This document shows, piece by piece, positions 1 to 64,000 of a stretch of DNA of 64,000 nucleotides. The notes under the pieces were generated by a model. It worked only from the letters and a program-made list of their open reading frames with translations. It was not told the DNA's origin and did not search any database. Location: NCBI GenBank assembly GCA_964583685.1, contig CAZOVJ010000002.1:111333-175332 (forward strand). Reading direction: 5' to 3'. Source of the stretch: an uncultured Gammaproteobacteria bacterium. GTDB lineage: Bacteria; Patescibacteriota; Microgenomatia; UBA8517. The position numbers were made by a program, and so were the translations under genes. The number at the start of each line of letters is the position of its first letter. Positions within the stretch are counted from its first letter, which is position 1.

Positions 1-274
1 CTAAAGTGGTTTTACCCGAGGCTTCAGGTCCATAAATTTCTACAATTCTTCCCCTAGGTAAACCTCCAACTCCCAAAGCTAAATCTAGGGCAACTGAGCC
101 GGTCGGAATCACCTCTACTTTAAGTCTTTCATCTCTTTTTTGTCCCAAACGCATAATTGAACCTCGACCATACTGTTTTTCTATCTGCTCCATGGCCAGC
201 TTAACTGCCTGAAGTTTTTGGGAGGCTCCCTCTTGCCTTTCCGGTTTTTTAACTTCTTTTCGCTTCCTCGCCAT
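1..274 (-). CDS. recA: Recombinase RecA, N-terminal part (gene continues beyond window start)
   Basis: Reverse-strand translation from the ATG at 274..272 gives [91 protein letters not shown]. This is the classic RecA N-terminus with the Walker A motif GPESSGKTT. The gene is not in the ORF track because it has no stop inside the window. Confidence 0.85.
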
Positions 275-338
275 TACGTTTCCTTTTAACACGAATTCTT
301 AACCTTTGCAAGACCAAAGGAGTTTTGACTCAAAAAGT

Positions 339-1664
339 TTACATTAATTTAAGAAGAGATTGCCGAGCTTGTTCAACTCCGTATCGAAATCGCTGAAGTT
401 GATCGCCTTTTGCTAAACAAAATTCAATGTCATCATCAAAAGGAAATCTCTCTAAGCCAGGAAAGGGAATATCAGCTAGCCTGACATCCTTTCTGAGTTG
501 GATTATCACTTCAAACCCAAGGTCGAGTGGGTGGAAAAGGTTTGATTGATCATAATGGATATTAGCATACGTTGTTGGCCAGCGAGCAACTACTTCGTAA
601 TTTTTCCCAGGATGAAAACTAATATGACTATTGGGGTTGATCTCAGCTTCTAAATCAAATTCAGTATCATCCTTGAGATCATCATCGCTATCAATACTTC
701 TTTCAATGTCCTCAAAGCAACGATCTAGTTTTTCTGGATCAACTGAGGGTTTATCAAAGTCGCCAGCTCCTGCTTTCGATTCAAATTCAACTGGCTTAAT
801 GTAGACTATTGCCTTCGGGTAAATCCCGTCTCTAATTGGTACCGTCAACTCACTTTCAGTAGCCATGAAACTACATAAGACTACATCAACAGGAGAATCA
901 GTCGTGCGCTCGTGAACCAGTGCCTGGAGAGTAGCGATTTCGCTATTGAGTCTTCTCGGATCTCCATATTGTCCAGAAAATAGAACAGCCTCTACCTCAT
1001 AAAAACTAGGGCCGGCACCACGAACTGCCTCAAGTAATGATTGTCGTTTTGCATCAGTTTCTGGAGTAAATTTTGGGTCGTATAATTTAATCTGGTCCCA
1101 AATATCTGCCTTAAATAGTCGTACCCAATCCGGAATATCTGGAACGACACTCAGGTCATAACGATCCATAATTTTTTCCTCTGTGTCAAAACCAATTACT
1201 ACTATCTCTTTAGTTACCCCAAAAACTTTAGCCACAATGCCTGAACCATGTCCCACTTCTATCATCTGCGGAACGTCGCTATTACCCTTAACAGCTTTGG
1301 CTAACCAAATAATTAGTTGGCGTTCAGGTAACGAAGGCATCCATTGAGTAAGTTCCCGTGTAGAAAACTCAATCATGGCGAAGCCATCTCTGCTAAAAGC
1401 CCTTCCGTAAGTGCCCACTCCTGAAAGACCATGTTGTTTGGCAAAAGCCAGCTTTTCTGCATCAAGTTCTTCACTAGGAATTGAACGATCACTCCAACGG
1501 TTATATTGCTCCCTAGTAATTGGCACTTCTAGAGGTTGCGGGTGATCTCTGCCGTAAATATCGCTTAGGGGTAGTTTCCCAAAGTATGCTAGGGCTTCGC
1601 CAGTTGTATCTAGTCGTTCAGAATAATCTTTGCCTGAGAAGGGCTCATGTTCGGTGATTACCAT
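339..1664 (-). CDS. Hypothetical acidic protein with a central Rossmann/SAM-methyltransferase-like motif
   Basis: 441-aa ORF. The central segment MIEVGHGSGIVAKVFG...EIVVIGFDTEEKIMDRY resembles methyltransferase motif I and post-I. The N- and C-terminal regions are D/E-rich with no recognisable family. Confidence 0.5.
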   Translation of the reverse strand: MVITEHEPFSGKDYSERLDTTGEALAYFGKLPLSDIYGRDHPQPLEVPITREQYNRWSDRSIPSEELDAEKLAFAKQHGLSGVGTYGRAFSRDGFAMIEFSTRELTQWMPSLPERQLIIWLAKAVKGNSDVPQMIEVGHGSGIVAKVFGVTKEIVVIGFDTEEKIMDRYDLSVVPDIPDWVRLFKADIWDQIKLYDPKFTPETDAKRQSLLEAVRGAGPSFYEVEAVLFSGQYGDPRRLNSEIATLQALVHERTTDSPVDVVLCSFMATESELTVPIRDGIYPKAIVYIKPVEFESKAGAGDFDKPSVDPEKLDRCFEDIERSIDSDDDLKDDTEFDLEAEINPNSHISFHPGKNYEVVARWPTTYANIHYDQSNLFHPLDLGFEVIIQLRKDVRLADIPFPGLERFPFDDDIEFCLAKGDQLQRFRYGVEQARQSLLKLM

Positions 1665-1815
1665 ATTAAAGGGACTTAAAATACTTCATAAATCAACCTA
1701 TTTTAGCAAAAATGTCAACAAATGACCGCGCCGGAGCGAGGCGAGCTAACAACTTTGAAATTCGGTTCTAACTTTTTTGTAAATCTCGACCAAAAGAGGA
1801 GTGTCAGCCTCGTGC

Positions 1816-1889
1816 TGGTCGGGGAGCCGAGAATCGAACTCGGGCCGCACGCACCCCATGCGCGCATTCTACCACTAAACTACTCCCCG
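1816..1889 (-). tRNA. tRNA-Pro (anticodon GGG)
   Basis: The reverse complement CGGGGAGTAGTTTAGTGGTAGAATGCGCGCATGGGGTGCGTGCGGCCCGAGTTCGATTCTCGGCTCCCCGACCA folds as a cloverleaf. It has a 7-bp acceptor stem (CGGGGAG/CTCCCCG), anticodon stem CGCGC/GCGTG, loop ATGGGGT with anticodon GGG, a T-arm GTTCGATTC and an encoded CCA. The 70-aa ORF 1722..1934 overlaps this and is spurious. Confidence 0.75.
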
Positions 1890-1907
1890 TCTCCAAAGCA
1901 GAACTTA

Positions 1908-1936
1908 TTGTATTCTAACAAAGTCTGTGTTTAAAT
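1908..1936 (+). promoter_or_regulatory. Putative sigma70-like promoter for gpsA (TTGTAT-17-TGtTTAAAT)
   Basis: TTGTAT at 1908..1913, a 17-nt spacer, then TTAAAT at 1931..1936 preceded by a TG extended -10. It lies 16 nt upstream of the gpsA ATG. Confidence 0.3.
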
Positions 1937-1951
1937 TGAAGCCATAGAACT

Positions 1952-2836
1952 ATGTCTCAAACAGTTACCGTTATCGGGGCCGGAGAAATTGGCAGGGCAA
2001 TGGCCAAAATTCTTCAGAAAAAGAAAGAGTTAAAAATTTATCATTGGAACAGAACCCCACTTCCTAATCAAAAGCCTCTACCTGAAACAATACCTCTGTC
2101 AAATTTTTTATTTCTTTGTATTCCTTCCTGGGCAGTCAAAGAAACCCTTGGTAAGATTAATGCCCATCTTGGACAAAAGACAATTGTCATCTCTCTGGCC
2201 AAGGGAATTGAAAAAGGCTCACTGAAAACTATGAATGAACTCTTAACTGAATTATTGGCCAAAAAACAAAGATTCAGCCTCTTGGCTGGTCCGATGATTG
2301 CTGAGGAACTAGACAAAGGATTGCCAGGTTTTGGAATAATTGCCTCTGATGACGAACTGACTTTCCAGAATATCAATCCTCTTTTTACCAGGACAAACCT
2401 CAACCTCAACTACACAGATGATGTCCGGGGAGTAGCTCTTGGGGGTGTTTTGAAAAATATTTACGCCATCTCCCTAGGTATTGCCAAAGGATTGGATTGG
2501 GGCAAAAATGCTCAAGGCTGGCTAGTGGCCAAGATATTAGATGAAATGCTTATCATTGCCGAAAAATTACAAGCCAAGAAAAAAACAATGCTCGGGCTAG
2601 CCGGCCTCGGTGACCTAATTGCTACCGGATTCAGTCCTCATTCACGGAATCAGGCAATGGGCAGGGAATTGGCCAAGAACGGAAAGCCGTCTCTGCAAGG
2701 CGAGGGTGTCGTTTCCCTCCCGAGCCTACTGCTTCTTCTTAAAGGAAAAACCGATAAACTGCCAATCCTCGAAGCACTAAACAAAATAATAATTGAGAAT
2801 AAAAAGGCAAAAGAAATCTTCAGTAATTTAATCTAA
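1952..2836 (+). CDS. gpsA: NAD(P)H-dependent glycerol-3-phosphate dehydrogenase
   Basis: N-terminal VIGAGEIGRAMA dinucleotide-binding motif. LAGPMIAEEL, GGVLKNIYAISLGIAKGL and LAGLGDLIATGFSPHSRNQAMG match GpsA family signatures. Confidence 0.75.
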   Translation: MSQTVTVIGAGEIGRAMAKILQKKKELKIYHWNRTPLPNQKPLPETIPLSNFLFLCIPSWAVKETLGKINAHLGQKTIVISLAKGIEKGSLKTMNELLTELLAKKQRFSLLAGPMIAEELDKGLPGFGIIASDDELTFQNINPLFTRTNLNLNYTDDVRGVALGGVLKNIYAISLGIAKGLDWGKNAQGWLVAKILDEMLIIAEKLQAKKKTMLGLAGLGDLIATGFSPHSRNQAMGRELAKNGKPSLQGEGVVSLPSLLLLLKGKTDKLPILEALNKIIIENKKAKEIFSNLI

Positions 2837-2922
2837 CAAAAATGCAAAAGATCCTTCGAAAAGCAAAAAGTCTAGCCTTAAAAGAAATCAAGAAACTGAC
2901 TTCGCAAGCGAAGGAAAAATGA

Positions 2923-3366
2923 ATGGTAAACCCAAAAAAACTCCCATTTAAAGAATTCAAATATATTTACAAAAAAGTTCCCAGACTTTGTGTTGATTTG
3001 ATTATTAAAACACAAAAAGGAATCGTCCTTGTCAAAAGAGACATCCCTCCTGATAAGGGTAAATGGCATTTCCCAGGAGGAACCATTCTGTTGGGAGAAA
3101 AATTATCTGAGGCAATAAAAAGGGTTGCCAAAGAGGAAACAGGATTAGGGGTTAAGATAAGAAGAATAATTGATGTAATGGAATTTTCAAGAGAGGGCAT
3201 TCATGGCCACGCTCATGTTATCAGCATTGCCTTTCTAGTCGAACCAAAATCTGGAAAGTTACGGGGAAGCATCCAGGGTAGGAAAATCAAATTTTTCAAG
3301 TCAATTCCAGAAAATATCATTGTTGAACAAGAAAAATTTTTAATCAAGAACTACCTACTTAAATAA
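2923..3366 (+). CDS. NUDIX hydrolase
   Basis: Nudix box GGTILLGEKLSEAIKRVAKEETGL, matching GX5EX7REUXEEXGU. Confidence 0.8.
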   Translation: MVNPKKLPFKEFKYIYKKVPRLCVDLIIKTQKGIVLVKRDIPPDKGKWHFPGGTILLGEKLSEAIKRVAKEETGLGVKIRRIIDVMEFSREGIHGHAHVISIAFLVEPKSGKLRGSIQGRKIKFFKSIPENIIVEQEKFLIKNYLLK

Positions 3367-3367
3367 A

Positions 3368-3778
3368 TTATCTTTTGGGTGATTGTTTTTTACGGCGGGC
3401 TTTGCCACCGGTACCAACCTTGCGCCGCTCACGGACTCGAGCATCGCGAGTTAAAAGTCCGGCCCTTTTAAGAGGCGGTCTAAATTTATCAGGTTTTGTC
3501 AGGGCCAAGGCCCGGGCAATTCCATGAATTACCGCTTCAAGTTGTCCATTTTTACCACCGCCAACAACCTTGACGGTTACATAATATTTACCCAGGGTAT
3601 CGGTCAACTCAAAAGGGTTCGAGTAGAAAGTCTTCATTACCTCGCCCGGAAAGTATTCAGCAAAAGGGACTTTATTAACCACATTCTTCCCTTTACCTTT
3701 AAAAAGACGAATACGGGCAGAGGCGCTTTTTCTTCTACCTACTGCATAAATCCAATTTTTTTTCTTAGGTTTAGCCAT
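3368..3778 (-). CDS. rpsI: 30S ribosomal protein S9
   Basis: The C-terminal motif ...LLTRDARVRERRKVGTGGKARRKKQSPKR and the GGGKNGQ motif are typical of S9. Confidence 0.9.
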   Translation of the reverse strand: MAKPKKKNWIYAVGRRKSASARIRLFKGKGKNVVNKVPFAEYFPGEVMKTFYSNPFELTDTLGKYYVTVKVVGGGKNGQLEAVIHGIARALALTKPDKFRPPLKRAGLLTRDARVRERRKVGTGGKARRKKQSPKR

Positions 3779-4190
3779 TTTTGAATTTATTTCTATATGG
3801 ATGTTCTTCTCCGCTGAATATCCTTAACCTCGTCATTCTTGGCCTTCTAAGCCGATTGTCAGCCAGCATTCTCTTAACCGCTAGCTCAATAATTCTCTTT
3901 GGATGTTCCTTTTTTAATTTGAGATAAGAGATTTTTTTAAATCCCCCAGGATAGCCCGAGTGTCGGTAATATACTTTCTGTTTCTCTTTACGTCCGCTGA
4001 CTTTTACTTTTCCTGCATTGATGACCACTACATAGTCACCCATATCTAAATGGGGAGCATAGGAAACTTTATTTTTACCGGTTAGGAGAGGAACAATCTC
4101 GCTGGCTAAACGCCCCAAGATTCTATCCCGGGCATCAATTAAGTGCCATTCTCTCTGAATTTCTTTAGCTTTTGGTTGGAAGGTTTTCAT
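3771..4190 (-). CDS. rplM: 50S ribosomal protein L13
   Basis: MKTFQPKAKEIQREWHLIDA... matches the L13 N-terminus, and the gene sits in the conserved L13-S9 pair. Confidence 0.9.
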   Translation of the reverse strand: MKTFQPKAKEIQREWHLIDARDRILGRLASEIVPLLTGKNKVSYAPHLDMGDYVVVINAGKVKVSGRKEKQKVYYRHSGYPGGFKKISYLKLKKEHPKRIIELAVKRMLADNRLRRPRMTRLRIFSGEEHPYRNKFKNG

Positions 4191-4195
4191 TCTTT

Positions 4196-4630
4196 TTAGG
4201 TTTTTTTAGTTTTAATTTTTTTTGTCTTTTTCTTAACGCTGCGCACTTTTCCCTTGGCACTCCCGGGCTTTTCCACCCATTCAAATCTAACTATTTGAGC
4301 CAAATCCCCCCTTCTTCGGGGAAGATTGATAATTCTTGTAAAACCTGATTTCCTCTTTTTAGTAAGAGAGAGAAGCTCAGTAAAAAGCTTTCTGGTCGTT
4401 TCTTTGTCATTACCCAATTTCGCCAAAACCGCACGCCTAGCATTGAGAGTATTTTTTCTAACAAGAGTCATTATCTTGTCTATCTCTGACTGAACAAATT
4501 TTGCCTTTGCTTTTGTTGTCTTTATCTCGCCATAGAGAACCAAGGCCCTGGTTAAAGATCTAAATAGGGCGACCCTAGAACCTCTAGCTCGTGACAACTG
4601 ACGGCCAAAAATCTTCTTACGCATCCTCAA
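4196..4630 (-). CDS. rplQ: 50S ribosomal protein L17
   Basis: L17-like N-terminus (MRKKIFGRQLSRARGSRVALFRSLTRALVLYGEIKTT) in the position after rpoA. Confidence 0.9.
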   Translation of the reverse strand: MRMRKKIFGRQLSRARGSRVALFRSLTRALVLYGEIKTTKAKAKFVQSEIDKIMTLVRKNTLNARRAVLAKLGNDKETTRKLFTELLSLTKKRKSGFTRIINLPRRRGDLAQIVRFEWVEKPGSAKGKVRSVKKKTKKIKTKKT

Positions 4631-5573
4631 ATTTCACTCCTTTTTCCAAAAGAGCAATTTCGATAATTTTCAAAGATTTTTCTCCTAAATTCCTAACACC
4701 CATCAATTCTTCCTTTTTCGCTTTCACTAGTTTTCTCACCGTTTCATAACCTGCCTTTGTTAAAGCATTGGCTACTCTGGTTGGAAGTCCAACCTCTTCA
4801 ACAGAAAGCTGACCAACAGACCCTAAAGTATCTTTCGGCTTGAGGCTTTTTTTCTTCTTTAATTTCTTGGGAGATATTATCTGATTCAAAAAGGAAACTA
4901 AAATCTTTGCCGACTCTAATAAAGACTCTTTTGGTGTAATAGTTCCGTCCGTCCAGATCTGTAAAGTTAGCTTATCGTAATTAGTTAATCTACCAACACG
5001 TGTCTCCTCAACTTTATAATTAACTCTCAAAACCGGAGAGAATGTTGAGTCTAATGGAATAACTCCAACCTTCCGGCTCACTCTTTCTTCTGCTGGAGAG
5101 TAGCCAACTCCAGATTCCACCTGCATTTGTACTTCTAGTTTAGCACCCTTTCCCAGATTGGCTAAAACAAGCTCGGGATTGGCTATCTTTACATCAGCTG
5201 GTGTCTTAATATCGCCAGCCTTTACCTCCCCAGCACCTTGAACTGAAAGAGAAACATTAACCGGTTTTTTACCATGATAAGCTATTCTTACCTTCTTAAG
5301 GTTTAATAAAAATTCAACAACGTCCTCTTTCATTCCCTTAAGGGTTGAGAATTGGTGACGGACTCCTGCAATTTTTGCCCGGGTTATGGCTGCTCCGGGA
5401 AGACTGGATAATAAAACCCTCCTCAGGCCATTACCTAAAGTCAAACCATAACCTGCCACTAATGGAGAAATGATAAAACTTGCATAGTTTTGTTTTTTAC
5501 TTTCTTGTTTTATCTTAAAAAGCGGATTGTCCATCTCATTCACCTCCAATCGTTTATCTTGAATAAAACTCAA
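4617..5573 (-). CDS. rpoA: DNA-directed RNA polymerase subunit alpha
   Basis: N-terminal-domain dimerisation motifs (ISPLVAGYGLTLGNGLRRVLLSSLPGAAI), and the C-terminal domain ends ...GEKSLKIIEIALLEKGVKF. Gene order is S13-S11-S4-rpoA-L17. Confidence 0.9.
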   Translation of the reverse strand: MSFIQDKRLEVNEMDNPLFKIKQESKKQNYASFIISPLVAGYGLTLGNGLRRVLLSSLPGAAITRAKIAGVRHQFSTLKGMKEDVVEFLLNLKKVRIAYHGKKPVNVSLSVQGAGEVKAGDIKTPADVKIANPELVLANLGKGAKLEVQMQVESGVGYSPAEERVSRKVGVIPLDSTFSPVLRVNYKVEETRVGRLTNYDKLTLQIWTDGTITPKESLLESAKILVSFLNQIISPKKLKKKKSLKPKDTLGSVGQLSVEEVGLPTRVANALTKAGYETVRKLVKAKKEELMGVRNLGEKSLKIIEIALLEKGVKFEDA

Positions 5574-6153
5574 TTATATCCTGTTCAGAAACTGGCTCTT
5601 GAACATCTTCTCTTATGGGCAACCTGACAACTCTACCAGCTGCTGCCTTCCGTTCCAGCCAGTCAGGTACAGGAGAATCTTTCTCCTTCAAAAGTTTTTT
5701 TATTGTAGGCACTTCCATTACCTTGGCTGACAACATTATTGTTTCCCCGGGTCTAACTTGATAAGAAGGAATATTAACCTTTTTCCCGTCAACCAAAATA
5801 TGTCTGTGAACAACCATCTGTCTTGCTTGCGGCCTTGTCTGGGCAAAGCCAAGTCTAAAAACAACATTGTCAAGCCTTGTCTCTAAAAGAGAAAAAAGAG
5901 TATCTGCCGTATTTTTTTTTGATTTTAAGGCAGTATCTACGTATTTTCTAAACTGCTTTTCCAAAATTCCATAAAGTCTTTTTACCTTCTGTTTTTCTCT
6001 CAATTGACGTCCATATTCAGAGGGCCTTCTTTGCCGCTTAGAACCATGAACCCCGGGAAGGATGTTCAAGCGGGTCAATTTAATACCTTTATTAAAAAGG
6101 TCAAAACCTTCTCTCCTGGAAAGTTTGTCTTTTGGTCCTCTATATCGTGCCAC
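5554..6153 (-). CDS. rpsD: 30S ribosomal protein S4
   Basis: MARYRGPKDKLSRREG N-terminus and an S4 RNA-binding domain. Confidence 0.9.
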   Translation of the reverse strand: MARYRGPKDKLSRREGFDLFNKGIKLTRLNILPGVHGSKRQRRPSEYGRQLREKQKVKRLYGILEKQFRKYVDTALKSKKNTADTLFSLLETRLDNVVFRLGFAQTRPQARQMVVHRHILVDGKKVNIPSYQVRPGETIMLSAKVMEVPTIKKLLKEKDSPVPDWLERKAAAGRVVRLPIREDVQEPVSEQDIIEFYSR

Positions 6154-6164
6154 GTTCCTCTCTT

Positions 6165-6530
6165 CTAAACCCTCCTTTTCTTTTTGGGCCGTGGTCCGTC
6201 ATAGGGAATTGGGGTTACATCGGCAATTAGCGAAATTTTAACTCCCGCTCCCCTAATTGCTCTCAAGGCAGCATCTCTGCCAGGACCCGGACCTTTTATA
6301 TAAACTTCAATTTCCCTCAATCCCATTTCTTCTTTTGCTCTTTTTATTACCTGATTAACAGCTGTAGTGGCTGCATAAGGAGTTGACTTCCTAGTTCCCT
6401 TAAATCCGGCAGAACCTGCTGACCCCCAAATTATCGCTCTACTTTCTTCATCGGTTACGGTAATCAGAGTATTATTAAAACTAGCCGAAATATAAACCCT
6501 GCCAAACTCAATCTTTTTTTTTGTGGTCAT
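6165..6530 (-). CDS. rpsK: 30S ribosomal protein S11
   Basis: The GSAGSAGFKGTRKSTPYAAT motif and the C-terminal IADVTPIPYDGPRPKKKRRV. Confidence 0.9.
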   Translation of the reverse strand: MTTKKKIEFGRVYISASFNNTLITVTDEESRAIIWGSAGSAGFKGTRKSTPYAATTAVNQVIKRAKEEMGLREIEVYIKGPGPGRDAALRAIRGAGVKISLIADVTPIPYDGPRPKKKRRV

Positions 6531-6949
6531 TTTTCTTTATCTCCTTCTTTCTTACCCGAAGTCTTCTTTGTTCTGGTCAATGCTTCTTTTTTAAATGCTC
6601 CAACTGTTTTTCTTTTCCCCCTCTTTGTTCTCGCATTTGTCTTTGTTCTTTGTCCCCGAACTGGAAGCCCTCGAGCATGCCTCATTCCTCGGTAAGAATT
6701 AATCACCTGCAATCTCTGAATATTTACCCGAACCCTTCTAGCCAACTCTCCCCCTGTTGGATGTTCTTCCAGTTTAGCTAAAATTTGCGATATTTCATCT
6801 GTAGAAAGATCGGTCACCCTCTTAGCCACATCTATTTTTAAAGAATCTAAAATCGATTTAGACAAGGACCAGCCCACTCCTTTTATCTGAGTTAAGGCAT
6901 AATCTATCTTCCAATTATCTTTTAGGTCGATTCCTGCAATTCTTGCCAT
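6527..6949 (-). CDS. rpsM: 30S ribosomal protein S13
   Basis: MARIAGIDLKDNWKIDYALTQIKGVG N-terminus. Confidence 0.9.
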   Translation of the reverse strand: MARIAGIDLKDNWKIDYALTQIKGVGWSLSKSILDSLKIDVAKRVTDLSTDEISQILAKLEEHPTGGELARRVRVNIQRLQVINSYRGMRHARGLPVRGQRTKTNARTKRGKRKTVGAFKKEALTRTKKTSGKKEGDKEK

Positions 6950-6954
6950 CTATA

Positions 6955-7068
6955 TCATCCTTGTCTTTGCTTGTGCTTGGGATTTTTACAAATAACATAT
7001 ATTCTTTTCCCTCTTCTCACTATTCTACAATTTGGACAAATTTTTTTAACCGATGACCTGACTTTCAT
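6955..7068 (-). CDS. rpmJ: 50S ribosomal protein L36 (37 aa, zinc ribbon); missed by the ORF track
   Basis: Reverse-strand ATG at 7068..7066 gives [37 protein letters not shown]. This is the canonical L36 with a C-x2-C...C-x4-H motif, in the expected position between infA and rpsM. Confidence 0.85.
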
Positions 7069-7069
7069 A

Positions 7070-7288
7070 TTAATATTTATAAATTACCCTTCCTCTTTCC
7101 TGATCATAGGGTGTCATTTCAATTTTCACCCGGTCTCCCGGCAGAATTCTTATATAATTTCTTCTTATTTTACCAGTCAAGGTCACCAGTATGGTCCGGC
7201 CGTCTGACAACTCTACTTTAAACATAGTATTTGGCAAGGCCTGTAAAACTTTGCCATCAAGAATTATATTTTTTCCTTTCTTAACCAT
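7070..7288 (-). CDS. infA: Translation initiation factor IF-1
   Basis: 72 aa with an S1-like fold ([51 protein letters not shown]). Confidence 0.9.
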
Positions 7289-7289
7289 A

Positions 7290-8057
7290 TCAATCTTGCC
7301 TTGAAGCAGTCAAAATAGTGGGACCATGACTAGTCAATGCTACTGTTTCTTCAAAAAGCGCGCACATTTTACCATCTTTTGTACGTACTGTCCAGCCATC
7401 ATCATCAATCCGAACATCCTCAGTTCCCTGGCTATACATCACTTCAATGGCAAAAACATAGCCTTCTCTTAGTTCTATTAATTCGGCTTTTGAACCCGAT
7501 AGAAAACAGGGGATAGGAGGATATTGATGAAGTTCACGACCAACTCCATGGCCAACCAGAGATTTAATTGGCCTATAATCTGCTTCCCTTAAGGTATTCT
7601 CTATGGCAGCTGAGATATCCATGAGCCTATTGCCAATCTGCATTGCCTTTATGGCCCGGCTTAAGGCCTTTTTCCCAACCAGTAAAAATCTACTTTTTTG
7701 CTCGTCTTTGCCAATTAAAACGCTCGTTGAGGTATCGGAGTGAAACCCGCGATAGAACAGTCCCACGTCAATACTGACTAAATCGCCCTCTTGGAAAACA
7801 ATCTCCTTTTTAGGAACTCCATGAACAAGGCCATCATTGACATTAATACAGGTTGACCAAGAATAGCCTGGAACCATCTGAAAAGAAGGCTTGGCTCCGG
7901 TTTTCTTAATTAATTTTGTAGCCAAGTCTTCTATCTCAAAAGCATTAACTCCCTCTTTAACTCTCTCGATCAATTTACTCTTGATCCGGGCCAGTTTCCT
8001 GCCTCCTTCAAACATTATCTCTATATCCTGACTGCTTTTAATTTTTACTCTTTGCAC
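7290..8057 (-). CDS. map: Methionine aminopeptidase, type I
   Basis: Pita-bread fold motifs ([22 protein letters not shown]..., [17 protein letters not shown]). Confidence 0.85.
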
Positions 8058-8685
8058 GGCTCACTTTCTCAAGAAGAGCAACCAAATCTGTCTGTATTAC
8101 CTCAATTGGCCGCTCTCCATCAATTTCTTCTAAAATAGTTTCTCTCTTTAATAAATCAAATAAAGGCTCTGTCGTTTTTCTGTAAAGCCCAAGCCTTTTT
8201 CTAATAGTTTCCTCTTGGTCATCTTCTCTTTGAACCAAATCCTTTTTCTTGACTGTCGAACCAGGAGGATTGGTAATCAAATTGTAAATTTTACCTGTTT
8301 TCATATTTACCCTCCTTGCAGTTAAGCGTCTTATTGACTCTTTCTCACTTATCTTAAGGAGAATTGCCAAGTCGATTCCCACACCTTTCTTTTTCAACCA
8401 GGACTTTAATAAATTGAACTGTCCAGTTGACCTTGGAAAACCTTCAAAAATAACCTTGTCTTTTATACCCTTATTCTCGAAAAAATCCCTAACTAAGGAA
8501 AAAATTTCCTCGTCTGGCAGTAGCTCGCCTTTTTTATTTATTTTCTCATCAATATCTGGTCGTTTCTTGGCCAACTTCCGTAGGAACCTACCTGATTCAA
8601 AATAGAACAGACCAAACCTTTTAGCTAGTTTTGCCGCCTGTGTTCCCTTTCCCGAACCCTGGGGTCCTAAAATTAGGATAATCAT
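8038..8685 (-). CDS. adk: Adenylate kinase
   Basis: P-loop ILGPQGSGKGTQAAKLAKRFG, in the position after secY. Confidence 0.9.
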   Translation of the reverse strand: MIILILGPQGSGKGTQAAKLAKRFGLFYFESGRFLRKLAKKRPDIDEKINKKGELLPDEEIFSLVRDFFENKGIKDKVIFEGFPRSTGQFNLLKSWLKKKGVGIDLAILLKISEKESIRRLTARRVNMKTGKIYNLITNPPGSTVKKKDLVQREDDQEETIRKRLGLYRKTTEPLFDLLKRETILEEIDGERPIEVIQTDLVALLEKVSRAKSKN

Positions 8686-9969
8686 CTATCTTAAAAATTT
8701 TTCATATTTTCGCATAACCAGTTTTCCTTCAATATCCCGAGTGACCTCAAGAACAACTGAGACAACAATTAATATTCCTGTTCCTCCTATGACCAAGTTG
8801 GGAACAGCAACCAGTCTTTGGCAAAAAGAAGGCAGCACAGCAATAAACCCTAAAAAAAGTGCGCCCACTAATGTAATCCTTGAAAGAACAGATGATAGAT
8901 ATTTAGAAGTTTGATTTCCCGGTCTTATTCCCGGAATAAAACCGCCACTTTTCTGTAAATTCTCGGCAATTTTTTCCGGATTGAAAACCACTGCCGTATA
9001 AAAATAAGTAAAGGCAACAACCAGAGCAAAATAAACAAAACTATAAACCATTGATTGGGGATTAAACATCTGAACCAGCTTTGTCGCTATCTGAACAACC
9101 AGTGGATTATTTATTCGTGTCAAAAACTGTCCCAAAAGAGAAGGCAGCAAAACCAAAGAAACGGCAAAAATAATGGGAATGACCCCTGCCTGATTAAGTC
9201 TCAGGGGAATATAATTAGAGCCTCCGAGAACTCTCCCCCTGCCCCGCCTGGCATAGTTTATGGGAATTTGTCTCGTCGCCTCATTCATAAAAACTATTAA
9301 AGCGATAGTTGTTATTGCCAAAAGCAGAAATACAATTGTATTTAAAATATTGCTTGAGGGAACTGTTGCCGCCGATTTTCCAAGGCTTAGTGGTAATCTG
9401 GCCACTATTCCGGCAAAAATTAACAAAGAAACTCCGTTTCCGATACCATATTCAGTTATTAACTCGCCCAACCAAACGGCAAACATTGTTCCCGCAACCA
9501 TGGTTACGACCAGAGCAACGATTGGCAAAGCACTTATCTCCATAATCACTCCCTGGCCCTTGAACAACGAATACATACCAAAGGCTTGCATGGCGGCTAA
9601 GGGAACTGTTAAAAATCTGGTATATTGATTAATCTTTTCCTGACCATACTCTCCTTCTTTTGACAACTCCTCCAAGGAGGGTATAACAAAGGTCAAAAGT
9701 TGTAAGATAATCGAAGCATTGATATAGGGACTTAAGCCCAGAGCCATAATTGAAAAATTGGCCAATGTTCCGCCGGAGAAGACATCTAATAGAGAAAGGA
9801 AGGGGCTGCCTGAAAATAGGGCCTGAAGAGAAGCCCTATCAATACCGGCTGCAGGAATATGGGCAACCAAACGAAAAACAACCAAGATGATTGCGGTTAT
9901 AATTAATCTTTTTCTAATTTTCGGAGACTTGAAGATTTGTAGGAAAAAACGGACAATTGAAGAAATCAT
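8686..9969 (-). CDS. secY: Preprotein translocase subunit SecY
   Basis: 427-aa polytopic membrane protein located between rplO and adk. Confidence 0.9.
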   Translation of the reverse strand: MISSIVRFFLQIFKSPKIRKRLIITAIILVVFRLVAHIPAAGIDRASLQALFSGSPFLSLLDVFSGGTLANFSIMALGLSPYINASIILQLLTFVIPSLEELSKEGEYGQEKINQYTRFLTVPLAAMQAFGMYSLFKGQGVIMEISALPIVALVVTMVAGTMFAVWLGELITEYGIGNGVSLLIFAGIVARLPLSLGKSAATVPSSNILNTIVFLLLAITTIALIVFMNEATRQIPINYARRGRGRVLGGSNYIPLRLNQAGVIPIIFAVSLVLLPSLLGQFLTRINNPLVVQIATKLVQMFNPQSMVYSFVYFALVVAFTYFYTAVVFNPEKIAENLQKSGGFIPGIRPGNQTSKYLSSVLSRITLVGALFLGFIAVLPSFCQRLVAVPNLVIGGTGILIVVSVVLEVTRDIEGKLVMRKYEKFLR

Positions 9970-10407
9970 TTATATTATTTTACCCCCTATTTTTTTAACT
10001 TGACGAGCAGCTGATTTTGATATCGGCAAAGTAATTGTTAATTTCTTTTGAATTTTACCACCAGCCAAAATTTTTACTCCAACTTTTTGGCCATCCTTTA
10101 GATTGATAATTCCTGCCTCAGCTAGACTCTTCAGGCTGACCTTGGAACCTGAAGCTAATAAATTCAAAACCTCCAATTTAACAATCATTGGTTTCTTGGC
10201 TGATTTTAACTTTCCCTTTCCGCGCTGGAGAGGAAGACGCCGAAGAAGGGATTTCTTAACCTTGACACCCTCAAACAAAATTCCGATTTTACTCCTTGCC
10301 TTTTGACCCTTTTGACCACGACCAACTGTATGGCCGCCCTTCCCGCTTCCATAGCCTCGGCCAACTCTCTTTTTTCTTTTCTGGATCACTTTGGTTAAAT
10401 CAGTCAT
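9970..10407 (-). CDS. rplO: 50S ribosomal protein L15
   Basis: The KRVGRGYGSGKGGHTVGRGQKGQKARS motif. Confidence 0.9.
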   Translation of the reverse strand: MTDLTKVIQKRKKRVGRGYGSGKGGHTVGRGQKGQKARSKIGILFEGVKVKKSLLRRLPLQRGKGKLKSAKKPMIVKLEVLNLLASGSKVSLKSLAEAGIINLKDGQKVGVKILAGGKIQKKLTITLPISKSAARQVKKIGGKII

Positions 10408-10880
10408 TTTTCCCTTCTCCTACCCATAAAACTCTGTTCCATGGACCCAATCCTTTTCAAGGCATTCACTGTCGCATAAACATTGGAGATTTTATTTCTC
10501 GTTCCAAGAATTTTACCAACTACATCTTTAATACCGGCTGCCTCTAAAACAAGCTTCATCGGACCGCCGGCGATAACCCCACTGCCTGGAGGAGCAGGTT
10601 TTAAAAGAATATGGGCGGCACTAAATTTTTCTCTTACTCCGTAAGGAATCGTTGTTCCCTTTAAGGGAACTTTAATCATCCTCTTTTTGGCATAAGATAA
10701 AGCTTTCTGAATCGCATCCCTTACTCCTCGAGCTTTGGAAAGCCCGACTCCGACTCTTCCCTTTCTGTCACCAACAATTACCAAGGCGGAAAATCTTATT
10801 TGATTTCCACCTTTTGTCTTCTTGGAAATTCTGTTTATTTGAACTACAGTTTCCTCTAACTCTTTAATAACCTCGGGCAT
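10404..10880 (-). CDS. rpsE: 30S ribosomal protein S5
   Basis: The dsRBD and C-terminal S5 motifs (FSALVIVGDRKGRVGVGLSKARGVRDAIQKA). It abuts rplO directly, with no rpmD (L30) between them. Confidence 0.9.
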   Translation of the reverse strand: MPEVIKELEETVVQINRISKKTKGGNQIRFSALVIVGDRKGRVGVGLSKARGVRDAIQKALSYAKKRMIKVPLKGTTIPYGVREKFSAAHILLKPAPPGSGVIAGGPMKLVLEAAGIKDVVGKILGTRNKISNVYATVNALKRIGSMEQSFMGRRREK

Positions 10881-11212
10881 TAAAAATCAAGTCCTTTCTC
10901 TTTTGCCGCCTCTGCCAAGGCCTTTACTCTTCCATGATATTTATAACCTCCTCTATCGAAAACAATCTTCTTAATTCCCTTCTTTAAGGCTAATTCTGCT
11001 AGTTTTTCTCCGATCATTTTGGCCCTTTGGGTTTTCGTTCCTTGATTTGTTTGCAAATCCTTATCCGAACAGGCAAGCAAGGTACAGCCCGATTGGTCGT
11101 CGATTATCTGGACAAAAATATGTTTCCTCGACCTAAAAACTGAAAGCCTGGGTCTTTTTTTTGTTCCGACAATCTTTGCTCTTATCCTTCTTCTCCTTTT
11201 TTCTCTTGTCAT
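10880..11212 (-). CDS. rplR: 50S ribosomal protein L18
   Basis: L18 family. The ORF-track start at 11275 overlaps the rplF stop, so the likely true start is the Met at 11212 ([17 protein letters not shown]...). Confidence 0.8.
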
Positions 11213-11213
11213 C

Positions 11214-11768
11214 TTACTCTCCTGGCTCCTGAATCTTGGCAACAGCCTTGCCGGGCTTAAGTCGAATTTCCTCACCCTGATATCTGATTCCCTTCCCTTT
11301 ATAAGAGTCAGGTTTTCTCACTGCTTTTATCCTTGCTGCCACCTGACCAACCAGTTCACGGTCTATACCTTCAACCGAGATTATTGATTTACTTACAGTA
11401 AATTTGATTCCCTCTGGAGCCTCAACGATAACCGGATGAGAATAACCAATCATAAAAACCAACTGATTACCTTTAACTTCAACCCGGTAACCGGCACCCA
11501 CTATCTCCAAATTCTTTGACCATCCTTTGTTTACTCCTTTGATCATATTTAGGAGATGAGCCCTTAAAGTACCCTGTAAGGCATTGGCTGATTTACTTTC
11601 TCCTTTCTTCTCGACAACTAAGGTATTTTTCTTTATCCTAATTCGTAGTTCTTTGGGAAAATCTCTTTCAAGGGTTCCCATTGGCCCAATTATCTTGACC
11701 TTATTGGCCTCAATTTCAGCCTTTACTTCTTGAGGCAATTCAACTGGTAATTTGCCTAGTCTTGCCAT
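11214..11768 (-). CDS. rplF: 50S ribosomal protein L6
   Basis: [37 protein letters not shown] matches the L6 N-terminus. Confidence 0.9.
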
Positions 11769-11769
11769 T

Positions 11770-12147
11770 TTACTTTAACTCCGCTATAAGTTCTCCACCT
11801 ACTCGTAATTTAAGTGCCTCCCGGGAAGAGACTACTCCCTTACAGGTTGATAATATAAAAACCGACATGCCTTTTTTCTGGGCTAGCTCATCGGCCCTGA
11901 TATAGATTCTCAAACCAGGTCGGGAAATCAATTTCAGACCAAAAATTACCGGCTTTTTCTTTTTATAAGCCAGCTTGATAAGCAAATTACCCTTCTTCTC
12001 AAGGCAAGATTCTAAAAACCCCTCTTTTTTTAAAACCTGAGCCACTGCTTTAATCATCTTTGTTTTTGGCAATTCAAATTCTCGCTTGCCAGCCAAAGTA
12101 GCATTTTTAATTCTAATAAGAAAATCTCCAACCGGATAATTAACCAT
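11770..12147 (-). CDS. rpsH: 30S ribosomal protein S8
   Basis: The S8 core begins MVNYPVGDFLIRIKNA. The upstream part of the ORF-track call overlaps rpsZ. Confidence 0.85.
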   Translation of the reverse strand: MVNYPVGDFLIRIKNATLAGKREFELPKTKMIKAVAQVLKKEGFLESCLEKKGNLLIKLAYKKKKPVIFGLKLISRPGLRIYIRADELAQKKGMSVFILSTCKGVVSSREALKLRVGGELIAELK

Positions 12148-12149
12148 AT

Positions 12150-12335
12150 CTACCAACTCGCTTTCTTGACCCCGGGGATTTCTCCCCGTTGGGCATGTTC
12201 TCGAAAACATAAACGACATAAACCAAAACGCCTCATATAGCCTCTAGCCCTGCCACAAATACGACAGCGATTGGTATAACGAGTCTTAAATCTGAGTTTT
12301 TTCTTTTCCCTGGCGATTTTAGAGAGTTTTGCCAT
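12150..12335 (-). CDS. rpsZ: 30S ribosomal protein S14 type Z (zinc-binding)
   Basis: 61 aa from [17 protein letters not shown]..., with C-x2-C...C-x2-C ([23 protein letters not shown]). Confidence 0.85.
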
Positions 12336-12891
12336 GTTCCTCCTTTTCAAATGGCATTCCCAAAAGCTCAAACAACCTTTTTGCTTCCTGAGAATCCCTG
12401 GTATTTGTTACTATACTTATTTCCAAACCCCTAGGTTTTTCTAAGCTCCCCAAATCAACCTCTGGAAAGACACTGTACTCCCTAATCCCTAGAGTATAAT
12501 TTCCCTGTTTATCAAAACCTTTTAAAGAAAGACCCCTAAAATCTCTTAAACGGGGCAGGGTAATGGAAATAAGTCTATCTAGAAAAGCATACATTTTGTC
12601 TCTTCTCAAAGTGACCTTAAGACCAACCGGGTTGCCGGCTCTGATATTAAATCCAGCCACCGATACTCTAGCTGGCCGCACTGTTGGCTTCTGCCCGCTT
12701 ATCAAACTAATATCCGAAATCAATCTCTCAAATAATTCTTTATTTTTGGCTGCATCCTGTATTCCCATATTTAAGACAATCTTGGTAATTCTTGGGATGG
12801 CCAAAGAATTTTTAATATCTAACTCACGTTTTAAAGTTGGCACCACTTCCTGATTATATTTTTTCTTTAAAGGCAATCTTTTTTTTATCAT
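12319..12891 (-). CDS. rplE: 50S ribosomal protein L5
   Basis: L5 family, between rpsZ and rplX. Confidence 0.85.
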
Positions 12892-13211
12892 TGTTTTTTA
12901 TCTATTTCTTTTTTACATTTCTTACAAATACGCACCTTCTTCTTTTTATCCATCTTGAAGCCAATCCTGGTTGGCTTCTTGCAATGAGGACAAATAAGAG
13001 CAACCTTGGCAAAAACCAATGGTTTTGGAATCTCATAAACTCCACCCTTCTTGTCAGCCGAAGCGGCCGCCTTGACATGTTTTTTGACAATATTGATACC
13101 CTGTATTAAAAGACTACCTTCTTTGGGAAAGATTTTCTCAATTTTTCCTTTCCGATTTTTATCTTTACCGCTTGTAATCTTAACTGTATCTCCAACTTTA
13201 TATTTCAACAT
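12888..13211 (-). CDS. rplX: 50S ribosomal protein L24 with a C-terminal Cys4 zinc-ribbon-like tail
   Basis: KOW domain (MLKYKVGDTVKITSGKDKNRKGKI) followed by CPHCKKPTRIGFKMDKKKKVRICKKCKK. Confidence 0.85.
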   Translation of the reverse strand: MLKYKVGDTVKITSGKDKNRKGKIEKIFPKEGSLLIQGINIVKKHVKAAASADKKGGVYEIPKPLVFAKVALICPHCKKPTRIGFKMDKKKKVRICKKCKKEIDKKQ

Positions 13212-13231
13212 ATCTCTTCTGGCCTCTAATT

Positions 13232-13597
13232 CTAGACTACCTCTCTGGCAAGAGAGGCAATCTTTGTATAGCCCGCCTCTCTTACCTCCTTGGCAATCGG
13301 GCCTAAAATTCTGGTTCCTCGGGGAAGCCCATTTTTATCAATAATCACAGCTGCATTATCATCAAAACGAACATAGCTTCCATCTTTTCTTCCAATTTCT
13401 TTTTTTGTTCTAACAATTAGCGCCTTGACTTTCTCTTTATTGACAACAGCCCCGGCTGGGCTAGCTCCCCGTACAACACAGGTAACCACATCTCCAACAC
13501 TGGCTGTTTTGCCTATCCTTGTAGAGACGCCAATTACAGCTAATGCTTTTGCTCCCGAATTATCAGCTGGTTTTAAAATACTCCTCAGTTGAACCAT
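13232..13597 (-). CDS. rplN: 50S ribosomal protein L14
   Basis: MVQLRSILKPADNSGAKALAVIGV matches the L14 N-terminus. Confidence 0.9.
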   Translation of the reverse strand: MVQLRSILKPADNSGAKALAVIGVSTRIGKTASVGDVVTCVVRGASPAGAVVNKEKVKALIVRTKKEIGRKDGSYVRFDDNAAVIIDKNGLPRGTRILGPIAKEVREAGYTKIASLAREVV

Positions 13598-13855
13598 TTA
13601 TTTCTTCTTTCTTATCACTTTTTTCTTACCATCTATTGCCTTAATAATCTTCCACTTCTTCAATTTGCTATATGGCCGACTGGCAACAAATTTAACTCTA
13701 TCTCCCACCTTCACCCCAATCTCATCATGAACATGATATTTTTTAATCCTTTTTAATTTCTTCTTATAAATCGGATGAGTGACAATTCTTTCGACGGCAA
13801 CTACTGCCGTCTTTTCTGTTTTTGCTGAAATAACCTGTCCGCTAAAAATCTTCAT
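13598..13855 (-). CDS. rpsQ: 30S ribosomal protein S17
   Basis: 85 aa with an OB fold, in the conserved S17 position. Confidence 0.85.
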   Translation of the reverse strand: MKIFSGQVISAKTEKTAVVAVERIVTHPIYKKKLKRIKKYHVHDEIGVKVGDRVKFVASRPYSKLKKWKIIKAIDGKKKVIRKKK

Positions 13856-14070
13856 AAGTTTGTTTTCTGTTCCAATAGTTCTTTCTCTCGGATAAGAGTT
13901 AACAACTGGGCAATGTCTCGTCTTAAGTTTTTGGTTGATTTAAGATTCTTTTCACGACCAACAGCAATTTTAGCAACAAGCTCTACTTGCTCCTTTTTCA
14001 TTGCCAAAACTTTTTTCTTAAGTTCTTCTATTCCCTTTTCTCTCAATTTTTGCAGACTTTTCCTTTTCAT
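13852..14070 (-). CDS. rpmC: 50S ribosomal protein L29
   Basis: 72-aa helical protein between rplP and rpsQ. Confidence 0.8.
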   Translation of the reverse strand: MKRKSLQKLREKGIEELKKKVLAMKKEQVELVAKIAVGREKNLKSTKNLRRDIAQLLTLIREKELLEQKTNL

Positions 14071-14483
14071 CGCTTCTCCTCTCGACTGACCACCTTAGCT
14101 TTGAAAGAAAGTTTGGCCGCCGCCCTTTTAAGAGCTGTTGTTGCTACCTCCTGTGACACACCGGCAACCTCCAAGATAATTCTCCCAGGGGTAACCACGG
14201 CAACATAATGATCGACATCTCCTTTGCCTCCGCCCATTCTTTGACCGGCTGAACGCTTACTAACCGGCTTATGGGGAAAAATCCTAAGCCAAACACGACC
14301 CTTTCTTTTTAAGGAATTGGTAGTCGCCCTCCTGGCCGCCTCAATCTGACGGGCTGATAGCCAACCACTGTCAAGAATCTTCAGGCCATATTCACCAAAA
14401 GCTAGATTTGTGCCTCGAGTAGATATCCTTTTAACCTTTCCCCGAAAATCTTTTCTATATTTTCTCTTTTTTGGTTCTAACAT
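14067..14483 (-). CDS. rplP: 50S ribosomal protein L16
   Basis: MLEPKKRKYRKDFRGKVKRISTRG matches the L16 N-terminus. Confidence 0.9.
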   Translation of the reverse strand: MLEPKKRKYRKDFRGKVKRISTRGTNLAFGEYGLKILDSGWLSARQIEAARRATTNSLKRKGRVWLRIFPHKPVSKRSAGQRMGGGKGDVDHYVAVVTPGRIILEVAGVSQEVATTALKRAAAKLSFKAKVVSREEKR

Positions 14484-14487
14484 AAAC

Positions 14488-15138
14488 TTACTCCGGTTTT
14501 TTGTAAATCCAAACCTTCACGCCCACATAACCGCGCTTCAAAAGGGCTGGAAAACAAGCATAGTCAATCTCTTCTCTCAGTGTCTGGGTGGGAACTGCTC
14601 CTATATGGTATTTTTCAGTTCTGGCTATCTCCGCTCCTCCAATTCTTCCGGCTAAAACTAGCTTGACACCCCCAGCTCCTGCCTGCATTACCCTTTCCAT
14701 TGCTCGACCAACTACTCTTCTGTGGGGAATTCTGCGCTCAAGCTCATTGGCAATTCTTGTTGCCACTAAATAAGCAGAGAGTTCTGGATTTTTTATTTCC
14801 TGGACTGGAATATCAATCTTTAAGTCTCCGGGGATTTCCCCCCTGGTCTTCTTGATAAGCTCTAAAATATATTTTTTAATATCCTCTATCCCGGTCCCCC
14901 CACGCCCAATCACTACTCCTGGCCTTGACACATATAGGTTTATAATCATGCTTTTGGGAAGCCTTGTAATCTGAACATCAACTATCCCCGCAAGCTTAAG
15001 TCGTTCCATTAGAGCCTTTCTTATCTTTATATCTTCAATCAAAAAATCTTTATAGTTAGACCCTTCTGCATACCAAGAGGATTTCCAAGGTAAAAATCTA
15101 CCTACTCTAAACCCTATTGGATTGACTTTTTGTCCCAT
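14488..15138 (-). CDS. rpsC: 30S ribosomal protein S3
   Basis: The S3 core begins MGQKVNPIGFRVG. The ORF-track upstream extension overlaps rplV. Confidence 0.85.
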   Translation of the reverse strand: MGQKVNPIGFRVGRFLPWKSSWYAEGSNYKDFLIEDIKIRKALMERLKLAGIVDVQITRLPKSMIINLYVSRPGVVIGRGGTGIEDIKKYILELIKKTRGEIPGDLKIDIPVQEIKNPELSAYLVATRIANELERRIPHRRVVGRAMERVMQAGAGGVKLVLAGRIGGAEIARTEKYHIGAVPTQTLREEIDYACFPALLKRGYVGVKVWIYKKPE

Positions 15139-15139
15139 A

Positions 15140-15535
15140 TTATTTTTTAGATTTCTTATTTTGACCTTTTGAATCTGTTTGCAATTTGCCACTTGATGCT
15201 TGGGGTTCTGCTGTCAAAACAACGCGAATATGGCTCATTCGCTTCTGGTATGGGTGCCACCTTCCCTTGGCAACCCATCTGCCTCTTTTCAATCTCGGAC
15301 CATCTCCTATTTGAATTTCTTTAAAAACCAAGCCCTTATCTTTAAGCCCTTTTGCCTTGGCATTGGCTAAAGCAGTTTTTATAACCTTTGCCAGGGGTTC
15401 AGCTGCCCGTTTGCCAATATAAGGTAAAGTTTTCACTGCCTGAGTAGGGGATAGGTCTTTAACCATATTGGCTATCGGCCTAATCTTTCTAGGCGATATT
15501 CGAATAAATCTCTGTGTTGCAATAACATCCATCAC
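15140..15535 (-). CDS. rplV: 50S ribosomal protein L22
   Basis: L22 family; operon position between S19 and S3. Confidence 0.85.
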   Translation of the reverse strand: MMDVIATQRFIRISPRKIRPIANMVKDLSPTQAVKTLPYIGKRAAEPLAKVIKTALANAKAKGLKDKGLVFKEIQIGDGPRLKRGRWVAKGRWHPYQKRMSHIRVVLTAEPQASSGKLQTDSKGQNKKSKK

Positions 15536-15537
15536 TG

Positions 15538-15819
15538 TTAAGTCTTTTCAATTATTCGCTTGACAACCTGACCATGGCCTCTAAAAGTTCTGGTTGGGAC
15601 AAACTCTCCCAGTCTGTGGCCAACCATTTCTTCGCTGACAAAAACCTCAATAAACGTCCTCCCGTTGTGAACCTGAAAGTATTTACCGACAAACTCAGGT
15701 GGAATCTGAGAATTTCTTGCCCAAGTTTTAATAGGATCCTTCTTATCTCCCATACCAGCCTTTACCTTTTTAAAAAGGCGCTTATCAATATATGGCCCTT
15801 TTTTACTACTTCTACCCAT
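15538..15819 (-). CDS. rpsS: 30S ribosomal protein S19
   Basis: [19 protein letters not shown]...[17 protein letters not shown]. Confidence 0.9.
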
Positions 15820-16561
15820 GTTTACCCGGTTTTCTTCTTTGAATAATTAAGTTGACTGAATACTTTTTCTTTTTTCTGGTTCTTCCTACCGCTGGCTTAC
15901 CATAAACAGTCATCGGGTGTTTCCTACCAACACCGCTCCTGCCTTCACCGCCACCATGAGGATGTGCTCCTGGATGCTGGGCTGTGCCCCGAACCGTCGG
16001 TCGTATTCCCTTTCTTCGCTTTCGGCCTGCCTTGCCAAGTTTCTCCGTCTTGGCTTCGATTCGTCCAACTTGTCCCAGTGTTGCATAGACTCCAGGCTTA
16101 AATCTTCTTACCTCGCTAGAGGGCATCTTTACGAGAACCCATTTTTCCTCTCTGCCTTGGACAATTGCCACTGCCCCAGCACTTCTCACCAGCTGTCCTC
16201 CCTTGCCCAATTTTATTTCCAAATTATGAATCTGGGTCCCTATTGGAATCCTTGACAAAGGTAAGGCATTACCTATTTCCAAAGGAGCAGTTTCAGCGGC
16301 AATAATTTTTTGGCCAAGTTTCAAACCCCGGGGGGCTAAAATATAACGCCTTTCACCGTCTTCATAAATTAAAAGGGCAAGCTCTGCATTTCTGTTAGGA
16401 TCATACCCAATAGCTTCAACTCTAGCCCAAACATCCCTTTTATCTCTTTTAAAATCAACATTCCGCAAGAGTCTTTTCTCTCGCCCTCCCTGATGACGAA
16501 CACTGATTTTCCCCTTCGATCTACCCGATTTTTTAGGCAAAATTTTCTTTAAGCTTCTCAT
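15812..16561 (-). CDS. rplB: 50S ribosomal protein L2
   Basis: The C-terminal L2 motif ...[34 protein letters not shown]. Confidence 0.9.
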
Positions 16562-16833
16562 TTTTGCTCCTTAAACAAATCTATTTCCTGTTTTCCCTTT
16601 AAACTCACGATTGCTTTCTTCCTTGATTTAATCACCTGCTTTCTGCCTCTAGAGTCTTTCTTTACTCTTTTTGAATAATTCATTGTCCGTACACGAGCAA
16701 CTTCGACCGCAAAAATTTTTTCAACCAACACCTTAATCTGCTGCTTATTCATGCCTTTCTCGACCCAAAAGGTATAGTTGCCATTTTCGGCCTCTTGCAA
16801 ACTCCTCTCTGTTAAAACTGGTTTTAATTTCAT
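16558..16833 (-). CDS. rplW: 50S ribosomal protein L23
   Basis: 91 aa, in the conserved L4-L23-L2 order. Confidence 0.85.
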
Positions 16834-17462
16834 TTCTTCTCGCTTCTCGCTTCTCGCTTCTCGCTTAAAACCTCTTTATCTAAAATTATCATTCCAGCAA
16901 AAAATACTTGATAAGCATTCAGGTCTTTAAAGGCTATCACTTGAGTGTTCCGGATATTTCTAATGACCCGGGTGATAGATAGATTCTTATCGCTAAGCAC
17001 AAAAGTAAGCTTCTTTAGTTCCTTGTCTTTAATTTTATCAATTAAAGTCTGGGTCTCCTTGGTTTTCTTCAGGTTGGACAAGCCGCTAATAACAACAATT
17101 TCTTTCGCCCTTGCCTTTAAAGAAAGGGCAATATTTAAAGCTCTCTTCTTCATTTTTTGAGAAAGGGTTAACCGTCTTCTAACACCCTTTGGCCCATGAG
17201 CAACGCCGCCACCAACAAAAATCGGTGCTGAGCGAGGTCCGTGTCTTGCTCGGCCCGTACCTTTCTGTCGGTACCACTTTCTAGTTGTCAGGCTAATTTC
17301 TCCTCGGGTTCTGACCTTAGACAAACCTTGATGCTCTTTTGCTCTATAGACATGAATTGCTTGGCTAAGAAGTTTTAAATTGCCCTTCTCTTCAAAAATC
17401 TTAGGCAAAACAGTGTCTGCCAGCTTTCTTCCTTTTGCCGAATAAGTTCTTGCTTTAATCAT
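16830..17462 (-). CDS. rplD: 50S ribosomal protein L4
   Basis: L4 family. The C-terminal tail is encoded by a 7-nt x4 tandem repeat at 16837..16864. Confidence 0.85.
   Translation of the reverse strand: MIKARTYSAKGRKLADTVLPKIFEEKGNLKLLSQAIHVYRAKEHQGLSKVRTRGEISLTTRKWYRQKGTGRARHGPRSAPIFVGGGVAHGPKGVRRRLTLSQKMKKRALNIALSLKARAKEIVVISGLSNLKKTKETQTLIDKIKDKELKKLTFVLSDKNLSITRVIRNIRNTQVIAFKDLNAYQVFFAGMIILDKEVLSEKREARSEKK
16837..16864. repeat. Perfect 7-nt tandem repeat (TTCTCGC)x4 inside the 3' end of rplD, adjacent to the rplW start
   Basis: Read directly from the sequence: ttctcgc ttctcgc ttctcgc ttctcgc. On the coding strand it is AGCGAGA x4 and encodes the L4 tail ...[11 protein letters not shown]. 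The L4 stop overlaps the L23 ATG (ATGA). Confidence 0.85.
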
Positions 17463-18108
17463 TCTCCTTCTCCTTAACTAATCCCTTTATGAGCAAAAGG
17501 CTTCCAGGAACACCAGGAACAGGTCCAGAAATACTCATCTCATTCTTTTTAGGGTCAATGGAAACTACTTGCAGATTTTCAACCGTCACTCTCTCGGATC
17601 CCATTCGGCCAGCCATTTTCTTCCCCTTATGAACTCGTCCAGGGCTCGTACCTTGACCAATCGAACCGGGAGCTCTGCGTCGATCACTTTGCCCATGGGT
17701 TCTCGGTCCGGCACTAAATCCCCAGCGTTTGATTACTCCGGCAAAACCTTTTCCTTTTGATATCCCGCTTACCCGAACCCTATCTCCCTTTTTAAAAATA
17801 TCAGAAACTTTTATCTCATCTCCAACCTTAAATTTAGGTTTTTGGGAAAGCTTTATTTCCCGTAAATGTCGGACTGCCTTTTTGGCAGCCTTGAGATGCC
17901 CCTGCATCGGTTTGTTTAAATGCCTGATTTTCCTCGCTCCAAAGCCTAGTTGAATTGCCCAATAACCATCTTTTTCCCTGCTTTTGACCTGGGTAACCAA
18001 GCATGGCCCGGCCGAAACCTTGGTTATCGGCACTCGTTTGCCCTCAACAAAAATCTGGCTCATCTTTTGCTTTGTTCCTAATATTGTCCCTAACATAACT
18101 TTGACCAT
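17455..18108 (-). CDS. rplC: 50S ribosomal protein L3
   Basis: L3 family (…GHLKAAKKAVRHL…GDRVRVSGISKGKGFAGVIKRWGFSAGPRTHGQS…). Confidence 0.9.
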   Translation of the reverse strand: MVKVMLGTILGTKQKMSQIFVEGKRVPITKVSAGPCLVTQVKSREKDGYWAIQLGFGARKIRHLNKPMQGHLKAAKKAVRHLREIKLSQKPKFKVGDEIKVSDIFKKGDRVRVSGISKGKGFAGVIKRWGFSAGPRTHGQSDRRRAPGSIGQGTSPGRVHKGKKMAGRMGSERVTVENLQVVSIDPKKNEMSISGPVPGVPGSLLLIKGLVKEKEND

Positions 18109-18194
18109 TAAAAAAAGTGCCCAGAGGCACCTTTTTGGTACTTCCTTGAATAAACTAGTGGTTAAATTTTAAAAACCACCTCCACGATGGCCAA

Positions 18195-18223
18195 ATTATA
18201 CCAAACAAGACCCTACCACGCAA
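18195..18223 (-). promoter_or_regulatory. Putative strong sigma70-like promoter for the rplC-to-rpsI operon (TTGCGT-17-TGgTATAAT)
   Basis: On the reverse strand, the -35 TTGCGT is at 18223..18218 and the -10 TATAAT at 18200..18195, separated by a 17-nt spacer and preceded by a TG extended -10. It lies about 85 nt upstream of the rplC start codon, in the gap created by the toxin-antitoxin insertion. Confidence 0.5.
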
Positions 18224-18226
18224 GAC

Positions 18227-18255
18227 TTGACATCTAGTACTGAATTTGGTACTGT
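18227..18255 (+). promoter_or_regulatory. Putative promoter for the toxin-antitoxin pair (TTGACA-17-TACTGT), divergent from and back-to-back with the rplC promoter
   Basis: A perfect -35 TTGACA at 18227..18232, a 17-nt spacer, then a 4/6 -10 match at 18250..18255. The antitoxin ATG is at 18265. Confidence 0.35.
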
Positions 18256-18264
18256 TATTTTGAG

Positions 18265-18567
18265 ATGAGAACAATTCCTAACACCATTTCTGCTAGCAAG
18301 GCAAGGGCTAATTTTTATTCTCTGTTAGAAGAAGTTGTCACTAAATTGAAGTCTATAACTATTACCAAAAGAGGTGAAGCTCAAGCTGTGATAATGCACC
18401 CAGATGAAGTTGCCTCTTGGCAAGAAACAATGGATATCCTTTCAGACAAAAAATTAATCAGAGATATTGCTATGAGTGAAACAGAAAGAAAGTCTGGCAA
18501 GATTACTTCTGAAAAAAATTTGTTAAAGGAGTTGGGAATTTCTCCTAAAGACCTTAAAGAATTATGA
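18265..18567 (+). CDS. Type II antitoxin, Phd/YefM family
   Basis: 100 aa. The MRTI.......ARANFYSLLEEV...ITKRGEAQAVIMHPDEVASWQETMDIL pattern matches YefM/Phd (MRTISYSEARQNL...[23 protein letters not shown]). Confidence 0.8.
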   Translation: MRTIPNTISASKARANFYSLLEEVVTKLKSITITKRGEAQAVIMHPDEVASWQETMDILSDKKLIRDIAMSETERKSGKITSEKNLLKELGISPKDLKEL

Positions 18568-18812
18568 AGGTTGAGTATTCTAATACTGCCAGGAAACAGC
18601 TCAAAAAACTTCCGAAAACCAAACAAATTAAGGTCCTGGCAAAGATCCAGAAACTTAAAAACGACCCATATGCAGGCAAGAAGCTGAAGGGTGAATTTGG
18701 AGGATTACGCTCGCTCAAAATTTGGCCTTACTGGATTATTTATCGTTATCTGGTCCAAGACAGGCTTTTGTTTATCAACGTTATTCAACACAGACAGAAG
18801 ACTTATAAATAG
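18564..18812 (+). CDS. Type II toxin, RelE/ParE (YoeB-like) superfamily
   Basis: 82 aa, overlapping the antitoxin by 4 nt (ATGA). The C-terminal ...LRSLKIWPYWIIYRYLVQDRLLFINVIQHRQKTYK matches the RelE/YoeB catalytic region (YRLVYQV.DE.VVV..V.HRKD). Confidence 0.75.
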   Translation: MKVEYSNTARKQLKKLPKTKQIKVLAKIQKLKNDPYAGKKLKGEFGGLRSLKIWPYWIIYRYLVQDRLLFINVIQHRQKTYK

Positions 18813-18830
18813 AAGAAATATCTATAATTA

Positions 18831-19139
18831 TTACATTTTCACTTCTATAGAGACCCCGGCCGGGAGGTCAAGATTGGACAAGGAGTCTATTGTTCGGTCA
18901 GAAGGATTAAGGATATCAATCAATCTCTTGTGAACTAAAATCTCAAAATGTTCCCGAGCGTCCTTGTCTGTAAAAGGAGAAGTTTGAACCGGAATCAAAG
19001 TTCTTTTTGTCGGCAAAGGGATAGGGCCAACCACCTTTGCTCCACTAACCATAACTGTATCCAATATCTTTGCTGCCGCCTCGTCAATCACTCGATGGTC
19101 GTAGCTTTTAAGTTTAACTCGTAATCTTCCTGCTGGCAT
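18831..19139 (-). CDS. rpsJ: 30S ribosomal protein S10
   Basis: 102 aa, ending ...LIDILNPSDRTIDSLSNLDLPAGVSIEVKM. It is coupled to the tuf stop codon. Confidence 0.9.
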   Translation of the reverse strand: MPAGRLRVKLKSYDHRVIDEAAAKILDTVMVSGAKVVGPIPLPTKRTLIPVQTSPFTDKDAREHFEILVHKRLIDILNPSDRTIDSLSNLDLPAGVSIEVKM

Positions 19140-20338
19140 TAAGCAATAATTTTGGAAATAACTCCAGCACCAACAGTCTTACTACCTTCTCTAATAGCAA
19201 ATCTCAAACTTTCCTCTATGGCAACAGGCTGGATAAGCTTAATTTTTACTTTAGCATTATCACCGGGCATAACCATCTCAATCCCTTTAGGAAGAGTAAC
19301 TTCTCCGGTAACATCAGCTGTTCTTATATAAAATTGGGGTTTATATCCGCTGAAAAAGGGAGTATGACGACCTCCCTCTTCCTTTGCGAGAACATAAACT
19401 TCGCCCTCAAATACAGTATGGGGAGTAACTGTCCCTGATTTAGCCACAACCTGACCACGAACGACATCACCTTTGCCAACTCCCCGCAGCAAAACTCCGA
19501 CATTATCTCCTGCTTGAGTTTCATCCAGGGTTTTTCTAAACATTTCCAAACCAGTGACCACCGTTTTCTGAGTATCCTTGATACCAACAATCTCTACCTC
19601 TCCATTTAGCTTCAACTGTCCTCTTTCAACTCTGCCGGTAACCACAGTTCCTCTACCCTTAATTGAAAATACATCCTCAATGGGCATTAAAAACGGTTTT
19701 TCTGTTTCTCTTTTTGGTTGAGGAATATACTCATCAACCACCTTTATTAACTCTACTACCGCCTTTTCCGCTTCTGCATCACCCTTGTAAGCTTTAAGAG
19801 CACTACCTTTGATTATGGGAACTTTGTCTCCAGGATAATCATACTTCTTGAGAAGGTCGCGAACATCTTGCTCAACAATCTCCACAATTTCCGGATCATC
19901 AACCGTATCGGTCTTATTTAAGAAAACAACCAGGGCTGGAACGTTCACCTGGCGAGCCAAAATAACATGCTCGCGGGTCTGGGGCATCGGGCCGTCAGCC
20001 GCAGAAATAACCAAAATTGCCCCATCCATTTGAGCAGCACCGGTAATCATGTTTTTGATGTAATCAGCATGTCCTGGAGCATCAATGTGGGCGTAGTGGC
20101 GTTTTTCTGTCTCATACTCTATATGACTGATATTAATGGTTACACCTCGCTCTTTTTCTTCCGGTGCATTATCTATTTCATAGAAGTCAAAAGGTTTTGT
20201 TTTGTTGCCAGGCTGTTTGGCCAAAACCCGGGTAATGGCAGCCGTTAAAGTAGTTTTTCCGTGATCAACATGGCCAATAGTCCCAACATTAATGTGGGGC
20301 TTGGTTCTTTCAAATTTTTGTTTCTTTTCTGCTGCCAT
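19139..20338 (-). CDS. tuf: Elongation factor Tu
   Basis: [11 protein letters not shown]1 motif, DAPGHADY and NKTD motifs; 399 aa. Confidence 0.95.
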
Positions 20339-20413
20339 CCTTACCTTTATATTTTAGCACTTCATCTCTGGAAGAACAAATTAAACAGGGCCCAAGCCCT
20401 GCAACTAGGCGCT

Positions 20414-20443
20414 ATTATAATCAGAATTTAAGCAAACTGTCAA
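20414..20443 (-). promoter_or_regulatory. Putative internal promoter for tuf (TTGACA-18-TATAAT); the -35 overlaps the fusA stop codon
   Basis: On the reverse strand, TTGACA is at 20443..20438 and TATAAT at 20419..20414. A hairpin CAGGGC-CCAA-GCCCTG (20386..20401) sits between the promoter and the tuf start. Confidence 0.4.
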
Positions 20444-22578
20444 GCATTAGCAGACTTAACCTTAGTCTTTTTAGCAATTAAGGTCTCGGTAATATTTTTG
20501 GGAACTTCTTCATAGCGAGAAGGCTCCATATAAAAGCTTGCCCTCCCCTTTGAAAGAGAACGAAGACCGGTTGCATAACCTCTAAACTCCGCTAAGGGCC
20601 CAAGGGCATTAATAATAACCACATTCTCCCTTGTTTCTGTTCCCTGGATACGGGCGCGGCGAGAGGAAAGATCACCGATAACATCCCCCATATATTCTTT
20701 TGGGGTGGAAACTTCAAGTTTCATAACCGGTTCCAGTAAAGTTAAATCAGCCTTTTTAACAGCTGTCTCTAGGGCCAGAGAGCCGGCAATTTTAAAAGCA
20801 ATTTCTGAAGAATCAACTTCATGGAAACTACCGTCATAGACAACAACCTTCATGTCCACCATCGGATATCCGGCCAGGACTCCTTTCTCCATTTTTCCTA
20901 TAACACCCTTTTTTATTGCCGGAATAAACTCTGAGGGAATGGCCGCTCCTTTTATTTCAGACTCAAACTTAAAACCTTCTCCTCGAGGCAAAGGCTCAGC
21001 TCTTAAAAAACAATGGCCATATTGGCCTCTACCACCAGTTTGCCTGATATACTTACCCTCAGCTGTTGTTATTCTCTTAATAGTTTCTTTATAGGCCACC
21101 TGGGGAGTGCCTGTTCGGGCTACCACGTCAAACTCTCTTTTCATCCTATCAACAAGAATCTCAAGCTGAAGCTCTCCCATGCCGGAAATAATCGTCTGGC
21201 CAGTTTCCATGTCGGCTTTAATCTTGAAAGTGGGATCTTCATCCGATAATTTCCTCAAGGCAGTTCCCATCTTCTCTTGATCTTGTCTGGTGGCTGGTTC
21301 AATGGCCAGAGAAATAACCGGCTCAGGGAACGAAATAGATTCAAAGAGAACCGGATGTCCAGGATCACAAAGTGTATCTCCTGTTGTCGTTTCCTTAACC
21401 CCTACCACCGCGACAATCTCTCCTGCATAGGCTTCGTTAATTAATTCCCTTTGATTGGCATGGGGAAGGACAAGTTTGCCTATCCTCTCTTGTTTTCTTT
21501 TAGTAGCATTCAAAATACTCTGACGAGCTAGAATCTTGCCCGAATAGATTCTTAGATAAACCAATCTGCCTACATGGGGGTCTGTAACGACCTTAAAGGC
21601 CAAGGCTGAAAATGGAGCATCAATTTTTGCCTCCCTTATCTCTTTTGCTCCTGTTTGGGGATTTTCTGCCTTAACAGGAGGTAGGTCCAGAGGAGAAGGT
21701 AAAAATTCTATTATGGCATCTAAAAGAAGTTGAACCGTTGCTGTTCTATTATCCGCACCCAAAATTGGAAAAAATTTACCGGAAATAACACCCTTTCTAA
21801 TCGCCTTCTTTAACTCCGTTACATTTATCTCTTTGCCCTCAAGATATTTTGTTAAGGCAAGGTCATCATATTCGGCCACCCTCTCAAATAATTCTTGACG
21901 GTATCTTTTGGCCTTTTTAATTAATGCCCGTGGCATTTCTCCCTCTTTAAGTTTGTTGTCCTCGAGTCCTTTATAGGTATAGGCTTTCATGCGAACAATA
22001 TCAATCACTCCATGGAGATTATGTTCTAATCCCAAAGGAATCTGGATTGGAGCCGCATTTGCTCCCAAGCGTTCTCTAATAGAAGTAATACTTCTCTCAA
22101 AATCAGCCCCAATCAAATTTAGCTTATTTAAAATACAAATACGAGGAACCGCATAGCGATTTGCCTGTCTCCAAACAGTCTCTGATTGACTTTCAACTCC
22201 GGTACGGCCATCAAAAACCATGACCGCACCATCTAAAACCCGCAAGGATCTTTCAACCTCTGCTGTAAAATCAATATGTCCTGGAGTATCAATAATATTA
22301 ATCCTATAATGTCCTTTGTCAACACTAGTACTTTTCTTCAGATCCCAAAAAGTAGTAATTGCCGCAGACACGATAGTGATACCGCGTTCCCTTTCTTGCT
22401 CCATCCAGTCAGTAACAGTAGTTCCTTCATCAACAGAACCACGCCGATAAGTTTTTCCGGTCTCAAAAAGCATACGCTCCGTGGTTGTAGTTTTCCCTGC
22501 ATCAATGTGGGCAATAATACCGATATTTCGGATTTTATCCAATGGAACATCACGGTCCTTGGTAACCGTCACCACCAT
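20440..22578 (-). CDS. fusA: Elongation factor G
   Basis: AHIDAGKTTTTE G1 motif; 700+ aa with all EF-G domains. The likely start is the Met at 22578 (MVVTVTKDRDVPLDKIRNIGIIAH), because the ORF-track upstream extension overlaps the rpsG stop. Confidence 0.9.
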   Translation of the reverse strand: MVVTVTKDRDVPLDKIRNIGIIAHIDAGKTTTTERMLFETGKTYRRGSVDEGTTVTDWMEQERERGITIVSAAITTFWDLKKSTSVDKGHYRINIIDTPGHIDFTAEVERSLRVLDGAVMVFDGRTGVESQSETVWRQANRYAVPRICILNKLNLIGADFERSITSIRERLGANAAPIQIPLGLEHNLHGVIDIVRMKAYTYKGLEDNKLKEGEMPRALIKKAKRYRQELFERVAEYDDLALTKYLEGKEINVTELKKAIRKGVISGKFFPILGADNRTATVQLLLDAIIEFLPSPLDLPPVKAENPQTGAKEIREAKIDAPFSALAFKVVTDPHVGRLVYLRIYSGKILARQSILNATKRKQERIGKLVLPHANQRELINEAYAGEIVAVVGVKETTTGDTLCDPGHPVLFESISFPEPVISLAIEPATRQDQEKMGTALRKLSDEDPTFKIKADMETGQTIISGMGELQLEILVDRMKREFDVVARTGTPQVAYKETIKRITTAEGKYIRQTGGRGQYGHCFLRAEPLPRGEGFKFESEIKGAAIPSEFIPAIKKGVIGKMEKGVLAGYPMVDMKVVVYDGSFHEVDSSEIAFKIAGSLALETAVKKADLTLLEPVMKLEVSTPKEYMGDVIGDLSSRRARIQGTETRENVVIINALGPLAEFRGYATGLRSLSKGRASFYMEPSRYEEVPKNITETLIAKKTKVKSANA

Positions 22579-22631
22579 TGCTGATTTTTTCTTTGTTTGT
22601 TGTCCTGGCATACGAGCTATACTATGAATAT

Positions 22632-23111
22632 CTACCAACGGAAGTGGGCGAAGGCGCGATTGGCCTCGGCCATACGCTCAACATCTTGTCGCTTTTTAAC
22701 CGCTCCACCTTCACCTTTGGCAGCATCAACAATTTCAGCTGCCAATTTCTCAGCATAGGTATGATATTCAGAATTGGAACGGCTTCGGGCAGCCTGGATT
22801 AGCCAACGAATTGCCAGAGATTCCCTCCTTGGGCCCCTTACACTCATAGGAATCTGATAAGCTGCACCCCCCACCCTTCTTGGTCTTACTTCCATGCTCG
22901 GTTTGATATTGGAAAGTGCTTGGGAAAAAATTTTAACAGGGTCATCTTTTGTTCTTTTCATTATTAGCTCAAACGCGCTATAGACCTGCTTTTGAGACAC
23001 ACTTTTCTTGCCATCACGCATGCTTCTGTTAATCAACTTGGCAACAAGTATATTTTTGTAAATCGAATCTGGCTGAAGCTTTCTTGGTTTTACTTGTCCT
23101 TTTCTAGTCAT
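22632..23111 (-). CDS. rpsG: 30S ribosomal protein S7
   Basis: S7 family (…IYKNILVAKLINRSMRDGKKS…). Confidence 0.9.
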   Translation of the reverse strand: MTRKGQVKPRKLQPDSIYKNILVAKLINRSMRDGKKSVSQKQVYSAFELIMKRTKDDPVKIFSQALSNIKPSMEVRPRRVGGAAYQIPMSVRGPRRESLAIRWLIQAARSRSNSEYHTYAEKLAAEIVDAAKGEGGAVKKRQDVERMAEANRAFAHFRW

Positions 23112-23114
23112 CTT

Positions 23115-23573
23115 TTATTCCTCTTTACTAGCACCAGTGGTTGAGACTTCTGCAACTCCAACCTCACCTGTCTTTTTGGTTCCATAACGACTTCGAGATG
23201 TCTTTCTGCCAACCACCCCTGTTGTCCCATATTTACCACGAACCACTTGGTATCTTACCCCAGGTAAATCTTTTACCCTACCTGCTCGAACCAAGATTAT
23301 TGAGTGCTCAGCTAACTCATGTCCCTCGCCAGGAATATAGGCAGTAATCTCCTGCTTATTGGAAAGCCTAACTCGAGCTACTTTCCTCAAGGCAGAATTT
23401 GGTTTTTTGGGCGTCATTGTCCGAACCGCCAAAACAACCCCTCTTTTAAAAGGAGCGGGTAAGTCTCTAAATTTTCTGTCTTTTGCGTTAAACCAACGTT
23501 TTAAAGCCGCACTACGGGTCTTTTTGATTATTCTCTTTCTACCTTTTCTGACAAGTTGTGATGTTGTTGGCAT
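23115..23573 (-). CDS. rpsL: 30S ribosomal protein S12, with a short internal insertion and a C-terminal extension
   Basis: [11 protein letters not shown]...[17 protein letters not shown]...[27 protein letters not shown]. It is 152 aa against about 124 aa for typical S12. Confidence 0.9.
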
Positions 23574-23575
23574 AA

Positions 23576-26500
23576 TTAAGTCACTGGAATTAACCTACCG
23601 ATGATAACATTTTCTTTTAATCCTCGCAGGTAATCTCTTTTCCCAAATAAGGCTGCTTTGGTCAAAACGTTTGTTGTCTGCTCAAAGGAAGCAGCTGATA
23701 ACCAACTTTCGGTAAATAGTGAGCGCCGGGTAATACCCAATATTTCCTGTCTGGCACTGGCCGGCTCTCCTCCCGCTGCCAAAACCGCCTCATTTTCTTC
23801 TTCAAATTTTGCTTTTTCCACCAATTCACCGGGGAGTAAAGAAGTATCCCCGGCGGTCATAATCTTTACCTCATCACCCATTTTTCTGATAATTACCTCA
23901 AAATGCCGGTCATTGATAGGAATTCCCTGAGATTCATAGACTTCTTGCAAATGATTAACTAAATATTCCTGCGCTTTCCTCAACCCCCGAACCGCCAAGA
24001 TCTCCTTTATGTCCAGAGAGCCAGAAGCAAGCTGAGTCCCAACATCGACAAGTTGCCCTTTGGTCACCCTCAGTTCATTCGCCTTGGGAATTAAATATTC
24101 TCTTTCTTCTTTGGGTTTTGTCTGGACGCTGACCACTTTAACTTTCCAACCGGCTTCCGTCTCAGAAATCTCCACCTTCCCGGCTATCTCCGATAATGGT
24201 GAAAGGATCTTGGGAGTTCTGGTCTCAAACAACTCTTCAACTCGAGGAAGACCCTGGGTAACATCAACACCAACAACTCCTCCAGAATGTTTTGTTTTTA
24301 GAGTAAGTTGGGTTCCCGGTTCACCAATCGACTGAGCGGCAACGACCCCGACTGGAACACCAATTTTAACTATCTCCTTATTCGAAAGGTCCCAGCCATA
24401 GCACTGAGCACAAACCCCATATCGAGTTGAACAAGTCAGGGGTGAACGAACCATAACCGCATCTATCTTTGCTTTATTAATCTCTTCAGTCTTTTGTTCA
24501 TCAATAATTTTTCCTTTCTTGAGTATAACTTTTCCTTTAGAAGTTTTGATGTCCTCGCTAGCGATTCTTCCCACTATCCTATTGTCAAAAAATTCTGGAC
24601 GAACAGATCTTCTAATAACCAAACCTTCAGTCGTACCACAATCCTCTTCCCTGACAAGAACATCATGGGCAACATCAACCAATCTTCGAGTAAGATAACC
24701 GGCATCAGCCGTCTTAATGGCTGTATCGGTCAAGCCCTTCCTTGAGCCCCGGCTGGAAGCAACATACTCAAAAACCGACAGTCCTTCTCTAAAATTACCC
24801 TTAATAGGAAGTTCAACGATTTTACCCAGGGGGTCAACAACCAATCCCCTCATTCCAGCCAACTGCTTAATCTGGTTACGTGAGGTTCGGCCAACCTTGG
24901 CATCAATTACCATTCTGATTGAGCCTTCTGTGTCTATTACTTCCCAGGTTTTGTCGGCAATTTCTTCCGTAGTCTCTATCCATATCTCCTGGATTAACCG
25001 TTTCTTCTCCTCGTTGGTAATTAAACCTTGACTAAAATTATTCTCAATGCCGGCAATCTTCTTATCAGCCTGTCTTATCAATTTACCTTTCTCGGGTAAA
25101 AGAGTGGCGTCTGAAATGCCAAAAGAAAGACCGGATATTGTTCCTCCCTTGAGTCCCAAATCCTTAATATTATCAATCAGCTTTATCGTCTCTGTGTGTT
25201 TGAGCTGAAAGAAAGCTTTATTCATCAAATCCTTGATGACCGATGAATCGGCAGCCTGGTTTATGAAATTGAAACCAGGAGGTAAAACCTTATTTAAAAG
25301 TAGCCGGCCAGTGGTTGTTTCAACTGTCTTTAAAGCCAGCCTTATGTTTATCTTTTGCCTTAGTTCAATAACCCCCATTTGATAAGCGGAGATTGCCTCA
25401 TCAACATCACTAAAAACCGTCTCGCAGGGCTTAATTCGTGAATCCTCGCTGGTTAAGTAGTAAACTCCCAAAGCTATTTCTTTCTTTGCAGGAGCAGCAA
25501 TCGGTGATCCATCAGCTGGTCGGAGCAAGTTCTTATCAGATAACATCAAATCTATTGCTTCTTTGACTGCTTTTTTTGAAAGGGGAATATGAACTGCCAT
25601 CTGGTCTCCATCAAAATCAGCATTAAAACCAGCACAGATTGCCGGATGAATTCTAATCGCCTTCCCTTCAATTAATACAGGATAGAAAGCCTGAATCCCC
25701 AGCTTATGAAGAGTTGGGGCCCGATTTAAAAGAACAGGATGATTTTTGGTAATCTCTTCTAGAATATCAAAAACCTCTGCTGGTTTTTGATCAAGCATAT
25801 TTTTAGCACTCCGCACATTGGGAGCGATTTCCCGAATAATCATCTCATGAAGAACAAAAGGCTTAAACATCTCCAAAGCCATCTCTTTTGGAAGTCCGCA
25901 CTGATTAAGCTTAAGCTCGGGCCCAACAACAATAACTGAACGTCCAGAATAGTCAACCCTTTTACCAAGAAGATTTTGCCTAAATCTTCCCTTTTTCCCC
26001 TTAAGCATATCTGAGAGAGACCTTAAAACCTGTCTTCCTCGTCCTCTTCGGGTAGCTTTACGCTGGGAAGCGTCAATCATAGAATCAACCGACTCCTGAA
26101 GCATCCTCTTTTCGTTGCGTAAAATAATGTCGGGTGCACCGAGCACTATTAAATGTTTAAGTCTATTATTGCGATTAATAACTCTTCTATAAAGATCATT
26201 TAAATCACTAGCAGCAAAGCGTCCACCAGACAGTTGAACCATTGGCCGTAAATCCGGAGGCAGGACAGGCAGAACCCTGAGTACTGCCCAGCTTGGGTCA
26301 ATTTTGGCATCTCGCAAAGCATCTATTAGTTTCAATCTCTTGGCTAGCTTTATGTATCGTTCACCCCGACCTTTTAGCTCTTCCAGTTCTTTTTTTATCT
26401 CTAGAGACAGCTTCTTTAAGTTAAGACTTTCCAAAGCTGAAAGAACTGCTTCAGCACCTGTCTTGACTTCGAGAAAAGCGGTCGCATCATAAAAAGCAAG

Positions 26501-29500
26501 TTTGTCGTATTCATCTTCAGACAAGAATCCAAGTGCTTGTATTCCCCTAACCAAACTAACAAGCTTAGAGAAAAGTTCTCCCATGTTTTCAAGCATTGTC
26601 TGTTCCTCTTCGGATAAGGTTGCTTTCTTTTTGCGAACCTCAAGGCCAATTTCAGAAATCGCCAGAGCCAATTGTTCTTTATCTTTAATTTTTACTCTTA
26701 CACTTTCTTTTTTCTCCTTAACTTCTTTCTTAATCAAGTTCTTTTTCTCTTTAAAAATTTCCTTTATCTCTTTAGTCTTCTCTAGCCTTACTTTCTCTAA
26801 TTTTTTAATCGCTTCTTTCTTTTGTTTCTCGTTGACCGAAATTACCAAATATTTTGCATAGTAGATTACCTGATCAAGAGCACGCGGGGGAAGGTCTAAA
26901 AGAAGAGATATCCTTGAAGGAGCTCCCTTGAAAAACCAAACATGAACCACTGGAGCAGCAAGATTGATATGGCCCATCCGTTCACGCCTAACCCTCGATT
27001 CGGTCACCTCAACCCCGCACTTATCGCAAATAACCCCTTTATATCTTATTCTTTTATATTTCCCACAATAACATTCATAATCCTTAGTCGGTCCAAAAAT
27101 TCTTTCGTCAAAAAGACCATCCTTTTCTGGTTTCAAAGTTCTATAATTAATTGTTTCTGGCTTTGTTACTTCACCTTTTGACCAAGCGCGAATTTCATCC
27201 GGCGAAGCTAATTTCAGCCGTAAGCTTTTAAAATCTGTTAAATCTCTTAATCGAAGAAGTGCATCTTTATCTCCTTCCTTCCCAAGCTCAACCGCTAAAC
27301 AGAGAGAGTTCAACTCTCTTATGAGAACCCTAAAGCTCTCGGGAACCTTGGCATCAGGAATATCTTCACCTTTAACAATTGCCCTAAAAGCTTGAGCCCG
27401 TCCGATGATATCGTCGGATTTTATGGTTAACATTTCCTGTAAAATATTGGCTGCTCGATGAGCCTCTAGTGCCCAAACCTCCATCTCTCCCAGTCTCTGT
27501 CCTCCCATTTGTGCTTTTCCGCCCAGAGGTTGTTGAGTAACCAGGGAATAAGGGCCAGTTGAGCGAGCATGGGCTTTATCCTCAACCATGTGTTTCAATT
27601 TCAAAATATAACCAATTCCGACAACCGTATCTTCCTTAAATGCCTCTCCTGTTTTCCCATTAAAAAGCCTTGTTTTGCCGTTTACAGGCAGGCCTGCACT
27701 TTTTAATTCTTTGACAATTACATCTTCGCCGATTTCATCGAAAACCGGTACCGCCCCTTTTTCTCCTTTATGCTCAAGTGCCCAGCCCAAATGACACTCC
27801 AGTAACTGTCCCAAGTTCATTCGAGCTAAGACAGAAAGAGGAGAAATAATGATATCAACCGGAGTCCCATCATCCAGATAAGGCATATCTCCGATGGGTA
27901 TAATTTTGGCAATAACCCCTTTATTGCCATGGCGGCCTGAGAGCTTGTCGCCAACAGTAATCTTTCTCAGTTGGGCAATCTTGACAATCACGCTCTTTAT
28001 TACTCCAGGCCCTAATTCATCTCCTTTTTCTTTGTCTAAAATCATCACCTCAACAACTGTCCCTCCCTCTCCATGAGGAACTCTAAGTGAGGTATCTTTT
28101 ATCTCCCTTGCTTTCTCTCCAAAAATAGCCCTAAGAAGCCTCTCTTCCGAGGTTAACTCTGTTTCACCTTTGGGAGCTATCTTACCAATCAAGATATCTC
28201 TCGGTCCAACTTCAGCTCCGACAATAACAATTCCGTCTTCAGCCAAATTTGCCAGCTCTGTTTCAGCAATATTCGGTATATCACGGGTTAATTCTTCTGG
28301 CCCGAGTTTAGTTTCAACAATCTCTACCTTATACTCTTTAATCTGAATTGAAGTAAGAATGTCTTCCCTAACCAATCTTTCAGAAATTAGAATTGAATCT
28401 TCAAAACCATATCCCTCAAAAGAGCAATAAGCAATCACTAAATTTTGACCCAAAGCTAATTCTCCATCCTCGCAAGCAGGACCATCTGCCAAAAGATCTC
28501 CTTTTTTAACCCTCTGGCCTGTTAATACCCTGGGTTTTTGATTGTAACAAGTAGATTGACTACTCCTTTTAAACTTATCCAGATGATAAATAGCTTTCCT
28601 CCCCTTGTCGCTTATTTCAAGATTATCTAGCCTCTTTTCATCAGTCTTTTTATCAAGTTTTATTTCAATCCTCTGGGCATCCACATATCCAACCTTCCCC
28701 TGATAGCCGCTTCTGATCACCCGACCCATAGCACTAGCTATCATCTTTTCCATCCCTGTTCCGACAATCGGTGCGGATTGTTTAAGCAAGGGAACAGCCT
28801 GGCATTGCATATTTGCTCCCATCAAGGCCCTATTCCCTTCATCATGGGCTAAAAATGGTATCAGCGAGGCGGAGGTACCAAAGACCTGGCGAGGAGTGAT
28901 ATCAATCAAATCTACTAAATCTACCGCTCCTTCTGTAAAGATTCCCTGATGCCTAAAAGCTACTCTCTCATCAATAATAAAACCATATCTATCAATATTC
29001 ACTCCCAGGTGGGTTATGTGGTAGTCTTCCTCATCATCAGCCGCCAAATAAATAATTTCATCACTAATCTTGACCTTTGTCTTACCATTTCTTTTAATCT
29101 TCTTAACTACCCTATAAGGAGCTTCCAAAAATCCATACTCATTAATCCTTGCATAAAGAGCAAGATAGGTAACCAGGCCAATATTCGGCCCTTCTGGAGA
29201 ACGCACTGGGTCAATCCTCCCATACTGAGAGGAATTGACATCCCGGATAGAAAAAGAAGCCCTTTCTCGACTGATTCCTCCTGGTCCTAAAACAGAAATA
29301 CGTCTCAAATTATCTACTTCTGAGAGGGGATTCGTATTATCCAAAATTGTTGATAGTTGATTTGATCGGAAAAATTCATTAAAGGAAACAATCAAAGGCC
29401 GGGCATTGATCAGATTTGAGGGTAGTGGTCGGTCATCAGGTGAAATCAAACTCATCTTTTCTTTAACAGAACGTTCAAGTCTCAACAGCCCAACCCTGAA

Positions 29501-30508
29501 GGCATGGGTTGCAACCAATTCTCCGACCCGTCTAAGACGGCGGTTAGCCAGGTGATCTATGTCATCGACTTTCCCTTGACCATTTTGCAGAGAAATCAAG
29601 TAGGATAAGGTGGCGACAATATCTTGTTTTGTTAAAACTCCACTTGACTCATCATTAAGAAGACCCATCTTCAATCTTTTATTTATCTTGTATCGTCCCA
29701 CTCTTCCCAAGTCGTATCTTCTTGGATCAAAAAAAAGAGTATTAACTAGATTTTCTGCATTTTCTAAAACAGCCGGCTCTCCTGGTCTCATCTTTCTATA
29801 AAATTCAAGAAACGCCTCCTCGCGCGTCTTGGTTAAATCCTTTTCTATTGTGCTGGCTATATATCGGTGGCTATTATCTATATCAGCATCGGAGAAAAGT
29901 CTCAAAATCTGGATATCTGAGGCAACCCCCATTATCCTCAAAAATGTCACCGCATTCATTTTTCTTCTTTTGTCTATCCGAACAGCAATAATGTCCTTTC
30001 TATTCACCTCAAACTCAATCCAAGAACCATGTAGGGGTCTTATCTCCGCCTTATAAAGCATTCTGCCGGAAGAAGGATCTAAATCACCTGAAAAATAAAC
30101 TCCAGGGGACCTTACCAGCTGATTGATAACGGCTCTTTCAACTCCCTTGACAACAAATGTTCCTGAAGAGGTCATCTGGGGAATGTTCCCCAGAAAAACT
30201 TCCTGGCTAACCTTCTTGCCCGTCTTTTTATTGATTAAGGTTGCTTTTATCTTGAAGGAAGAAGAAAAGGTCAAACCTTTTTCTCTAGCTGTATCCGGAG
30301 TAATCTGGGGAGGCTCCAGCTTAGGCTCAATCAATTCCAGCTGCCAATTCTTCCCTGTAAAATCCTCAATTGGTAAAATCTTGACCAGCTCTTGCTTGAT
30401 TCCCTTTTCTAAAAACCACTGCCAAGACTCTCTTTGAACTAGAATAAGGTCTAATGGGGGCAGTTTTTTCTCTGTTTTTCCGAAATTGCGTCTTTTAGGT
30501 TGGGCCAT
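23576..30508 (-). CDS. rpoBC: DNA-directed RNA polymerase beta-beta' fusion (RpoB-RpoC in one 2310-aa ORF)
   Basis: The N-terminus is beta-like. The beta C-terminus [27 protein letters not shown]...LAVELGKEG runs in frame through a linker [20 protein letters not shown] into the beta' N-terminus [11 protein letters not shown]...[26 protein letters not shown]...[12 protein letters not shown], and ends with the beta' C-terminus. The junction is at about 27210..27275, with no stop codon. Confidence 0.9.
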
Positions 30509-30558
30509 GAGCGATTTCTAAGGATGCAAAATTCCCGCATTGTACGCGGGAGAAGCGT

Positions 30559-30586
30559 ACTGGGTACGCCTGCTATGGATTATACA
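30559..30586 (-). promoter_or_regulatory. Putative sigma70-like promoter for rpoBC (TTGACA-16-TATAAT)
   Basis: On the reverse strand, TTGACA is at 30586..30581 and TATAAT at 30564..30559, about 50 nt upstream of the rpoBC ATG at 30508. Confidence 0.5.
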
Positions 30587-30657
30587 CAAATAAAATCAGC
30601 TGTCAAGCCTCCATCCCTTACAAGTTCGTTGTGCACGTGCATCGCAAACTTGTCACG

Positions 30658-31656
30658 TCATTTGCCCAAATATGTCCGGATATTCTGATCATGCTCTTCA
30701 ATTGTCCGGGCATAATGAATCCCGCCTTGAGAATCATGTAAATAAAACCAATAGGGAGAATCTTGACTATAGACAACAGCCTTAATTGAAGAAAGTCCAG
30801 GATTAGCAATGGGACTAGGAGGCAGACCTTTAAATTTATAGGTATTGTAACCAGAGCTTATGGCCAAATCATCTTTATCAAGCAACTGCCACCAATCACA
30901 TTTAGCATTTGACATTCGGCATTTGGCACTGGCTACCGCGTATTGGACAGCCGCATCGGCCTGGAGAGGCCAATTCTCTTCTAATCTCTTAAGAAGGATA
31001 CCAGCAATAATCGGCTTCTCTGTTTCTGTCCCAGTCTCTCTTTCCACTATCGAGGCAAGTATAACCATCTCATTTAAACCCATGTCTTTGTTTCGCAGGT
31101 CTCTTTCTATCTGCGAATCAACTCTTTTATCAAAAGTGTTAAGCATCTTCTTGACTACAGCTGAGGCCGAGGCGCTTTTGGGAAAAAGATAGGTGTCTGG
31201 AAAAAGAAATCCTTCCTTATTATTGGAAATCAATAAGAATTTGTCTTGAAACATCTTTGCCTCTTCACCGACTAAACTTAGAGCCTGGATAAATCTCTCA
31301 ACAATCTCCTCTCTTCTCAAGCCCTCAGGGATAGTTACCCAAACCTCTAAAGGACCCCTTAAGAGGGTAGCCACCAACTCGGGCAGAGAAAGATTAGTTG
31401 GCAATCGATATTCGCCGGCCTGAATCTTATCAGAATTACCGGAAACCTGAACATAAATTTTAAAAACCAAAGAGCTTTTGATTAGACCTTCTTCTTTAAG
31501 TTTATTGCCAATCTGAGAGGCTGAGGCGCCTTTGGTTATCACAAACCTCTTTATAATCTTCTCGCTACTTAGAGGTTCAAGGGTCTGATGCCAACAAAAC
31601 AGCCCTCCGACAACCAGCCCAATAATGATTAATAAAAAGGCTAAAAGCTTTCTCAT
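30658..31656 (-). CDS. mltG: Endolytic murein transglycosylase MltG (YceG-like)
   Basis: N-terminal membrane anchor, then a YceG-like domain (…ITKGASASQIGNKLKEEGLIKSS…YNTYKFKGLPPSPIANPG…). Confidence 0.75.
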   Translation of the reverse strand: MRKLLAFLLIIIGLVVGGLFCWHQTLEPLSSEKIIKRFVITKGASASQIGNKLKEEGLIKSSLVFKIYVQVSGNSDKIQAGEYRLPTNLSLPELVATLLRGPLEVWVTIPEGLRREEIVERFIQALSLVGEEAKMFQDKFLLISNNKEGFLFPDTYLFPKSASASAVVKKMLNTFDKRVDSQIERDLRNKDMGLNEMVILASIVERETGTETEKPIIAGILLKRLEENWPLQADAAVQYAVASAKCRMSNAKCDWWQLLDKDDLAISSGYNTYKFKGLPPSPIANPGLSSIKAVVYSQDSPYWFYLHDSQGGIHYARTIEEHDQNIRTYLGK

Positions 31657-31668
31657 CTGGATTAATAA

Positions 31669-31869
31669 TTATACTTCTTCAAGGAGTGCCCGTCTGTATT
31701 TCTTTGTTTTGGGGTCAAAAATAAATATCCGACCGCAAGAGCAAACTACCTTTTCAGTTCCATCCTTCCTCTTCGTTCTTTTCCTCGGCTTCAACTCCTT
31801 ACCACAACCAACACACTTTCCTTGAGAAAGCAACCAAGCCTGGATAGGAGCAATGATATTCTTAAACAT
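31669..31869 (-). CDS. Small zinc-ribbon protein, hypothetical
   Basis: 66 aa with CVGCG...CSCG (two Cys pairs) and basic residues. Confidence 0.4.
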   Translation of the reverse strand: MFKNIIAPIQAWLLSQGKCVGCGKELKPRKRTKRKDGTEKVVCSCGRIFIFDPKTKKYRRALLEEV

Positions 31870-31918
31870 CTCCTTTTTCTCTACTTTCTAGATAAACAAA
31901 TTATAACATAATTATCTG

Positions 31919-32314
31919 TCAAAAGTGAGAGGTGGTTCTGTCTAGATATTTTTGGAGAATGAGGCTGGCGGAGAAGGCATGTTCAAGTTTCTTTCTCTTC
32001 TTTCTAGAAATACCGGCTTTAATAGCCAAGGCCTGAGCATCTTGAGAACTAAGAGTTTCATCTTCCAAATCAACTTTGAGACCAGTAATCTTGACCAGCT
32101 CTTTGGCAAAAATTTTTGTTTTCTCAGCCATTACTCCTTCCGATATGCCGACAACAATCCTTTCAACTCCCTCTTCAACAACAATCTTCTTTAATTTTGG
32201 AAAAACTTCCTCAACCTTCCTCAGCCTAATAACCCGGAAGGGCTCGGCAATGGCTGAAACTGCCAGAGCCAAACCAATCTTCTTTTCACCATAATCAATG
32301 CCGAGTATGGACAT
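31919..32314 (-). CDS. ruvX: Putative pre-16S rRNA nuclease / Holliday junction resolvase-like YqgF
   Basis: The MSILGIDYGEKKIGLALA N-terminal RNase H-like motif typical of YqgF/RuvX. Confidence 0.75.
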   Translation of the reverse strand: MSILGIDYGEKKIGLALAVSAIAEPFRVIRLRKVEEVFPKLKKIVVEEGVERIVVGISEGVMAEKTKIFAKELVKITGLKVDLEDETLSSQDAQALAIKAGISRKKRKKLEHAFSASLILQKYLDRTTSHF

Positions 32315-32948
32315 GGGCTTCTTCTAAGGGCACTATTCTTGCCCTAATAACCAGCCTTTTGGGCTTCAGGGGATGGCCGGGCGGGACACAAGTTATTAAG
32401 GTTAAAAAAGAATCACTCTGATTCTGCTCTAAAACCTGAATGTTTGTGGTTAGGGCCTCAAAAATGTCCTCAACCCGATATTGATAAGAAATGCCGTCAT
32501 ATTCTACCTCAATCTCATCACCCCTTTTCAGACTGGGCAGAGTAGAAAAAATGGCCAAATAATCCTTGGGGTTGTAAAACTGAGGCAAGATTGAATGGCC
32601 GAAAATAACGGCATTCCCCCGCTTGCCGGGCAGGGCCGTACCCGGGTATTGAATCAGGCTCTGAGACAAATCCTCTCCACCGATGGCCACAGTTGCATTT
32701 TCTATTTTTAGCTTGGGAATGGAAAGAGTATAAAAAGAAATCTTCAGAGAAACAAAATCATTGCTTTCCTTTCCACCAACAAACCAATTGCTGGCCTTTG
32801 TATAGTCTGGCTGGGAGACAGAAGAACTGGCTGTCTTTGTTTCATAGGATAAAATTGGGTAAAGAACGGAAAAGAGAATAACAACACCTGAAACTGCACA
32901 AACGGCAGCTATTATGGTAATGAAAGTTTTGTTTTGCCAGAGATTCAT
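32295..32948 (-). CDS. Sortase family transpeptidase
   Basis: N-terminal membrane anchor; conserved His (AVIFGHS), catalytic TLITC motif and downstream Arg (RLVIRARI). Confidence 0.7.
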   Translation of the reverse strand: MNLWQNKTFITIIAAVCAVSGVVILFSVLYPILSYETKTASSSVSQPDYTKASNWFVGGKESNDFVSLKISFYTLSIPKLKIENATVAIGGEDLSQSLIQYPGTALPGKRGNAVIFGHSILPQFYNPKDYLAIFSTLPSLKRGDEIEVEYDGISYQYRVEDIFEALTTNIQVLEQNQSDSFLTLITCVPPGHPLKPKRLVIRARIVPLEEAHVHTRH

Positions 32949-35107
32949 TCTTCTGCCACTACTTCAATAGATATATTCCTGTTGATTCGGGGTAGAGTTC
33001 TCAGTTTTCCAGGAAGAGATGGCTTCAAACGGATCTCCACCCGAGTGAATCCAGAAATTGTTGAAAGATGATCTTCAGCCAGGGGCAGGTATTTTCCCTT
33101 AATTGCCCTAGTAATCTCCTCCGGCCTTATCTCAGGAAGCAAATTGGCTTTAAAAACTACATCAAGCTGCCAAATTCCGTTCTCACTCTTTTCATTCAGA
33201 TAAAATTCTGCTTCAATCTGCTCTTCCTTTAAAACAAAACCCTCGGCAACCTGGTCCTCCAAAATCCCTTTTGCCAATTTCTGTAAATCTGACCTTAAAA
33301 CAATTAGACCGGCCATGTCTAAAGACATACTCAGCTTAAGGGTGGGTGCCTCATCGCCAAGCTTGTGATTGAAATCCCTGGCTGAGACTGTTTTTTCTAT
33401 TGCCTCTTCGATAAAAATCTTCTCTTCACTTACCTGCTCTCGAATTTGCTTCTTGCCAAGATCAAGTAATTCTTCGCTTAAATCTCTTTCCAAAATATCT
33501 TTATCCTCAGAGGAGACAACGCTAATTTCCCGACTCGACCCACCCAAAAAATCCTCCTCTGCTATCCCGTCGACTTCGCTCTTGGGATAATTAGCCACCT
33601 GAAAGGTTTGTTCTTTCGCCAAGTTGTACTCAGCCCCAATTTCCTCCGCAGTGACGCTGACGCTGGCTGTACCCGGAGAAGAAGGAGAAACTGCGGCCGA
33701 CACTGAAGCTGAACTGTCAAGTGTGAAACTTAGATTGTTTGGTCCTAAAATTTTTGTCTCTGCCGCCAGCCTGATGTTCGAAGATGTTCCATTCTGAATC
33801 AAAACCTTACCCTTGGCCTTTTCCCCCACTCTTTTACTTCCTGTGGTCGAGCGTGTTTTATCGGCTGAAACTGATGTTTCCAAAACATTACCAGGCAAAA
33901 GCCTCTCTTCAAAATTGGCACCATTTACTCTCGGATCAACAAATAAAATTTCTTTTTGCTCAATATTCTTGGGGGCAACATAAATTGTCACCTCTGCTTT
34001 AGGTAAAAACCACCAAGCAGAAAGAGCAAGAATGATAATAGCGACAAAACCTATTCCTCCAAAAACGAAAAATCTTTTACCCGTCATCCCTCTCTGAATA
34101 GAAAAGGGAAAACTCTTCAGCTTTTTTAAAACAACAGAAGACAATGCTTTCTTAAAAAAAGAAGGTTTCTTGACAACAGGGGGAGTAGCCATTGTTTGAT
34201 CCACCTCCCTCCTTTGCTGTTCTTGAGTTATATCCTTACCAACGGTAAATCCCATATCTTCTGGCCCAAGGGCCTGGCTCTCAATCTTTTCCTTCTCTTG
34301 TTCTTTTTTTTCTCCTTCTTCTTCCGGCTCTTGCCTCTTTTCAACCTCAAGAGAGACAACTCCTTCTATCTCTGATGCCCCGGCCAAACAAACACTAAAA
34401 AGCTTACTGTCTGAGTCAATAATTTCCACCTTTGGGGTGTGAAGAAATTGTACCTTTTCTTGCAAATTTCCTGTCCAGTCTGCCGCTATAAGAATCTGCT
34501 TCTCTTCTTCCAGGTCGCCTTCTCTACCATTGTATATCAAAAATCGTGAGGGAAATGGCTCACCGGTTTTAAGCCTAACCAACCCCTCAATAAGATCGTC
34601 TACCACTGAAACGCTTCTTGTCACAGAGGTTGTGCCCACTAAATTTCCCAGTCTATAAACAGCTATATCCAAGAGTTCTTGGCCTAGACCAATAACCACC
34701 GCACTTAAAGGAGAACCTTCTTCTGATTTAATAAAATGAGCAATTGCTTCTGGAAGAACAACAAATCCCACTGGTTCAAGAGAAAGTTTAGAACAAATCC
34801 CTCTTATCTTGTCCAAATATTCTTTTTTTATCTGGCCTTTCAAGACCCATGATGATGAAACTCCAAAAACTGTTTTTGAGGGTTCGGGTGCATCTTCGGG
34901 TAAATCCTGTATTGCTAGCGATAAAGAAGTATCAGCCACATTTGGCAAATCCTCATCTTTCTCCCAACGAGAGGGGGGGCTGGTTGAGTAAACTTTTGCC
35001 TTCTTTGTTTCCTGGTCTATTACCCAAACAGCCGCCTGAATCCAATTAGGCTCGATTAGTAGAGACCAATAATACTCTTGCATAGATTCTCCGAATACCC
35101 GAGGCAA
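32945..35107 (-). CDS. Hypothetical bitopic membrane protein (about 330-aa cytoplasmic N-domain, one TM, about 350-aa extracytoplasmic domain)
   Basis: 720-aa ORF. The N-terminal region (YYWSLLIEPNWIQAAVWVID...) is weakly reminiscent of actin-like FtsA/PilM N-termini. An acidic linker is followed by a TM helix (FFVFGGIGFVAIIILALSAWWFL) and a Ser/Thr-rich C-terminal domain. Confidence 0.5.
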   Translation of the reverse strand: MPRVFGESMQEYYWSLLIEPNWIQAAVWVIDQETKKAKVYSTSPPSRWEKDEDLPNVADTSLSLAIQDLPEDAPEPSKTVFGVSSSWVLKGQIKKEYLDKIRGICSKLSLEPVGFVVLPEAIAHFIKSEEGSPLSAVVIGLGQELLDIAVYRLGNLVGTTSVTRSVSVVDDLIEGLVRLKTGEPFPSRFLIYNGREGDLEEEKQILIAADWTGNLQEKVQFLHTPKVEIIDSDSKLFSVCLAGASEIEGVVSLEVEKRQEPEEEGEKKEQEKEKIESQALGPEDMGFTVGKDITQEQQRREVDQTMATPPVVKKPSFFKKALSSVVLKKLKSFPFSIQRGMTGKRFFVFGGIGFVAIIILALSAWWFLPKAEVTIYVAPKNIEQKEILFVDPRVNGANFEERLLPGNVLETSVSADKTRSTTGSKRVGEKAKGKVLIQNGTSSNIRLAAETKILGPNNLSFTLDSSASVSAAVSPSSPGTASVSVTAEEIGAEYNLAKEQTFQVANYPKSEVDGIAEEDFLGGSSREISVVSSEDKDILERDLSEELLDLGKKQIREQVSEEKIFIEEAIEKTVSARDFNHKLGDEAPTLKLSMSLDMAGLIVLRSDLQKLAKGILEDQVAEGFVLKEEQIEAEFYLNEKSENGIWQLDVVFKANLLPEIRPEEITRAIKGKYLPLAEDHLSTISGFTRVEIRLKPSLPGKLRTLPRINRNISIEVVAEE

Positions 35108-36866
35108 CTGCCTTTTCTTTAATTATTTTAACACGCCCTAGCTCGCCAAGCCGACGAACATGGGGGCCCCCACAAATCTCCTTAGAAAACCATCCACCGG
35201 CTGGCGGACCAATACTATAAACTTTTACCTTCTCCTCATACTTTTGTCCAAAAAAGGCCAATGCTCCCTGCTTCTTGGCTTGCTCAAGAGTCATCGTCTC
35301 AGACGAAACCTCTAAATTTTTCCCAATTTGTTCATTTACTAAATCTTCAACCTTTTTAATTTCCTCATCAGTTAATTTTTTAGGGTGGGAAAAATCAAAC
35401 CGCAAACGCTCAGGCGTAATATGAGAACCTTTTTGCTCAACATGCTTGCCCAAAACCTTTCTCAAGGCTGCCTGCAAAAGATGGGTAGCTGTATGTAACT
35501 TTTTAGTCTCCTCACTTGTATCCGTCAATCCTCCCTTAAACATACCAGAACTTGCCGTTCTAGATTTTTCTTTATGTTTTTTCCTTTCTTTCTCAAAACC
35601 TTTAACATCAATACCGACACCTTGCTCTTTTGCATATTCTTGAGTCAGCTCTAGTGGCCACCCGTATGTCTGATAATAATCAAACGCTCTCTGTCCAGAG
35701 ATAACTGAACCCTTTTGTAGTAATTGAATTTCTTTTTTTACAGGACTGGAGGCTAGGGTTTTTTCAAACCTTTCTGTCTCACTGATTATAACTTTAGCAA
35801 TATCAGGCCGCGTCAGATAGCCGTCTGGGTACCTTTTCTTAAATTCGTTGATAACCTCAGAAAGCAAACCCTTTTCTAAATCAATATTCAAAGATTTTGC
35901 CTGTATAGAAGATCTTCTTATCAACCTGCGTAAAATATACCCCTGTTTCTTATTAGAAGGCTCTATGCCAGCATTAACAAGAAATATAGCCGCTCTTATG
36001 TGATCTAAGATTATTCTTATTGACCTAGAGGAATCTTTAGAATCTCGTAATATAGATCCTTCTATCTTCTTTTTTGCGCCTACAAACACATCAGTTTCAA
36101 AAATATCTGGTTCGTTGTTTACTGCAGCTACAGTTCTTTCCAACCCTCCTCCGAAATCAACATTTTTTTGGGCTAATTCTTCCAATGAACCGTCTTTCTT
36201 CTTTTTATATTGAATAAAAACTGAATTTCCTATTTCCAAAAATCTTCCACATTGACAGTTCGGGTGGCATTTTTTCCCAAATTTCGAATCATGTTTAACC
36301 TGGGTAAATTCGTAAAAAATCTCAGAGTCCGGTCCGCCAATTTCACCGCTGGGCATCTGGCTGGGAATTCCTGTTCTTGACCACCAATTTTCTTCGACCC
36401 CGTAATAGAAAATTCTTTTTTCCGGGACGCCCAATTTTTTATAAATTTCCGCCGATTTTTCATCCCTGGGCACATCCTTTGTCCCGCTAAAAACAGTTAC
36501 ATAGAGTTTATCCTTGGGCAACTTAAGCTCCTGAACAAGAAATTCCCAAATCCAGGCAAGTTGTTCTTTCTTAAAGTAATCACCCAAGGACCAGTTGCCA
36601 AGCATCTCAAAAAAGGTTGTGTGCCGATTATTACCAACCTCATCTATATCCTCAAGCCTCAAACAGGGTTGAGAATTGACCAAACGCTTTCCTTGAGGAT
36701 GGGGTTTTCCCAGAAGATGAGGAACTAACTGCTGCATTCCAAAAGGAGTAAAAAGCGTTGTCGGATCACTCTCAGGAACCAAAGGAGCCGGGCTAATCTC
36801 CTGGTGGCTTCGTGGGGCTTTCTTAAAGAAACCAATATATTTTTTTCTGGCTTCATTTGTTGTCAT
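35046..36866 (-). CDS. alaS: Alanine--tRNA ligase, short form lacking the C-terminal C-Ala domain
   Basis: Class II catalytic core (…FTPFGMQQLVPHLLG…RHTTFFEMLGNWSLGDYFK…) and the editing domain (HTATHLL...CGGPHV); 606 aa. Confidence 0.85.
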   Translation of the reverse strand: MTTNEARKKYIGFFKKAPRSHQEISPAPLVPESDPTTLFTPFGMQQLVPHLLGKPHPQGKRLVNSQPCLRLEDIDEVGNNRHTTFFEMLGNWSLGDYFKKEQLAWIWEFLVQELKLPKDKLYVTVFSGTKDVPRDEKSAEIYKKLGVPEKRIFYYGVEENWWSRTGIPSQMPSGEIGGPDSEIFYEFTQVKHDSKFGKKCHPNCQCGRFLEIGNSVFIQYKKKKDGSLEELAQKNVDFGGGLERTVAAVNNEPDIFETDVFVGAKKKIEGSILRDSKDSSRSIRIILDHIRAAIFLVNAGIEPSNKKQGYILRRLIRRSSIQAKSLNIDLEKGLLSEVINEFKKRYPDGYLTRPDIAKVIISETERFEKTLASSPVKKEIQLLQKGSVISGQRAFDYYQTYGWPLELTQEYAKEQGVGIDVKGFEKERKKHKEKSRTASSGMFKGGLTDTSEETKKLHTATHLLQAALRKVLGKHVEQKGSHITPERLRFDFSHPKKLTDEEIKKVEDLVNEQIGKNLEVSSETMTLEQAKKQGALAFFGQKYEEKVKVYSIGPPAGGWFSKEICGGPHVRRLGELGRVKIIKEKAVASGIRRIYARVLLVSTNRA

Positions 36867-36913
36867 CCTGCCTGAATTATACCCTCAACTGAAAACCTTA
36901 TCCAGATACTTAG

Positions 36914-37180
36914 TCACTCCTCAGAAAGGGGTGGGGCCTGAATATTTCCCTGCTCTCTGGTTTCAAGCTTTTTCTTTTTCCGAAAAATCTCCAAAATACC
37001 GGTTAGCTTTTCCGGTCTAATCAAGCCACCTCCCAGAATTGCATCCTCAAGTAGACTATTAAATCTCCTTACTGCCCGCCTGAGATCAAAGATAAATAAA
37101 ATCACTTGAATACCTACTACCAGTAGAAGAACAGTCAAACAAATAATAACGATGGTCAAAAGTAACTGAATTCCTGTCAT
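36914..37180 (-). CDS. Small membrane protein, hypothetical
   Basis: 88 aa with one N-terminal TM helix; translationally coupled to the upstream gene. Confidence 0.4.
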   Translation of the reverse strand: MTGIQLLLTIVIICLTVLLLVVGIQVILFIFDLRRAVRRFNSLLEDAILGGGLIRPEKLTGILEIFRKKKKLETREQGNIQAPPLSEE

Positions 37181-37800
37181 AATTGCACATCAATTCTTCG
37201 CTGAATACTTGTTTCTTTCCCCGATCGAGAGATGGCTCTTATCTCAATCTTATCAGTCCCCTTAAAAACCTCAATTTCTGTCACAAATTTTCCATCATCT
37301 TGGACTAAAACCGGTTGATTGTTAACCTTTATGCTAGCCTCAGTATCGGTCTTTCCGCTTACCTTAACTAATCTTTGTTGAATAAGGACATCTTCCTTGG
37401 GTTCATAAACAGTAAGCATTGGCCCAGAAATAAAATGCCAGTATTGAAAACCAAGGTAGCCTAAAATTACGGCCAGAGTAACTACTGCTCCCAGTAAAAA
37501 GGTTAATTTTGGGCTCCAAATAAGCCTTTTTGAAAAATCAGGCTTAGGATTAAGAGAAACTTTTTTGGGAGGATAGTCTCGCCGCAATAAAGCAACAGCT
37601 CGTTTTTCATTCGCTCCAAGAAACTGAGCAATACTTTTAACAAACCCCAAAACTACTGAAAAATCAGGTAGGGCTTGCCAATTTCCCTCTTCTATTGCTT
37701 TAATAAATTCCTCTTTTATTTTTGTCTTATCCTCTAATTTGGCCCGCGAGTATCTTTTTTTAAGACGAGCCTCTTTGAGAACTTCACCTATTGTCTGCAT
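37177..37800 (-). CDS. rodZ: RodZ-like cytoskeleton protein (N-terminal XRE-type HTH plus TM)
   Basis: The HTH IGEVLKEARLKKRYSRAKLEDKTKIKEEFIKAIEEGNWQALP is followed by a TM segment and a C-terminal beta-rich domain. Confidence 0.55.
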   Translation of the reverse strand: MQTIGEVLKEARLKKRYSRAKLEDKTKIKEEFIKAIEEGNWQALPDFSVVLGFVKSIAQFLGANEKRAVALLRRDYPPKKVSLNPKPDFSKRLIWSPKLTFLLGAVVTLAVILGYLGFQYWHFISGPMLTVYEPKEDVLIQQRLVKVSGKTDTEASIKVNNQPVLVQDDGKFVTEIEVFKGTDKIEIRAISRSGKETSIQRRIDVQL

Positions 37801-39874
37801 CTTCCGGAATAGAGGCTAAAAACTTCTCCGCGTTTTGGATTACAATCTCCCTTGGCTTTGATCCTTCAGCCGGTCCAACAACACCGTTTGCCTCTAGTTG
37901 GTCAATTATCCTGGCTGCCCGGGCATATCCAATCGAAAGCCTTCTTTGGAGTAGGGAAGCAGAAGCCCGCTTATACTGACAGACAACCCTTATCGCCTCA
38001 GTAAAAAACTCATCTAAATCTCTATCTGCCCCCTGAAATTCAGAAATATTCGCTTTAGTCATGCTTGTAATCTCCTTTGTATATTGAGGAGTAACAACCT
38101 GCTTTTTCAAAAAGCCAACCAGGCTATTTATATCCTTGTCAGAAACAAAAGTACCTTGGATTCTAATTGGCTTGGCCTGGTCAGGCGGAAGGTAAAGCAT
38201 GTCACCTCTGCCCAAAAGCTTTTCTGCCCCCTGAGTATCCAGTATTACCCTTGAATCAACCTGGGAGGCAACGGCAAAGGCAATTCTACAAGGAATATTT
38301 GCTTTTATCAGCCCGGTAATAATATCCACTGAGGGACGTTGAGTTGAAAGAATCATATGAATCCCTGTTGCCCGGCTCATCTGGGCTATTCTCGTTACCG
38401 CATCCTCAACCTCTACCGGAGAAAAAAGCATGATATCTGCCAACTCGTCAACAATGAGAATAATATAGGGAAGTGCTTGAAAGCCAGACATTTCATTGTA
38501 AGTATCTATATTTCTCGCTCCTGCCTGAGAAAAAAGCTTATAGCGTCTATTCATTTCCGCCAATATCCAACGAAAAGCGGAGAGGACCTTTCCAGGGTCA
38601 ATAATGACTGGTGTAAGAAGATGGGGAATCTCATTATACCTGGTAAGCTCTACCCTTTTGGGGTCAACTAAGATAAATTTTATCTCTGAAGGTGCAGTCC
38701 TAAAAAGAAGACAGCTTAAAAGAGAGTTGATACAAACACTTTTACCCGAACCTGTCTGTCCGGCAATTAAAACATGGGGCATTTTGACAAGGTCAGCCAG
38801 AACTGGCTTTCCCGAAACATTCAGCCCTAGGGCAAGAGTCAATTTTGACTTTGCCTGGCGCATCTCATCGGAACTGAGCATTTTTCTTAAAGGAACAAAC
38901 TCCGGGGCTCTATTAGGCAGCTCAATACCAATCAGTGAACGACCAGGTACCGGAGCTTCTATCCTGATAGTTCCGGTCGGAGCAGCCAGAGCCAGAGCAA
39001 GATCTCTTTCGAGAGTGGTAATCTTGGAAAGTTTAGTCCCAAGGGCAACTTCCAAGGCATACTGGGTAACAGCCGGACCCAAATTAACCTCCACCACCCT
39101 CGCCGTTATTCCAAATGACTCCAGGGTTTTCTCAATAATGGCTGCATTTCCCTTAATGTCTCCTCTGTCTGCCTTACCACTCTTTGTATCTGTTAGGACT
39201 TCCAATGTAGGATATTTCCAAACTTTATCTTCGCCAGGAACATTGCTCACTAATTTGGGACCCAACGATTCTTTATCAGTAAGCACTGGAGCCTGTTTGA
39301 CCACAGGGCCTGGAGAAGGCCTAGAAACCCTTAGTTTACCTTTGGGAAAAACCTTGCCTAGCTTCCTGTCTCCCAAAAGGTAATGCCTAACCTGCATCAA
39401 AACCGAAGCCATCATTGTTAAGACTTGGTCAATCGAAGTATTAAAAAGGATAACCAGGCCAACTATAATTGTACCCGAAAGAACAATAAAAGCACCCACC
39501 CCGGTAATCAAATCGGCCACTCCTTCCCAAGCAGCCTTGCCCAAAATACCGGCCCGACTGATGGTCGCAATTGAAATGAAAAAGAGAAGACTTCCCACCA
39601 AAACATTAGATTGATTGAGAGGAAGCTTAAATTTAGAAAAGAGAAAGCCAAAAGATAAAAGAACAAAGGGAAGAAAAATGGTTGTCCAAGAAAGATAGGC
39701 AATTAAAAGGTCATTAAGCTCATCAAGTATTTTGCCTTGTCTGGAAAAGGAAACAATTACCAGACCAGCCAATGAAAAAAAGGTAATCTGGGCAATTGAG
39801 TAAATAGTTGCTTTTTTAAGCCTTAATTTAAAGGACCTTTTAGGAAGTCTGCCTCGTCTTTTTTTTCTAGCCAT
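37784..39874 (-). CDS. ftsK: DNA translocase FtsK/SpoIIIE
   Basis: N-terminal multi-TM region; motor domain with Walker A (LIAGQTGSGKSV) and a C-terminal gamma-like domain. Confidence 0.85.
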   Translation of the reverse strand: MARKKRRGRLPKRSFKLRLKKATIYSIAQITFFSLAGLVIVSFSRQGKILDELNDLLIAYLSWTTIFLPFVLLSFGFLFSKFKLPLNQSNVLVGSLLFFISIATISRAGILGKAAWEGVADLITGVGAFIVLSGTIIVGLVILFNTSIDQVLTMMASVLMQVRHYLLGDRKLGKVFPKGKLRVSRPSPGPVVKQAPVLTDKESLGPKLVSNVPGEDKVWKYPTLEVLTDTKSGKADRGDIKGNAAIIEKTLESFGITARVVEVNLGPAVTQYALEVALGTKLSKITTLERDLALALAAPTGTIRIEAPVPGRSLIGIELPNRAPEFVPLRKMLSSDEMRQAKSKLTLALGLNVSGKPVLADLVKMPHVLIAGQTGSGKSVCINSLLSCLLFRTAPSEIKFILVDPKRVELTRYNEIPHLLTPVIIDPGKVLSAFRWILAEMNRRYKLFSQAGARNIDTYNEMSGFQALPYIILIVDELADIMLFSPVEVEDAVTRIAQMSRATGIHMILSTQRPSVDIITGLIKANIPCRIAFAVASQVDSRVILDTQGAEKLLGRGDMLYLPPDQAKPIRIQGTFVSDKDINSLVGFLKKQVVTPQYTKEITSMTKANISEFQGADRDLDEFFTEAIRVVCQYKRASASLLQRRLSIGYARAARIIDQLEANGVVGPAEGSKPREIVIQNAEKFLASIPEDADNR

Positions 39875-39912
39875 AAATACATTATACCTAGGAATAGAAG
39901 AACCTCAAATCT

Positions 39913-41562
39913 TTAAACTTCAACTACCACCGGTAAAATCATCGGTCGGCGGCCGGTTTGTTTAAAGAATAACTTCTCCAGAAAATTAATGGCCATTTCT
40001 TTAACTAGGCGTTTGTCAATTTTTTTTCTTTTCTCAATCTTTTCTTGTAATTCTGACCCTGCCCGAAGCAGAAAGGCCTTTTCTCTCTTCTCAAAAACAA
40101 AGCCTCTACTAATTAACTCGGGAGGGGTCAAGAATTGCCGATTATTTCTATCTATCTGTATTAGAACAATGACCACTCCTTCTTTAGCCAAAATCTGTCT
40201 ATCTCGAAGGACAACATTGCCAACATCGCCAATGCCCAGCCCGTCTACTAAAACATCTTTAACTGGAATCCTCTGGCTGATTTTAGCATTTTTGTCTTTA
40301 AATTCGACCACGTCTCCGGGCATTAATTCGAAAACAGAGTCAGATTTTGCACCCATGTTTTGGGCTAGGTGCTTATAGGCTCGCATGTGTCTAATCGTTC
40401 CTCCAATCGGCAAAAAATATTTAGGCTTAATTAGGGCAAAAAGCATCTCTATATCTTTCTGGCTTCCATGGCCAGAAACATGCAAGTTTTCCTGTATATC
40501 GTAATAATGAACATCCGTATTAAGCTGGATAAGATTGTCAACAACATAATCGACATTAGCTTTTGATCCGGGTGGGGCCGGGTCAGAAGAAAAAATCACC
40601 TGGTCACCTGGTTCAATTGTGAGAAGCTCGTGTTCAGCCAAAGACAGCCTGTGTAAAGCACTACCTGGTTGCCCATAGCTTCCAGAGATAATATAGGTAA
40701 TCTTTTCCTTCCTTAGCCTTTGGGCTTGTTTGGCGGGAATAACCAATCCCGGAGAATAAGTTAGATAGCCAAGTTTCCTAGCAACACCCGCCTTGTTTTC
40801 TATAGAACGACCAATAAAGGAAACCTTGCGTCCCAAACTTTTGGCCACATTTATTGCCTGTTGTATTCTTGAAATGTTTGAGGAAATGGTGGTAAAGAAT
40901 ATTTTGCCCCTTGTTTCTCTGGCTATTTTTAAAATTCTTCTCTCTATTTGCTTTTCGCTTTCGGTATATCCTGGAGTAGTCGCACCCAGAGAATCCGAAG
41001 CCAGGGCCAAAACCCCGCCTGAAGCCAAAGCAGCCACTTTTTCGACAGCAAAAGGTTTTCCGTCAACTGGTGTCCAATCAAATTTGTAATCAGATACATG
41101 GAAAATTCGCCCTTCAGGAGTATCTATGGCAAAACCCACGCTGTCCGGAACCGAATGGCACACCCTAAAGGGAACAATCCTAAATGGCCCGATTGATAAG
41201 CTATCCTTATCCGGGTCGAAAACATTAATCTTTCGGTTTGACAATCGATAATCCTTAAACTTATCTTCAATAAAACCAGCAACCAGACGGCTTGAATAAA
41301 TTGGCACAGAAATATCTTTAAGTAAAAAAGGCAGGGCACCAAGATGGTCCTCGTGCCCATGGGAGATAAAAATAGCCTTCAGTTTTTTTGAATTTTTATA
41401 AATATAAGAAAAGTCAGGTATCAACAAATCAACCCCAAACATCTCAGATCCGGGAAAGCCCACTCCGCAGTCTAAAATAATCATATCCTCTCCATATTCA
41501 TATAGGTAGAGATTTTCGGTTACTCCTGTTGTTCCTGAGATAGCTATAAAACGTAAAGGCAT
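39913..41562 (-). CDS. rnj: Ribonuclease J (metallo-beta-lactamase/beta-CASP)
   Basis: HxHxDH motif (ISHGHEDHLGALPFLL), beta-CASP motifs, 549 aa. Confidence 0.8.
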   Translation of the reverse strand: MPLRFIAISGTTGVTENLYLYEYGEDMIILDCGVGFPGSEMFGVDLLIPDFSYIYKNSKKLKAIFISHGHEDHLGALPFLLKDISVPIYSSRLVAGFIEDKFKDYRLSNRKINVFDPDKDSLSIGPFRIVPFRVCHSVPDSVGFAIDTPEGRIFHVSDYKFDWTPVDGKPFAVEKVAALASGGVLALASDSLGATTPGYTESEKQIERRILKIARETRGKIFFTTISSNISRIQQAINVAKSLGRKVSFIGRSIENKAGVARKLGYLTYSPGLVIPAKQAQRLRKEKITYIISGSYGQPGSALHRLSLAEHELLTIEPGDQVIFSSDPAPPGSKANVDYVVDNLIQLNTDVHYYDIQENLHVSGHGSQKDIEMLFALIKPKYFLPIGGTIRHMRAYKHLAQNMGAKSDSVFELMPGDVVEFKDKNAKISQRIPVKDVLVDGLGIGDVGNVVLRDRQILAKEGVVIVLIQIDRNNRQFLTPPELISRGFVFEKREKAFLLRAGSELQEKIEKRKKIDKRLVKEMAINFLEKLFFKQTGRRPMILPVVVEV

Positions 41563-41572
41563 GATTAGAAAT

Positions 41573-42175
41573 TTATACCAGTTCCATTTGCTCTACTTCT
41601 AATTTGTCAGCTTCTTCCAAAATTTCCGGAAGATTGAGAAAATCCTCTCTTGTTTGATCCAAAATTCCCTTGTTTCGTAAGGCTGCGGCCGGATGATACA
41701 TTGGCATCAGGGTTATCTTTCTCCCCCCCCAGTTTACTATACGAGGCTTGCCATGAATACTACTAATCCGAACATTCGGTAGAAACTTAGCCATTGAAAA
41801 GCGGCCCAGAGTAACAATGATTTTGGGTTGGATAATCTCAATAATCTTATCTAGATATGGCCGGAAGGCGGCAATTTCCTTGGGAAGAGGATCTCTATTA
41901 TTTGGCGGACGAAAACAGACAACATTTGTTATAAAAACATCCCCCCGGAGCACTTTAATAGACTGAAGTAGTTGATTTAAAAGAGTACCGGCCCTACCAA
42001 CAAAAGGCCTCCCTTTTTGATCTTCCCAATATCCTGGCCCTTCGCCAATAAAAAGAATCTTAGCCTTGGGATTTCCTTCACCAAAGACGAGATTTGTTGC
42101 CTTTTCCCGAAAGGGAAGTCGCATATCAGAGGCCATTCTTTCTTTCAATTGTTTCAGTTTTTCTTTTTTATCCAT
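41573..42175 (-). CDS. Uracil-DNA glycosylase, family 4
   Basis: GEGPG motif (LFIGEGPGYWEDQKGRPFVGRAG) and the C-terminal HPAAALRN. Confidence 0.8.
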   Translation of the reverse strand: MDKKEKLKQLKERMASDMRLPFREKATNLVFGEGNPKAKILFIGEGPGYWEDQKGRPFVGRAGTLLNQLLQSIKVLRGDVFITNVVCFRPPNNRDPLPKEIAAFRPYLDKIIEIIQPKIIVTLGRFSMAKFLPNVRISSIHGKPRIVNWGGRKITLMPMYHPAAALRNKGILDQTREDFLNLPEILEEADKLEVEQMELV

Positions 42176-42180
42176 GGAGA

Positions 42181-43221
42181 TTATTGAAGTAAATATTCCT
42201 TCAGGTTCTCTCGTGTAATTCTAACACTTTGACTTTGGCCCCCAACCAGTTGCCTGGCTACCTTCCTGGTAATTCCGGCAATAGTTCTTTCAAGAGTCCT
42301 TATTCCTGCGTCAAAACCTAGAGGTCTGACTATATTTGACCAAACACCTTCGTCAAAAACCAACGTTCCTTCAGGGATACCTGCCTCTTTCATTACCTTG
42401 GGTAGGAGATAATCTTTACCTATGGTTATCTTTTCTTTGTCAGAGTAGGACGGCATGGATATTGGTTCTAATCTATCTAAAACAGCGGTGGCGATATTTG
42501 TTGTATTGTTGGCGGTGGTAATAAAAAGAACTCCGGAGAGGTCAAAGGGATAATCAATATAATGATCCACAAACGCTTGATTTTGTTCAGGGTCCAAAAG
42601 TTCAACTAAAACCCCCATTATCGAAGCCCGACCTTGGTCTGTCACCCTGTCAATTTCATCTAAAAGTATTACCGGATTTTTGCTCTGGGCAGCAGCCAAT
42701 GCCTTAATCACCTTCCCGGGTTCTGCTTCTGGGTGCATTCTAGACTGTCCTCTTAAATCAAAGGGGCTACCCATTCCTCCGAATGGAATTCGACAAAATT
42801 TTCTTCCCATCGCCTCGGCAATTGAATAAGCAACTGTCGTTTTCCCCGTCCCCACCAGGCCAACAAAGCAAAGGATTGGGGCTCGCACTAAATTCTCCCC
42901 ACTCCTTTCTTGTTTTAGTTTTATTACCGATATGTATTCTAAAATTCTATTTTTGATCTCATTTAAACCATGGTGATTCTTATCAAGAACTTTTTTAGCA
43001 TGTTCCAAATCTAAGATATCCTTTGTTCTTTTGTTCCAAGGAAGATTAGTTAACCAATTAATATAACGATTAATTCTATCAAGCTCGGGTAAGAAAGTCT
43101 GTGAATCGCTTAGTTTGGACAACTGCTCTAAGCGATTAAGAATAACTTCTGCTAGTTTCTGGGGTAGAGCAGCTGCCTTGACCTTTTGAGAAAGAACCGA
43201 TATTTGATCAATGCTATTCAC
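42181..43221 (-). CDS. Lon-like AAA+ ATPase module without the N-terminal substrate domain or the S16 peptidase domain
   Basis: 346 aa aligning to the Lon AAA+ region: INWLTNLPWNKRTKDILDLEHAKKVLDKNHHGLNEIKNRILEYISV; Walker A PILCFVGLVGTGKTT; Walker B ILLDEIDR; sensor-2 GIRTLER. The ORF stops where the Lon protease domain would begin, and no peptidase ORF follows. Confidence 0.7.
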   Translation of the reverse strand: MNSIDQISVLSQKVKAAALPQKLAEVILNRLEQLSKLSDSQTFLPELDRINRYINWLTNLPWNKRTKDILDLEHAKKVLDKNHHGLNEIKNRILEYISVIKLKQERSGENLVRAPILCFVGLVGTGKTTVAYSIAEAMGRKFCRIPFGGMGSPFDLRGQSRMHPEAEPGKVIKALAAAQSKNPVILLDEIDRVTDQGRASIMGVLVELLDPEQNQAFVDHYIDYPFDLSGVLFITTANNTTNIATAVLDRLEPISMPSYSDKEKITIGKDYLLPKVMKEAGIPEGTLVFDEGVWSNIVRPLGFDAGIRTLERTIAGITRKVARQLVGGQSQSVRITRENLKEYLLQ

Positions 43222-43242
43222 AATCTAAATATACCATGCCCT

Positions 43243-45471
43243 CTAGCGTCTAAAGCGGCCTCTAGGTTTAGGCTGTAAAAATCGACTTGTCGGAAAATGG
43301 GGCCCAGAAGAGGATTTTGTTCTAGACCTAGGTCTAGATCTGGTAAAACCTCCCTTTCTTTGATCTCTTCTTTTTCTATCCCTGCTTGCATCCATCATCA
43401 TAGAAAGATTAATTCGTCCTAAATTATCAATTTCTTTGACACGGACTTTAACCCTATCACCAATTTTCACAACCTTAGAAGGGTCATCAACAAACTTATC
43501 CGACATATCTGAAACATGAACCAGTCCCTCTTTTCCTGGCAGGATTTCAACAAAAGCGCCAAACGGCTGAATCCTCTTAACTTCACCTTCATAAATCTCC
43601 CCGGCCTTTATCTCTTTGGTAAGAGCCTCTATCTGTTGGGCAGCCGCTTTTACCTTTTCATCACTCATAGCAGAAATGTTCACCTTTCCCTCATCTTCAA
43701 CATCAATCTGAGCCCCGGTTTCAGCAATAATTTTGCGTATAATCCTGCCCCCGGGACCAATAATCTCACCAAGTTTGTCCTGAGGAACCTTGATGACTTT
43801 TATTTTCGGAGCATAATCAGAAACTTTCAAACGGGGTTTGGAAATTGCCTTAGCTAACACCTTAAAAATTTCCAAGCGTCCCTTCTTTGCCTGGTCCAAG
43901 GCCTTTTCAAGCATGGCTAGCGTCAAGTGGAGAGTTTTTACATCCATCTGTAAAGCTGTTATCCCTTTTTCTGTTCCCGCTATTTTAAAATCCATATCTC
44001 CGATCTTGTCCTCTAAGCCAGTTATATCCGATAAAATAATAAATTCCTTTTCATTTTTAATTACCAGACCCAAAGCCAGCCCAGAAACCGGACACTTAAT
44101 GGGAACACCGGCATCCATAAGGGCCAGAGTTGAGCCACAAACTGCAGCCATGGAGGTTGATCCATTCGAACTTAAAATCTCAGAAACTACTCTTACTGTA
44201 TAGGGAAACTTTTCTTCAGAAGGAATAACCGGCAAAAGAGCTTTTTCGGCCAGTGCCCCATGTCCTATCTCGCGACGTGAAGGCCAACCCAATCTTCCGG
44301 TTTCACCCAGAGAATAAGGGGGCATTGAATAATGATGAATATAGCGCTTGGTTTCCTCGCCTTCGGCCGATTCAATCAATTGCTCCAGAGAGGGAGAGCC
44401 AAGAGTAACCACCGATAAAGCCTGGGTTTTGCCCCTGGAGAAGATTGCCGAGCCATGGGTTCTGGGCAAAATTTCCACCTCTGCTCGTAATCGGCGAATC
44501 TCCTCCGGTTTTCTCCCATCCGGCCTTTTACCGGAAAAGATAAGCTTCCTCGCTTCACTGTCAAATAATTTATCAAAAATGACCTTTCCTTGAGCCTGTT
44601 CCTTGTCTGATAAGCTTTCCAGAGTTGCTTGTTTCATTATTTCATATTCTGTCACCCCCGCTTTCTTGCTAGCAATTTTTTCAATTAAGCCAGATATGTC
44701 CTTGGCTACCAACTTCTTAATTTTGCTTTGCAGAGTAGTATCAGAAACTTCTTTGGCTAAAGGTTGCTTCTTATTACCCACCTCTTGGCTAAAAGCATTG
44801 ATAAAATCAATAATTTTTCTATTCTCGCCCTGGGCATAGGAAATGGCACCTAAAACTTCGTTCTCCGTAACCTCTCTGGCCATTCCCTCGATCATAATCA
44901 CTCCATCAGCCCTACTCGTCACTACCAAATCCATATTTGAGGAAGATAGCTCTGAATCTTTAGGATTAGTAAAATAGGTCCCGTCTTTTATGCCCACCCT
45001 CACTATACCCACAGGTCCGGACCAGGGAATAGGAGAAATCGCCAGGGCAGCCAAAGTGGCAATGGCTGAAACTATATCTGGGTTGTTTTCTAAATCAACA
45101 GAAAGAACAGTAGCAATAATCTGAACCTCTTCCTTATAACTTTCAGAGAAAAGTGGCCGAATAGACCTATCAATGAATCTAGCAGTCAATATCTCGCTCT
45201 CTGAGGGCCTTCCCTCTCTTTTTACCCAACGGCTTCCCTTAATTCTGCCTCCGGCATAGAGCCTTTCTCTATACTCAACCATCAAAGGGAAATAACCCCA
45301 ATCCTCTTTTTGAGGCGAACTAACCGCTGTTACCAAAACAACAGTCTCTCCGTATGAAGCCAAAACAGCAGCAGAAGCTTGCCCAGCTACGTGCCCGGTA
45401 GAAAGGGTCAACTTTTCCCCTCCCAACTCAATAGACTTTTCTATCTTCTGGGAATTTTTTCTTTTTGACAT
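43243..45471 (-). CDS. pnp: Polyribonucleotide nucleotidyltransferase (PNPase)
   Basis: Two RNase PH-like domains, KH and S1 domains, and a C-terminal Arg-rich tail; 742 aa. Confidence 0.9.
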   Translation of the reverse strand: MSKRKNSQKIEKSIELGGEKLTLSTGHVAGQASAAVLASYGETVVLVTAVSSPQKEDWGYFPLMVEYRERLYAGGRIKGSRWVKREGRPSESEILTARFIDRSIRPLFSESYKEEVQIIATVLSVDLENNPDIVSAIATLAALAISPIPWSGPVGIVRVGIKDGTYFTNPKDSELSSSNMDLVVTSRADGVIMIEGMAREVTENEVLGAISYAQGENRKIIDFINAFSQEVGNKKQPLAKEVSDTTLQSKIKKLVAKDISGLIEKIASKKAGVTEYEIMKQATLESLSDKEQAQGKVIFDKLFDSEARKLIFSGKRPDGRKPEEIRRLRAEVEILPRTHGSAIFSRGKTQALSVVTLGSPSLEQLIESAEGEETKRYIHHYSMPPYSLGETGRLGWPSRREIGHGALAEKALLPVIPSEEKFPYTVRVVSEILSSNGSTSMAAVCGSTLALMDAGVPIKCPVSGLALGLVIKNEKEFIILSDITGLEDKIGDMDFKIAGTEKGITALQMDVKTLHLTLAMLEKALDQAKKGRLEIFKVLAKAISKPRLKVSDYAPKIKVIKVPQDKLGEIIGPGGRIIRKIIAETGAQIDVEDEGKVNISAMSDEKVKAAAQQIEALTKEIKAGEIYEGEVKRIQPFGAFVEILPGKEGLVHVSDMSDKFVDDPSKVVKIGDRVKVRVKEIDNLGRINLSMMMDASRDRKRRDQRKGGFTRSRPRSRTKSSSGPHFPTSRFLQPKPRGRFRR

Positions 45472-45740
45472 TATCTTTTCAATCCTAAGTTCTTTATCAG
45501 CTTCTTATAGCGTTGCTCATCTCGCTTGTTGAGATAACTTAAAAGCCTTCTTCTTTTAGCCACCATGTTGAGCAATCCTCGCCTTGAGTGAAGGTCTTTT
45601 TTGTGCTCATCTAAATGTTTAATAAGCCTATTAATTTGTACACTCAGAAGCGCTATCTGTACCTCCGGAGAACCAGTGTCACCCTTCTCACGAGCATACT
45701 TTTTGATAATTTTTTGCTTTTCTTGCTTCGCTAACGCCAT
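45471..45740 (-). CDS. rpsO: 30S ribosomal protein S15
   Basis: 89 aa (…[24 protein letters not shown]…), directly upstream of pnp. Confidence 0.9.
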
Positions 45741-45870
45741 ATCGCCATGTTAAGCAAAGTAAACCGTTCCACCAACTGGCAAACGGATAAACCTTGCTTA
45801 CATCCTTCGAATAATATCACAGCTAACCTTAAAACTCAAAAAACAAAAAGAACCCACCTGGTTATCCTTC

Positions 45871-46713
45871 TTAGCTTATTGTATTTCCTTTATAGATTTT
45901 CGGTTCGAGCCAAGATTTCGGAGGCTCCTCTTTTTTATTAACTTGAGAAGTCTGTTTGGGTATTGCCCCGGCCGGAAAAACCCGGGGGTCAACCTGATGT
46001 CGAGGAGCCCTCTGACCACCTGCACGCATAAGTTCAGAGGCGATAGCAAATGTTTCTGCTGTAACTTCCGGAACTGTAAAATTCTTACTACCATGCTCGA
46101 TTCCCAGTAAAAGATTGCTAGCAATATCGGCATTAAAACTAAACCCACTTTCTTTAATTAAAGTGGCAGCCACCTCTGAAACAGAAGAGGCTGGTCTTGC
46201 CAAGGATATTATCTTGCGATTGTCAGAAGTAGAAACCGCCCTTGTTCCAATATGGACAGTTTTTGTTTCGAGAAAATCACTTGTTGAAAGGGCGGGAAAA
46301 TGCTTCTCGCTTCTCCCCCCAAAAAGGACAAGTAAATCACTGGAAACCCCACTATAGGAAAACTCAATTTGCTCCTTTTTCGGAGATGTAACACCCGCTT
46401 TTGGCGTAACCGTTAAACGAAATTCCTTGTTTTCAATATCATAACCCACTCTTTCAATATCATCTGCTCTATAGCCAACAAATCTAATTATCAAATTTTT
46501 ATTCCCTTGCTCTGAATTTATTTTGTTGACTCCAACCAGACGATTAAATTCGACCAGCATCGGGGTTGGACAAGAAATGCTCACCTCTTTTTTATCTGAA
46601 AGAAACAGATAAAACGACAGTCCAGCAGCCACCTGATCGAAAAATGGGTTTATGGGCAAGAGAATAAGAACAGACTTACTTGTATCGAGAAGGGGCTTTA
46701 AAGAATTTTCCAT
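45871..46713 (-). CDS. Hypothetical protein, possibly a degenerate DHH/DHHA1-like phosphoesterase
   Basis: 280 aa. It occupies the position between infB and rpsO where rbfA, truB or DHH nanoRNase genes sit in other bacteria. The N-terminal VLILLPINPFFDQVAAGLSFYLFLSD resembles a DHH-family N-terminus but lacks an intact DHH motif. Assignment is weak. Confidence 0.35.
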   Translation of the reverse strand: MENSLKPLLDTSKSVLILLPINPFFDQVAAGLSFYLFLSDKKEVSISCPTPMLVEFNRLVGVNKINSEQGNKNLIIRFVGYRADDIERVGYDIENKEFRLTVTPKAGVTSPKKEQIEFSYSGVSSDLLVLFGGRSEKHFPALSTSDFLETKTVHIGTRAVSTSDNRKIISLARPASSVSEVAATLIKESGFSFNADIASNLLLGIEHGSKNFTVPEVTAETFAIASELMRAGGQRAPRHQVDPRVFPAGAIPKQTSQVNKKEEPPKSWLEPKIYKGNTIS

Positions 46714-46721
46714 CTTTATCT

Positions 46722-48140
46722 CTATTTGCTCACGGATACTAACATATCACCAACTCTAAAATCAAGTTGAGGTTTAAATAACAAACCACACTCTTCTCCT
46801 GTTATAACTCTTCCAACGTTATCCTTCTGTTTTTTCATGGAAATTATTTCTACTTCTCCTAATTTTTTTTCTTGCCGCCTGAGAATCAGGTGCTCAGATT
46901 TCAAAATTCTGCCCTCCAAGACCTGGCACCCGGCAATCTTTTTGTTATCAAATGGAAAGGTCGCTACTATCTTTGCCCGGCCAGCAATTTCTTCCTTCTC
47001 CTTCTTAACCAAATCTTCTAGAAATTCAAAAAGCTCATATATGACATTGAAGTCGAAAATCGCCACCCCTTCAGTTTTTGCTAATCTTTGTATTTGGCTT
47101 GGGGTCTTAATTTTAAAAGTACAGATATCCGCTCCTCCTGACTTTGCTAAAAAGATATCAGATTGGTTAACTTCACCTATATCAGTGAACAAAAGGTTAA
47201 TTCCATCTGGAATATTAGTCAACAGGGCCTGTAAAGACCCTGTTTTGTCAGCCTTGATGAGAACGGGTATATAATCTTTTGATTTTTTGCTGGCAGAAAC
47301 AATCTTTGTCTTTTCTATTTTGGGAACAGCTTTTTGTTTTGTCCCCTTCTTTTCTAAACTGCGTATCCGAGAACCAATCTTTGGTAAAGAATCAAAACCA
47401 AGTATCTGCCCCGGGTACCCGGCCAGAATCATCTTTACTGGTTTCCCTCCCTGGAAAAGACCCCTTACCTTACAGCCAATACTATCCGTCGTTATAAGGT
47501 CATTAACCTTTAAGTGGCCACTACGTTGGATTATTGAAACGAGCAACCCACTTCTATCTTTAGATGTTTCAATAACCACCGCCTCTAATTCTTTTGAAGA
47601 ATCCGCTCCAATCTCATTTACTTCTGCCACTAAAGTTATCATTTCCAAAAGATCTTCAATTCCTTGTCCTGTTTTGGCAGAAACAGAAATTAAAGGAACA
47701 TTTCCCCCTCTTCCCTCAAAAGCAATCCCCTCTTTTTCCAGCTGATTTTTTACTGTTTCGACAGAGGCAGATTGGAGATCTGTTTTAGTTACAGCCACAA
47801 CAAAGGGAATTCTAGCTTGATTGATATAGCCGATTGCTTCCTTTGTCTGAGGTTTTACCCCGGCACCTGCTGAAACAACCAAAACGGCCATATCCGCCAC
47901 TTTTGCTCCCTGCGACCTCATTTGGGTAAAGGCAATGTGTCCGGGAGTATCTATAAAGGCAATCTTTTTTCTCTTTTTGGCGGTTACAACCGATACCCCA
48001 ATACTCTGGGTAATTCCCCCAACTTCCCGCTGGGCAACACTTGTCTTTCTTACGGCATCCAGGAGAGTTGTCTTCCCATGATCAACATGGCCTAAGACAG
48101 CAACAACCGGTGGGTGAAATTTTTTCTCATTGCTTTTCAT
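46722..48140 (-). CDS. infB: Translation initiation factor IF-2, short form lacking the N-terminal extension
   Basis: It starts directly with the G domain ([17 protein letters not shown]); 472 aa. Confidence 0.9.
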   Translation of the reverse strand: MKSNEKKFHPPVVAVLGHVDHGKTTLLDAVRKTSVAQREVGGITQSIGVSVVTAKKRKKIAFIDTPGHIAFTQMRSQGAKVADMAVLVVSAGAGVKPQTKEAIGYINQARIPFVVAVTKTDLQSASVETVKNQLEKEGIAFEGRGGNVPLISVSAKTGQGIEDLLEMITLVAEVNEIGADSSKELEAVVIETSKDRSGLLVSIIQRSGHLKVNDLITTDSIGCKVRGLFQGGKPVKMILAGYPGQILGFDSLPKIGSRIRSLEKKGTKQKAVPKIEKTKIVSASKKSKDYIPVLIKADKTGSLQALLTNIPDGINLLFTDIGEVNQSDIFLAKSGGADICTFKIKTPSQIQRLAKTEGVAIFDFNVIYELFEFLEDLVKKEKEEIAGRAKIVATFPFDNKKIAGCQVLEGRILKSEHLILRRQEKKLGEVEIISMKKQKDNVGRVITGEECGLLFKPQLDFRVGDMLVSVSK

Positions 48141-49158
48141 CAGATTTGGATTTTTTCTTCCCCTTCTTTTTTATCTCTTCAACCTCAATTACCCAATTAA
48201 CAAGCTGTCCTGCTAATTTTACGTTTTGGCCTTCTTTGCCAATTGCCAAAGAAAGCTGGTCCTCAGGAACAATAACTTTAGCCAACTTCTTTTTCTTATC
48301 TAATTCAACGCCACCGATTTCGGCTGGAGCCATAACGCCCTTAATGAAATCTTCCGGCTTATCAGACCAAGGAATAACATCAATCCTTTCTCCTCCTAAT
48401 TCACTGGTTACTGCCTGAACCCGAACTCCCTTTTGGCCAACACAGGATCCAACCGGATCTATTCCAGATTGACTAGAAAAAACAGCCAATTTTGTTCTTA
48501 CTCCCGGTTTTCTGGCAATTGCCTTTAGCTCAACGCTTTTAGAGGCAACCTCAGGAACTTCCCTTTCAAAAAGTTTTTTAACAAATTCCACGTCGGCACG
48601 AGATAAAATAATTTCTTTGCCACGAAGACCTTCTTTTATCTCTTTTAGCAAAAACATTAATCTCTGATTAGGAATAAGCCTCTCATTGGGAATCCTCTCT
48701 ATTGCCGGCATTCTTGCTTCTGTTCTTCCCAAGTCCACTCTTACGTCTGGGCCATCAAAGCGAAGAATTTTCCCAGAAACTAATGTTCCTACCCGAGCAG
48801 TAAACTCATCCATTATTACTCCCTTTTCCGCTTCTCTAATCTTCTGATAAATAACTTGTTTTGCTGTTTGGGCGGCGATTCGACCAAAACCTGGAGGAGT
48901 AACCTCTTTCTTCTTTTTGGGTTTATCCGGATGATAGGCGAAAATTTTCACTTTCCCACTAACTGGGTCTATCTCAACCTCATATTCAAAATCCACTACC
49001 TCGTCTCCATGGTCTCGTGCATCCCTCTTAAAAGCAGCAATAATTGCCTGCTTGATTGTTTCAATAATAACCTTGGTATCCAAGCCTCGCTCATTGGCGA
49101 TGGCTTTTAATGCCTGGGTAAATTCTGTTCTTGGTATTTGTACCATAGCTCCTTTCAA
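48127..49158 (-). CDS. nusA: Transcription termination/antitermination factor NusA
   Basis: N-terminal domain, S1 domain and two KH domains (…GPDVRVDLGRTEARMP…VGSCVGQKGVRVQAV…). Confidence 0.85.
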   Translation of the reverse strand: MKGAMVQIPRTEFTQALKAIANERGLDTKVIIETIKQAIIAAFKRDARDHGDEVVDFEYEVEIDPVSGKVKIFAYHPDKPKKKKEVTPPGFGRIAAQTAKQVIYQKIREAEKGVIMDEFTARVGTLVSGKILRFDGPDVRVDLGRTEARMPAIERIPNERLIPNQRLMFLLKEIKEGLRGKEIILSRADVEFVKKLFEREVPEVASKSVELKAIARKPGVRTKLAVFSSQSGIDPVGSCVGQKGVRVQAVTSELGGERIDVIPWSDKPEDFIKGVMAPAEIGGVELDKKKKLAKVIVPEDQLSLAIGKEGQNVKLAGQLVNWVIEVEEIKKKGKKKSKSDEKQ

Positions 49159-49166
49159 TCTGTCTT

Positions 49167-49195
49167 AACAAAAACGGTGGGCACTCATCCCACCG
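49167..49195 (-). terminator. Rho-independent terminator-like hairpin downstream of the PP2C gene
   Basis: On the reverse strand, CGGTGGG-ATGAGTG-CCCACCG (6-7 bp GC-rich stem) is followed by TTTTTGTT. Confidence 0.5.
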
Positions 49196-49232
49196 CTCCT
49201 TAAATCCTAACCTGTTTCCCAGTTTACTCCAC

Positions 49233-50108
49233 TTATTCTGGCAAGTCAATCGCTATGACGCTCGTGTCGTCTGGTTTACGTCTGAAATTCTCCTCATCTT
49301 GAGCTCTGCTTTGAGCTTGACTAACCAGTTTTCTGGCTATCCCTTTTATTCCATTTCCACCTCCTTGGATAATCTCTTCTATCTCACTATCTCTCAGATT
49401 GTCAGATACCCCATCCGAAACAAGAATCATCCTGTCTCCAGCTTGAAGTGAAACAATCCTTTCATTCGGTTCTACTTTAGAGGGTCCTCCCAGTCCATTG
49501 GTAATGACATTTCTAGTATTGAAAAACACTTTTTGGTATAGAGTTGTAATTTTTTCTATATTCGCCATCTTTATCTGAATTTCCTTTGCCTCCTTTTTGC
49601 TCATTCTCCTCAAGGGATCAATATCATCCACGGTCAGATGTTGAAGTTCTCCTTCCCTAAATAAATAAATCCTACTATCGCCAGCATTACCAATAACAGC
49701 ATAAGTTCCATCCTTATCTCGAAAGAGTGCTACTGCAGAAACCGTAGTACCGCCTAATTTTTCCTTTCTGACTTCTTCATCAGCTGAATATATCGCCTTT
49801 ACCATCAACTCTCTTGCCTTTTCGCGGTCAAGAGGCTTATCTTCACTTCTCGAGCTAAATACTCTTTCTATCTCTTTAGCCCCAGTTTGCGCTGCCTGAG
49901 CAGAGCCTTTTCCCCTACCAATCCCATCGCAAAGGATAAACAAGGCCTCTTTTTCATTAACCAATATGCAGTCTCGATTTTCAGTCTCGCCAGGCCGTTC
50001 TTCACTTTTGGAATCTACCCTAAAACGAACAATAGGAGGAGCTTCTCCGCTTCTTATCTCCTCTTCCCCTGGCATAAAATCAAAGTCCTTCCTTTTCCAT
50101 CTCTCCAA
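49233..50108 (-). CDS. PP2C-family Ser/Thr protein phosphatase
   Basis: PPM motifs: ILCDGIGRGKGS..., GTTVSAVAL, IGNAGDSRIY, LVSDGVSDNL and DDTSVIAI. Confidence 0.7.
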   Translation of the reverse strand: MERWKRKDFDFMPGEEEIRSGEAPPIVRFRVDSKSEERPGETENRDCILVNEKEALFILCDGIGRGKGSAQAAQTGAKEIERVFSSRSEDKPLDREKARELMVKAIYSADEEVRKEKLGGTTVSAVALFRDKDGTYAVIGNAGDSRIYLFREGELQHLTVDDIDPLRRMSKKEAKEIQIKMANIEKITTLYQKVFFNTRNVITNGLGGPSKVEPNERIVSLQAGDRMILVSDGVSDNLRDSEIEEIIQGGGNGIKGIARKLVSQAQSRAQDEENFRRKPDDTSVIAIDLPE

Positions 50109-50946
50109 CCAATCTTTTTTGCTGACGGCTGAGTCGGCTAGGAACAGCTATGTTTATCCGAACATACTGGTCCCCACGGCCACGAAGTTGGACTATTCCC
50201 TTGCCTCGAAGACGAATCATTGTTCCGGGTTGAGTCCCAGGCCGAATCTTTAACTTTATCTCCCCATCATTAATAGTTGGCACTTCAATATTTCCTCCTA
50301 GGGCTGCCAATGAGTAGGGAATATTTACCCGTACAAAGATATCAGAACCGTCTCTTTCAAAAATATCGTGAGGTTTGACATTAAGAGAAAGGATAAAATC
50401 CCTAAAATTAATCCTTGTACCATCGTCAACTCCAGCCGGTATTTTTATTTTTCTCTTTCTGCCTCCTATCTCTATCTCCTTCTCGACTCCCTTGACCGCC
50501 TCCATAAAATCAATCGTCAAACTATAACGGGGAATCCTTGACCGACGAAAAGGAGAAGCCCCGGAAAAAAACTGTTCAAAGATTTCAAATGGATCGCCAA
50601 AATCAAAACCAGCAAAAGGGCTACCACCCGTGCTTGTGTAAGTATAAGTAAATGGACCCCAACGGCCTGTTTGACCAAACGGTCCAGCCGTGCCAAATCC
50701 AGGTGCACCACCAGGAGAAAAGGCTGTATGGCCAAACTGGTCATAAGCCCGCCTTTTCTCCGAATCAGAAAGAATTTGATATGCCTGATTTATCTCTTTG
50801 AAGCGTTTCTCAGCAACTTCCTTATTATACTTATGTTTATCAGGGTGCCACTCCAGGGCTTGCTTCCTATAAGCCCTTTTTATCTCCTCAGCCGAAGAAT
50901 CCTTGGAGATTCCCAAAATGTCATAATAATCACTTTTCGCCGCCAC
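50080..50946 (-). CDS. dnaJ: J-domain co-chaperone (DnaJ/CbpA type II, without the Cys-rich zinc-finger repeats)
   Basis: J domain with HPD (DYYDILGISKDSSAEEIKRAYRKQALEWHPDKH), a G/F-rich region and a C-terminal substrate-binding domain. There are no CxxCxGxG repeats. Confidence 0.8.
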   Translation of the reverse strand: MAAKSDYYDILGISKDSSAEEIKRAYRKQALEWHPDKHKYNKEVAEKRFKEINQAYQILSDSEKRRAYDQFGHTAFSPGGAPGFGTAGPFGQTGRWGPFTYTYTSTGGSPFAGFDFGDPFEIFEQFFSGASPFRRSRIPRYSLTIDFMEAVKGVEKEIEIGGRKRKIKIPAGVDDGTRINFRDFILSLNVKPHDIFERDGSDIFVRVNIPYSLAALGGNIEVPTINDGEIKLKIRPGTQPGTMIRLRGKGIVQLRGRGDQYVRINIAVPSRLSRQQKRLVGEMEKEGL

Positions 50947-50950
50947 ACCC

Positions 50951-52846
50951 TTAGTTTACTACTTCCCCTTCTTCCGCTTTTTCCTTATCCTTAGTTTTCT
51001 TACTCTTTGTCTTAGTTTGTTTCTTGCTTGGCTGGCCCGGTGAAGAACCTGCTGAACCATACATGGCCGCCCCTATCTTTTGAAGCTCTTCAGACAACTC
51101 CTGAGTTTTCTTTTCCAGTTTCTCTTTATCGGCCTTATCTAAAACTTCCTTGAGAGCCTTAATTTTTTCTTCTACCTTTTCCTTGACACTTTTAGAAACC
51201 TTATCCCCTGCATCCTTTAAGGCTTTCTCCGAGGCAGCAATCAGAGAATCAGCCTTGTTCCTAGCCTCAATCTGGCCAGCCTTTTTCTCATCTTCTTCTT
51301 TATACTTCTTGGCCTCTTCCTGCATTCTTTTAATTTCATCTTCTGAAAGACCAACCGCACCGGTTATAGTTATATTTTGAGTTTTTCCAGTTGCCTTATC
51401 TTGAGCAGTAACCTTCAAGATTCCCGAAGCATCAATGTCGAAAGTGACCTCTATTTGGGGCATTCCCCGAGGGGCTGGAGGAATTCCGTCAAGAGTAAAG
51501 CGACCAAGGCTTTTATTGTCAGCAGATATCGACCGCTCTCCTTGGGTAACATGAATTTCAACCTGTGTTTGGTTATCGGCCGCGGTTGAGAAAATGTTTT
51601 TCTTGGAAGTTGGAATTGTTGTATTTCTCGAAATCATCGCCGTGGCTACCCCTCCAAGGGTTTCAATGGCCAGGGTCAAGGGCGTCACATCAAGAAGCAA
51701 AACATCTTTCACCTCGCCTGCCAAAACCCCTGCCTGAATGGCTGCCCCCACAGCCACCACCTCATCCGGATTAACACTTTTGTTGGGCTCTTTGTCAAAA
51801 TATTCTTTAACTGCCTGGATCACCTTGGGCATCCTGGTCATCCCACCGACTAAAATAACCTCGTCCACGTCATGAGGATCAAGTTTGGCATCTTTCAAGC
51901 ATGCCTCGACCGGTTTCATTGCCCTTTCAATCAAATCCTCAACCAAGCTCTCATACTTAGCCCGGGTCAGTTTCATGGTCAAATGAAATGGTCGGCCGTC
52001 TTTTTGGGTTATATAGGGTTGATTTATTTCAACCTCTGAGGCAGCCGAAAGCTCAATCTTAGCCTTCTCAGCCGTATCTCTAATCCTTTGTAGAGCCTGT
52101 CTGTCGGCTTTCAGGTCAACGCTATATTCCTTTTTAAACTCGGCCACAATCCAATCAACAATCTTCTCGTCAAAATCATCCCCTCCCAGATGAGTATCAC
52201 CATTAGTTGCTTTTACCTCAAATACTCCATCTCCAAGCTCCAAAATTGAAATATCAAAGGTTCCTCCACCCAAATCATAAACAGCAATCTTTTCTGTCTT
52301 TTTTTTATCCAACCCATAAGCAAGAGCGGCTGCTGTTGGTTCGTTGATAATTCTCTTAACCTTAAGCCCGGCGATTTCTCCCGCCTGTTTTGTAGTCTGG
52401 CGCTGAGAATCATCAAAGTAAGCAGGAACAGTAATCACTGCCTCCTCAACCCCTTCACCCAGATAAGCTTCGGCGTCTTTCTTAAGTTTGCCAAGAATCC
52501 TGGCTGAAATTTCTTGAGGAGTGTAGGTCTTGCCTTCAACCTCAACAACTACCATCGAATCCTTGCCTGATTTGACTAAGTAGGGAACCATTTTTTGGGT
52601 TTTCTTTACCTGCGCATCGCTAATCCTTCTCCCCATTAAGCGTTTAATAGAGTAAATAGTATTCTTGGGATTAAGAATCATCTGTCGTTTAGCCACATCA
52701 CCAATGAGATTCTTGACCGGCTCAACAGCCGAGGGTGTAAGATTTCGACCAGTATCAGCCGCAGGAATGACCTTTGGACGTCCTCCTTCCATCACTGCCA
52801 CGACACTGTTCGTGGTTCCCAAATCAATTCCAATAATTTTTCCCAT
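50951..52846 (-). CDS. dnaK: Chaperone DnaK (Hsp70)
   Basis: [22 protein letters not shown] and other Hsp70 signatures; 631 aa. Confidence 0.95.
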
Positions 52847-52849
52847 ACT

Positions 52850-53269
52850 TTATTTATACACCTGAACTCGAGCTGGCCTGATAATTGGACCGTCTTTAAA
52901 CTTCCAACCAGCCAAAAGAACTTTGGCAATCATTCCCTTTTTCCCGCCAGCGACAATTTCCACTGTCTCATGTATTTTTTCATCAAATTTTATTCCTCTA
53001 CCTGCCTTAATTCCCTGTACATTTTCGTCTTTCAGTATATCTCTGAATTCTTTTATTATAATGGCCAATCCCTGATCCTGAAAGTGCTTCTGTGCATCTT
53101 CAAGCATATCTAAAAGGCTTAGGAATCTGGCTATGAGTCTCATGTTCATCAACTTTCCAATCTCTGCTCTCTCTTTCTCAACCCTTTTCCTCAAATTATC
53201 ATAATCAGCCAGTGCCCGAGCCAGTTGATTCTCTAATTCAGATTTGGTTCTGGATTTAGATCTACTCAT
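52850..53269 (-). CDS. grpE: Nucleotide exchange factor GrpE
   Basis: Coiled-coil N-terminus and a beta-sheet C-terminus (…GMIAKVLLAGWKFKDGPIIRPARVQV). Confidence 0.8.
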   Translation of the reverse strand: MSRSKSRTKSELENQLARALADYDNLRKRVEKERAEIGKLMNMRLIARFLSLLDMLEDAQKHFQDQGLAIIIKEFRDILKDENVQGIKAGRGIKFDEKIHETVEIVAGGKKGMIAKVLLAGWKFKDGPIIRPARVQVYK

Positions 53270-54005
53270 CAGCTTCCAAACACTCTTGGATTAAATTCCC
53301 AAAATACTTAACCATTGGTATAATAGCCGAGTAGTTAAGCCGAAAGGGACCGATTACTCCAATCGCCCCATCTTTCCTGGCAGCAGAAAATCGAGTAGCA
53401 ACCATCCCTATCGGCTTAAAATCGGGCCAGCCTAGCTCCTCACCAAAAAGCACCTCAATCGATGAAAGGCCAGTTAATCTTTCAAAGAAAAGTTCATGAA
53501 GTCTTTTGCCTTCTTCCAAAAAAGAAAAAAGACTTCGACAAACCTGCAAGTCTGAGAATTCAGGGCTTGCAAATAGATGAGCATAACCCCAGCGCCAGAC
53601 ATTGCCTTCGTCACTCAATCCTACTGCCAAAGTCTGAGTCTTATCCGCCAAGACCTGTGTTGCTTCAGACATCAGCTGCTCAAAATTATGACCTACATTT
53701 TGTAACTTGAGTTTTGCTTTCACCTCGTCTGTCAAGTTTATCTGTTTCTCTTCCATCAGCTGATTTATATAAAACTTCATGGCCAGAGGAGTAGGCACTC
53801 TTCCCGCTGAAGTGTGCGGCTGCCTCAAATATCCAAATTTAAGCAGATTTCCCATTTCTTTTCGAATCGTTGCCGGCGAGACCCCTAGATTATATTTCTT
53901 TTCTAAAGAAACCGAGCCGACCGGTTCTGCTGTAGCAATATATTCATCTATTAAAGATTTCAATATTTGGGTCTGCCTTGCGTTCAATGCCGCTGTCATT
54001 AGCAT
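53262..54005 (-). CDS. hrcA: Heat-inducible transcription repressor HrcA
   Basis: Winged-helix N-terminus (LNARQTQILKSLIDEYIATAEPVGSVSL...). The ORF-track GTG start at 54023 overlaps the CIRCE element, so the ATG at 54005 is preferred. Confidence 0.8.
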   Translation of the reverse strand: MLMTAALNARQTQILKSLIDEYIATAEPVGSVSLEKKYNLGVSPATIRKEMGNLLKFGYLRQPHTSAGRVPTPLAMKFYINQLMEEKQINLTDEVKAKLKLQNVGHNFEQLMSEATQVLADKTQTLAVGLSDEGNVWRWGYAHLFASPEFSDLQVCRSLFSFLEEGKRLHELFFERLTGLSSIEVLFGEELGWPDFKPIGMVATRFSAARKDGAIGVIGPFRLNYSAIIPMVKYFGNLIQECLEADE

Positions 54006-54016
54006 TCTATATACCA

Positions 54017-54043
54017 CTAGCACTCACCCATGTCAAGTGCTAA
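54017..54043. promoter_or_regulatory. CIRCE operator (HrcA binding site) for the hrcA-grpE-dnaK-dnaJ operon
   Basis: cTAGCACTC-acccatgtc-aAGTGCTAA matches the CIRCE consensus TTAGCACTC-N9-GAGTGCTAA as a 9-bp inverted repeat with a 9-nt spacer. It lies immediately upstream of hrcA. Confidence 0.75.
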
Positions 54044-55749
54044 TTTTGGATTTCGTGGGCAGGCGGGGTAAGAGGCTCTGGCTCTTTGGGCGGGGGTGAT
54101 ATTTTGAACTTCTTGATGCTATCAAATAAAGCAAAAAACTCTTTTGACTTTAAAACAAAAGAAATACCAAGATAGATGCCAAGGCCAACTGCAGCAACCA
54201 CTCCTGTTAGAATCAGCAAATTAAAGGTATAGCGCGTGTCTAAGACAAAACGCTCAAAGGGGAGAGCGGTGGCGTCAATTTTACTTAAAAAAGAAAGTCT
54301 TTTTACCCAGACAGACCTGTCGAAGAACTTTAAAAGAAAAAACATAACAGCTCCCGACATAAGAGATGCGATAACACTTTTGCAAACAGGCAATAAAGCG
54401 CTAAAAAGCGGAATCCCACCCACTTTTTTGCCCAAAAGATAAAAAAGGACCATTGCTTGAACCCCTACCCCAAAAGAGAAAGAGACGGCCAAAGAATAAA
54501 GTGGTAAAGAAAATCCCTTGACAAGAACAATATCAACCAAAATTATTAAAATAACGCTTGATAAAGAGACGATTACCGGAGTCCTCGTGTCATGAAGGGC
54601 ATAAAAAGCCCTGGCTAAAAGAGCAACTACTGCCTGGAAAACGATACCAACAGCAAAAGCAGATACTACCATGCCTGTTTGGACCGTGGCTTCCCAAGTG
54701 AAGTTTCTGGCACCAAAAACAAGTCTTACTAAGGGGATTCTTAAAACCATAAGAATCGTTGCCGTTGGTAGGACCAAAAAGACAATTTCATAAAAAGTTG
54801 TTAGAAAAGTTCTTCTGAATTTATTTAAATTGTCCCCTTGACGAGCCAGGGTTGGTAGAGCTGCCTTAGCCAAAGATGAACCAAAAAGGCTAACAGGTAA
54901 AAGCTGTAGGCTATTGGCAAAAGTAAAATATGTATAGGAAGCAGTTGATATCAGGGAAGCCAGAAAAAGCTCTACAGTTTTTTCTACCTGTAGGAAAGAA
55001 AGGTCGAGCACGCGGGGCAAGGCAAGCTTGCCAATCTTCTTGACAGTCTGATTTGGCCTAAGTTTAGCTGTAAATCTGAAGCCAAGCTTCCGGGCCAGAG
55101 GGAGCTGAACCAGCAAATGGGCCAAGGCTCCAACCACAACCCCGATAACTGGGGCAAAGAGGCCAAGACGTGAATTTAAGATTACTATTCCAAAAATTAT
55201 TCCCAAGTTATACAAAATCGGTGCAAAGGCAGGAACCAGAAATCTTCTCGAAGACTCAAGGACACCAGTTAAAACATAACTTATGACAAACAAACCCTGG
55301 GCAAGAAAAAGTATACGGGCTAAATTAACAATCCTCTCTATTTGGAAAACAGTGAAGCCCGGTGCAACCAAACTATAAATCTGTCTTGCCCAAATACCAA
55401 AGATAAAAGCCAGGGGAATAAAAATTAGCAGACCGATATTGACAACTCTAGCGGCAGTATCCCAGGCTTCTTTTTCCTTTAGTTTCAAGGTCTTCGTAAA
55501 TACTGGTATGAAGGCGGAGGAAAACATGCCGAAAACTAAAATTTCGAAAACTGTGTCCGGCAAGCGAAAGGCAGCAAAAAACAGAGAAAGCTCCTCTCCT
55601 GTAAAAAAGTGGACAAGAACCCTTTGGCGAACAAGGCCAAGAACACGAGAAGTAATAATCATAACCATAATTACGGTGGCAGCAGAAAGAATGGATTCCT
55701 GCGGAGAAGTTAAAATCCTTTTACCTTGAGAAAAGATTCTTCTAAACAT
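54040..55749 (-). CDS. murJ: Lipid II flippase MurJ (MviN family)
   Basis: 569-aa polytopic membrane protein with a MurJ-like N-terminus (…ILSAATVIMVMIITSRVLGLVRQRVLVHFFTGEELSLFFAAFRLP…). Confidence 0.7.
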   Translation of the reverse strand: MFRRIFSQGKRILTSPQESILSAATVIMVMIITSRVLGLVRQRVLVHFFTGEELSLFFAAFRLPDTVFEILVFGMFSSAFIPVFTKTLKLKEKEAWDTAARVVNIGLLIFIPLAFIFGIWARQIYSLVAPGFTVFQIERIVNLARILFLAQGLFVISYVLTGVLESSRRFLVPAFAPILYNLGIIFGIVILNSRLGLFAPVIGVVVGALAHLLVQLPLARKLGFRFTAKLRPNQTVKKIGKLALPRVLDLSFLQVEKTVELFLASLISTASYTYFTFANSLQLLPVSLFGSSLAKAALPTLARQGDNLNKFRRTFLTTFYEIVFLVLPTATILMVLRIPLVRLVFGARNFTWEATVQTGMVVSAFAVGIVFQAVVALLARAFYALHDTRTPVIVSLSSVILIILVDIVLVKGFSLPLYSLAVSFSFGVGVQAMVLFYLLGKKVGGIPLFSALLPVCKSVIASLMSGAVMFFLLKFFDRSVWVKRLSFLSKIDATALPFERFVLDTRYTFNLLILTGVVAAVGLGIYLGISFVLKSKEFFALFDSIKKFKISPPPKEPEPLTPPAHEIQN

Positions 55750-55750
55750 A

Positions 55751-55779
55751 TTGATATTCTTGTGTTTTTAAATTATACT
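55751..55779 (+). promoter_or_regulatory. Putative promoter for rpsT (TTGATA-17-TATACT)
   Basis: -35 TTGATA at 55751..55756, a 17-nt spacer, and -10 TATACT at 55774..55779. The predicted transcription start site lies at the first unit of a 14-nt tandem repeat. Confidence 0.45.
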
Positions 55780-55780
55780 C

Positions 55781-55808
55781 AGTCACTAATCACTAGTCAC
55801 TAATCACT
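55781..55808 (+). repeat. Perfect tandem direct repeat (AGTCACTAATCACT)x2 plus a partial third unit (ATTCACC) in the rpsT leader
   Basis: Read directly from the sequence: agtcactaatcact agtcactaatcact attcacc, ending 19 nt before the rpsT ATG. Confidence 0.8.
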
Positions 55809-55826
55809 ATTCACCAGATTACACCC

Positions 55827-56087
55827 ATGCCAGTAAGCAAAACAGCCAAAAGAGCCCTAAGGGCATCAAAAAAAAAGACCATTGTCAATAAGATTATCTT
55901 CAGCAATCTTGAAAAGGTTATGAGGCAGGCCAAAAAAGACAAGGTCCCTCAGACAATTAGGAAAGCCATTTCTTTGGCTGACCGGGCCGCAAAAAAGAAA
56001 ATAATTCACAAAAATAAAGCAGCCAGAATCAAAAGCTCTCTTTCAAAACTTCTGGCTAAGAGCAAAAAAAAGGCAGTCAAAAAGTAA
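55827..56087 (+). CDS. rpsT: 30S ribosomal protein S20
   Basis: 86 aa, basic and all-helical; the ...KKKIIHKNKAARIKSSLSKLL motif matches S20 (LIHKNKAARHKANL). Confidence 0.75.
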   Translation: MPVSKTAKRALRASKKKTIVNKIIFSNLEKVMRQAKKDKVPQTIRKAISLADRAAKKKIIHKNKAARIKSSLSKLLAKSKKKAVKK

Positions 56088-56133
56088 TCCAATATATGCT
56101 ATATTGAATTTAGTATTGGACTAAGACTATTTT

Positions 56134-56673
56134 ATGACTGCTCTACAGATTAATCTTTTACCTCAGGAAGAATTTGCCGCCTCCACTTTGGGGAGGATAT
56201 TAACTTGGTTACTTTCAACTTTCCGAATAATAGTAATTGTCACTGAAATGATTGTTATGTCTTCTTTTTTTCTCCGATTTTGGTTCGACGCCAAATTGAC
56301 TGACCTCTCTGAAGAGATTCAACAAAAACAAGCGATAATCAGTTCCTATTCTTCTTTTGAAAAGGATTTCAGGCTTGCCCAAAAAAAACTTAGGATATTC
56401 TCATCATCGACTTCTGACCAGAAAAGCCTAGAACTCTTCCAAGGTCTCATCTCTTGCTTACCGGAAAACATCCAGCTAAATTCCTATTCTGCCAGCCTCA
56501 ACGATTTGCAAATAAAAGCAATGAGTACCAACGAACAATCAATTGCTCAATTTATAGCCAACCTGGAAAACAAAGAACAATTTAAAAATGTTTCTTTGAG
56601 AAACCTTGAAACAAATAAGGACGACCTGTTCATTGGTTTCCTGATCAAAGTTAATCTGAAAGGAGATATATAA
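56134..56673 (+). CDS. pilN: PilN-like type IV pilus assembly protein
   Basis: N-terminal INLLPQEE signature (PilN INLLPWREE), a single TM, and a coiled-coil periplasmic domain. Confidence 0.55.
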   Translation: MTALQINLLPQEEFAASTLGRILTWLLSTFRIIVIVTEMIVMSSFFLRFWFDAKLTDLSEEIQQKQAIISSYSSFEKDFRLAQKKLRIFSSSTSDQKSLELFQGLISCLPENIQLNSYSASLNDLQIKAMSTNEQSIAQFIANLENKEQFKNVSLRNLETNKDDLFIGFLIKVNLKGDI

Positions 56674-57329
56674 TGGCTCTTGGTTGGAAACGAAGATATC
56701 TTCGTTATCAAAAATATTATTTAAATATCCTTGCCCTTTACAAAAAACGCCAGGATTTAAAAATGTTCTTAGAAATTCTTCTTTCTCTGGCCACAATTGC
56801 CTTTTTCGCTGTTTTTGCCTTGAAACCAACCCTCCTGACTATCGCCCAGCTAAAGAGGGAGGTAGATACTAAAAAAGAAACAGTCGTCAAAATGGAACAA
56901 AAAATTCAGAATTTGTCTCGTGCTTCAGCCCTTTTTAATCGAGAAATATCCAGGCTTTCACTGCTCGATACGGCTGTTCCGAGCAATCCTTCTCCCGGCT
57001 TAGAAGTAAGACAAATTGAAGGAATAGCGAAAAAAAATAAAGTAAGCATTTTGGGAATATCTCTAGGAGAAATTACCCTTGTCGGCCAAGAAAAGGAAAA
57101 GTTCAAAGAGAAAAAAGAGTTAAAAGAATTTCCTGAAGGAGCGAAAGCAATAAGTCTCTCGATTAATGTTTCGGGCACATATCCTGATTTGGTTGCCTTT
57201 CTTTCTGATTTAGAAAGCCTGAGAAGGCCATTGCGGATAGATGCAATCTCTTTTAATCTAATTTCCACAGAAGAAAAACAAACAATTGTCTTGACGCTAG
57301 CTGGCCGGGCACCTTATCTTAAGGACTAA
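56673..57329 (+). CDS. PilO-like membrane protein
   Basis: 218 aa; cytoplasmic basic N-terminus, one TM, and a coiled-coil plus alpha/beta C-terminal domain. The start overlaps the pilN stop (ATAATGG coupling). Confidence 0.4.
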   Translation: MALGWKRRYLRYQKYYLNILALYKKRQDLKMFLEILLSLATIAFFAVFALKPTLLTIAQLKREVDTKKETVVKMEQKIQNLSRASALFNREISRLSLLDTAVPSNPSPGLEVRQIEGIAKKNKVSILGISLGEITLVGQEKEKFKEKKELKEFPEGAKAISLSINVSGTYPDLVAFLSDLESLRRPLRIDAISFNLISTEEKQTIVLTLAGRAPYLKD

Positions 57330-57337
57330 ATAGCTTA

Positions 57338-57619
57338 ATGAAAAAACAAAGAGTCAAAACACCAAGTCTAGTTATCATCGCCATCCTGACGGTAATCACC
57401 ATCGCTTTTTGGATAGCATTCAATGTTTTTAGAACCCTGACTATAAAAACACCGTCGTCTGTTCCCCTGGAAATTCTCTCCCCTCTTAATCCCAATCTTG
57501 ACTCACCGGCCCTTAAAGGGCTACAAGAAAGGATACAATTAACAAACACAGAGATCGACAGCATGGAAGCACCGGAAATAAGTTCCTTGGCCAGTCCAGA
57601 AGGAGAAATTAATGAATAA
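57338..57619 (+). CDS. Small membrane-anchored protein (hypothetical, possibly PilP-like accessory)
   Basis: 93 aa, with a basic N-terminus, one TM, and an acidic Ser/Pro-containing tail. Confidence 0.35.
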   Translation: MKKQRVKTPSLVIIAILTVITIAFWIAFNVFRTLTIKTPSSVPLEILSPLNPNLDSPALKGLQERIQLTNTEIDSMEAPEISSLASPEGEINE

Positions 57620-58961
57620 ACTCAAAATGAATAAGCTAAAATTACCAACATTGATTGCTGTTATAGTTCTCACCATGGGGCTGGCAGCCGGCGTTCTTTT
57701 GTTACAAAGTAAACAAATCTTTAAACTCGGGGCCTCTCCTGACATTGCCCCAAAAGATGTCAGGATAACAAATATTACGGACACTTCCTTTACTGTCTCC
57801 TGGACAACAGATAAAAAAACCAGTGGTTTTATTATTTGGGGAAAAACTGAACAATTGGGACAGACAACAATTCCGGAAAACCAAGGATTAAAAAACGTTC
57901 ATTCAATAACCACTAGACAGCTTTCTCTTGAAACAGCTTACTTTTTAAAAATCAATTCCAATGCCAACGAATTTGATAATAGTGGAATTCCCTGGCGGAT
58001 GAAAACCGGTCCCTCTCTTAAAATCCTCTCTGTTCCGGGAATCATTTCCGGCTCTATTTTGACCGCCACTGGACAACCAGCAGCAGAAGTTACTGTTTTT
58101 GTCAGTGCCGGAGGAATCAGCCCTCTGTCGGCAACAACTTCTCAGGATGGCAGTTGGGTAATTCCCTTGTCTAACATCCGCAGTGCGGACCTTTCTTCAT
58201 TTGGGCAGTTAAAACAGGCAAATGTTCTTTTAGAAATCTTTGTTCAAGGAGGCCCGCTGGGAGTTGCTACTGCCAAAATCTTTACCAATTCGGCTAATCC
58301 CACCCCCCATATCATTCTCGGTAAAACACATGATTTTAGAAATGAGCCGGCAAATGAAGCTTCCGAACTGCCCGAGGCCTCAATCAATTTACCAGAAGAA
58401 TCCACGCCCTCTTCTGGCTTTGAAATCCCTGAGGAAATAGCCACACCTTCGGGGGAAACAATCAGTATAGAAAGTATAAGTGAAGGAGAAACTATAAGTT
58501 CCACCGAGCCAGAATTCTTCGGGAAAGGGCCTTCGGGAACCATTATTACTATTACCATCGAATCAGACCCGATCTCCGCTCAAACAACTGTTAATTCTTC
58601 GGGAAATTGGAATTGGAACCCACCAGAAGAACTAGAAGAAGGAACACATCAAATTACTCTTTCTTGGAAAGACAGCAATGATATCTTAAGGACCTTAACC
58701 CGAAACTTCATTGTTCAAGCAGCAGAAGGGCCTGCTTTTGAATCAACACCCTCGGCTGAGCCGACTGCTTCTCCATCTCCTTCTCCAACTCCCTCTGCCA
58801 GCCCTTCAGCCTCTCCCCGTGTAAGCCTACCCTCTACTGAATCAGGAACCCCAATTCCCGGAACCTTGACACCCACTCTAGTCTTGTTTACGATAGGAAC
58901 AGGGCTACTTACTTTGAGTGGAGCACTTGTTTATTTATTGTTGTTTCATAAACAAAATTAA
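57612..58961 (+). CDS. Cell-surface protein with an N-terminal anchor, an FN3-like domain, Ig-like domains, a Ser/Pro-rich linker and a C-terminal hydrophobic anchor
   Basis: The FN3-like signature is DVRITNITDTSFTVSWTTDKKTSGFIIWGKT. The linker is AEPTASPSPSPTPSASPSASP. The C-terminus ...LPSTESGTPIPGTLTPTLVLFTIGTGLLTLSGALVYLLLFHKQN has a sorting-signal-like architecture. Confidence 0.5.
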   Translation: MNKLKMNKLKLPTLIAVIVLTMGLAAGVLLLQSKQIFKLGASPDIAPKDVRITNITDTSFTVSWTTDKKTSGFIIWGKTEQLGQTTIPENQGLKNVHSITTRQLSLETAYFLKINSNANEFDNSGIPWRMKTGPSLKILSVPGIISGSILTATGQPAAEVTVFVSAGGISPLSATTSQDGSWVIPLSNIRSADLSSFGQLKQANVLLEIFVQGGPLGVATAKIFTNSANPTPHIILGKTHDFRNEPANEASELPEASINLPEESTPSSGFEIPEEIATPSGETISIESISEGETISSTEPEFFGKGPSGTIITITIESDPISAQTTVNSSGNWNWNPPEELEEGTHQITLSWKDSNDILRTLTRNFIVQAAEGPAFESTPSAEPTASPSPSPTPSASPSASPRVSLPSTESGTPIPGTLTPTLVLFTIGTGLLTLSGALVYLLLFHKQN

Positions 58962-58986
58962 AAGTCAGGGCCCAAAATTTTAAACA

Positions 58987-60195
58987 ATGCCAGATCAACC
59001 TGCCCCAAACAAACCAGATAAACCTGTTTCTCAACCTTCTCAGCCCGTTAGTGGCAAGCCGCCAGCTCCAACCCTTCCTCCCCAACCATCAACTCCTGGA
59101 GCTCCCCCTGCACCAATTCCTCCTGGGCCTCCTCCTCCATCTCCTCCTATATCTCCTCTGCCTTCAAAATCAGAGAGTGAAGAACTTCCTCCAATCATTA
59201 GCACTCCAGCCAAAAAGAAATTGGGCAAAGGCAAAATAGTTGCCGCAATTTTGGGAGTTTTGCTTTTGGTTGGCGGCGTTACGGCCGGAGTAATCCTGGT
59301 CCAACAGCGCCAGGAATTAAGAGAAAAGGCAGCATGTACCCCATGCCTAGGAGGGACATGTCCTGATGGATGGTCGTACGGGCCTGATGAATGTTCCTGG
59401 CAACCATGCGACGCTAGGGCGATAGAAGCGTGTAAGGACCATCAAATTACTTCGGACGGTGGCGGTGAAGAACCCAGTGAAGGAGAAGGTCCTTATTGCG
59501 CCATCTGTAGTCCTGCGGACGCATGCGAGTGCGATAAGGGTACTACAACAGGTTATAAATGCAAATTTGCTCCCTCAGAGTGTGCTCATTTAGGCTACAC
59601 CTGGCAACCAGATTCCAGCTGCCCGACTGGTCAATCATGTGGTGACGAGGGAGAGGAAGCTGGTTTTGAATACATTACATTCGAGTGCGATCGGTGCGAA
59701 GGACTAAAATGCCAAACCGAACCGGTAATAGGAGTTAATCCTCGATTCATGCTTGGTAACCATCCCGGACCCTGTAGTCAGGTAGATAGAAGACCGATAG
59801 GCTCCACTGATGGCTGGACCGCTCACGATCTCTGCGATAACGACGATTGGTGTATATCACCAACCGCTACCCCAACCTTACCTCCGGGTATAACCTGTCA
59901 GTGTCGGGAAATCAAGGCCTTTGATACCGGCTGGAATCAGTTAACCTCAGAACAGCTAGGGCAGCTCCAGGCTGGAGATACCGTCTATTTCACTGTTAGC
60001 GGTACTAAAACCTCAGGAATTTTTGACAAGGCGAGGTTTACCATTAATGCCATTCTCAGACCAGAGGTTACCAACAAAAGACCGGGAACTGACGAATTCT
60101 ATGACCAGTATCAAATTACCTCAACCGATATTAGCCGGGGTAGTATCAGTCTGGGAGCCATCATTCATCATCAAGAATTAGATGAATGGTTCTAA
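58987..60195 (+). CDS. Membrane-anchored Cys-rich extracytoplasmic protein with a Pro-rich cytoplasmic N-terminus
   Basis: An approximately 80-aa Pro-rich N-terminus (PAPNKPDKPVSQPSQPVSGKPPAPTLPPQPSTPGAPPAPIPPGPPPPSPP) is followed by a TM and about 27 Cys in CxxC / C-x-C patterns (CTPCLGGTCPDG...CAICSPADACECDKG...CDRCEGLKCQ), with a beta-rich C-terminal domain. Confidence 0.5.
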   Translation: MPDQPAPNKPDKPVSQPSQPVSGKPPAPTLPPQPSTPGAPPAPIPPGPPPPSPPISPLPSKSESEELPPIISTPAKKKLGKGKIVAAILGVLLLVGGVTAGVILVQQRQELREKAACTPCLGGTCPDGWSYGPDECSWQPCDARAIEACKDHQITSDGGGEEPSEGEGPYCAICSPADACECDKGTTTGYKCKFAPSECAHLGYTWQPDSSCPTGQSCGDEGEEAGFEYITFECDRCEGLKCQTEPVIGVNPRFMLGNHPGPCSQVDRRPIGSTDGWTAHDLCDNDDWCISPTATPTLPPGITCQCREIKAFDTGWNQLTSEQLGQLQAGDTVYFTVSGTKTSGIFDKARFTINAILRPEVTNKRPGTDEFYDQYQITSTDISRGSISLGAIIHHQELDEWF

Positions 60196-60673
60196 AAAAA
60201 TGAAAGAATTTTTAAAGAAAAATACAATTACGGTCTTAATTATCATTGCCACCATCGTCTTAGCTGGCATCGCTATGTTTACCGCCTTCAGGCTCTATCA
60301 GCTAAGACAAAAGGCGGTCGCCCCCACTGTACCCGAAAGCAGGCCGGCTGCCGAAGAACTTCCCGCGCCTGTTCCTGATTGCACCCTGACCTTTGCTTTT
60401 GCTGCCACGCCAACTCCCACAGCAACACCGACTGGAAGCCCCAGCCCTACACCGACAGCCACGCCGGCAGAAAGTCCAACACCCACACCAACAGCCACTC
60501 CCACATCCACTCCCTCTCCCAGCCCGACTGTTACACCCAGTCCAGGTGTCATTCCAACCCCCTCACCCACCCCGGCCCCTGAGCTGCCAGAAGCAGGCAT
60601 CAACTTACCAACAATCTGCGGGCTTGGCATTGGCGCCCTTCTCCTCATTATCAGCCTCATCCTAGCCCTCTAG
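60182..60673 (+). CDS. Small surface protein with an N-terminal anchor, a Thr/Pro-rich mucin-like repeat region, and a C-terminal LPEAG + hydrophobic tail
   Basis: TPTPTATPTGSPSPTPTATPAESPTPTPTATPTSTPSPSPTVTPSPGVIPTPSPTPAPELPEAGINLPTICGLGIGALLLIISLILAL. The repeat DNA yields spurious overlapping ORFs in other frames. Confidence 0.5.
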   Translation: MNGSKKMKEFLKKNTITVLIIIATIVLAGIAMFTAFRLYQLRQKAVAPTVPESRPAAEELPAPVPDCTLTFAFAATPTPTATPTGSPSPTPTATPAESPTPTPTATPTSTPSPSPTVTPSPGVIPTPSPTPAPELPEAGINLPTICGLGIGALLLIISLILAL

Positions 60674-60686
60674 GTTCTTTTGTTCC

Positions 60687-63095
60687 TTATCTCCATGAAG
60701 AAAACCAGTAATAAGAATTGTCCAGACTAAGTGGTATTTTCAAGCCTATCCAATGAGGATAAAAATAAAGGAAAATTATTCCTGCAAGGACAAAGAAGGG
60801 AATGGCCAGTCTAGAAAACCTTCTCAGAACATAAGCTGTTACCATTGCCAAAAAGGGCATTGAAGGCAGATAATGATAAAGAAACATTATTCTCGGTGAA
60901 ATTGCCCAGGGAACAAAAAAGGCAAAACAGGAAAAAACAATCAAAGCCAGTTTTTTATTTTTTTCAAAATAGGCATAAATTAGGCAAATGACAATTGCCA
61001 ACACTCCAAACCAAAAAACCAGGGGATTACCCATGGCATAGATATTGGCAACTGCATGCCTGATTGCTCCGCTGGTATAAAGCCAAACCGGCCGAAGCAA
61101 AAAGGGCCAACTCCACCAGGGAGATGTATAAGGATGAGTGGCTTCCAGTTGGGAATGATACCACCACATTTGTTTTTGGAGACCAACGAAAATATCCCAA
61201 CCATGGCCAGTTAAAAAGAGCGGCAGATAACTTGCCAGGTAGACGGCTGCCGGAACAAGCAAAAACCAAAGGTAACCCTTGGTAAATTTTCGTTTAAGAG
61301 AGAAGTGGGAAATTAGCAAAACCGGAATCATCCAGATGACAGTCCATTTGGAAGCAGCAGCCAGACCCAAGGCCATGGCCGAGAAAAGGTTTTCCTTTTT
61401 AAGGAAGAGATAAAGAGAAAGCAGGCTAAAAAACAAAAAATAAATATCGTTCATGGCGATTCTGGACATGCTTAAGACCAGGCCGTCCAAGGCAAAAGCT
61501 CCTGAGGCCAAGAGAGCTAGTAGCCGGTCTTTAAATAGCTCTTTTGTCAGTAAATAAACAAGATAAACCGTGACCACGCCCAGTAAGGCCGCCGGAATCC
61601 TCCAGCCAAAGGCATTTTCGCCAAAAACAAGCATCCCCAAAACCATTGCTTCTTTAGCCAACGGCGGGTGGGTCCATTCATAGGCAAAACCTTTAGGCGG
61701 CGTATTCCACCATTCCCAGACCTTTGGGTCCCCATGAAGCATGCGCCGGGCCGTAAAGGCATGATAAACCTCATCAAAATATTCTTTTTTGGGCTGACCC
61801 AACCAGGCAACTCGGGTTAAAAAGGAGAAAATGAGCAGGCCAATTAGTAAGTTTCGACCCACAACTTGGCTTATGTCTTTCCTCTTCTTTTCCTTCTTAA
61901 ATTTAATTAACTGATTGAATAAAGGTAAAGCAAACCTTTTACTTTTCTTCACCAATATTTCACGGAAGAGAAAAAAGAGAAACCCAAGGTTGAAAAGGAT
62001 AAAAATTTTTAGAACCAAGGGAGAAAAAACGCTCAAAAAATCTTTTGTTATCCAGTTAAAGGAATAATATAAATTAGCAAGATAAATGGCGGAAAAGCCA
62101 AGATAAGGAATCCAAAGACGAGAATTTAAAACTGAAGCAATTGCCAGAAAGGCAAAAGCCGGTAAAAGATGTCTTTCGTGCATCCGGGTAAAAAAGAAAA
62201 AGCTTGAAATAAAAATCATGCTAGCCAGAAAATAGCGACCCCCCTTAACTTTTCTTGAGCACCATAAGACTAATAAAGATAGAGTAAAAGTGATAATCAG
62301 TCCGGCTATCTGTAAACCTAGGTTATCCTTTTGCCAAAAACCAAAAAGCCCCAAAAAATTAAAAGCATTAATAGTCGTATAGGGATATTGATTAAGACCT
62401 GTCTGGATTCTTGACAAGATAAAAACAACTAAATTCTGTTCTCCAGAAAAAGGGACAAATCCCAGGATAAAAATCAAGAAAGCAAAAACTATATAAATAA
62501 AAATCTTTTTTGTTTTCCATTTCTCTTTTAACATAATGAAAAGAACAACTGCTGCCGCCAGTCCTGCCTGGGGTTTAACCAATGTGCCAAAGCTCAAGAA
62601 AAACGCTGAAAGAAAAGGATTGATATCAACTAAGTAAATCGCCAAAAGAGAGAATAGGGCGGTTAAGGAATCTACCTGCCCCCAAAGACTAGAGTTTGCC
62701 AAAATAGCAGGATTAAAAACATAGAAACTGGCCGCAATCAAACCCCACTTTTTGTTTTTAATCTTCCTAACAATCAAGTAGATTAACCAGCCACTGAGAA
62801 TATCAGAAATAATCGCCGGGAATTTATAAAGAATAACGCTAGGTATTGACAGCCAATTACTTAATTTTGCCAAAAAACCAAGTATGTAAAGATAGCCGGG
62901 AAGATAATCGCACCAGCTCTGATAAAACCTGGCAAACCCTACATTGACCAATCTGTTGCTCCAAGCAATAAAAGTGTTTTGGTCAAGCTCCAGTGTTCCA
63001 TGGGGAGAAAGAAAAAATCTGACTATCAAAGCTGTTAAAAGTAGCAGTAAAATAGGGAAGAGTGAAAAAAGCTTTTCCCTTTTTTCAGATTCCAT
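60687..63095 (-). CDS. Large polytopic membrane glycosyltransferase, GT-C fold (PMT/ArnT-like), apparently two GT-C-like modules fused
   Basis: 802 aa with more than 20 TM segments. The C-terminal half carries a PMT/ArnT-type first-loop motif YFDEVYHAFTARRML followed by multi-TM helices. The N-terminal half is a second polytopic module (…FARFYQSWCDYLPGYLYILGF…). Confidence 0.5.
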   Translation of the reverse strand: MESEKREKLFSLFPILLLLLTALIVRFFLSPHGTLELDQNTFIAWSNRLVNVGFARFYQSWCDYLPGYLYILGFLAKLSNWLSIPSVILYKFPAIISDILSGWLIYLIVRKIKNKKWGLIAASFYVFNPAILANSSLWGQVDSLTALFSLLAIYLVDINPFLSAFFLSFGTLVKPQAGLAAAVVLFIMLKEKWKTKKIFIYIVFAFLIFILGFVPFSGEQNLVVFILSRIQTGLNQYPYTTINAFNFLGLFGFWQKDNLGLQIAGLIITFTLSLLVLWCSRKVKGGRYFLASMIFISSFFFFTRMHERHLLPAFAFLAIASVLNSRLWIPYLGFSAIYLANLYYSFNWITKDFLSVFSPLVLKIFILFNLGFLFFLFREILVKKSKRFALPLFNQLIKFKKEKKRKDISQVVGRNLLIGLLIFSFLTRVAWLGQPKKEYFDEVYHAFTARRMLHGDPKVWEWWNTPPKGFAYEWTHPPLAKEAMVLGMLVFGENAFGWRIPAALLGVVTVYLVYLLTKELFKDRLLALLASGAFALDGLVLSMSRIAMNDIYFLFFSLLSLYLFLKKENLFSAMALGLAAASKWTVIWMIPVLLISHFSLKRKFTKGYLWFLLVPAAVYLASYLPLFLTGHGWDIFVGLQKQMWWYHSQLEATHPYTSPWWSWPFLLRPVWLYTSGAIRHAVANIYAMGNPLVFWFGVLAIVICLIYAYFEKNKKLALIVFSCFAFFVPWAISPRIMFLYHYLPSMPFLAMVTAYVLRRFSRLAIPFFVLAGIIFLYFYPHWIGLKIPLSLDNSYYWFSSWR

Positions 63096-63113
63096 TAAAA
63101 GTATTTTACCTTA

Positions 63114-64000
63114 ATGTTAAATCGCAAAGAAAAAAAACTGGCATTTTTTGTCCTCTTTTCGCGCATTTTTCTCTTGCTGGGAATATATCTTTTGAGCATC
63201 TCCATTGTAAATCAGCCACCATCCTTTTCGAAGTTCTTGGAAACTTACGCCAGCCGCTGGGATGGAGACCATTACATTTTTATCTCCCAAAATGGTTATG
63301 TGACAGAATGGCCTGAGGCAAGTTTCATTGTCTTTCTTCCTTTTTACCCACTTACAATTAAAGCTGTAAACTACCTAATTAAAAATCCCCTGATAACCGG
63401 CGTTTTGCTCTCCAATTCATTCTTTATGTTGGCCGCCTTGGCTTTTTACAAACTTCTCAGACTTGACTATTCTCAAAAAATAGCCAGCTTGGCAATTGTC
63501 CTTCTCGCCATCTTTCCCACTTCCTATTTCTTCTCAGCCGCATATCCAGAATCGCTTTTTCTCCTCCTTTTTGCCTTGACATTTTATTTAACAAGAAAGC
63601 ATCTCTTTTTTGTTTCTTCTCTCACGGCCGGCCTTCTCACCCTAACCAAGCCCTTTGGTATACTCATCTGGTTTCCTCTTGTTGTCGAATTTTATCAATC
63701 GAAAAGAAAAAAACTAAAACAGCTTTTCCCATTGCTTCTAGTTCTCGTTTTTTCTAGTTCTCTTTATCTTTTTATAAATTTTTATACCTACAAAGACCCC
63801 TTGGCATTCCAAAAATTTTTAAACAAAAATTGGTACAAATCCTTTGCCTTCCCCTGGCAGGGAATTCTTGAGAGCTGGAAAAGGGGATTCTCAACTCCGG
63901 AATGGGGTAGTTATAAAATTCTCATTGGATTCGCTGAAGCAGTTGCTTCAATAGTCGCTTGGCTCTGTATCCCTTTGGCCTTTCTCAGGAAAACAAAAAT
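63114..64000 (+). CDS. GT-C family membrane mannosyltransferase-like protein (PIG-V/DUF2029-like), partial; continues past the window end
   Basis: ATG at 63114, an open frame to the window end with no stop (checked by hand), and missing from the ORF track. The motif YASRWDGDHYIFISQNGYVTEWPEASFIVFLPFYPL resembles the W-D-x-x-H/Y-Y...GY...AFFPLYP signature of PIG-V-type GT-C mannosyltransferases; multiple TM helices. Confidence 0.5.
   Translation, partial: MLNRKEKKLAFFVLFSRIFLLLGIYLLSISIVNQPPSFSKFLETYASRWDGDHYIFISQNGYVTEWPEASFIVFLPFYPLTIKAVNYLIKNPLITGVLLSNSFFMLAALAFYKLLRLDYSQKIASLAIVLLAIFPTSYFFSAAYPESLFLLLFALTFYLTRKHLFFVSSLTAGLLTLTKPFGILIWFPLVVEFYQSKRKKLKQLFPLLLVLVFSSSLYLFINFYTYKDPLAFQKFLNKNWYKSFAFPWQGILESWKRGFSTPEWGSYKILIGFAEAVASIVAWLCIPLAFLRKTK

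Follow-up and report, generated by a model that had tools for sequence, protein, structure and literature searches.

The gene examined here, designated T, lies in a 64-kb window, by which we mean the whole stretch of DNA that was analysed, and it belongs to a row of genes that begins with those for ribosomal protein S20 and a PilN homolog and ends with the downstream neighbour of T, designated D (Table 1). In about 30 genomes, found by a locus search with an alignment of an 8-sequence subset of the family, the order is nearly fixed as MurJ(-) | S20, PilN, PilO, small protein, Big_13 protein, T, D | PMT(-), and the loci seen usually have one T copy per genome, with up to three. PilN is syntenic in every locus that is complete on that side (27 full-length and one truncated), and 26 of the 27 complete orthologs keep the INLLPQEEF motif, which we take to be the PilM-binding motif known from the PilM-PilN complexes of type IV pili. 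The PilO-like protein matches Pfam PilO (2.1e-4) and T2SSM_b (2.9e-4), both just below the cut-off, and NCBIfam GspM (5e-6). The Big_13 protein, present in 23 of 28 loci with conserved termini, has an N-terminal transmembrane segment (TM), a C-terminal P-x-S-G..PT sequence followed by a TM and a basic tail, and no cysteine. The PMT gene adjoins the cluster in most loci, and a sortase gene is found within the window. A scan for promoters gave a count about 2 SD above the shuffle mean, the individual sites being consensus matches only, and terminator-like hits were not enriched, with the exception that a hairpin with a T-run is located exactly at the end of D. T clearly has a set place in an operon-like cluster, S20-pilN-pilO-small protein-(fn3/Big_13 protein)-T-D. 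The conserved pilN/pilO neighbourhood, the strongest clue at the locus, had not been mentioned in the initial annotation.

Table 1. Genes and features at the T locus, in positions of the window.
Feature	Position	Strand	Basis
MurJ, left border	54040-55749	-	Pfam MurJ; syntenic
Ribosomal protein S20, left border	55827-56087	+	S20-like ORF; syntenic
PilN homolog, N-terminal INLLPQEEF motif	56134..56673	+	Pfam PilN 1.8e-11; syntenic
PilO/GspM-like bitopic protein	56673..57329	+	Pfam/NCBIfam matches; syntenic
Small bitopic protein, 93 aa, no known family	57338..57619	+	Conserved in 28/28 loci
fn3/CarboxypepD_reg/Big_13 surface protein	57612..58961	+	Pfam
T, whole gene: bitopic membrane protein, 402 aa + stop	58987..60195	+	ORF list and translation; homologs share architecture
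T, Pro-rich disordered cytoplasmic N-tail, aa 1-83; MPD start, PPII(S/T) juxtamembrane motif, KKKLGKGK positive cluster	58987..59235	+	
T, TM anchor aa 84-106 and conserved juxtamembrane helix LVQQRQELREKAA to aa 116	59236..59334	+	Hydropathy peak, AF2 helix, family consensus
T, Cys module 0, aa 117-149, 6 Cys	59335..59433	+	Cys positions
T, Cys module A, aa 170-218, 8 Cys	59494..59640	+	Invariance vs P0019 and P0020
T, Cys module B, aa 228-289, 6 Cys	59668..59853	+	Conservation in P0146 and P0140
T, Pro/Thr linker aa 290-302 (ISPTATPTLPPGI), possible O-glycosylation site (inferred)	59854..59892	+	PT linkers in homologs; PMT genes nearby
T, Ig-like beta-sandwich C-domain, aa 303-402; invariant Cys306 (here CQC), HH motif, terminal W-F	59893..60192	+	
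Partner protein D, 163 aa	60182..60673	+	Directly downstream of T
PMT-family (protein O-mannosyltransferase-like) membrane glycosyltransferase, convergent with the operon	60687..63095	-	Pfam PMT, PMT_2, PMT_4TMC

The reading frame and strand first assigned to T hold, with an ATG at 58987 and the stop codon at 60193-60195, and the plan of tail, TM, variable middle and C-domain is common to 20 homologs (including P0002-P0020). A public JGI gene call (P0001) begins at the TTG of codon 79 and omits the long N-tail; we regard the tail as part of T, since homologs are called with equivalent tails beginning MPD or MxD (MPD in 52 of 141) and the ATG is only 25 nt past the upstream stop codon. The shortened gene call and the biased composition of the Pro-rich and the acidic Gly-rich stretches are what could be expected of a mis-called reading frame or of low-complexity drift, but the family is large, its synteny fixed, one domain is confidently folded and the cysteines are kept within modules, and an artefact, already refuted by these conservation data, can be given practically no credence. 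No domain was recognised in T with Pfam and NCBIfam. The sole NCBIfam match, to GltJ (22 bits, with a cut-off of 450), and the sole match among PDB sequences, to LpoB (E 0.086), both fall on the Pro-rich tail and were dismissed as compositional. Foldseek with the full AF2 model against PDB gave only generic beta-sandwiches, all with E above 0.01, and no paper describing the family or the gene cluster was found in a literature search.

A Pro-rich N-terminus and a single TM had been proposed for T, and both are borne out, with 30 prolines within residues 1-80 and one sole hydrophobic segment at about 84-106 that includes IVAAILGVLLLVGGVTAGVILV. The AF2 model has a helix over residues 82-116, and the anchor has the family consensus KKxGGKKxIATIxGxLxLxGGxxAGVxLVQxQQxIRExAA, in which A115 is invariant. 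The N-tail has a low AF2 pLDDT and no predicted secondary structure; across the family its median length is 87 aa with 19.6% Pro and 0.0% Cys, and it lacks cysteine altogether in 140 of 141 members. In the family the net charge is +4 on the N-terminal side of the TM and 0 beyond it, and because of this positive-inside bias T is with good support predicted to be bitopic with an N-in/C-out topology, the Cys-free Pro-rich tail being cytoplasmic. The earlier proposal that this tail could recruit partners in the cytoplasm is conjectural. Cleavage by signal peptidase after the conserved ...REKAA was considered and not adopted, as position -3 is charged and AF2 models a continuous helix. The surroundings of the TM (KKKLGKGKIVAAILGVLLLVGG) do not contain the G|F/M-T-L-x-E motif of the class III signal peptide of type IV pilins and pseudopilins, and unlike the short basic leader of a pilin about 80 residues precede the TM. 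Nor does T have a C-terminal LPXTG-like sorting signal; it ends with ...IIHHQELDEWF inside the folded domain. With a conserved tail start (MPD) and a juxtamembrane motif, a single-pass protein of this kind could be a transmembrane sensor or an anti-sigma-like signaller, with an ectodomain that senses a ligand and a Pro-rich tail that signals to a cytoplasmic partner. This is very improbable: neither a folded domain on the cytoplasmic side nor any known domain of signalling or anti-sigma proteins was found in T, the conserved cluster contains no regulator gene, and the tail is weakly kept, being alignable in just 5% of member pairs.

The part that follows the anchor is rich in cysteine. The initial annotation counted about 27 cysteines, whereas T has 22, at residues 117, 120, 125, 136, 141, 149, 171, 174, 180, 182, 192, 199, 212, 218, 234, 237, 242, 263, 283, 289, 304 and 306; the motifs it quoted are all present (CTPCLGGTCPDG at 117-128, CAICSPADACECDKG at 171-185, CDRCEGLKCQ at 234-243 and CQCREIK at 304-310). 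Cysteine makes up on average 0.42% in the 54 remaining long ORFs of the window, with a highest value of 2.0% per protein, and at this background the probability of at least 22 cysteines in 402 residues is 1e-17, so that the enrichment is far beyond chance. In this organism the variable middle is with strong support made up of three small Cys-rich modules. Two of them, A and B, could be compared with homologs, and among the few homologs that share them every cysteine is kept. Module A has the pattern YCAICS..CEC..G..TG..C..AP.EC..LG.TWQPDS.C..G.SC and is 57% identical to its counterparts in P0019 and P0020, in which 8/8 Cys are unchanged, and module B has the pattern EYITF.CD.C....CQT.P.GVNPR...GN.P..C.Q.D... 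with 6/6 Cys kept in P0146 and P0140. Module 0 has no alignable homolog among 142 family members and an AF2 pLDDT of about 35-43, and the Cys-rich region as a whole is not confidently modelled (pLDDT 30-43); a PDB sequence search with this region gave nothing significant.

Of 141 family members, 133 have an even number of cysteines in the variable region (binomial p = 2.4e-30), and the number is likewise even in each of the three modules of T (6, 8 and 6), which lie outside the cell in the predicted topology. This parity, seen throughout the family, indicates that the modules probably fold by intramodule disulfides outside the cell. An extracytoplasmic, disulfide-stabilised Cys part, as had been suggested, is most likely, with support from the charge bias, the Cys-free tails and the even counts. 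Several CxxC and CxC spacings in T could also be those of Zn or Fe-S ligands in a cytoplasmic domain with the topology reversed. The positive-inside charge bias is opposite to this arrangement, however, metal ligation is at odds with the even parity over 141 members, PT-rich linkers and Ig-like, CARDB and VWA domains are on the same side of the membrane as the cysteines, and no metal-binding family in Pfam, NCBIfam or PDB sequences matches the Cys-rich region; we consider ligation of metal by a cytoplasmic domain extremely improbable.

The middle of the protein is hypervariable: 5.3% of member pairs can be aligned there, compared with 99.7% in the C-domain. This middle carries 0-44 cysteines, is altogether absent in some members, and in others holds a different payload, namely CARDB in 7 of 39 low-Cys members and a VWA domain in P0129, which makes the adhesin or display role proposed for T plausible. 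In the closest pair of genomes PilN and PilO are 81-82% identical and the C-domain of T 66%, and the middle merely 20%. The initial annotation had made its reading depend on cysteine positions being conserved among homologs, and named low-complexity drift as the alternative. Conservation throughout the family fails, the middle being so rarely alignable, but drift is not borne out either, as the shared modules keep every cysteine. Comparison of the sequences instead argues strongly that the slot evolves by replacement of modules.

The C-domain of about 100 residues, which the initial annotation had rightly called beta-rich, is in the AF2 model (pLDDT 93) a beta-sandwich as in the Ig-like superfamily. 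It has one cysteine that is invariant across the family and is located on the first strand, and in nearly all homologs it is preceded by a PT-rich linker. No Pfam or NCBIfam model passes its cut-off on the C-domain of the family; among Pfam Big_* models none is above the gathering threshold, Big_15 (8 of 18 members, best E 0.0065) and Big_7 are found below it, and T itself has no Big_* match even there. A C-domain profile gave nothing significant among PDB sequences. The same profile found 1368, 896 and 319 cluster representatives at E <= 1e-3, 1e-10 and 1e-30, respectively, with the domain nearly always at the extreme C-terminus of the matched proteins. No family had been recognisable in the initial annotation, but T does belong to a large one, of at least 1368 clusters at 50% identity, which is defined by the C-domain together with the anchor. 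As judged by alignment, the conserved part of T is the TM anchor and the Ig-like C-domain rather than the Cys-rich domain. Anchor and C-domain had earlier been treated as secondary. The genome matches with informative labels are all Patescibacteria, Microgenomates or Woesebacteria MAGs, and in our searches the family is so far seen only in Patescibacteria, with Woesebacteria and Microgenomates as named sources.

In every locus D comes directly after T, and the end of T and the start of D often overlap at their stop and start codons, as is the case here (60182 versus 60195). It has an N-terminal TM, one conserved lone cysteine (PDCTLTF), a PT-rich stalk and LPEAG followed by a hydrophobic tail, a sortase-type signal, and the motifs C-x-x-L-T-F and LP[EDQ][AS]G recur in the D family. 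T-D pairs are duplicated in tandem in two loci (L011 and L017), related Cys modules occur both in the slot of T and in the variable region of the neighbouring D, and the total number of cysteines is mostly odd in both families. These data could be taken to mean that T and D form an obligate, disulfide-locked heterodimer displaying interchangeable Cys-knot cassettes, as a diversifying system for host recognition or phage evasion specific to Microgenomates. The invariant unpaired cysteine on the first Ig-like strand of T would then bond to the conserved cysteine of D in its strand-like C-T-x-L-T-F-T segment, and the bond would join membrane-anchored T to a sortase-anchored, glycosylated stalk next to PilN/PilO, with both subunits drawing cassettes from a shared pool of modules. 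In its full form this proposal is speculative and rather doubtful. The pattern of one free cysteine in each partner is less clean in this organism, because the total in T is even (22, with the motif CQC) and D has two cysteines, one of them in the C-terminal hydrophobic tail. Alternatively, the invariant cysteine and the conserved HH motif could together make up a metal site or a covalent one.

T is a real membrane-anchored surface protein, so far uncharacterised, of ultra-small and probably episymbiotic bacteria, and what was first observed and first proposed for it is in each case confirmed or supported in part. With a little better than even confidence we regard it as a bitopic, N-in protein that folds oxidatively, serves in surface display or adhesion and is linked to an envelope module with PilN/PilO. 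That module would have the (PilM-binding) PilN/PilO alignment proteins of the type IV pilus machinery at its core, with T as a subunit for display at the surface or for adhesion; the variable cassette of T might be the exposed part facing a ligand or host, and the conserved C-domain the docking part. Docking would probably be to the LPx[AS]G-tailed, PT-rich D, possibly by a disulfide between the single unpaired cysteine of each. The PT-rich linkers in T, D and the Big_13 protein would likely be O-glycosylated by the enzymes of the adjacent PMT genes. The link to pili is drawn from one kind of evidence, the synteny with pilN/pilO, and since general envelope genes (MurJ, PMT, LCP) also flank the cluster, it could be envelope biogenesis, and not pili, that T is associated with. 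T might accordingly be a free-standing adhesin or receptor-binding protein unrelated to type IV pili, its position next to pilN/pilO reflecting a conserved neighbourhood of envelope genes; pilM, pilB, pilC and pilin genes are found neither in the window nor in the 7-8 kb flanks of the homologous loci, and CARDB and VWA payloads would suit a generic adhesin. We take this seriously but consider it unlikely, as the order pilN-pilO-small-(Big13)-T-D persists in about 30 species-level genomes, the genes being closely spaced or overlapping, and is kept although the identity of PilN and PilO falls to about 40%, which would be unusual without functional coupling.

To our knowledge, host recognition and attachment by Patescibacteria are largely unknown outside a few cultivated Saccharibacteria. 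The T family consists of widespread, unannotated and lineage-specific surface proteins whose genes keep a fixed place beside those for pilus alignment, and a rapidly exchanged, probably disulfide-bonded cassette is a feature expected of a molecule that faces a host, a ligand or a phage. T would also be one more example of a protein with densely spaced disulfides outside the cytoplasm, from bacteria among which proteins of this kind are regarded as uncommon. The parts of the family are now defined, namely the anchor, the Ig-like domain with its lone cysteine, the partner gene D and the shared module pool, and they provide targets for structural work, for studies of population variation in metagenomes and for genetics in cultivable relatives. 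All cultivated Patescibacteria/CPR are episymbionts on other microbes (PMC11623550).

Among known systems, T resembles PilP of the type IVa pilus and GspC of type II secretion in being encoded after pilN-pilO (as PilN-PilO-small-(Big13)-T in 28 of 28 loci complete on that side) and in having an N-terminal anchor, a Pro-rich region that is long and flexible, and at the C-terminus a beta-sandwich of about 100 residues, and could for these reasons be their monoderm counterpart and true homolog. It differs by having a TM anchor and an 80-aa cytoplasmic tail (83 aa up to the TM) in place of a lipobox or a short tail, and by its Cys-rich insert, and no sequence-profile or structural match to the HR-type beta-sandwich was found in Pfam, NCBIfam or the PDB fold search. 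Homology is quite improbable. CPR organisms are thought to be monoderm-like and without a secretin (10.1101/335083).

With Gram-positive modular adhesins T shares an Ig-like domain, PT-rich linkers, CARDB or VWA in some slots, neighbours with LPx[AS]G-type sorting signals and the sortase gene in the window, but T has no sorting signal of its own, ends with a conserved ...HHxxLGWF, has an N-terminal TM and a cytoplasmic tail, and its Ig-like domain reaches the threshold of no Pfam model. MdbA-like oxidoreductases encoded next to VKOR are reported to be a CPR-enriched family (10.1101/335083), and the MdbA/VKOR-dependent proteins of Actinobacteria (pilins of Actinomyces and Corynebacterium) are, like T, extracytoplasmic proteins of monoderm-type bacteria with paired cysteines. 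The density in T is far higher, with 20 cysteines in about 175 residues, its modules are variable and exchangeable whereas the Actinobacteria proteins have one or two structural disulfides, and the ORFs scanned in the 64-kb window include no such oxidoreductase gene (DsbA, MdbA or VKOR). The variant surface proteins (VSPs) of Giardia have a conserved membrane anchor and terminal segment together with a highly variable, CxxC-rich ectodomain, with modules exchanged among paralogs and among adjacent genes. They belong to another domain of life and show no homology to T, and no evidence of switching or antigenic variation of T was found. By analogy only, the two are alike in their conserved anchor and terminal segment and their variable cysteine-rich ectodomain, the modules of which T shares with its neighbouring gene.

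The ORF of protein T is genuine by the ORF list and its translation, and the product has much of the layout claimed in the initial annotation: a proline-rich N-terminus (30 prolines among residues 1–80), a single strongly hydrophobic segment at about 84–106, and every cysteine motif quoted, with 22 cysteines rather than about 27. Cysteine content averages 0.42% over the 54 further long ORFs in the window (maximum 2.0% per protein), and at this background 22 cysteines in 402 residues have a probability of about 1e-17. The public JGI annotation of the identical protein (P0001, 324 aa) places the start inside the ORF, at codon 79 (TTG), and omits the 78-residue proline-rich tail; this is likely a systematic start-site error for the T family. 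The long form is supported by the position of the ATG 25 nt past the upstream stop codon, by equivalent tails in the homologs, and by an MPD start in 52 of 141 members. T is not an artefact.

A search of 5.8 billion proteins returned 19 relatives in addition to the identical sequence, the named sources being Candidatus Woesebacteria and Patescibacteria. All 19 follow one plan, with an N-tail rich in P, T, S, N, D and Q, a conserved anchor (consensus KKxGGKKxIATIxGxLxLxGGxxAGVxLVQxQQxIRExAA), an unalignable middle, a Pro/Thr linker and a well conserved C-domain of about 100 residues. The C-domain has the consensus C..IKAYDT.WN.L....L..L..GD.VRFTVSG..SSG.FDKARFTING....EVT.KKPGT.EFY.EYTIP.G...F...A..HH..LGWF with invariant C, W, G, F, N, Y, H and W residues. 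Its profile matched 1368 proteins at E <= 1e-3, 319 of them at E <= 1e-30, among 1.84 billion cluster representatives, and in nearly all of them the domain sits at the very C-terminal end. It is covered by no Pfam or NCBIfam model, and Big_15 and Big_7 were found below threshold in some members only. Two of the proteins (P0021 and P0022) carry the C-terminal Ig-like domain in two copies, and in the 6424-residue P0023 the centre of the profile matches partially at 56 places. T is bitopic, lineage-specific and widely conserved, and it combines a hypervariable cassette outside the cytoplasm with a conserved Ig-like C-domain; the family is not one already described.

In an AF2 model built on the 19-sequence alignment the N-tail is disordered, residues 82–116 form a long helix, residues 117–292 have no confident fold (pLDDT 30–43), and a confident beta-sandwich is found at 300–402. 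Over 141–142 family representatives having a TM segment and an N-tail, the 15 residues ahead of the TM segment carry a net charge of +4, compared with 0 after it. Proline makes up 19.6% of the N-tail, which lacks cysteine in 140 of the 141 members; in 124 of 141 there is a single cysteine in the C-domain. Between anchor and C-domain there are 0 to 44 cysteines, and the count is even in 133 of the 141 members (p = 2.4e-30), which is the expected signature of disulfide pairing outside an N-in protein; we strongly infer that the modules lie outside and are disulfide-bonded. Similarity of the cysteine region to metal-binding families was not found. An MdbA-like oxidoreductase family, often encoded beside VKOR, is reported to be enriched in CPR (10.1101/335083); no such MdbA-like/VKOR gene was found among the scanned window ORFs.

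All-against-all BLASTP of the four regions in 142 members (E < 1e-3) aligned 99.7% of pairs for the C-domain, 33% for the anchor, 5.2% for the N-tail and 5.3% for the middle, and in some members (P0011, P0015, P0035) the middle is missing entirely. Between L004 and L019, the most similar pair of genomes, identity is 81% for PilN, 82% for PilO, 66% for the C-domain, 57% for the N-tail and 20% for the middle. The middle of the window protein consists of three modules, listed below with the other features.

Features of the window and of homologous loci (window coordinates unless a locus or residues are given)
Feature	Position	Strand	Remarks
Unassigned ORF	339-1664	-	441 aa; no Pfam match at E <= 1e-3
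Phd/YefM-type antitoxin gene	18265-18567	+	alone on + strand between S10 and L3-L4 ribosomal protein genes
rpoB-rpoC-like ORF	23576-30508	-	2310 aa; Rpb2 (RNA polymerase beta domains) aa 67-1075, Rpb1 (beta') aa 1092-2261
Sortase gene	32295-32948	-	overlaps end of 720-aa ORF
720-aa ORF with sortase gene	32295-35107	-	function of ORF unassigned; marginal Baseplate_J match only (E 2e-4)
Unassigned ORF	45871-46713	-	280 aa; no Pfam match at E <= 1e-3
Big_13 protein	57612-58961	+
T	58987-60195	+	402 aa
Tail omitted in P0001	58987-59220	+
Module 0 of T	residues 117-149		6 Cys; no alignable homolog found
Module A of T	residues 170-218		8 Cys; shared with P0019, P0020; 8/8 Cys invariant
Module B of T	residues 228-289		6 Cys; shared with P0146, P0140; 6/6 Cys conserved
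D	60182-60673	+	163 aa; start overlaps T end; alternative ATG at 60200 fits MK(D/E)F start of homologs
T-T-T-D	L006 5272-8646
T-D-T-D	L011 3294-8036
T-D-T-D	L017 4336-8529
T/D hybrid gene	L025 7903-8691		12 Cys in middle
T/D hybrid gene	L033 5234-6031		14 Cys in middle

Conservation of the cysteines among homologs holds in part, as the middle is unalignable family-wide and all cysteines are kept in the shared modules A and B; drift as the source of the variation was rejected on this full conservation. Among the low-Cys members the slot holds CARDB in 7 of 39, and a VWA domain occupies it in P0129, both adhesion-type modules. Related cysteine modules, e.g. C..C.....C...L.C....CRNP.C..E..C.C, are found in the variable region of the D family as well. 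Both hybrid genes encode a T-like proline-rich N-tail and anchor with a Cys-rich middle, and a D-like [IL]P[DQ]SG sorting signal replaces the Ig-like domain, indicating domain shuffling among the genes of the cluster.

T is fixed in a cluster containing pilN and pilO, with the order S20, PilN, PilO/GspM-like, a 93-residue bitopic protein, the Big_13 protein, T and D on the + strand, a divergent MurJ gene upstream and a convergent PMT-family glycosyltransferase gene downstream. The same order is found on four metagenomic contigs with T homologs, and by pattern scan in 30 GTDB species-representative genomes, whose informative labels are all Patescibacteria, Microgenomates or Woesebacteria. Some MAG records with this Patescibacteria-type cluster (L013, L015, L016, L018, L020–L022, L024, L025, L027, L029–L031) are labelled 'uncultured Gammaproteobacteria', probably a placeholder or wrong taxonomy. 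PilN, PilO and the small protein precede T in every locus complete on the upstream side (27 with full-length PilN and one with a truncated PilN), and the Big_13 protein does so in 23. T is followed by D in every locus, and in many cases the stop codon of T overlaps the start of D. The cluster is expanded in L006, L011 and L017, in the last two by tandem duplication of the T–D pair. The window PilN (Pfam match 1.8e-11) begins MTALQINLLPQEEF, and INLLPQEEF is kept in 26 of the 27 complete orthologs. From established PilM-PilN work we take this to be the PilM-binding motif, so by its sequence the window PilN is apparently functional in pilus alignment; pilM, pilB and pilC were not found near the cluster. 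Elsewhere in the window, the ORF resembling an rpoB-rpoC fusion lies upstream of an rpsL-rpsG-fusA-tuf-type gene order, in which S12 and S7 were assigned from their position alone.

The Big_13 protein also carries fn3 and CarboxypepD_reg domains; it has hydrophobic anchors at both termini, the N-terminal one conserved as KIPTxxGIxxLxxGLAAGVxLVQNxQIFRLGA, and is free of cysteine in this genome and in 22 of 23 orthologs. Its C-terminus, P-[ED]-S-G-[SN]-L-T-P-T with a TM segment and a basic tail, may be a second, divergent sorting signal. The window sortase could be the enzyme for the LPx[AS]G-tailed proteins of the cluster.

The window D has an N-terminal TM segment, a PDCTLTF motif, a long PT-rich stalk, LPEAG and a hydrophobic tail. 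In the D family (window and L001–L033 homologs) the anchor VTILILIATxVLAGVAIFTAxRLYQLRQExVAPTAP is highly conserved, the middle is variable, PT-rich or Cys-rich, and the C-terminus reads LP[EDQ][AS]G..PT before a hydrophobic tail. Total cysteine counts are mostly odd in both families, the sum of one conserved lone cysteine and an even count from the variable part. The lone cysteine of T is located in the first strand of the Ig-like domain, and that of D about 25 residues past the anchor in a short strand-like motif, C-[TS]-x-L-[TS]-F-T, which in minimal D proteins is the sole non-linker element. These odd totals and lone cysteines, together with strict adjacency and tandem co-duplication, suggest an intermolecular T–D disulfide. 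The window pair departs from this pattern: T is a CQC variant, its cysteine total being even, and the C-terminal tail of D contains a second cysteine. Alternatively, the invariant cysteine of T might act with the conserved HH motif.

We infer that T pairs with D, is functionally associated with the PilN/PilO complex and has a role in surface display or adhesion; the adjacent PMT enzymes are predicted to O-glycosylate the PT linkers. The earlier proposal of an extracellular, disulfide-stabilised and possibly adhesive module was partly right, the Cys-rich part being a variable payload and not the family-defining element. T matters mainly for the host-interaction biology of CPR, and would be of greater interest if T and D form a disulfide-locked, cassette-swapping system. 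The closest known analogues of T are PilP/GspC, judged by where the gene lies and how the protein is laid out, and the modular adhesins of Gram-positive bacteria. When membership was tested T belonged to neither, and we would place it as a variant among the surface and pilus-accessory proteins already known from bacteria.

What the first reader, a model, noticed from the sequence alone, without database searches (positions are those of the whole stretch)
60182..60673. Mucin-like TP-repeat surface protein with a C-terminal LPEAG + hydrophobic tail, possibly a sortase or O-glycosylation substrate
Seen in the sequence: an N-terminal signal-anchor is followed by about 70 residues that are almost purely T/P/S/A (TPTPTATPTGSPSPTPTATPAESPTPTPTATPTSTPSPSPTVTPSPGV...). 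The protein then ends ...PAPELPEAGINLPTICGLGIGALLLIISLILAL.

The LPEAG or NLPTI sequence followed by a hydrophobic segment resembles an LPXTG-type sorting signal. A sortase with an intact TLITC/His/Arg triad is encoded at 32295..32948. However, the basic tail typical of sortase substrates is missing.

The 449-aa neighbour also ends with a motif, a TM helix and a short basic tail (HKQN). The N-termini of the three surface proteins share the same architecture: a basic stretch, a 20-aa hydrophobic segment, then LxQxRQ-like sequences (LLLQSKQ, LVQQRQELREKA, LYQLRQKA).
Basis: partly seen in the sequence, partly recalled or inferred. Interest (0 to 1): 0.5.

Follow-up and report, generated by a model that had tools for sequence, protein, structure and literature searches.

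The report
Tail-less sortase-like anchor on CPR stalk protein
This small gene encodes a membrane-anchored, threonine/proline-rich "stalk" protein of Woesebacteria-type ultra-small bacteria whose C-terminus carries a strongly conserved LPxAG motif plus exactly 24 hydrophobic residues, most likely a previously undescribed, tail-less variant of the signal that sortase enzymes use to fix proteins to the cell wall.

Summary
ORF 60182..60673 (+; the true start is probably 60200) encodes an N-terminal membrane helix, a disordered linker that is 89% T/P/S/A, then LPEAG and 24 hydrophobic residues ending the protein.

It is not a one-off. It is the last gene of a six-gene operon (pilN-pilO-X1-X2-X3-X4) conserved in about 80 Woesebacteria/Microgenomates loci.

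- **Motif in the family.** It reads [LIV]-P-x-[A/S]-G, with P and G invariant, position 3 free, exactly 24 residues to the C-terminus in about 95% of members, and essentially never a K/R.
- **Modular signal.** A 32-residue C-terminal profile finds 270 protein clusters, nearly all matching at the very C-terminus. They have different N-termini and passenger domains (cohesin, cytochrome b5, CARDB, PKD).
- **449-aa neighbour (X2).** Its orthologues end in LPx[T/S/A]G-x3-PT, a membrane helix and a K/R tail, which is a canonical sortase signal.
- **Sortase.** A catalytically intact sortase lies about 27 kb away, and its orthologues share contigs with X4 orthologues.
- **Glycosylation genes.** A GT39 protein O-mannosyltransferase and an LCP gene converge on X4 in most genomes.

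Best reading: a glycosylated stalk protein with a variant sortase signal. Cleavage and glycosylation are inferred, not shown. No Pfam or NCBIfam model covers it. I rate it a new variant of a known kind, of moderate interest.

The parts
60182..60673 (+). X4 gene: 163-aa stalk protein (the finding). The likely true start is the ATG at 60200.
   Evidence: ORF and translation. 182 database relatives. 81 orthologues found in 83 loci. Orthologues begin MKxF....
60227..60289 (+). N-terminal hydrophobic segment (residues 16-36), with a conserved AT..LAG.A.FTA pattern. Probably an uncleaved signal-anchor.
   Evidence: Hydropathy. Predicted helix 3-43. Conservation. The residue before VAPT is A/S/P and position -3 is Q, so it is not an AxA signal-peptidase site (inference).
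60290..60346 (+). Conserved juxtamembrane module RLYQLRQ-x-VAPT(A/V)PESxP.
   Evidence: Nearly invariant columns in alignment A2. Used as the search pattern that recovered 75 genomic loci.
60377..60400 (+). Conserved short segment (D)C-T-x-L-T-F-x-F. It corresponds to the first strand of the Ig-like domain present in longer paralogues and in X3.
   Evidence: Alignment of short homologues. X3 C-terminal domain model. The correspondence itself is inferred.
60404..60574 (+). T/P/S/A-rich disordered linker (57 aa, 89% TPSA). Candidate O-glycosylation region.
   Evidence: Composition. pLDDT 50-58. Median TPSA fraction of 0.72 in the 50 aa before the motif across 82 orthologues.
60584..60598 (+). 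LPEAG pentapeptide: the sortase-type motif. The family consensus is [LIV]P-x-[A/S]-G.
   Evidence: P and G are invariant. Position 4 is A78/S20/V4/T3 of 105 relatives.
60599..60670 (+). 24-residue hydrophobic C-terminal segment (x3-PT, a Gly-rich helix, ...LLAL) with no charged tail.
   Evidence: The distance from G to the C-terminus is exactly 24 aa in 95/105 database relatives and 79/82 genomic orthologues. K/R appears in 1/105. Predicted helix 142-162.
57612..58961 (+). X2: 449-aa fn3 / CarboxypepD_reg / Big_13 surface protein. It has an internal ELPEASINLPEE (58365..58400) and a divergent C-terminal signal: TPIPG-TLT-PT, a helix and HKQN (58848..58958).
   Evidence: Pfam. Orthologue C-termini read LPx[T/S/A]G-x3-PT, a helix, then K/R.... 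Coordinates.
58987..60195 (+). X3: 402-aa Cys-rich protein with the same type of N-terminal anchor and a C-terminal Ig-like beta-sandwich. It is a paralogue of X4.
57338..57619 (+). X1: 93-aa bitopic protein, conserved in the operon.
   Evidence: Present in 72 of 83 loci.
56134..57329 (+). pilN (56134..56673) and pilO (56673..57329), the first genes of the conserved operon.
   Evidence: PF05137 at 1.8e-11. PF04350 / T2SSM_b are weak, just under the Pfam gathering cut-offs. Synteny.
60687..63095 (-). Convergent 802-aa GT39-type protein O-mannosyltransferase (PMT, PMT_2, PMT_4TMC), with FDEVYH at residue 440 (61761..61778).
   Evidence: A PMT homologue lies within 1.5 kb downstream of X4 in 49 of 66 loci.
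63114..64000 (+). Partial second GT-C mannosyltransferase (PIG-V/Mannosyl_trans2-like). An LCP gene follows just beyond the window end.
   Evidence: The own-contig extension L001 shows a 369-aa GT-C gene followed by LytR_cpsA_psr.
32295..32948 (-). Sortase, the only candidate processing enzyme in the window.
   Evidence: PF04203 at 6.9e-24 and TIGR01076 above its cut-off, but every class-level model below its cut-off. His116, Cys187 and Arg202 (numbered from the FGHS, TLITC and VIRAR motifs) are present. Orthologues lie on the same contigs as X4 orthologues.

Best explanation
X4 is the terminal gene of a Woesebacteria/Microgenomates envelope operon, pilN-pilO-X1-X2-X3-X4.

The proposed mechanism is as follows.
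1. The protein is inserted by Sec with its N-terminal helix as a membrane anchor that is probably not cleaved (inferred).
2. About 60 disordered T/P-rich residues are exposed outside the membrane. These are plausibly O-mannosylated by the adjacent GT39 enzyme (inferred).
3. The protein is held transiently by a C-terminal helix preceded by LPEAG.
4. The housekeeping sortase encoded 27 kb away recognises LPx[A/S]G, cleaves between position 4 and Gly, and transfers the protein to the peptidoglycan cross-bridge (inferred).

The result would be a flexible stalk, or a membrane-to-wall tether, associated with the type IV pilus alignment proteins PilN/PilO.

What is shown:
- the anatomy of the protein;
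- the strict conservation and modular reuse of the C-terminal signal;
- the canonical sortase signal on the neighbouring X2 orthologues, with the same extended G-x3-PT spacing;
- the co-occurrence of a sortase;
- the conserved gene neighbourhood.

What is inferred: cleavage, wall linkage, glycosylation, and any link to pilus function.
For: 1. **Motif statistics.** 105 of 120 relatives carry [LIVM]P.[ASTV]G. P and G are invariant. Position 3 takes 11 different residues, as the X of LPXTG does. Position 4 is A/S in 98 of 105. The same holds in 82 species-level genomic orthologues.
2. **Modularity.** A 32-aa profile finds 270 clusters at E <= 1e-3 in 1.84e9 proteins. In 139 of 141 newly listed hits the motif lies 22-25 residues from the protein's own C-terminus, which the profile cannot know about. 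N-termini include the X4 type, the X3 type and ordinary Sec signal peptides. Passenger domains include cohesin and cytochrome b5, and CARDB, DUF11 and PKD.
3. **X2 orthologues.** They end in LPx[T21/S19/A8]G-x3-PT, a helix and a K/R-initiated tail. This is a classical tripartite sortase signal with the same G-x3-PT register as X4.
4. **Sortase.** It has an intact His/Cys/Arg triad and an N-terminal anchor. More than 3300 homologues are found. One orthologue was confirmed on the same contig record as an X4 orthologue (SRR22746132_2747); three others are inferred from matching contig lengths or names (118,854-nt H43, 89,851 and 323,315 nt).
5. **Weak LPXTG-model similarity.** Relatives' C-termini score 9.9-11.1 bits against TIGR01167 LPXTG_anchor, and no other sorting-signal model scores.
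6. **Cross-bridge genes.** FemAB-family genes, which build the usual sortase acceptor, lie within 10 kb.
7. **Glycosylation genes.** A convergent GT39 PMT lies within 1.5 kb in 49 of 66 loci and carries FDEVYH. It is homologous to solved eukaryotic PMTs. A second GT-C mannosyltransferase and an LCP gene are adjacent. In Actinomyces oris, an LCP gene adjacent to gspA glycosylates a small protein that the housekeeping sortase then anchors (PMC6381275).
Against: - Position 4 is Ala/Ser, not Thr (T in 3 of 105).
- The positively charged tail that defines classical sorting signals (PMC3297441) is absent throughout the family.
- The window protein itself scores nothing against TIGR01167, and its relatives stay below the 15.9-bit cut-off.
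- The helix after the motif is unusually conserved (G at +8/+12, ...LLAL end, fixed 24 aa). That is atypical for sortase substrates and suggests specific helix recognition or packing.
- The N-terminal anchor has no recognisable signal-peptidase site. A sortase-processed product would stay tied to the membrane, which is not the classical outcome.
- No sortase gene lies within 10 kb of X4 in any of 83 loci.
- Motif-bearing proteins are not always sortase substrates: two of four candidates in C. difficile were not processed (PMC5569036).
- The PMT/LCP neighbourhood sits inside a long block of conserved gene order, so adjacency alone is weak evidence.
Confidence: 0.5

Rival explanations
1. The C-terminus is a permanent, uncleaved membrane anchor. 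The protein forms a loop with both ends in the membrane. LPx[A/S]G-x3-PT is a conserved juxtamembrane and helix-capping element that docks onto partner proteins such as PilN/PilO, X1-X3 or the protein's own N-terminal helix.
For: - There is no charged tail, and the segment length is fixed at 24 aa.
- The helix has conserved small-residue patterns: G at +8/+10/+12 in the C-terminal helix and AT..LAG.A..TA in the N-terminal helix. These are typical of specific helix-helix packing.
- X2 has a related internal motif, [LIV]P.A.[LIV].[LIV]P, that is not followed by a helix. The sequence could therefore be a binding element rather than a cleavage site.
- Some motif-bearing proteins are not processed by sortase (PMC5569036).
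Against: - The conserved positions are exactly those of a sortase pentapeptide: invariant P and G, a free X and a small or hydroxyl residue at position 4.
- The same extended motif on X2 orthologues includes LPxTG plus a basic tail.
- The module is reused on unrelated passenger domains and with ordinary signal peptides. That fits a sorting signal better than a partner-specific docking helix.
Confidence: 0.27
2. The module is a sorting signal, but for a different and unidentified enzyme. Candidates are an exosortase/archaeosortase-like enzyme, a rhombosortase, or a rhomboid-type intramembrane protease. Such an enzyme would release or lipid-anchor the protein.
For: - The fixed length, the conserved Gly-rich helix and the lack of a tail depart from sortase signals.
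- A Thr-rich linker preceding the signal also occurs in the archaeal PGF-CTERM S-layer glycoprotein. There is a weak composition-driven hit to TIGR04216 (E = 0.27-0.37).
- The sortase is not genetically linked to X4.
Against: - No PEP, PGF or GlyGly signature is present.
- No NCBIfam sorting-signal model matches.
- All known signals of those systems also carry a basic cluster.
- Pfam/NCBIfam scans of 14 of the window's proteins and the Pfam labels on genes called in the first eight loci showed no such enzyme; the other window ORFs and the other loci were not scanned for one.
- X2 orthologues with LPxTG point to sortase.
Confidence: 0.15
3. This is not a real gene but a chance ORF in low-complexity DNA.
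For: Low-complexity composition, plus an overlapping 120-aa ORF on the opposite strand.
Against: - 182 database relatives were found.
- Orthologues occupy the same operon position in about 80 loci from distinct species.
- Both termini are strongly conserved while the linker varies.
Confidence: 0.01

Closest known systems
LPXTG-type cell wall sorting signals of Gram-positive sortase substrates (TIGR01167). LPXAG variants have been reported among S. aureus sortase A substrates; that detail is from memory, and the literature search on 'LPXAG' + sortase returned three papers I did not read.
   Same: A C-terminal pentapeptide with invariant Pro and Gly and a free third position, followed by a hydrophobic helix. 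A sortase with an intact catalytic triad is in the genome. A neighbouring protein family (X2) carries the canonical LPxTG, helix and basic tail.
   Different: Ala/Ser instead of Thr at position 4 as the rule, not the exception. No charged tail at all. A fixed 24-residue distance to the C-terminus. A conserved extension G-x3-PT and a conserved Gly-rich helix. Scores are below the TIGR01167 cut-off. The N-terminus looks like an uncleaved anchor. The sortase fits no curated class (A-F).
Actinomyces oris GspA-LcpA-SrtA pathway (PMC6381275)
   Same: A small surface protein with a sorting signal, encoded next to envelope glycosylation genes including an LCP enzyme. It is glycosylated at the membrane and then anchored by the housekeeping sortase.
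   Different: No sequence comparison with GspA was made here. In this locus the nearest enzyme is a GT39 O-mannosyltransferase, with LCP one or two genes further on. The gene belongs to a pilN/pilO operon. Nothing has been tested experimentally.
Actinobacterial Pmt (GT39) O-mannosylated secreted proteins. The knowledge of their Thr/Pro/Ala-rich acceptor regions is from memory.
   Same: An exported Thr/Pro-rich disordered segment, plus a GT39 enzyme with the FDE(V)(Y/H) motif and the C-terminal 4-TM module.
   Different: The enzyme here is a double-length 802-aa protein with an extra N-terminal half. The precomputed Pfam hits for the L004 orthologue list weak PMT_2 and GT87 families ahead of PMT, but the window protein's own N-terminal half had no Pfam hit. 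No glycan evidence exists. The organism is a CPR bacterium.
Archaeal PGF-CTERM / bacterial PEP-CTERM and GlyGly-CTERM sorting signals
   Same: A short C-terminal tripartite-like module reused on many passenger domains and preceded by a Thr-rich linker.
   Different: The signature residues differ, there is no basic cluster, no model matches, and no cognate enzyme was seen.

Membership tests
Sortase substrate (LPXTG-type cell wall sorting signal) | Pentapeptide L-P-X-T-G near the C-terminus | tested here: inconclusive
   LPEAG in the window. The family consensus is [LIV]P-x-[A/S]-G with invariant P and G. Thr at position 4 occurs in only 3 of 105 relatives and 4 of 82 orthologues. It is a variant, not the canonical motif.
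Sortase substrate (LPXTG-type cell wall sorting signal) | Hydrophobic membrane-spanning segment after the motif | tested here: met
   Residues 140-163. Hydropathy up to 2.8. Predicted helix 142-162.
Sortase substrate (LPXTG-type cell wall sorting signal) | Positively charged tail at the extreme C-terminus | tested here: not met
   No K/R/H after the motif in the window protein. K/R in 1 of 105 relatives, 0 of 139 profile hits and 1 of 82 orthologues.
Sortase substrate (LPXTG-type cell wall sorting signal) | Score at or above the curated cut-off of TIGR01167 LPXTG_anchor (15.9 bits) | tested here: not met
   No hit for the window C-terminus. Two relatives score 9.9 and 11.1 bits.
Sortase substrate (LPXTG-type cell wall sorting signal) | Cleavable N-terminal Sec signal peptide | tested here: inconclusive
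   A basic n-region and a 21-aa hydrophobic segment are present, but no AxA-type site. The residue before the conserved VAPT is A/S/P and position -3 is Q. No signal-peptide predictor was available.
Sortase substrate (LPXTG-type cell wall sorting signal) | A sortase encoded in the same genome | tested here: met
   32295..32948 (-), PF04203 at 6.9e-24, triad present. One orthologue confirmed on the same contig record as an X4 orthologue; a second inferred from matching contig length and name.
Sortase substrate (LPXTG-type cell wall sorting signal) | Cleavage within the motif and amide linkage to peptidoglycan | not testable with these tools
   Needs biochemistry or proteomics.
Curated sortase classes A-F (for the enzyme at 32295..32948) | Score above the class-specific NCBIfam cut-off | tested here: not met
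   Best scores: class C 48.3 vs 160, SrtD 45.3 vs 140, class E 43.8 vs 160. Only the general TIGR01076 model passes (52 vs 39.35). The best PDB match is a class C sortase at 4e-9.
GT39 Pmt substrates (O-mannosylated exported proteins) | Exported Ser/Thr- and Pro-rich acceptor region | tested here: met
   57 aa with 89% T/P/S/A lying between two membrane segments.
GT39 Pmt substrates (O-mannosylated exported proteins) | A GT39 enzyme with a catalytic acidic motif in the genome | tested here: met
   60687..63095 (-) matches PMT, PMT_2 and PMT_4TMC. FDEVYH at residue 440. Homology to PDB 9i5k and 6p25. Adjacent in 49 of 66 loci. The NCBIfam equivalog cut-off is not reached (57 vs 800).
GT39 Pmt substrates (O-mannosylated exported proteins) | O-linked mannose on Thr/Ser | not testable with these tools
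   Needs glycoproteomics.
Exosortase/archaeosortase/rhombosortase signals (PEP-CTERM, PGF-CTERM, GlyGly-CTERM and others) | Signature motif plus helix plus basic cluster, matching an NCBIfam model | tested here: not met
   No such model matched six C-terminal peptides even at E <= 10. There is no basic cluster.
Type IV (pseudo)pilins (considered because of the pilN/pilO operon) | Prepilin leader ending in Gly, followed by F/M-T-L-x-E | tested here: not met
   The N-terminus is MKEFLKKNTITVLIII..., with no G|FTLxE motif and no Pfam or NCBIfam pilin hit.
RodZ / GltJ (labels suggested by a source annotation and a weak NCBIfam hit) | N-terminal HTH domain (RodZ), or a full-length match (GltJ cut-off 450 bits) | tested here: not met
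   No HTH domain. The GltJ hit scores 23 bits over the Pro-rich region only. A separate HTH_25 RodZ-like gene exists at 37177..37800.

The most novel reading that the evidence does not exclude
The tail-less, fixed-length LPx[A/S]G+24 module would be a CPR-specific sorting system.

- X1-X4 would be the missing wall-spanning part of the type IV pilus machine in these monoderm ultra-small bacteria, in the operon position that pilP/pilQ occupy in diderms.
- X4 would act as a glycosylated tether. Its N-terminus stays in the membrane next to PilN/PilO. Its C-terminus is covalently fixed to peptidoglycan by an unclassified sortase that prefers Ala/Ser at the scissile position.
Probability: 0.15. Interest if true: 0.75.

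Novelty: new variant of a known kind. Interest (0 to 1): 0.5.

Why it matters
CPR/Patescibacteria make up a large share of bacterial diversity, live attached to other cells, and have almost no experimentally characterised envelope proteins.

A conserved, modular C-terminal signal gives a simple sequence handle for listing the surface proteome of Woesebacteria-type organisms. It appears on at least 270 protein clusters here.

If it is a sortase signal, it relaxes two textbook requirements, Thr at position 4 and a charged tail, and it defines the specificity of an unclassified sortase clade. That could also be useful for sortase-based protein ligation.

The tight, species-wide linkage of four anchored surface proteins to pilN/pilO suggests how a type IV pilus machine is connected to the wall in a monoderm CPR cell. 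The neighbouring GT39/GT-C/LCP genes suggest protein O-glycosylation in this group. All of these ideas are directly testable with peptides, recombinant enzyme and metaproteomics.

Tried and rejected
1. **Cys lipidation or a CGP/MYXO-CTERM-like role for Cys146.** Rejected, because the Cys is unique to this protein (1 of 105).
2. **NLPTI as the sortase motif.** Rejected. The L is variable (L32/W21/T11 of 95) and only the PT is conserved.
3. **RodZ (JGI label) and GltJ (NCBIfam, 23 bits).** Both are low-complexity artefacts.
4. **A DNA tandem-repeat origin for the linker.** Only weak 6/12-nt periodicity was found.
5. **A recent duplication explaining ELPEA(S/G)INLP in both X2 and X4.** DNA identity is only 23 of 36. 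The X2 motif is independently conserved. The similarity remains unexplained.
6. **The search for related loci with the 32-aa C-terminal alignment.** The full-length alignment was used instead.
7. **Sortase next to its substrate.** No sortase lies within 10 kb of X4 in 83 loci. The sortase sits in a conserved housekeeping context: AlaRS, a 670-740-aa protein, sortase, RuvX, YceG.
8. **Fold search on the X3 C-terminal domain, hoping for a functional clue.** It returned only a generic Ig/fn3-like sandwich, Z <= 8.
9. **Literature searches** for sortase with CPR, Patescibacteria or Woesebacteria, and for LPXAG. None described this signal or this operon.
10. **Other proteins with the signal in the 64-kb window.** Only X4 and, in divergent form, X2 carry it.
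Full report
**1. What is there**

- It starts with a basic N-terminus and a 21-residue hydrophobic segment (residues 16-36).
- Next comes a conserved juxtamembrane stretch, RLYQLRQKAVAPTVPESRP, and a short conserved segment, DCTLTFAF.
- A 57-residue run follows that is 89% T/P/S/A.
- The protein ends with LPEAG (60584..60598) and 24 hydrophobic residues that run to the stop codon with no charged residue.

AlphaFold2 with a 30-sequence alignment predicts two helices (3-43 and 142-162) and nothing in between, with pLDDT 50-58. Orthologues begin MKxF..., so the real start is probably the ATG at 60200. The linker is compositional low complexity rather than a DNA tandem repeat. The 120-aa ORF on the opposite strand (60298..60660) lies wholly inside X4; I read it as a shadow of the biased codons.

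The window is from a CPR bacterium of the Microgenomates/Woesebacteria type, judging by the source names of homologues.

**2. It is a conserved family in a conserved operon**

A database search returned 182 relatives. Look-ups of six encoding contigs and a scan of species-representative genomes produced 83 loci in total.
- The gene order is murJ(-), S20, pilN, pilO, X1 (70-110 aa), X2 (fn3/Big_13, 236-475 aa), X3 (290-510 aa), X4 (this family). It recurs almost without exception.
- Counts over the 83 loci: X4 81, X3 79, X1 72, PilO 72, PilN 71, X2 66.
- Record titles name Woesebacteria, Microgenomates or Patescibacteria. The many titles reading 'uncultured Gammaproteobacteria' carry the same operon, so I take them to be mislabelled.
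- X3 and X4 are paralogues. They share the N-terminal anchor type and, in some genomes, Cys-rich inserts. Some X4-type N-termini are fused to the X3 C-terminal domain.
- That X3 domain is a confident Ig-like sandwich (pLDDT 96) with only generic structural neighbours.

**3. The C-terminal module is a strongly constrained signal**

Among 120 listed relatives, 105 carry [LIVM]P.[ASTV]G near the end.
- P and G are invariant.
- Position 1 is L in 86.
- Position 3 takes 11 different residues.
- Position 4 is A78/S20/V4/T3.
- The distance from G to the C-terminus is exactly 24 residues in 95.
- 'PT' sits at +4/+5 in 81.
- K or R follows the motif in only one.
- The Cys in the window protein's helix is unique to it.

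The 82 genomic orthologues behave the same way: distance 24 in 79, position 4 A41/S33/T4/V4, and K/R/H in one.

A 32-residue profile of this module was searched against 1.84 billion representative proteins and found 270 clusters at E <= 1e-3.
- In 139 of the 141 newly listed hits the motif lies 22-25 residues from the C-terminus. This is an internal control, because the profile carries no information about protein ends.
- None of those hits has K/R in the last 22 residues.
- Their N-termini are of the X4 type (77), the X3 type, or ordinary Sec signal peptides.
- Their passenger domains include cohesin and cytochrome b5, and CARDB, DUF11 and PKD.
- A partial cohesin/Big_13 protein in locus L007 carries the module too.

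The module is therefore a reusable sorting-type signal, not a peculiarity of one family. No Pfam or NCBIfam model covers it. TIGR01167 (LPXTG_anchor) reaches only 9.9-11.1 bits on relatives against a cut-off of 15.9, and does not hit the window peptide at all.

**4. Link to sortase**

The strongest indirect evidence comes from X2.
- In 48 of 64 orthologues the protein ends in [LVIT]P-x-[T21/S19/A8]-G, then x3-PT, a helix, and a tail that always begins with K or R. Most of the other 16 are close variants of the motif; a few are short forms with no C-terminal signal.
- That is a textbook tripartite sorting signal (PMC3297441). It shares the G-x3-PT register with X4.
- The window's own X2 is a divergent version: TPIPG-TLT-PT...LLFHKQN, preceded by LPSTESG.

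The sortase at 32295..32948 has the N-terminal anchor and the His/Cys/Arg triad.
- It passes only the general sortase model and none of the class models. Its nearest solved relative is a class C enzyme at E = 4e-9.
- It has more than 3300 homologues.
- One orthologue lies on the same contig record as an X4 orthologue, about 12-25 kb apart (SRR22746132_2747). A second case is inferred from a matching contig length and sample name (the 118,854-nt H43 contig). Matching contig lengths of 89,851 and 323,315 nt suggest two more.
- It is not adjacent to its putative substrates. No sortase lies within 10 kb of X4 in 83 loci.
- Its own neighbourhood is a conserved housekeeping block: AlaRS, a 670-740-aa protein, sortase, RuvX, YceG.
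- FemAB-family genes, which build the cross-bridge that usually accepts sortase products, lie a few kb downstream of X4.

**5. Link to glycosylation**

Immediately downstream and convergent is an 802-aa protein that matches PMT, PMT_2 and PMT_4TMC.
- It carries FDEVYH at residue 440 and is homologous to solved eukaryotic protein O-mannosyltransferases.
- A PMT homologue lies within 1.5 kb of X4 in 49 of 66 loci that have enough downstream sequence.
- In the window a second GT-C mannosyltransferase follows (63114..end). Just past the window end, on the same contig, there is an LCP gene.
- Of 55 loci with at least 8 kb downstream, 49 have LCP and 41 have PMT. The usual order is X4(+), PMT(-), LCP(-).
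- In Actinomyces oris, an LCP enzyme encoded next to gspA glycosylates that small surface protein before the housekeeping sortase anchors it (PMC6381275). This is the closest functional precedent.

One caution applies. The whole region from dnaK to femAB keeps its gene order across these genomes, so adjacency alone is weak evidence.

**6. Interpretation**

The most likely reading (about 0.5) is that X4 is a glycosylated, disordered stalk protein whose C-terminal LPx[A/S]G module is a variant sortase signal.
- Because the N-terminal segment has no signal-peptidase-type site (position -1 is A/S/P, position -3 is Q), the mature product may remain anchored in the membrane at one end and be fixed to peptidoglycan at the other.
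- Its constant position after pilN/pilO and three other anchored surface proteins suggests a role in connecting the pilus alignment complex to the wall. That step is pure inference.

Two rivals remain.
- An uncleaved C-terminal anchor whose conserved motif and Gly-rich helix serve protein-protein packing (about 0.27). This is favoured by the missing tail, the fixed length and the unusually conserved helix.
- Processing by a different, unidentified enzyme (about 0.15).

A spurious ORF is excluded.

The related internal motif of X2 remains unexplained. It reads [LIV]P.A.[LIV].[LIV]P at about residue 247, is ELPEASINLPEE in the window, and forms the C-terminus of the short X2 forms.

**7. Novelty and score**

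I found no curated model and no paper in the searchable library that describes this signal, the X1-X4 proteins or their linkage to pilN/pilO.

It resembles a known kind of system, sortase sorting signals, but departs in two defining features across a whole lineage. I therefore rate it a new variant of a known kind, with interest 0.5.

Noticed in passing
window 23576..30508 (-): rpoB and rpoC are read as one 2310-aa ORF (Rpb2 domains at aa 67-1075, Rpb1 domains at aa 1092-2261). In related contigs (L084, L085) they are separate genes. This could be a genuine fusion or an assembly or frameshift artefact.
   Followed up: partly
window 32945..35107 (-): A 720-aa protein with no family assignment (only a weak Baseplate_J hit at 2.3e-4). 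Its stop overlaps the sortase start. The same pairing of a 669-738-aa protein with sortase, RuvX and YceG recurs in L084 and L085, so it may be a sortase partner.
   Followed up: partly
window 58365..58400 (inside X2, 57612..58961): The internal ELPEASINLPEE closely resembles X4's ELPEAGINLPTI. It is conserved as [LIV]P.A.[LIV].[LIV]P at about residue 247 in at least 27 of 64 X2 orthologues, and the short X2 forms end there. DNA identity is only 23 of 36, so this is not a recent copy. The function is unknown.
   Followed up: partly
window 57642..57720, 59236..59334 and 60227..60346; also proteins P0132, P0139, P0144, P0202 and others: A recurrent N-terminal module: a basic stretch, a helix of about 21 aa with conserved small residues, a Gln/Arg-rich juxtamembrane turn, then Ala. 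It is shared by X2, X3, X4 and many other CPR surface proteins and has no obvious signal-peptidase site. It may be a lineage-specific export or anchoring signal.
   Followed up: partly
window 60687..64000, and L001 5196..7401 (just beyond the window end): An envelope-glycosylation cluster converging on the operon: a double-length GT39 PMT, a PIG-V-like GT-C mannosyltransferase, an LCP gene, then UvrD and two FemAB genes. The PMT(-) LCP(-) order is conserved in most Woesebacteria loci.
   Followed up: partly
window 58987..59235 (the N-terminal 83 aa of X3): A long Pro-rich extension before the membrane helix. The JGI gene call for the same contig starts X3 later (324 aa), so the start codon is uncertain.
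   Followed up: no
loci L009-L083 (record titles): About 30 of the 75 GTDB contigs that carry this Woesebacteria-type operon are titled 'uncultured Gammaproteobacteria bacterium'. These are evidently mislabelled MAG records.
   Followed up: no
window 37177..37800 (-): An HTH_25 + Glucodextran_B protein (RodZ-like), encoded next to ftsK. This is probably the real RodZ candidate of this genome, in contrast to the 'RodZ' label that one source gave to X4 relatives.
   Followed up: no

Follow-up and report, generated by a model that had tools for sequence, protein, structure and literature searches.

An 802-aa protein encoded in the window, that is, in the whole 64,000-nt stretch of DNA analysed here, consists of two distantly homologous GT-C_A glycosyltransferase modules joined by a linker, the N-terminal one GT87-like ('Gpi18-like') and the C-terminal one a GT39 protein O-mannosyltransferase (Pmt). 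The host is a tiny uncultured Woesebacteria-type bacterium. We infer, with a probability of roughly 0.55, that this single chain unites a Pmt with a partner module and initiates, and probably elongates, O-linked hexose on surface proteins. The gene and its main parts are the following.

60687–63095, minus strand: whole gene, an ATG-started ORF for the 802-aa two-module GT-C protein
61950–63095, minus strand: N-terminal GT-C module, residues 1–382, ~12 TM helices, N-in/C-in; closest folds ALG3, ALG6, GPI-MT-I and PimE
61863–61949, minus strand: inter-module linker, residues 383–411, Lys-rich, with gaps and variability in the A1 alignment, predicted cytoplasmic
60690–61862, minus strand: C-terminal GT39 protein O-mannosyltransferase module, residues 412–802, ~11 TM helices, N-in/C-out, no MIR domain

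The preliminary description of this DNA had proposed a polytopic tandem of two GT-C modules, which Pfam, profile and fold matches bear out. BLASTP of the N-terminal against the C-terminal half revealed no similarity, the homology emerging only at the profile level, where hhalign related both halves with a probability of 96–98% (E 1e-9 to 1e-11). The N module is polytopic and displays the conserved 7-TM core and the juxtamembrane helices that define GT-C_A enzymes. An AF2 model of the full chain reached a pLDDT of 91.1, with values below 50 at residues 385–400 of the linker; residues 382–411 (30 aa) hold 11 K+R. Topology was read from the DSSP helices of this model and from K+R counts (positive-inside rule) rather than with a dedicated predictor. 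K+R density averaged 0.364 for loops predicted inside and 0.075 for those predicted outside (121 sequences), a distribution that locates the Lys-rich linker inside and the acidic loops of both modules outside, consistently with the outer-face position anticipated for the acidic motif. On this face, an invariant acid starts the first juxtamembrane helix in both modules, D38 serving the N and D441-E442 the C module. Homology to O-antigen ligases or transporters, which had been raised as an alternative, found no support in Foldseek and Pfam comparisons: WaaL (7tpg_B) was a non-match (probability 0.06, TM-score 0.14), transporters among the listed Foldseek matches yielded probabilities of at most 0.14, and no O-antigen ligase or transporter Pfam model matched.

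If the fusion were an artefact of assembly or annotation, a frameshift or a sequencing error would have merged two neighbouring genes. Three related genomes do carry N and Pmt as separate, overlapping ORFs on the same strand; however, an identical 802-aa protein was seen on an independent JGI contig, and the best 120 of 1163 homologues are all full length (52–61% identity), each covering 94–100% of the query with a single ORF. Moreover, in a survey of the 80 best-matching species genomes, one locus each, the fusion was found in 75, closed chromosomes included, nearly all of them Woesebacteria or Microgenomates. The probability of an artefact is therefore practically nil, and independent assemblies rule it out as the origin of the fusion. 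The N and Pmt genes are adjacent and in the same order in four of five unfused relatives, and a more distant stand-alone N gene (L088) is directly followed by a Pmt gene. The order of the modules is likewise N-to-Pmt in every fused representative checked (~50), an invariance that fits the topology, since a Pmt that ends outside can be joined only through its cytoplasmic N-terminus to a module with both ends inside.

The C module represents the bacterial type of GT39 protein O-mannosyltransferase, without a MIR domain. The C-terminal half scored above the Pfam gathering cutoffs of PMT (PF02366; 58.7 versus 22.7 bits), PMT_2 (57.9 versus 26.1) and PMT_4TMC (PF16192; 70.7 versus 32.4). Among the GT-C models named in the preliminary description, PMT and PMT_2 thus pass in this half and PIG-V in the neighbouring gene, with GT87 passing only in some relatives. 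Structural comparison placed the module closest to solved protein O-mannosyltransferases, its top seven Foldseek matches being Pmt4, Pmt1 or Pmt2 (E 4e-12 to 4.5e-7) with Pmt4 9i5k_A as the best (E 4e-12), and phmmer also related it to Pmt4 (E 2.5e-9). The PMT-type loop-1 motif announced for the C half is indeed present as GQPKKEYFDEVYHAFTARRMLHGDPKVWEWW, and includes the acidic pair.

61770–61775, minus strand: D441-E442, the PMT 'DE' catalytic motif in FDEVYH, extracytoplasmic loop 1 of the C module, invariant in 121 sequences

FDEVYH lies opposite FDEVH of Chaetomium Pmt4, although this part of the alignment is weak and not significant. The score against the NCBIfam Pmt equivalog NF058602 was 57.1 bits, so far under its cutoff of 800 that the C module is not an orthologue of actinobacterial Pmt. 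Nevertheless, it resembles these enzymes (Rv1002c, S. coelicolor Pmt and Cg1014) in being MIR-less, in its ~11 TM helices, in the combination of PMT and PMT_4TMC, and in the DE motif of loop 1. The C-terminus of MtbPMT is outside, as revealed by PhoA fusions (PMC12757957), and that of the C module is predicted likewise. The likely acceptors, too, would be Sec-exported proteins with Thr/Ser/Pro-rich regions. The differences from actinobacterial Pmt are that the C module is very divergent, is shorter (~390 aa) and shares its covalent chain with a second GT-C module, and that its host belongs to the Patescibacteria (CPR). Our literature searches for Patescibacteria/CPR with Pmt or GT39, and for 'Gpi18-like'/COG5542, found no papers. 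From family membership and the Thr/Ser/Pro-rich neighbours described below, we infer that the C module transfers mannose from polyprenyl-P-Man to protein Ser/Thr.

The N module is PimE/ALG3/PIG-M-like (GT87-bordering, 'Gpi18-like') and not PMT-like. Single-sequence Pfam and NCBIfam scans of the N half returned sub-threshold matches only, among them PMT_2 just short of its cutoff (23.3 versus 26.1 bits), and its homologues match PMT_2 (16 of 26) and also PIG-U, Mannosyl_trans4 and GT87. The latter model (PF09594) did not match the 802-aa protein at E up to 1 and was matched by only two of the 26 close homologues, while only three of ten more distant representatives surpassed its 25-bit cutoff (P0154, 33.1; P0238, 31.5; P0185, 25.1). 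On sequence grounds, the N-module family borders GT87 and falls outside the GT87 model. One stand-alone relative is labelled 'Gpi18-like mannosyltransferase' by JGI. A sequence-profile search of the PDB with the N-half alignment recovered only GPI mannosyltransferase 1 (E 1.3e-3), and PimE was undetected by this search even at E up to 10. Compared with PimE (GT87), not only does the 802-aa protein miss the GT87 Pfam threshold, but ALG3, ALG6 and PIG-M are structurally slightly closer to the N module. Its identity to ALG3 (GT58), ALG6 (GT57) and PIG-M/GPI-MT-I (GT50), which are Dol-P-hexose GT-C enzymes for lipid-linked oligosaccharides or GPI, is 12–15%, a level at which no membership of these families is claimable. 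The preliminary description had also recognized a second multi-TM module with the motif DYLPGYLY in the N half, and this motif maps, together with two further conserved sites, as follows.

62982–62984, minus strand: D38, candidate catalytic base, N-terminal tip of the first juxtamembrane helix (36–52), extracytoplasmic loop 1
62886–62909, minus strand: DYLPGYLY (D63–Y70), end of extracytoplasmic loop 1; D63, Y64, P66, G67, Y68 and Y70 invariant in A1, kept in stand-alone relatives
62169–62180, minus strand: H306-E-R-H309 (HER[H/Y]), extracytoplasmic loop, candidate phosphate-binding site

The catalytic acid of the N module is likely D38 rather than one provided by DYLPGYLY. D38 lies within the first turn of helix 36–52 in the AF2 model, is present in 48 of 48 fused and 76 of 76 stand-alone representatives ungapped at that column, and pairs with D441 of the PMT DE motif in hhalign, in a low-confidence stretch. 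As for the candidate phosphate ligands, K174 and H306/H309 are conserved; H306 is found in 52/52 fused and 74/77 stand-alone representatives, and H309 is opposite H741 of the PMT module in hhalign. Conservation of D38, D63, K91, D98, WGQxD142, K174 and H306-E-R is equal in the 52 fused and 77 stand-alone cluster representatives, and by this sequence record the N module looks active, not degenerate. In PimE, a catalytic D58/Y62 pair occupies the JM1 tip and K195/W319/H322 are the phosphate ligands (PMC12041525). The N module has candidates at analogous positions, namely D38 with F/W/Y42, K174 and H306/H309; position and the C-module profile alignment suggest that D38, K174 and H306/H309 may be equivalent to PimE D58, K195 and H322, and that HERH may be analogous to H321/H322.

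Two mycobacterial precedents bear on what the N module may contribute to a Pmt. Pmt initiates and the GT87 enzyme PimE elongates O-mannose in mycobacteria (PMC12757957). A GT87-like protein without catalytic residues was recovered together with mycobacterial Pmt, and Paenibacillus GT39 enzymes fused to GT87 have been read as evidence for dimerisation (bioRxiv 10.64898/2026.07.15.738315). Since the co-purified partner is reported as catalytically dead, partnership does not imply elongation. On the strength of that pull-down and of the dimerisation reading, the N module might be a non-catalytic partner forming an intramolecular pseudo-heterodimer with Pmt, comparable to yeast Pmt1-Pmt2 or to the pair of mycobacterial Pmt and Rv0051/ML2687c, where it would help to recruit the acceptor or stabilise Pmt; the fixed domain order and tight gene linkage suit such a structural partnership and a two-step pathway alike. 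We consider this reading unlikely. The JM1-tip Asp, K91, D98, D142, K174 and HER are equally strict in stand-alone members, which is unexpected for a pseudo-enzyme, and some of these members reside in GT-C clusters devoid of a PMT/PMT_4TMC gene, as does the stand-alone N-module gene of locus L087. Furthermore, the pTM of the full-length AF2 model is only 0.64, compared with 0.92 for the N module alone, so a defined inter-module interface is not supported. In contrast to Rv0051/ML2687c, the GT87-like Pmt partner, of which ML2687c does not retain the candidate catalytic residues, the N module has lost none of its candidate residues for catalysis or phosphate binding and therefore probably adds the next sugar.

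The TP/SP-rich proteins earlier placed beside the GT-C genes are encoded immediately downstream of the 802-aa gene, and a further GT-C gene diverges from its other end.

63114–64000, plus strand: divergent PIG-V-like GT-C gene (PF04188), partial in the window; full length 369 aa on contig L006
60182–60673, plus strand: 163-aa protein: N-terminal TM helix, middle region rich in Thr/Pro/Ser, C-terminal LPEAG..PT plus hydrophobic tail; candidate acceptor
58987–60195, plus strand: 402-aa protein: N-terminus rich in Pro, single TM helix, Cys-rich extracytoplasmic domain; homologue in 59/80 loci
57612–58961, plus strand: 449-aa TM-anchored surface protein (fn3 and Big_13 by Pfam) with an SP/TP-rich stalk before the C-terminal TM helix; candidate acceptor
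56134–57329, plus strand: PilN-like and PilO-like genes (Pfam, 1.8e-11 and 2e-4) at the head of the same-strand surface-protein operon; synteny conserved

The gene of the 163-aa protein is convergent with the glycosyltransferase gene, 13 bp apart; S+T+P amount to a fraction of 0.82 over residues 82–131 of its product, and the family with its C-terminal motif adjoins the glycosyltransferase gene in 68 of 80 loci. In the 449-aa protein, this fraction is 0.66 over residues 373–422, and a homologue exists in 57/80 loci. The 402-aa protein has no Pfam match, and its Pro-rich stretch, located before the TM helix, is probably on the cytoplasmic side; the protein is therefore not counted among the candidate acceptors. 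An NCBIfam scan detected no known C-terminal sorting signal in the surface proteins. Besides Thr/Ser/Pro-rich proteins with TM anchors, the conserved neighbours comprise more GT-C genes and an LCP transferase. Synteny with the Thr/Pro-rich proteins was seen mostly in a single class, Microgenomatia, and common descent may account for part of it. No polyprenyl-phosphate-sugar synthase (GT2/Ppm1-like) was found among the 20 window ORFs scanned.

The third GT-C gene, described as lying 18 bp away on the other strand, does start at 63114, leaving an 18-bp gap (63096–63113), and its PIG-V match passes: against the PF04188 cutoff of 22.4 bits, the partial gene scored 28.2 and the full-length one 28.0, over profile positions 50–250 of 443 only. 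The PIG-V-like signature attributed to it holds in part, with YASRWDGDHYIFISQNGY being present but the second element reading FLPFYP instead of AFFPLYP. BLASTP revealed no similarity between the N half and this gene, homology again emerging only from profiles. The PIG-V-like gene occurs in 12 of the 80 related loci, the usual occupant of the divergent slot being a different GT-C family, the un-annotated 'X385' (66/80). The divergent neighbours in relatives are not detectably similar to the PIG-V-like gene by BLASTP, their relation being at the profile level only. We therefore rejected the PIG-V-like gene as a conserved partner, as relatives carry a different GT-C family.

Mycobacterial LM/LAM and arabinogalactan are built by GT-C enzymes. 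The locus might likewise build a cell-wall or membrane-anchored glycopolymer, either a lipomannan-like lipoglycan or one attached to peptidoglycan by LCP, instead of a glycoprotein, in which case the acceptors of both GT-C modules and of the neighbouring GT-C enzymes would be linked to lipid or polymer. At least 65 of 80 loci have an LCP (LytR-CpsA-Psr) gene beside the GT-C genes, found also downstream of the full PIG-V-like gene on contig L006, and FemAB and MurJ are nearby; all fit this role equally well. The PIG-V-like neighbour has a weak, sub-cutoff match (E 5e-8) to the NCBIfam model 'cell surface glycopolymer formation protein', and the enzymes nearest to the N module in fold (ALG3, ALG6, PIG-M and PimE) all have lipid-linked glycans as substrates. 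However, the C module carries the PMT-specific PMT_4TMC and the FDEVYH loop and is in structure most like protein O-mannosyltransferases, not ArnT, Emb or Aft; the conserved Thr/Ser/Pro-rich secreted neighbours are typical Pmt-type acceptors; and the LCP gene is not kept with the N-Pmt pair in distant relatives (L088; none detected in L079 and L086). A glycopolymer product is thus improbable in our judgement. Of the two possibilities first put forward for this region, a dedicated cluster for protein O-glycosylation or for a surface glycopolymer, we take the cluster to be supported as the best reading of the PMT-specific domains and the conserved synteny.

Under the preferred O-glycosylation reading, the Pmt module would take hexose, probably mannose, from polyprenyl-phosphate-hexose at the membrane's outer face and attach it to Ser/Thr of the Thr/Ser/Pro-rich stalks of secreted membrane-anchored proteins, those encoded next door being the candidate acceptors. 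The fused N module would be the covalently tethered counterpart of the GT87-type partner bound by mycobacterial Pmt, and would probably add the next sugar to the O-linked hexose, a role that mycobacterial PimE is reported to have. Further extension or decoration of the glycan may fall to the neighbouring GT-C genes (PIG-V-like and/or 'X385').

Fusions of a GT87-like module and a Pmt have already been noted in other bacteria (Paenibacillus), and the CPR protein is a further case. In the Firmicutes GT87-GT39 proteins (Paenibacillus V9WAU2, by description only, and Clostridiales MDD6763271.1), the GT87-like module precedes Pmt, as here, and the Clostridiales protein of 1136 aa (P0238/P0278) matches the N-module profile with E 4e-58 and has PMT and PMT_4TMC. 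Representative P0225 of the GT87-GT39 type carries CBM and F5/8 type C domains. The Firmicutes fusions are longer (~900–1270 aa), with inserts of 170–550 residues between the modules, whereas the CPR linker spans ~30 residues. Two GT-C modules also work as a unit in the yeast Pmt1-Pmt2 heterodimer, which the tandem could mimic within one chain; yet both yeast subunits are GT39 with MIR domains, whereas here one module is GT39 and inter-module contact is not confidently predicted.

Patescibacteria (CPR) are ultra-small, mostly episymbiotic bacteria whose surface chemistry is almost unknown. The chromosomally conserved block of GT-C enzymes, Thr/Pro-rich anchored proteins and pilus-assembly-like genes suggests that glycosylation of surface proteins is a core trait of Woesebacteria/Microgenomates. 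The single chain of GT87-like and Pmt modules also provides independent comparative support for the proposed GT87-type partner of bacterial Pmt, as a Rosetta-stone fusion along with operon adjacency in unfused relatives, and with its short linker it offers structural studies of the pair a compact target. Two annotation gaps become evident: the N module is missed by Pfam and NCBIfam, leaving these proteins labelled only 'glycosyltransferase family 39', and the neighbouring 'X385' GT-C family is devoid of any model. More speculatively, and with doubtful odds, the fused protein could be an 'initiate-and-extend' O-glycosylation machine that, with two or three neighbouring GT-C enzymes and LCP, places a defined oligosaccharide on CPR-specific surface proteins. 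It is just as tentative that these would be the proteins that combine a TM helix at the N-terminus with a stalk rich in Thr/Pro and a conserved C-terminal LPx(S/A)G..PT plus hydrophobic tail, encoded in the same block as the PilN/PilO-like genes; their C-terminal motif might act as a sorting signal of a new kind. If true, Patescibacteria would thereby gain their first described pathway of protein glycosylation, possibly connected with their pili or with the surface for episymbiotic attachment.

As the preliminary description had proposed, the 802-aa protein consists of two GT-C-like modules in tandem, according to Pfam and fold matches for the C-terminal module and to family, profile and structure matches for the N-terminal (N) module. 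The loop GQPKKEYFDEVYHAFTARRMLHGDPKVWEWW lies in the C-terminal half of the protein and DYLPGYLY in the N-terminal half, their coordinates having been checked. The divergent gene was indeed seen to start 18 bp away, at 63114(+), and carries YASRWDGDHYIFISQNGY; its second motif, given in that description as AFFPLYP, reads FLPFYP. The locus includes:

60687..63095, minus strand: fused GT-C open reading frame (ORF), ATG start, 802 aa
starts 63114, plus strand: second (PIG-V-like) GT-C gene, partial, running past the window edge
60182..60673, plus strand: 163-aa TP-rich protein with a TM helix at the N-terminus, an S+T+P fraction of 0.82 in one stretch, and a C-terminal LPEAG..PT followed by a hydrophobic tail

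Domain, fold and sequence matches identify the C-terminal module as a Pmt. Its residues ~420-801 passed the Pfam gathering thresholds of PMT (58.7 bits), PMT_2 (57.9) and PMT_4TMC (70.7), the AF2 model of the full protein had Pmt4 (9i5k_A, E 4e-12) and Pmt1/Pmt2 (6p25) as best PDB matches, and phmmer found the Chaetomium Pmt4 (E 2.5e-9). The motif Y439-F-D-E-V-Y-H445 is invariant in 121 sequences, and FDEVYH aligned to FDEVH of the Chaetomium enzyme, but in a weak segment of the phmmer alignment. The module lacks a MIR domain, as does actinobacterial Pmt. Orthology with the actinobacterial enzyme is ruled out by its score of only 57 bits against the cutoff of 800 of the NCBIfam equivalog. Databases label the fused proteins 'glycosyltransferase family 39', and our literature search turned up no publication about Pmt or GT39 in Patescibacteria.

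Sequence and profile comparisons indicate that the N module forms a conserved GT-C family in its own right, different from the Pmt module. BLASTP revealed no similarity between the N and C halves; hhalign of the two profiles yielded a collinear alignment (probability 96-98%, E 1e-9 to 1e-11) pairing K91-R499, D142-D550, K174-K583 and H309-H741, as well as D38-D441 in a low-confidence stretch. The N module narrowly missed Pfam PMT_2 (23.3 bits vs 26.1), and among 26 family members searched against Pfam, 16 matched PMT_2 (best E 4e-10), 6 PIG-U, 5 Mannosyl_trans4 and 2 GT87 (best E 5e-8). A PDB search with its profile retrieved GPI mannosyltransferase 1 (E 1.3e-3), and JGI names one stand-alone member 'Gpi18-like mannosyltransferase'. 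Comparison of the N module with known enzymes scored 27.8 for ALG3, 27.6 for ALG6, 27.2 for GPI-MT-I, 24.4 for PIG-U, 23.3 for PimE, 19.4 for ArnT and 18.9 for Pmt4; it resembles compact glycan-extending Dol-P-hexose enzymes more closely than PMTs.

When 1.84 billion cluster representatives were searched exhaustively with a profile, 8126 N-module relatives emerged at E <=1e-3 and 1271 at E <=1e-30, the best 150 being a mixture of stand-alone proteins of ~400 aa and fusions of ~770-1275 aa. The N module precedes Pmt in every checked fusion, with inter-module gaps of 14 to 553 residues, and a Clostridiales MAG contributed one fusion of 1136 aa; this architecture occurs widely, and its presence in Firmicutes had been noted before. 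Separately, the representative protein P0243 (878 aa) joins two N-type (Gpi18-like) modules in tandem instead of N and Pmt, meaning that this GT-C family also forms other tandem arrangements.

Helices were taken from AF2 models (mean pLDDT of 91.1 for the whole protein) and the positive-inside rule served to assign membrane sides. The N module is predicted to span the membrane with ~12 TM helices and to have both ends inside, followed by a Lys-rich, variable, low-pLDDT linker (residues 383-411) also predicted inside, while the Pmt module would have ~11 TM helices and end outside, as PhoA fusions revealed for MtbPMT (PMC12757957). Such an outside C-terminus would be a simple reason for the invariant N-then-Pmt order. 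Across all 121 aligned sequences, K+R density was 0.364 per residue in 'in' loops vs 0.075 in 'out' loops, and therefore both acidic loop-1 motifs are predicted to face outward; this distribution, together with the AF2 helices, sets the DE loop on the outer face, where the preliminary description expected it, rather than in the cytoplasm. The full-length model, with a pTM of only 0.64, does not confidently predict contact between the two modules.

An independent JGI contig (L006) encodes the identical 802-aa protein and extends beyond the window; the full-length PIG-V-like gene there specifies 369 aa. That contig and three related loci contributed the following features:

L006:7777-8868, plus strand: LCP (LytR-CpsA-Psr) glycopolymer transferase gene (E 2.7e-30), directly after the PIG-V-like gene and beyond the window end
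L005:8821-9978, L004:8806-9954 and L002:6896-8041, minus strand: X385 gene, encoding a ~385-aa polytopic protein

On L006, the LCP gene is followed by UvrD and then two FemAB genes, and at least 65 of the 80 related loci keep its arrangement. Scanning one genome per species identified 231 genomes with a relative, of which the best 80 loci were analysed; many end at contig ends, so the neighbour counts are lower bounds.

Gene arrangement in the 80 loci
N and Pmt fused: 75/80
N and Pmt as separate, overlapping, same-strand ORFs: 3/80
Cut short by a contig end: 2/80
LCP gene adjacent: at least 65/80
X385 membrane-protein gene adjacent: at least 66/80
PIG-V-like gene adjacent: at least 12/80
163-aa TP-rich protein family: at least 68/80
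402-aa protein family: at least 59/80
449-aa Big_13 protein family: at least 57/80

An assembly artefact as the origin of the fusion was rejected, given the identical protein on L006 and the 75 fused loci. In the three split cases, the ORF pairs encode 392-406 aa and 438-446 aa. The more distant stand-alone N gene P0154 has a 405-aa PMT+PMT_4TMC gene immediately downstream (L088), and another, P0185, belongs to a cluster that also holds YfhO, a Wzx-like flippase and two PMT_2 genes (L087). N-then-Pmt adjacency is therefore kept in 4 of 5 unfused cases which, along with the fusions, provides Rosetta-stone plus operon evidence for functional coupling. These analyses show two genetically coupled GT-C modules, each with conserved outward-facing acidic residues.

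X385 is missing from the window's genome; its slot is occupied there by the PIG-V-like gene. Its consensus includes yvvyPPmPAil and QFGYRfavDFyPfL; Pfam holds no model for the family, and NCBIfam gave a weak match to LA_3751/LA_3752. With probabilities of 96.9% vs the Pmt module and 95.7% vs the PIG-V-like family, X385 is another GT-C at the profile level.

The neighbouring genes, whose synteny is seen mainly within one class, encode candidate acceptors. In the 449-aa fn3/Big_13 protein, an SP/TP-rich stalk with an S+T+P fraction of 0.66 stands ahead of a C-terminal TM helix, and this stalk and the TP-rich stretch of the 163-aa protein should lie outside the membrane; both candidate stalks resemble the Thr/Pro-rich target sites of actinobacterial Pmt (PMC12757957). 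In the 402-aa protein, a Pro-rich region that is probably cytoplasmic lies ahead of the TM helix. The C-terminal pattern LPx(S/A)G..PT...LLAL is conserved in the 163-aa family: in the window protein and its homologues (L001-L086), LPx(S/A)G-x2-3-PT is followed by a Gly-rich hydrophobic helix to ..LLAL, without a basic tail. This end has the look of a C-terminal sorting signal, either sortase-like or new, and NCBIfam sorting-signal models did not match the family.

The window has a G+C content of ~41%, and the rest of it holds housekeeping genes for ribosomal proteins, RNA polymerase, SecY, NusA, IF-2, DnaK/DnaJ/GrpE/HrcA and MurJ. A single 2310-aa ORF at 23576..30508(-), with Rpb2 domains at residues 67-1075 and then Rpb1 domains at 1092-2261, looks like an rpoB-rpoC fusion; such fusions are known from Helicobacter and Wolbachia. 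The 606-aa alanyl-tRNA synthetase ORF at 35046..36866(-) has only tRNA-synt_2c and tRNA_SAD domains, and its end overlaps by ~60 nt a 720-aa ORF without Pfam match at 32945..35107(-); the two ORFs may mark an AlaRS region that is split or has an unusual organisation. At the thresholds used, Pfam did not match the 441-aa ORF at 339..1664(-) or the 280-aa ORF at 45871..46713(-). Homologues carry the source names Woesebacteria, Microgenomates or Patescibacteria. Many species-representative MAGs with a Woesebacteria-type locus are titled 'uncultured Gammaproteobacteria bacterium' (L008, L011-L013, L017, L022 and others), one Alphaproteobacteria and one Methanosarcinales archaeon (L045 and L072), probably placeholder or wrong taxonomy labels in TPA/binchicken assemblies.

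From sequence and analogy, we infer that the Pmt module would use a polyprenyl-P-hexose donor to start O-hexosylation of exported Thr/Ser/Pro-rich proteins, and that the N module would be the tethered equivalent of Pmt's GT87-type partner, probably adding the next sugar. A scan of 20 window ORFs revealed no donor synthase. In mycobacteria, Pmt initiates O-mannose and the GT87 enzyme PimE elongates it (PMC12757957), and a 2026 preprint notes translational fusions of GT39 enzymes with GT87 in Paenibacillus (bioRxiv 10.64898/2026.07.15.738315); the mycobacterial Pmt/PimE and preprint data lend literature support to both halves of the mechanism. PimE has its catalytic base D58 at the JM1 tip and K195/H322 for phosphate (PMC12041525), of which D38, K174 and H306/H309 are, by position, candidate counterparts. 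A GT87-like protein without catalytic residues, the Rv0051 homologue, co-purifies with Pmt of M. smegmatis (bioRxiv 10.64898/2026.07.15.738315), and the N module might likewise be a non-catalytic partner. We consider this unlikely: D38, W45, D63-Y-x-P-G-Y, K91, D98, W138-G-Q-x-D142, K174-P and H306-E-R-(H/Y) are equally conserved in 77 stand-alone and 52 fused representatives, which argues that the fused N module is not a decayed pseudo-enzyme. A cell-wall glycopolymer as the locus product would fit the LCP, FemAB and MurJ genes nearby, but is likewise less probable than O-hexosylation of the Thr/Ser/Pro-rich proteins. On comparative grounds the fused gene supports the Pmt-GT87 partnership, and for CPR bacteria it is a first hint of protein glycosylation.
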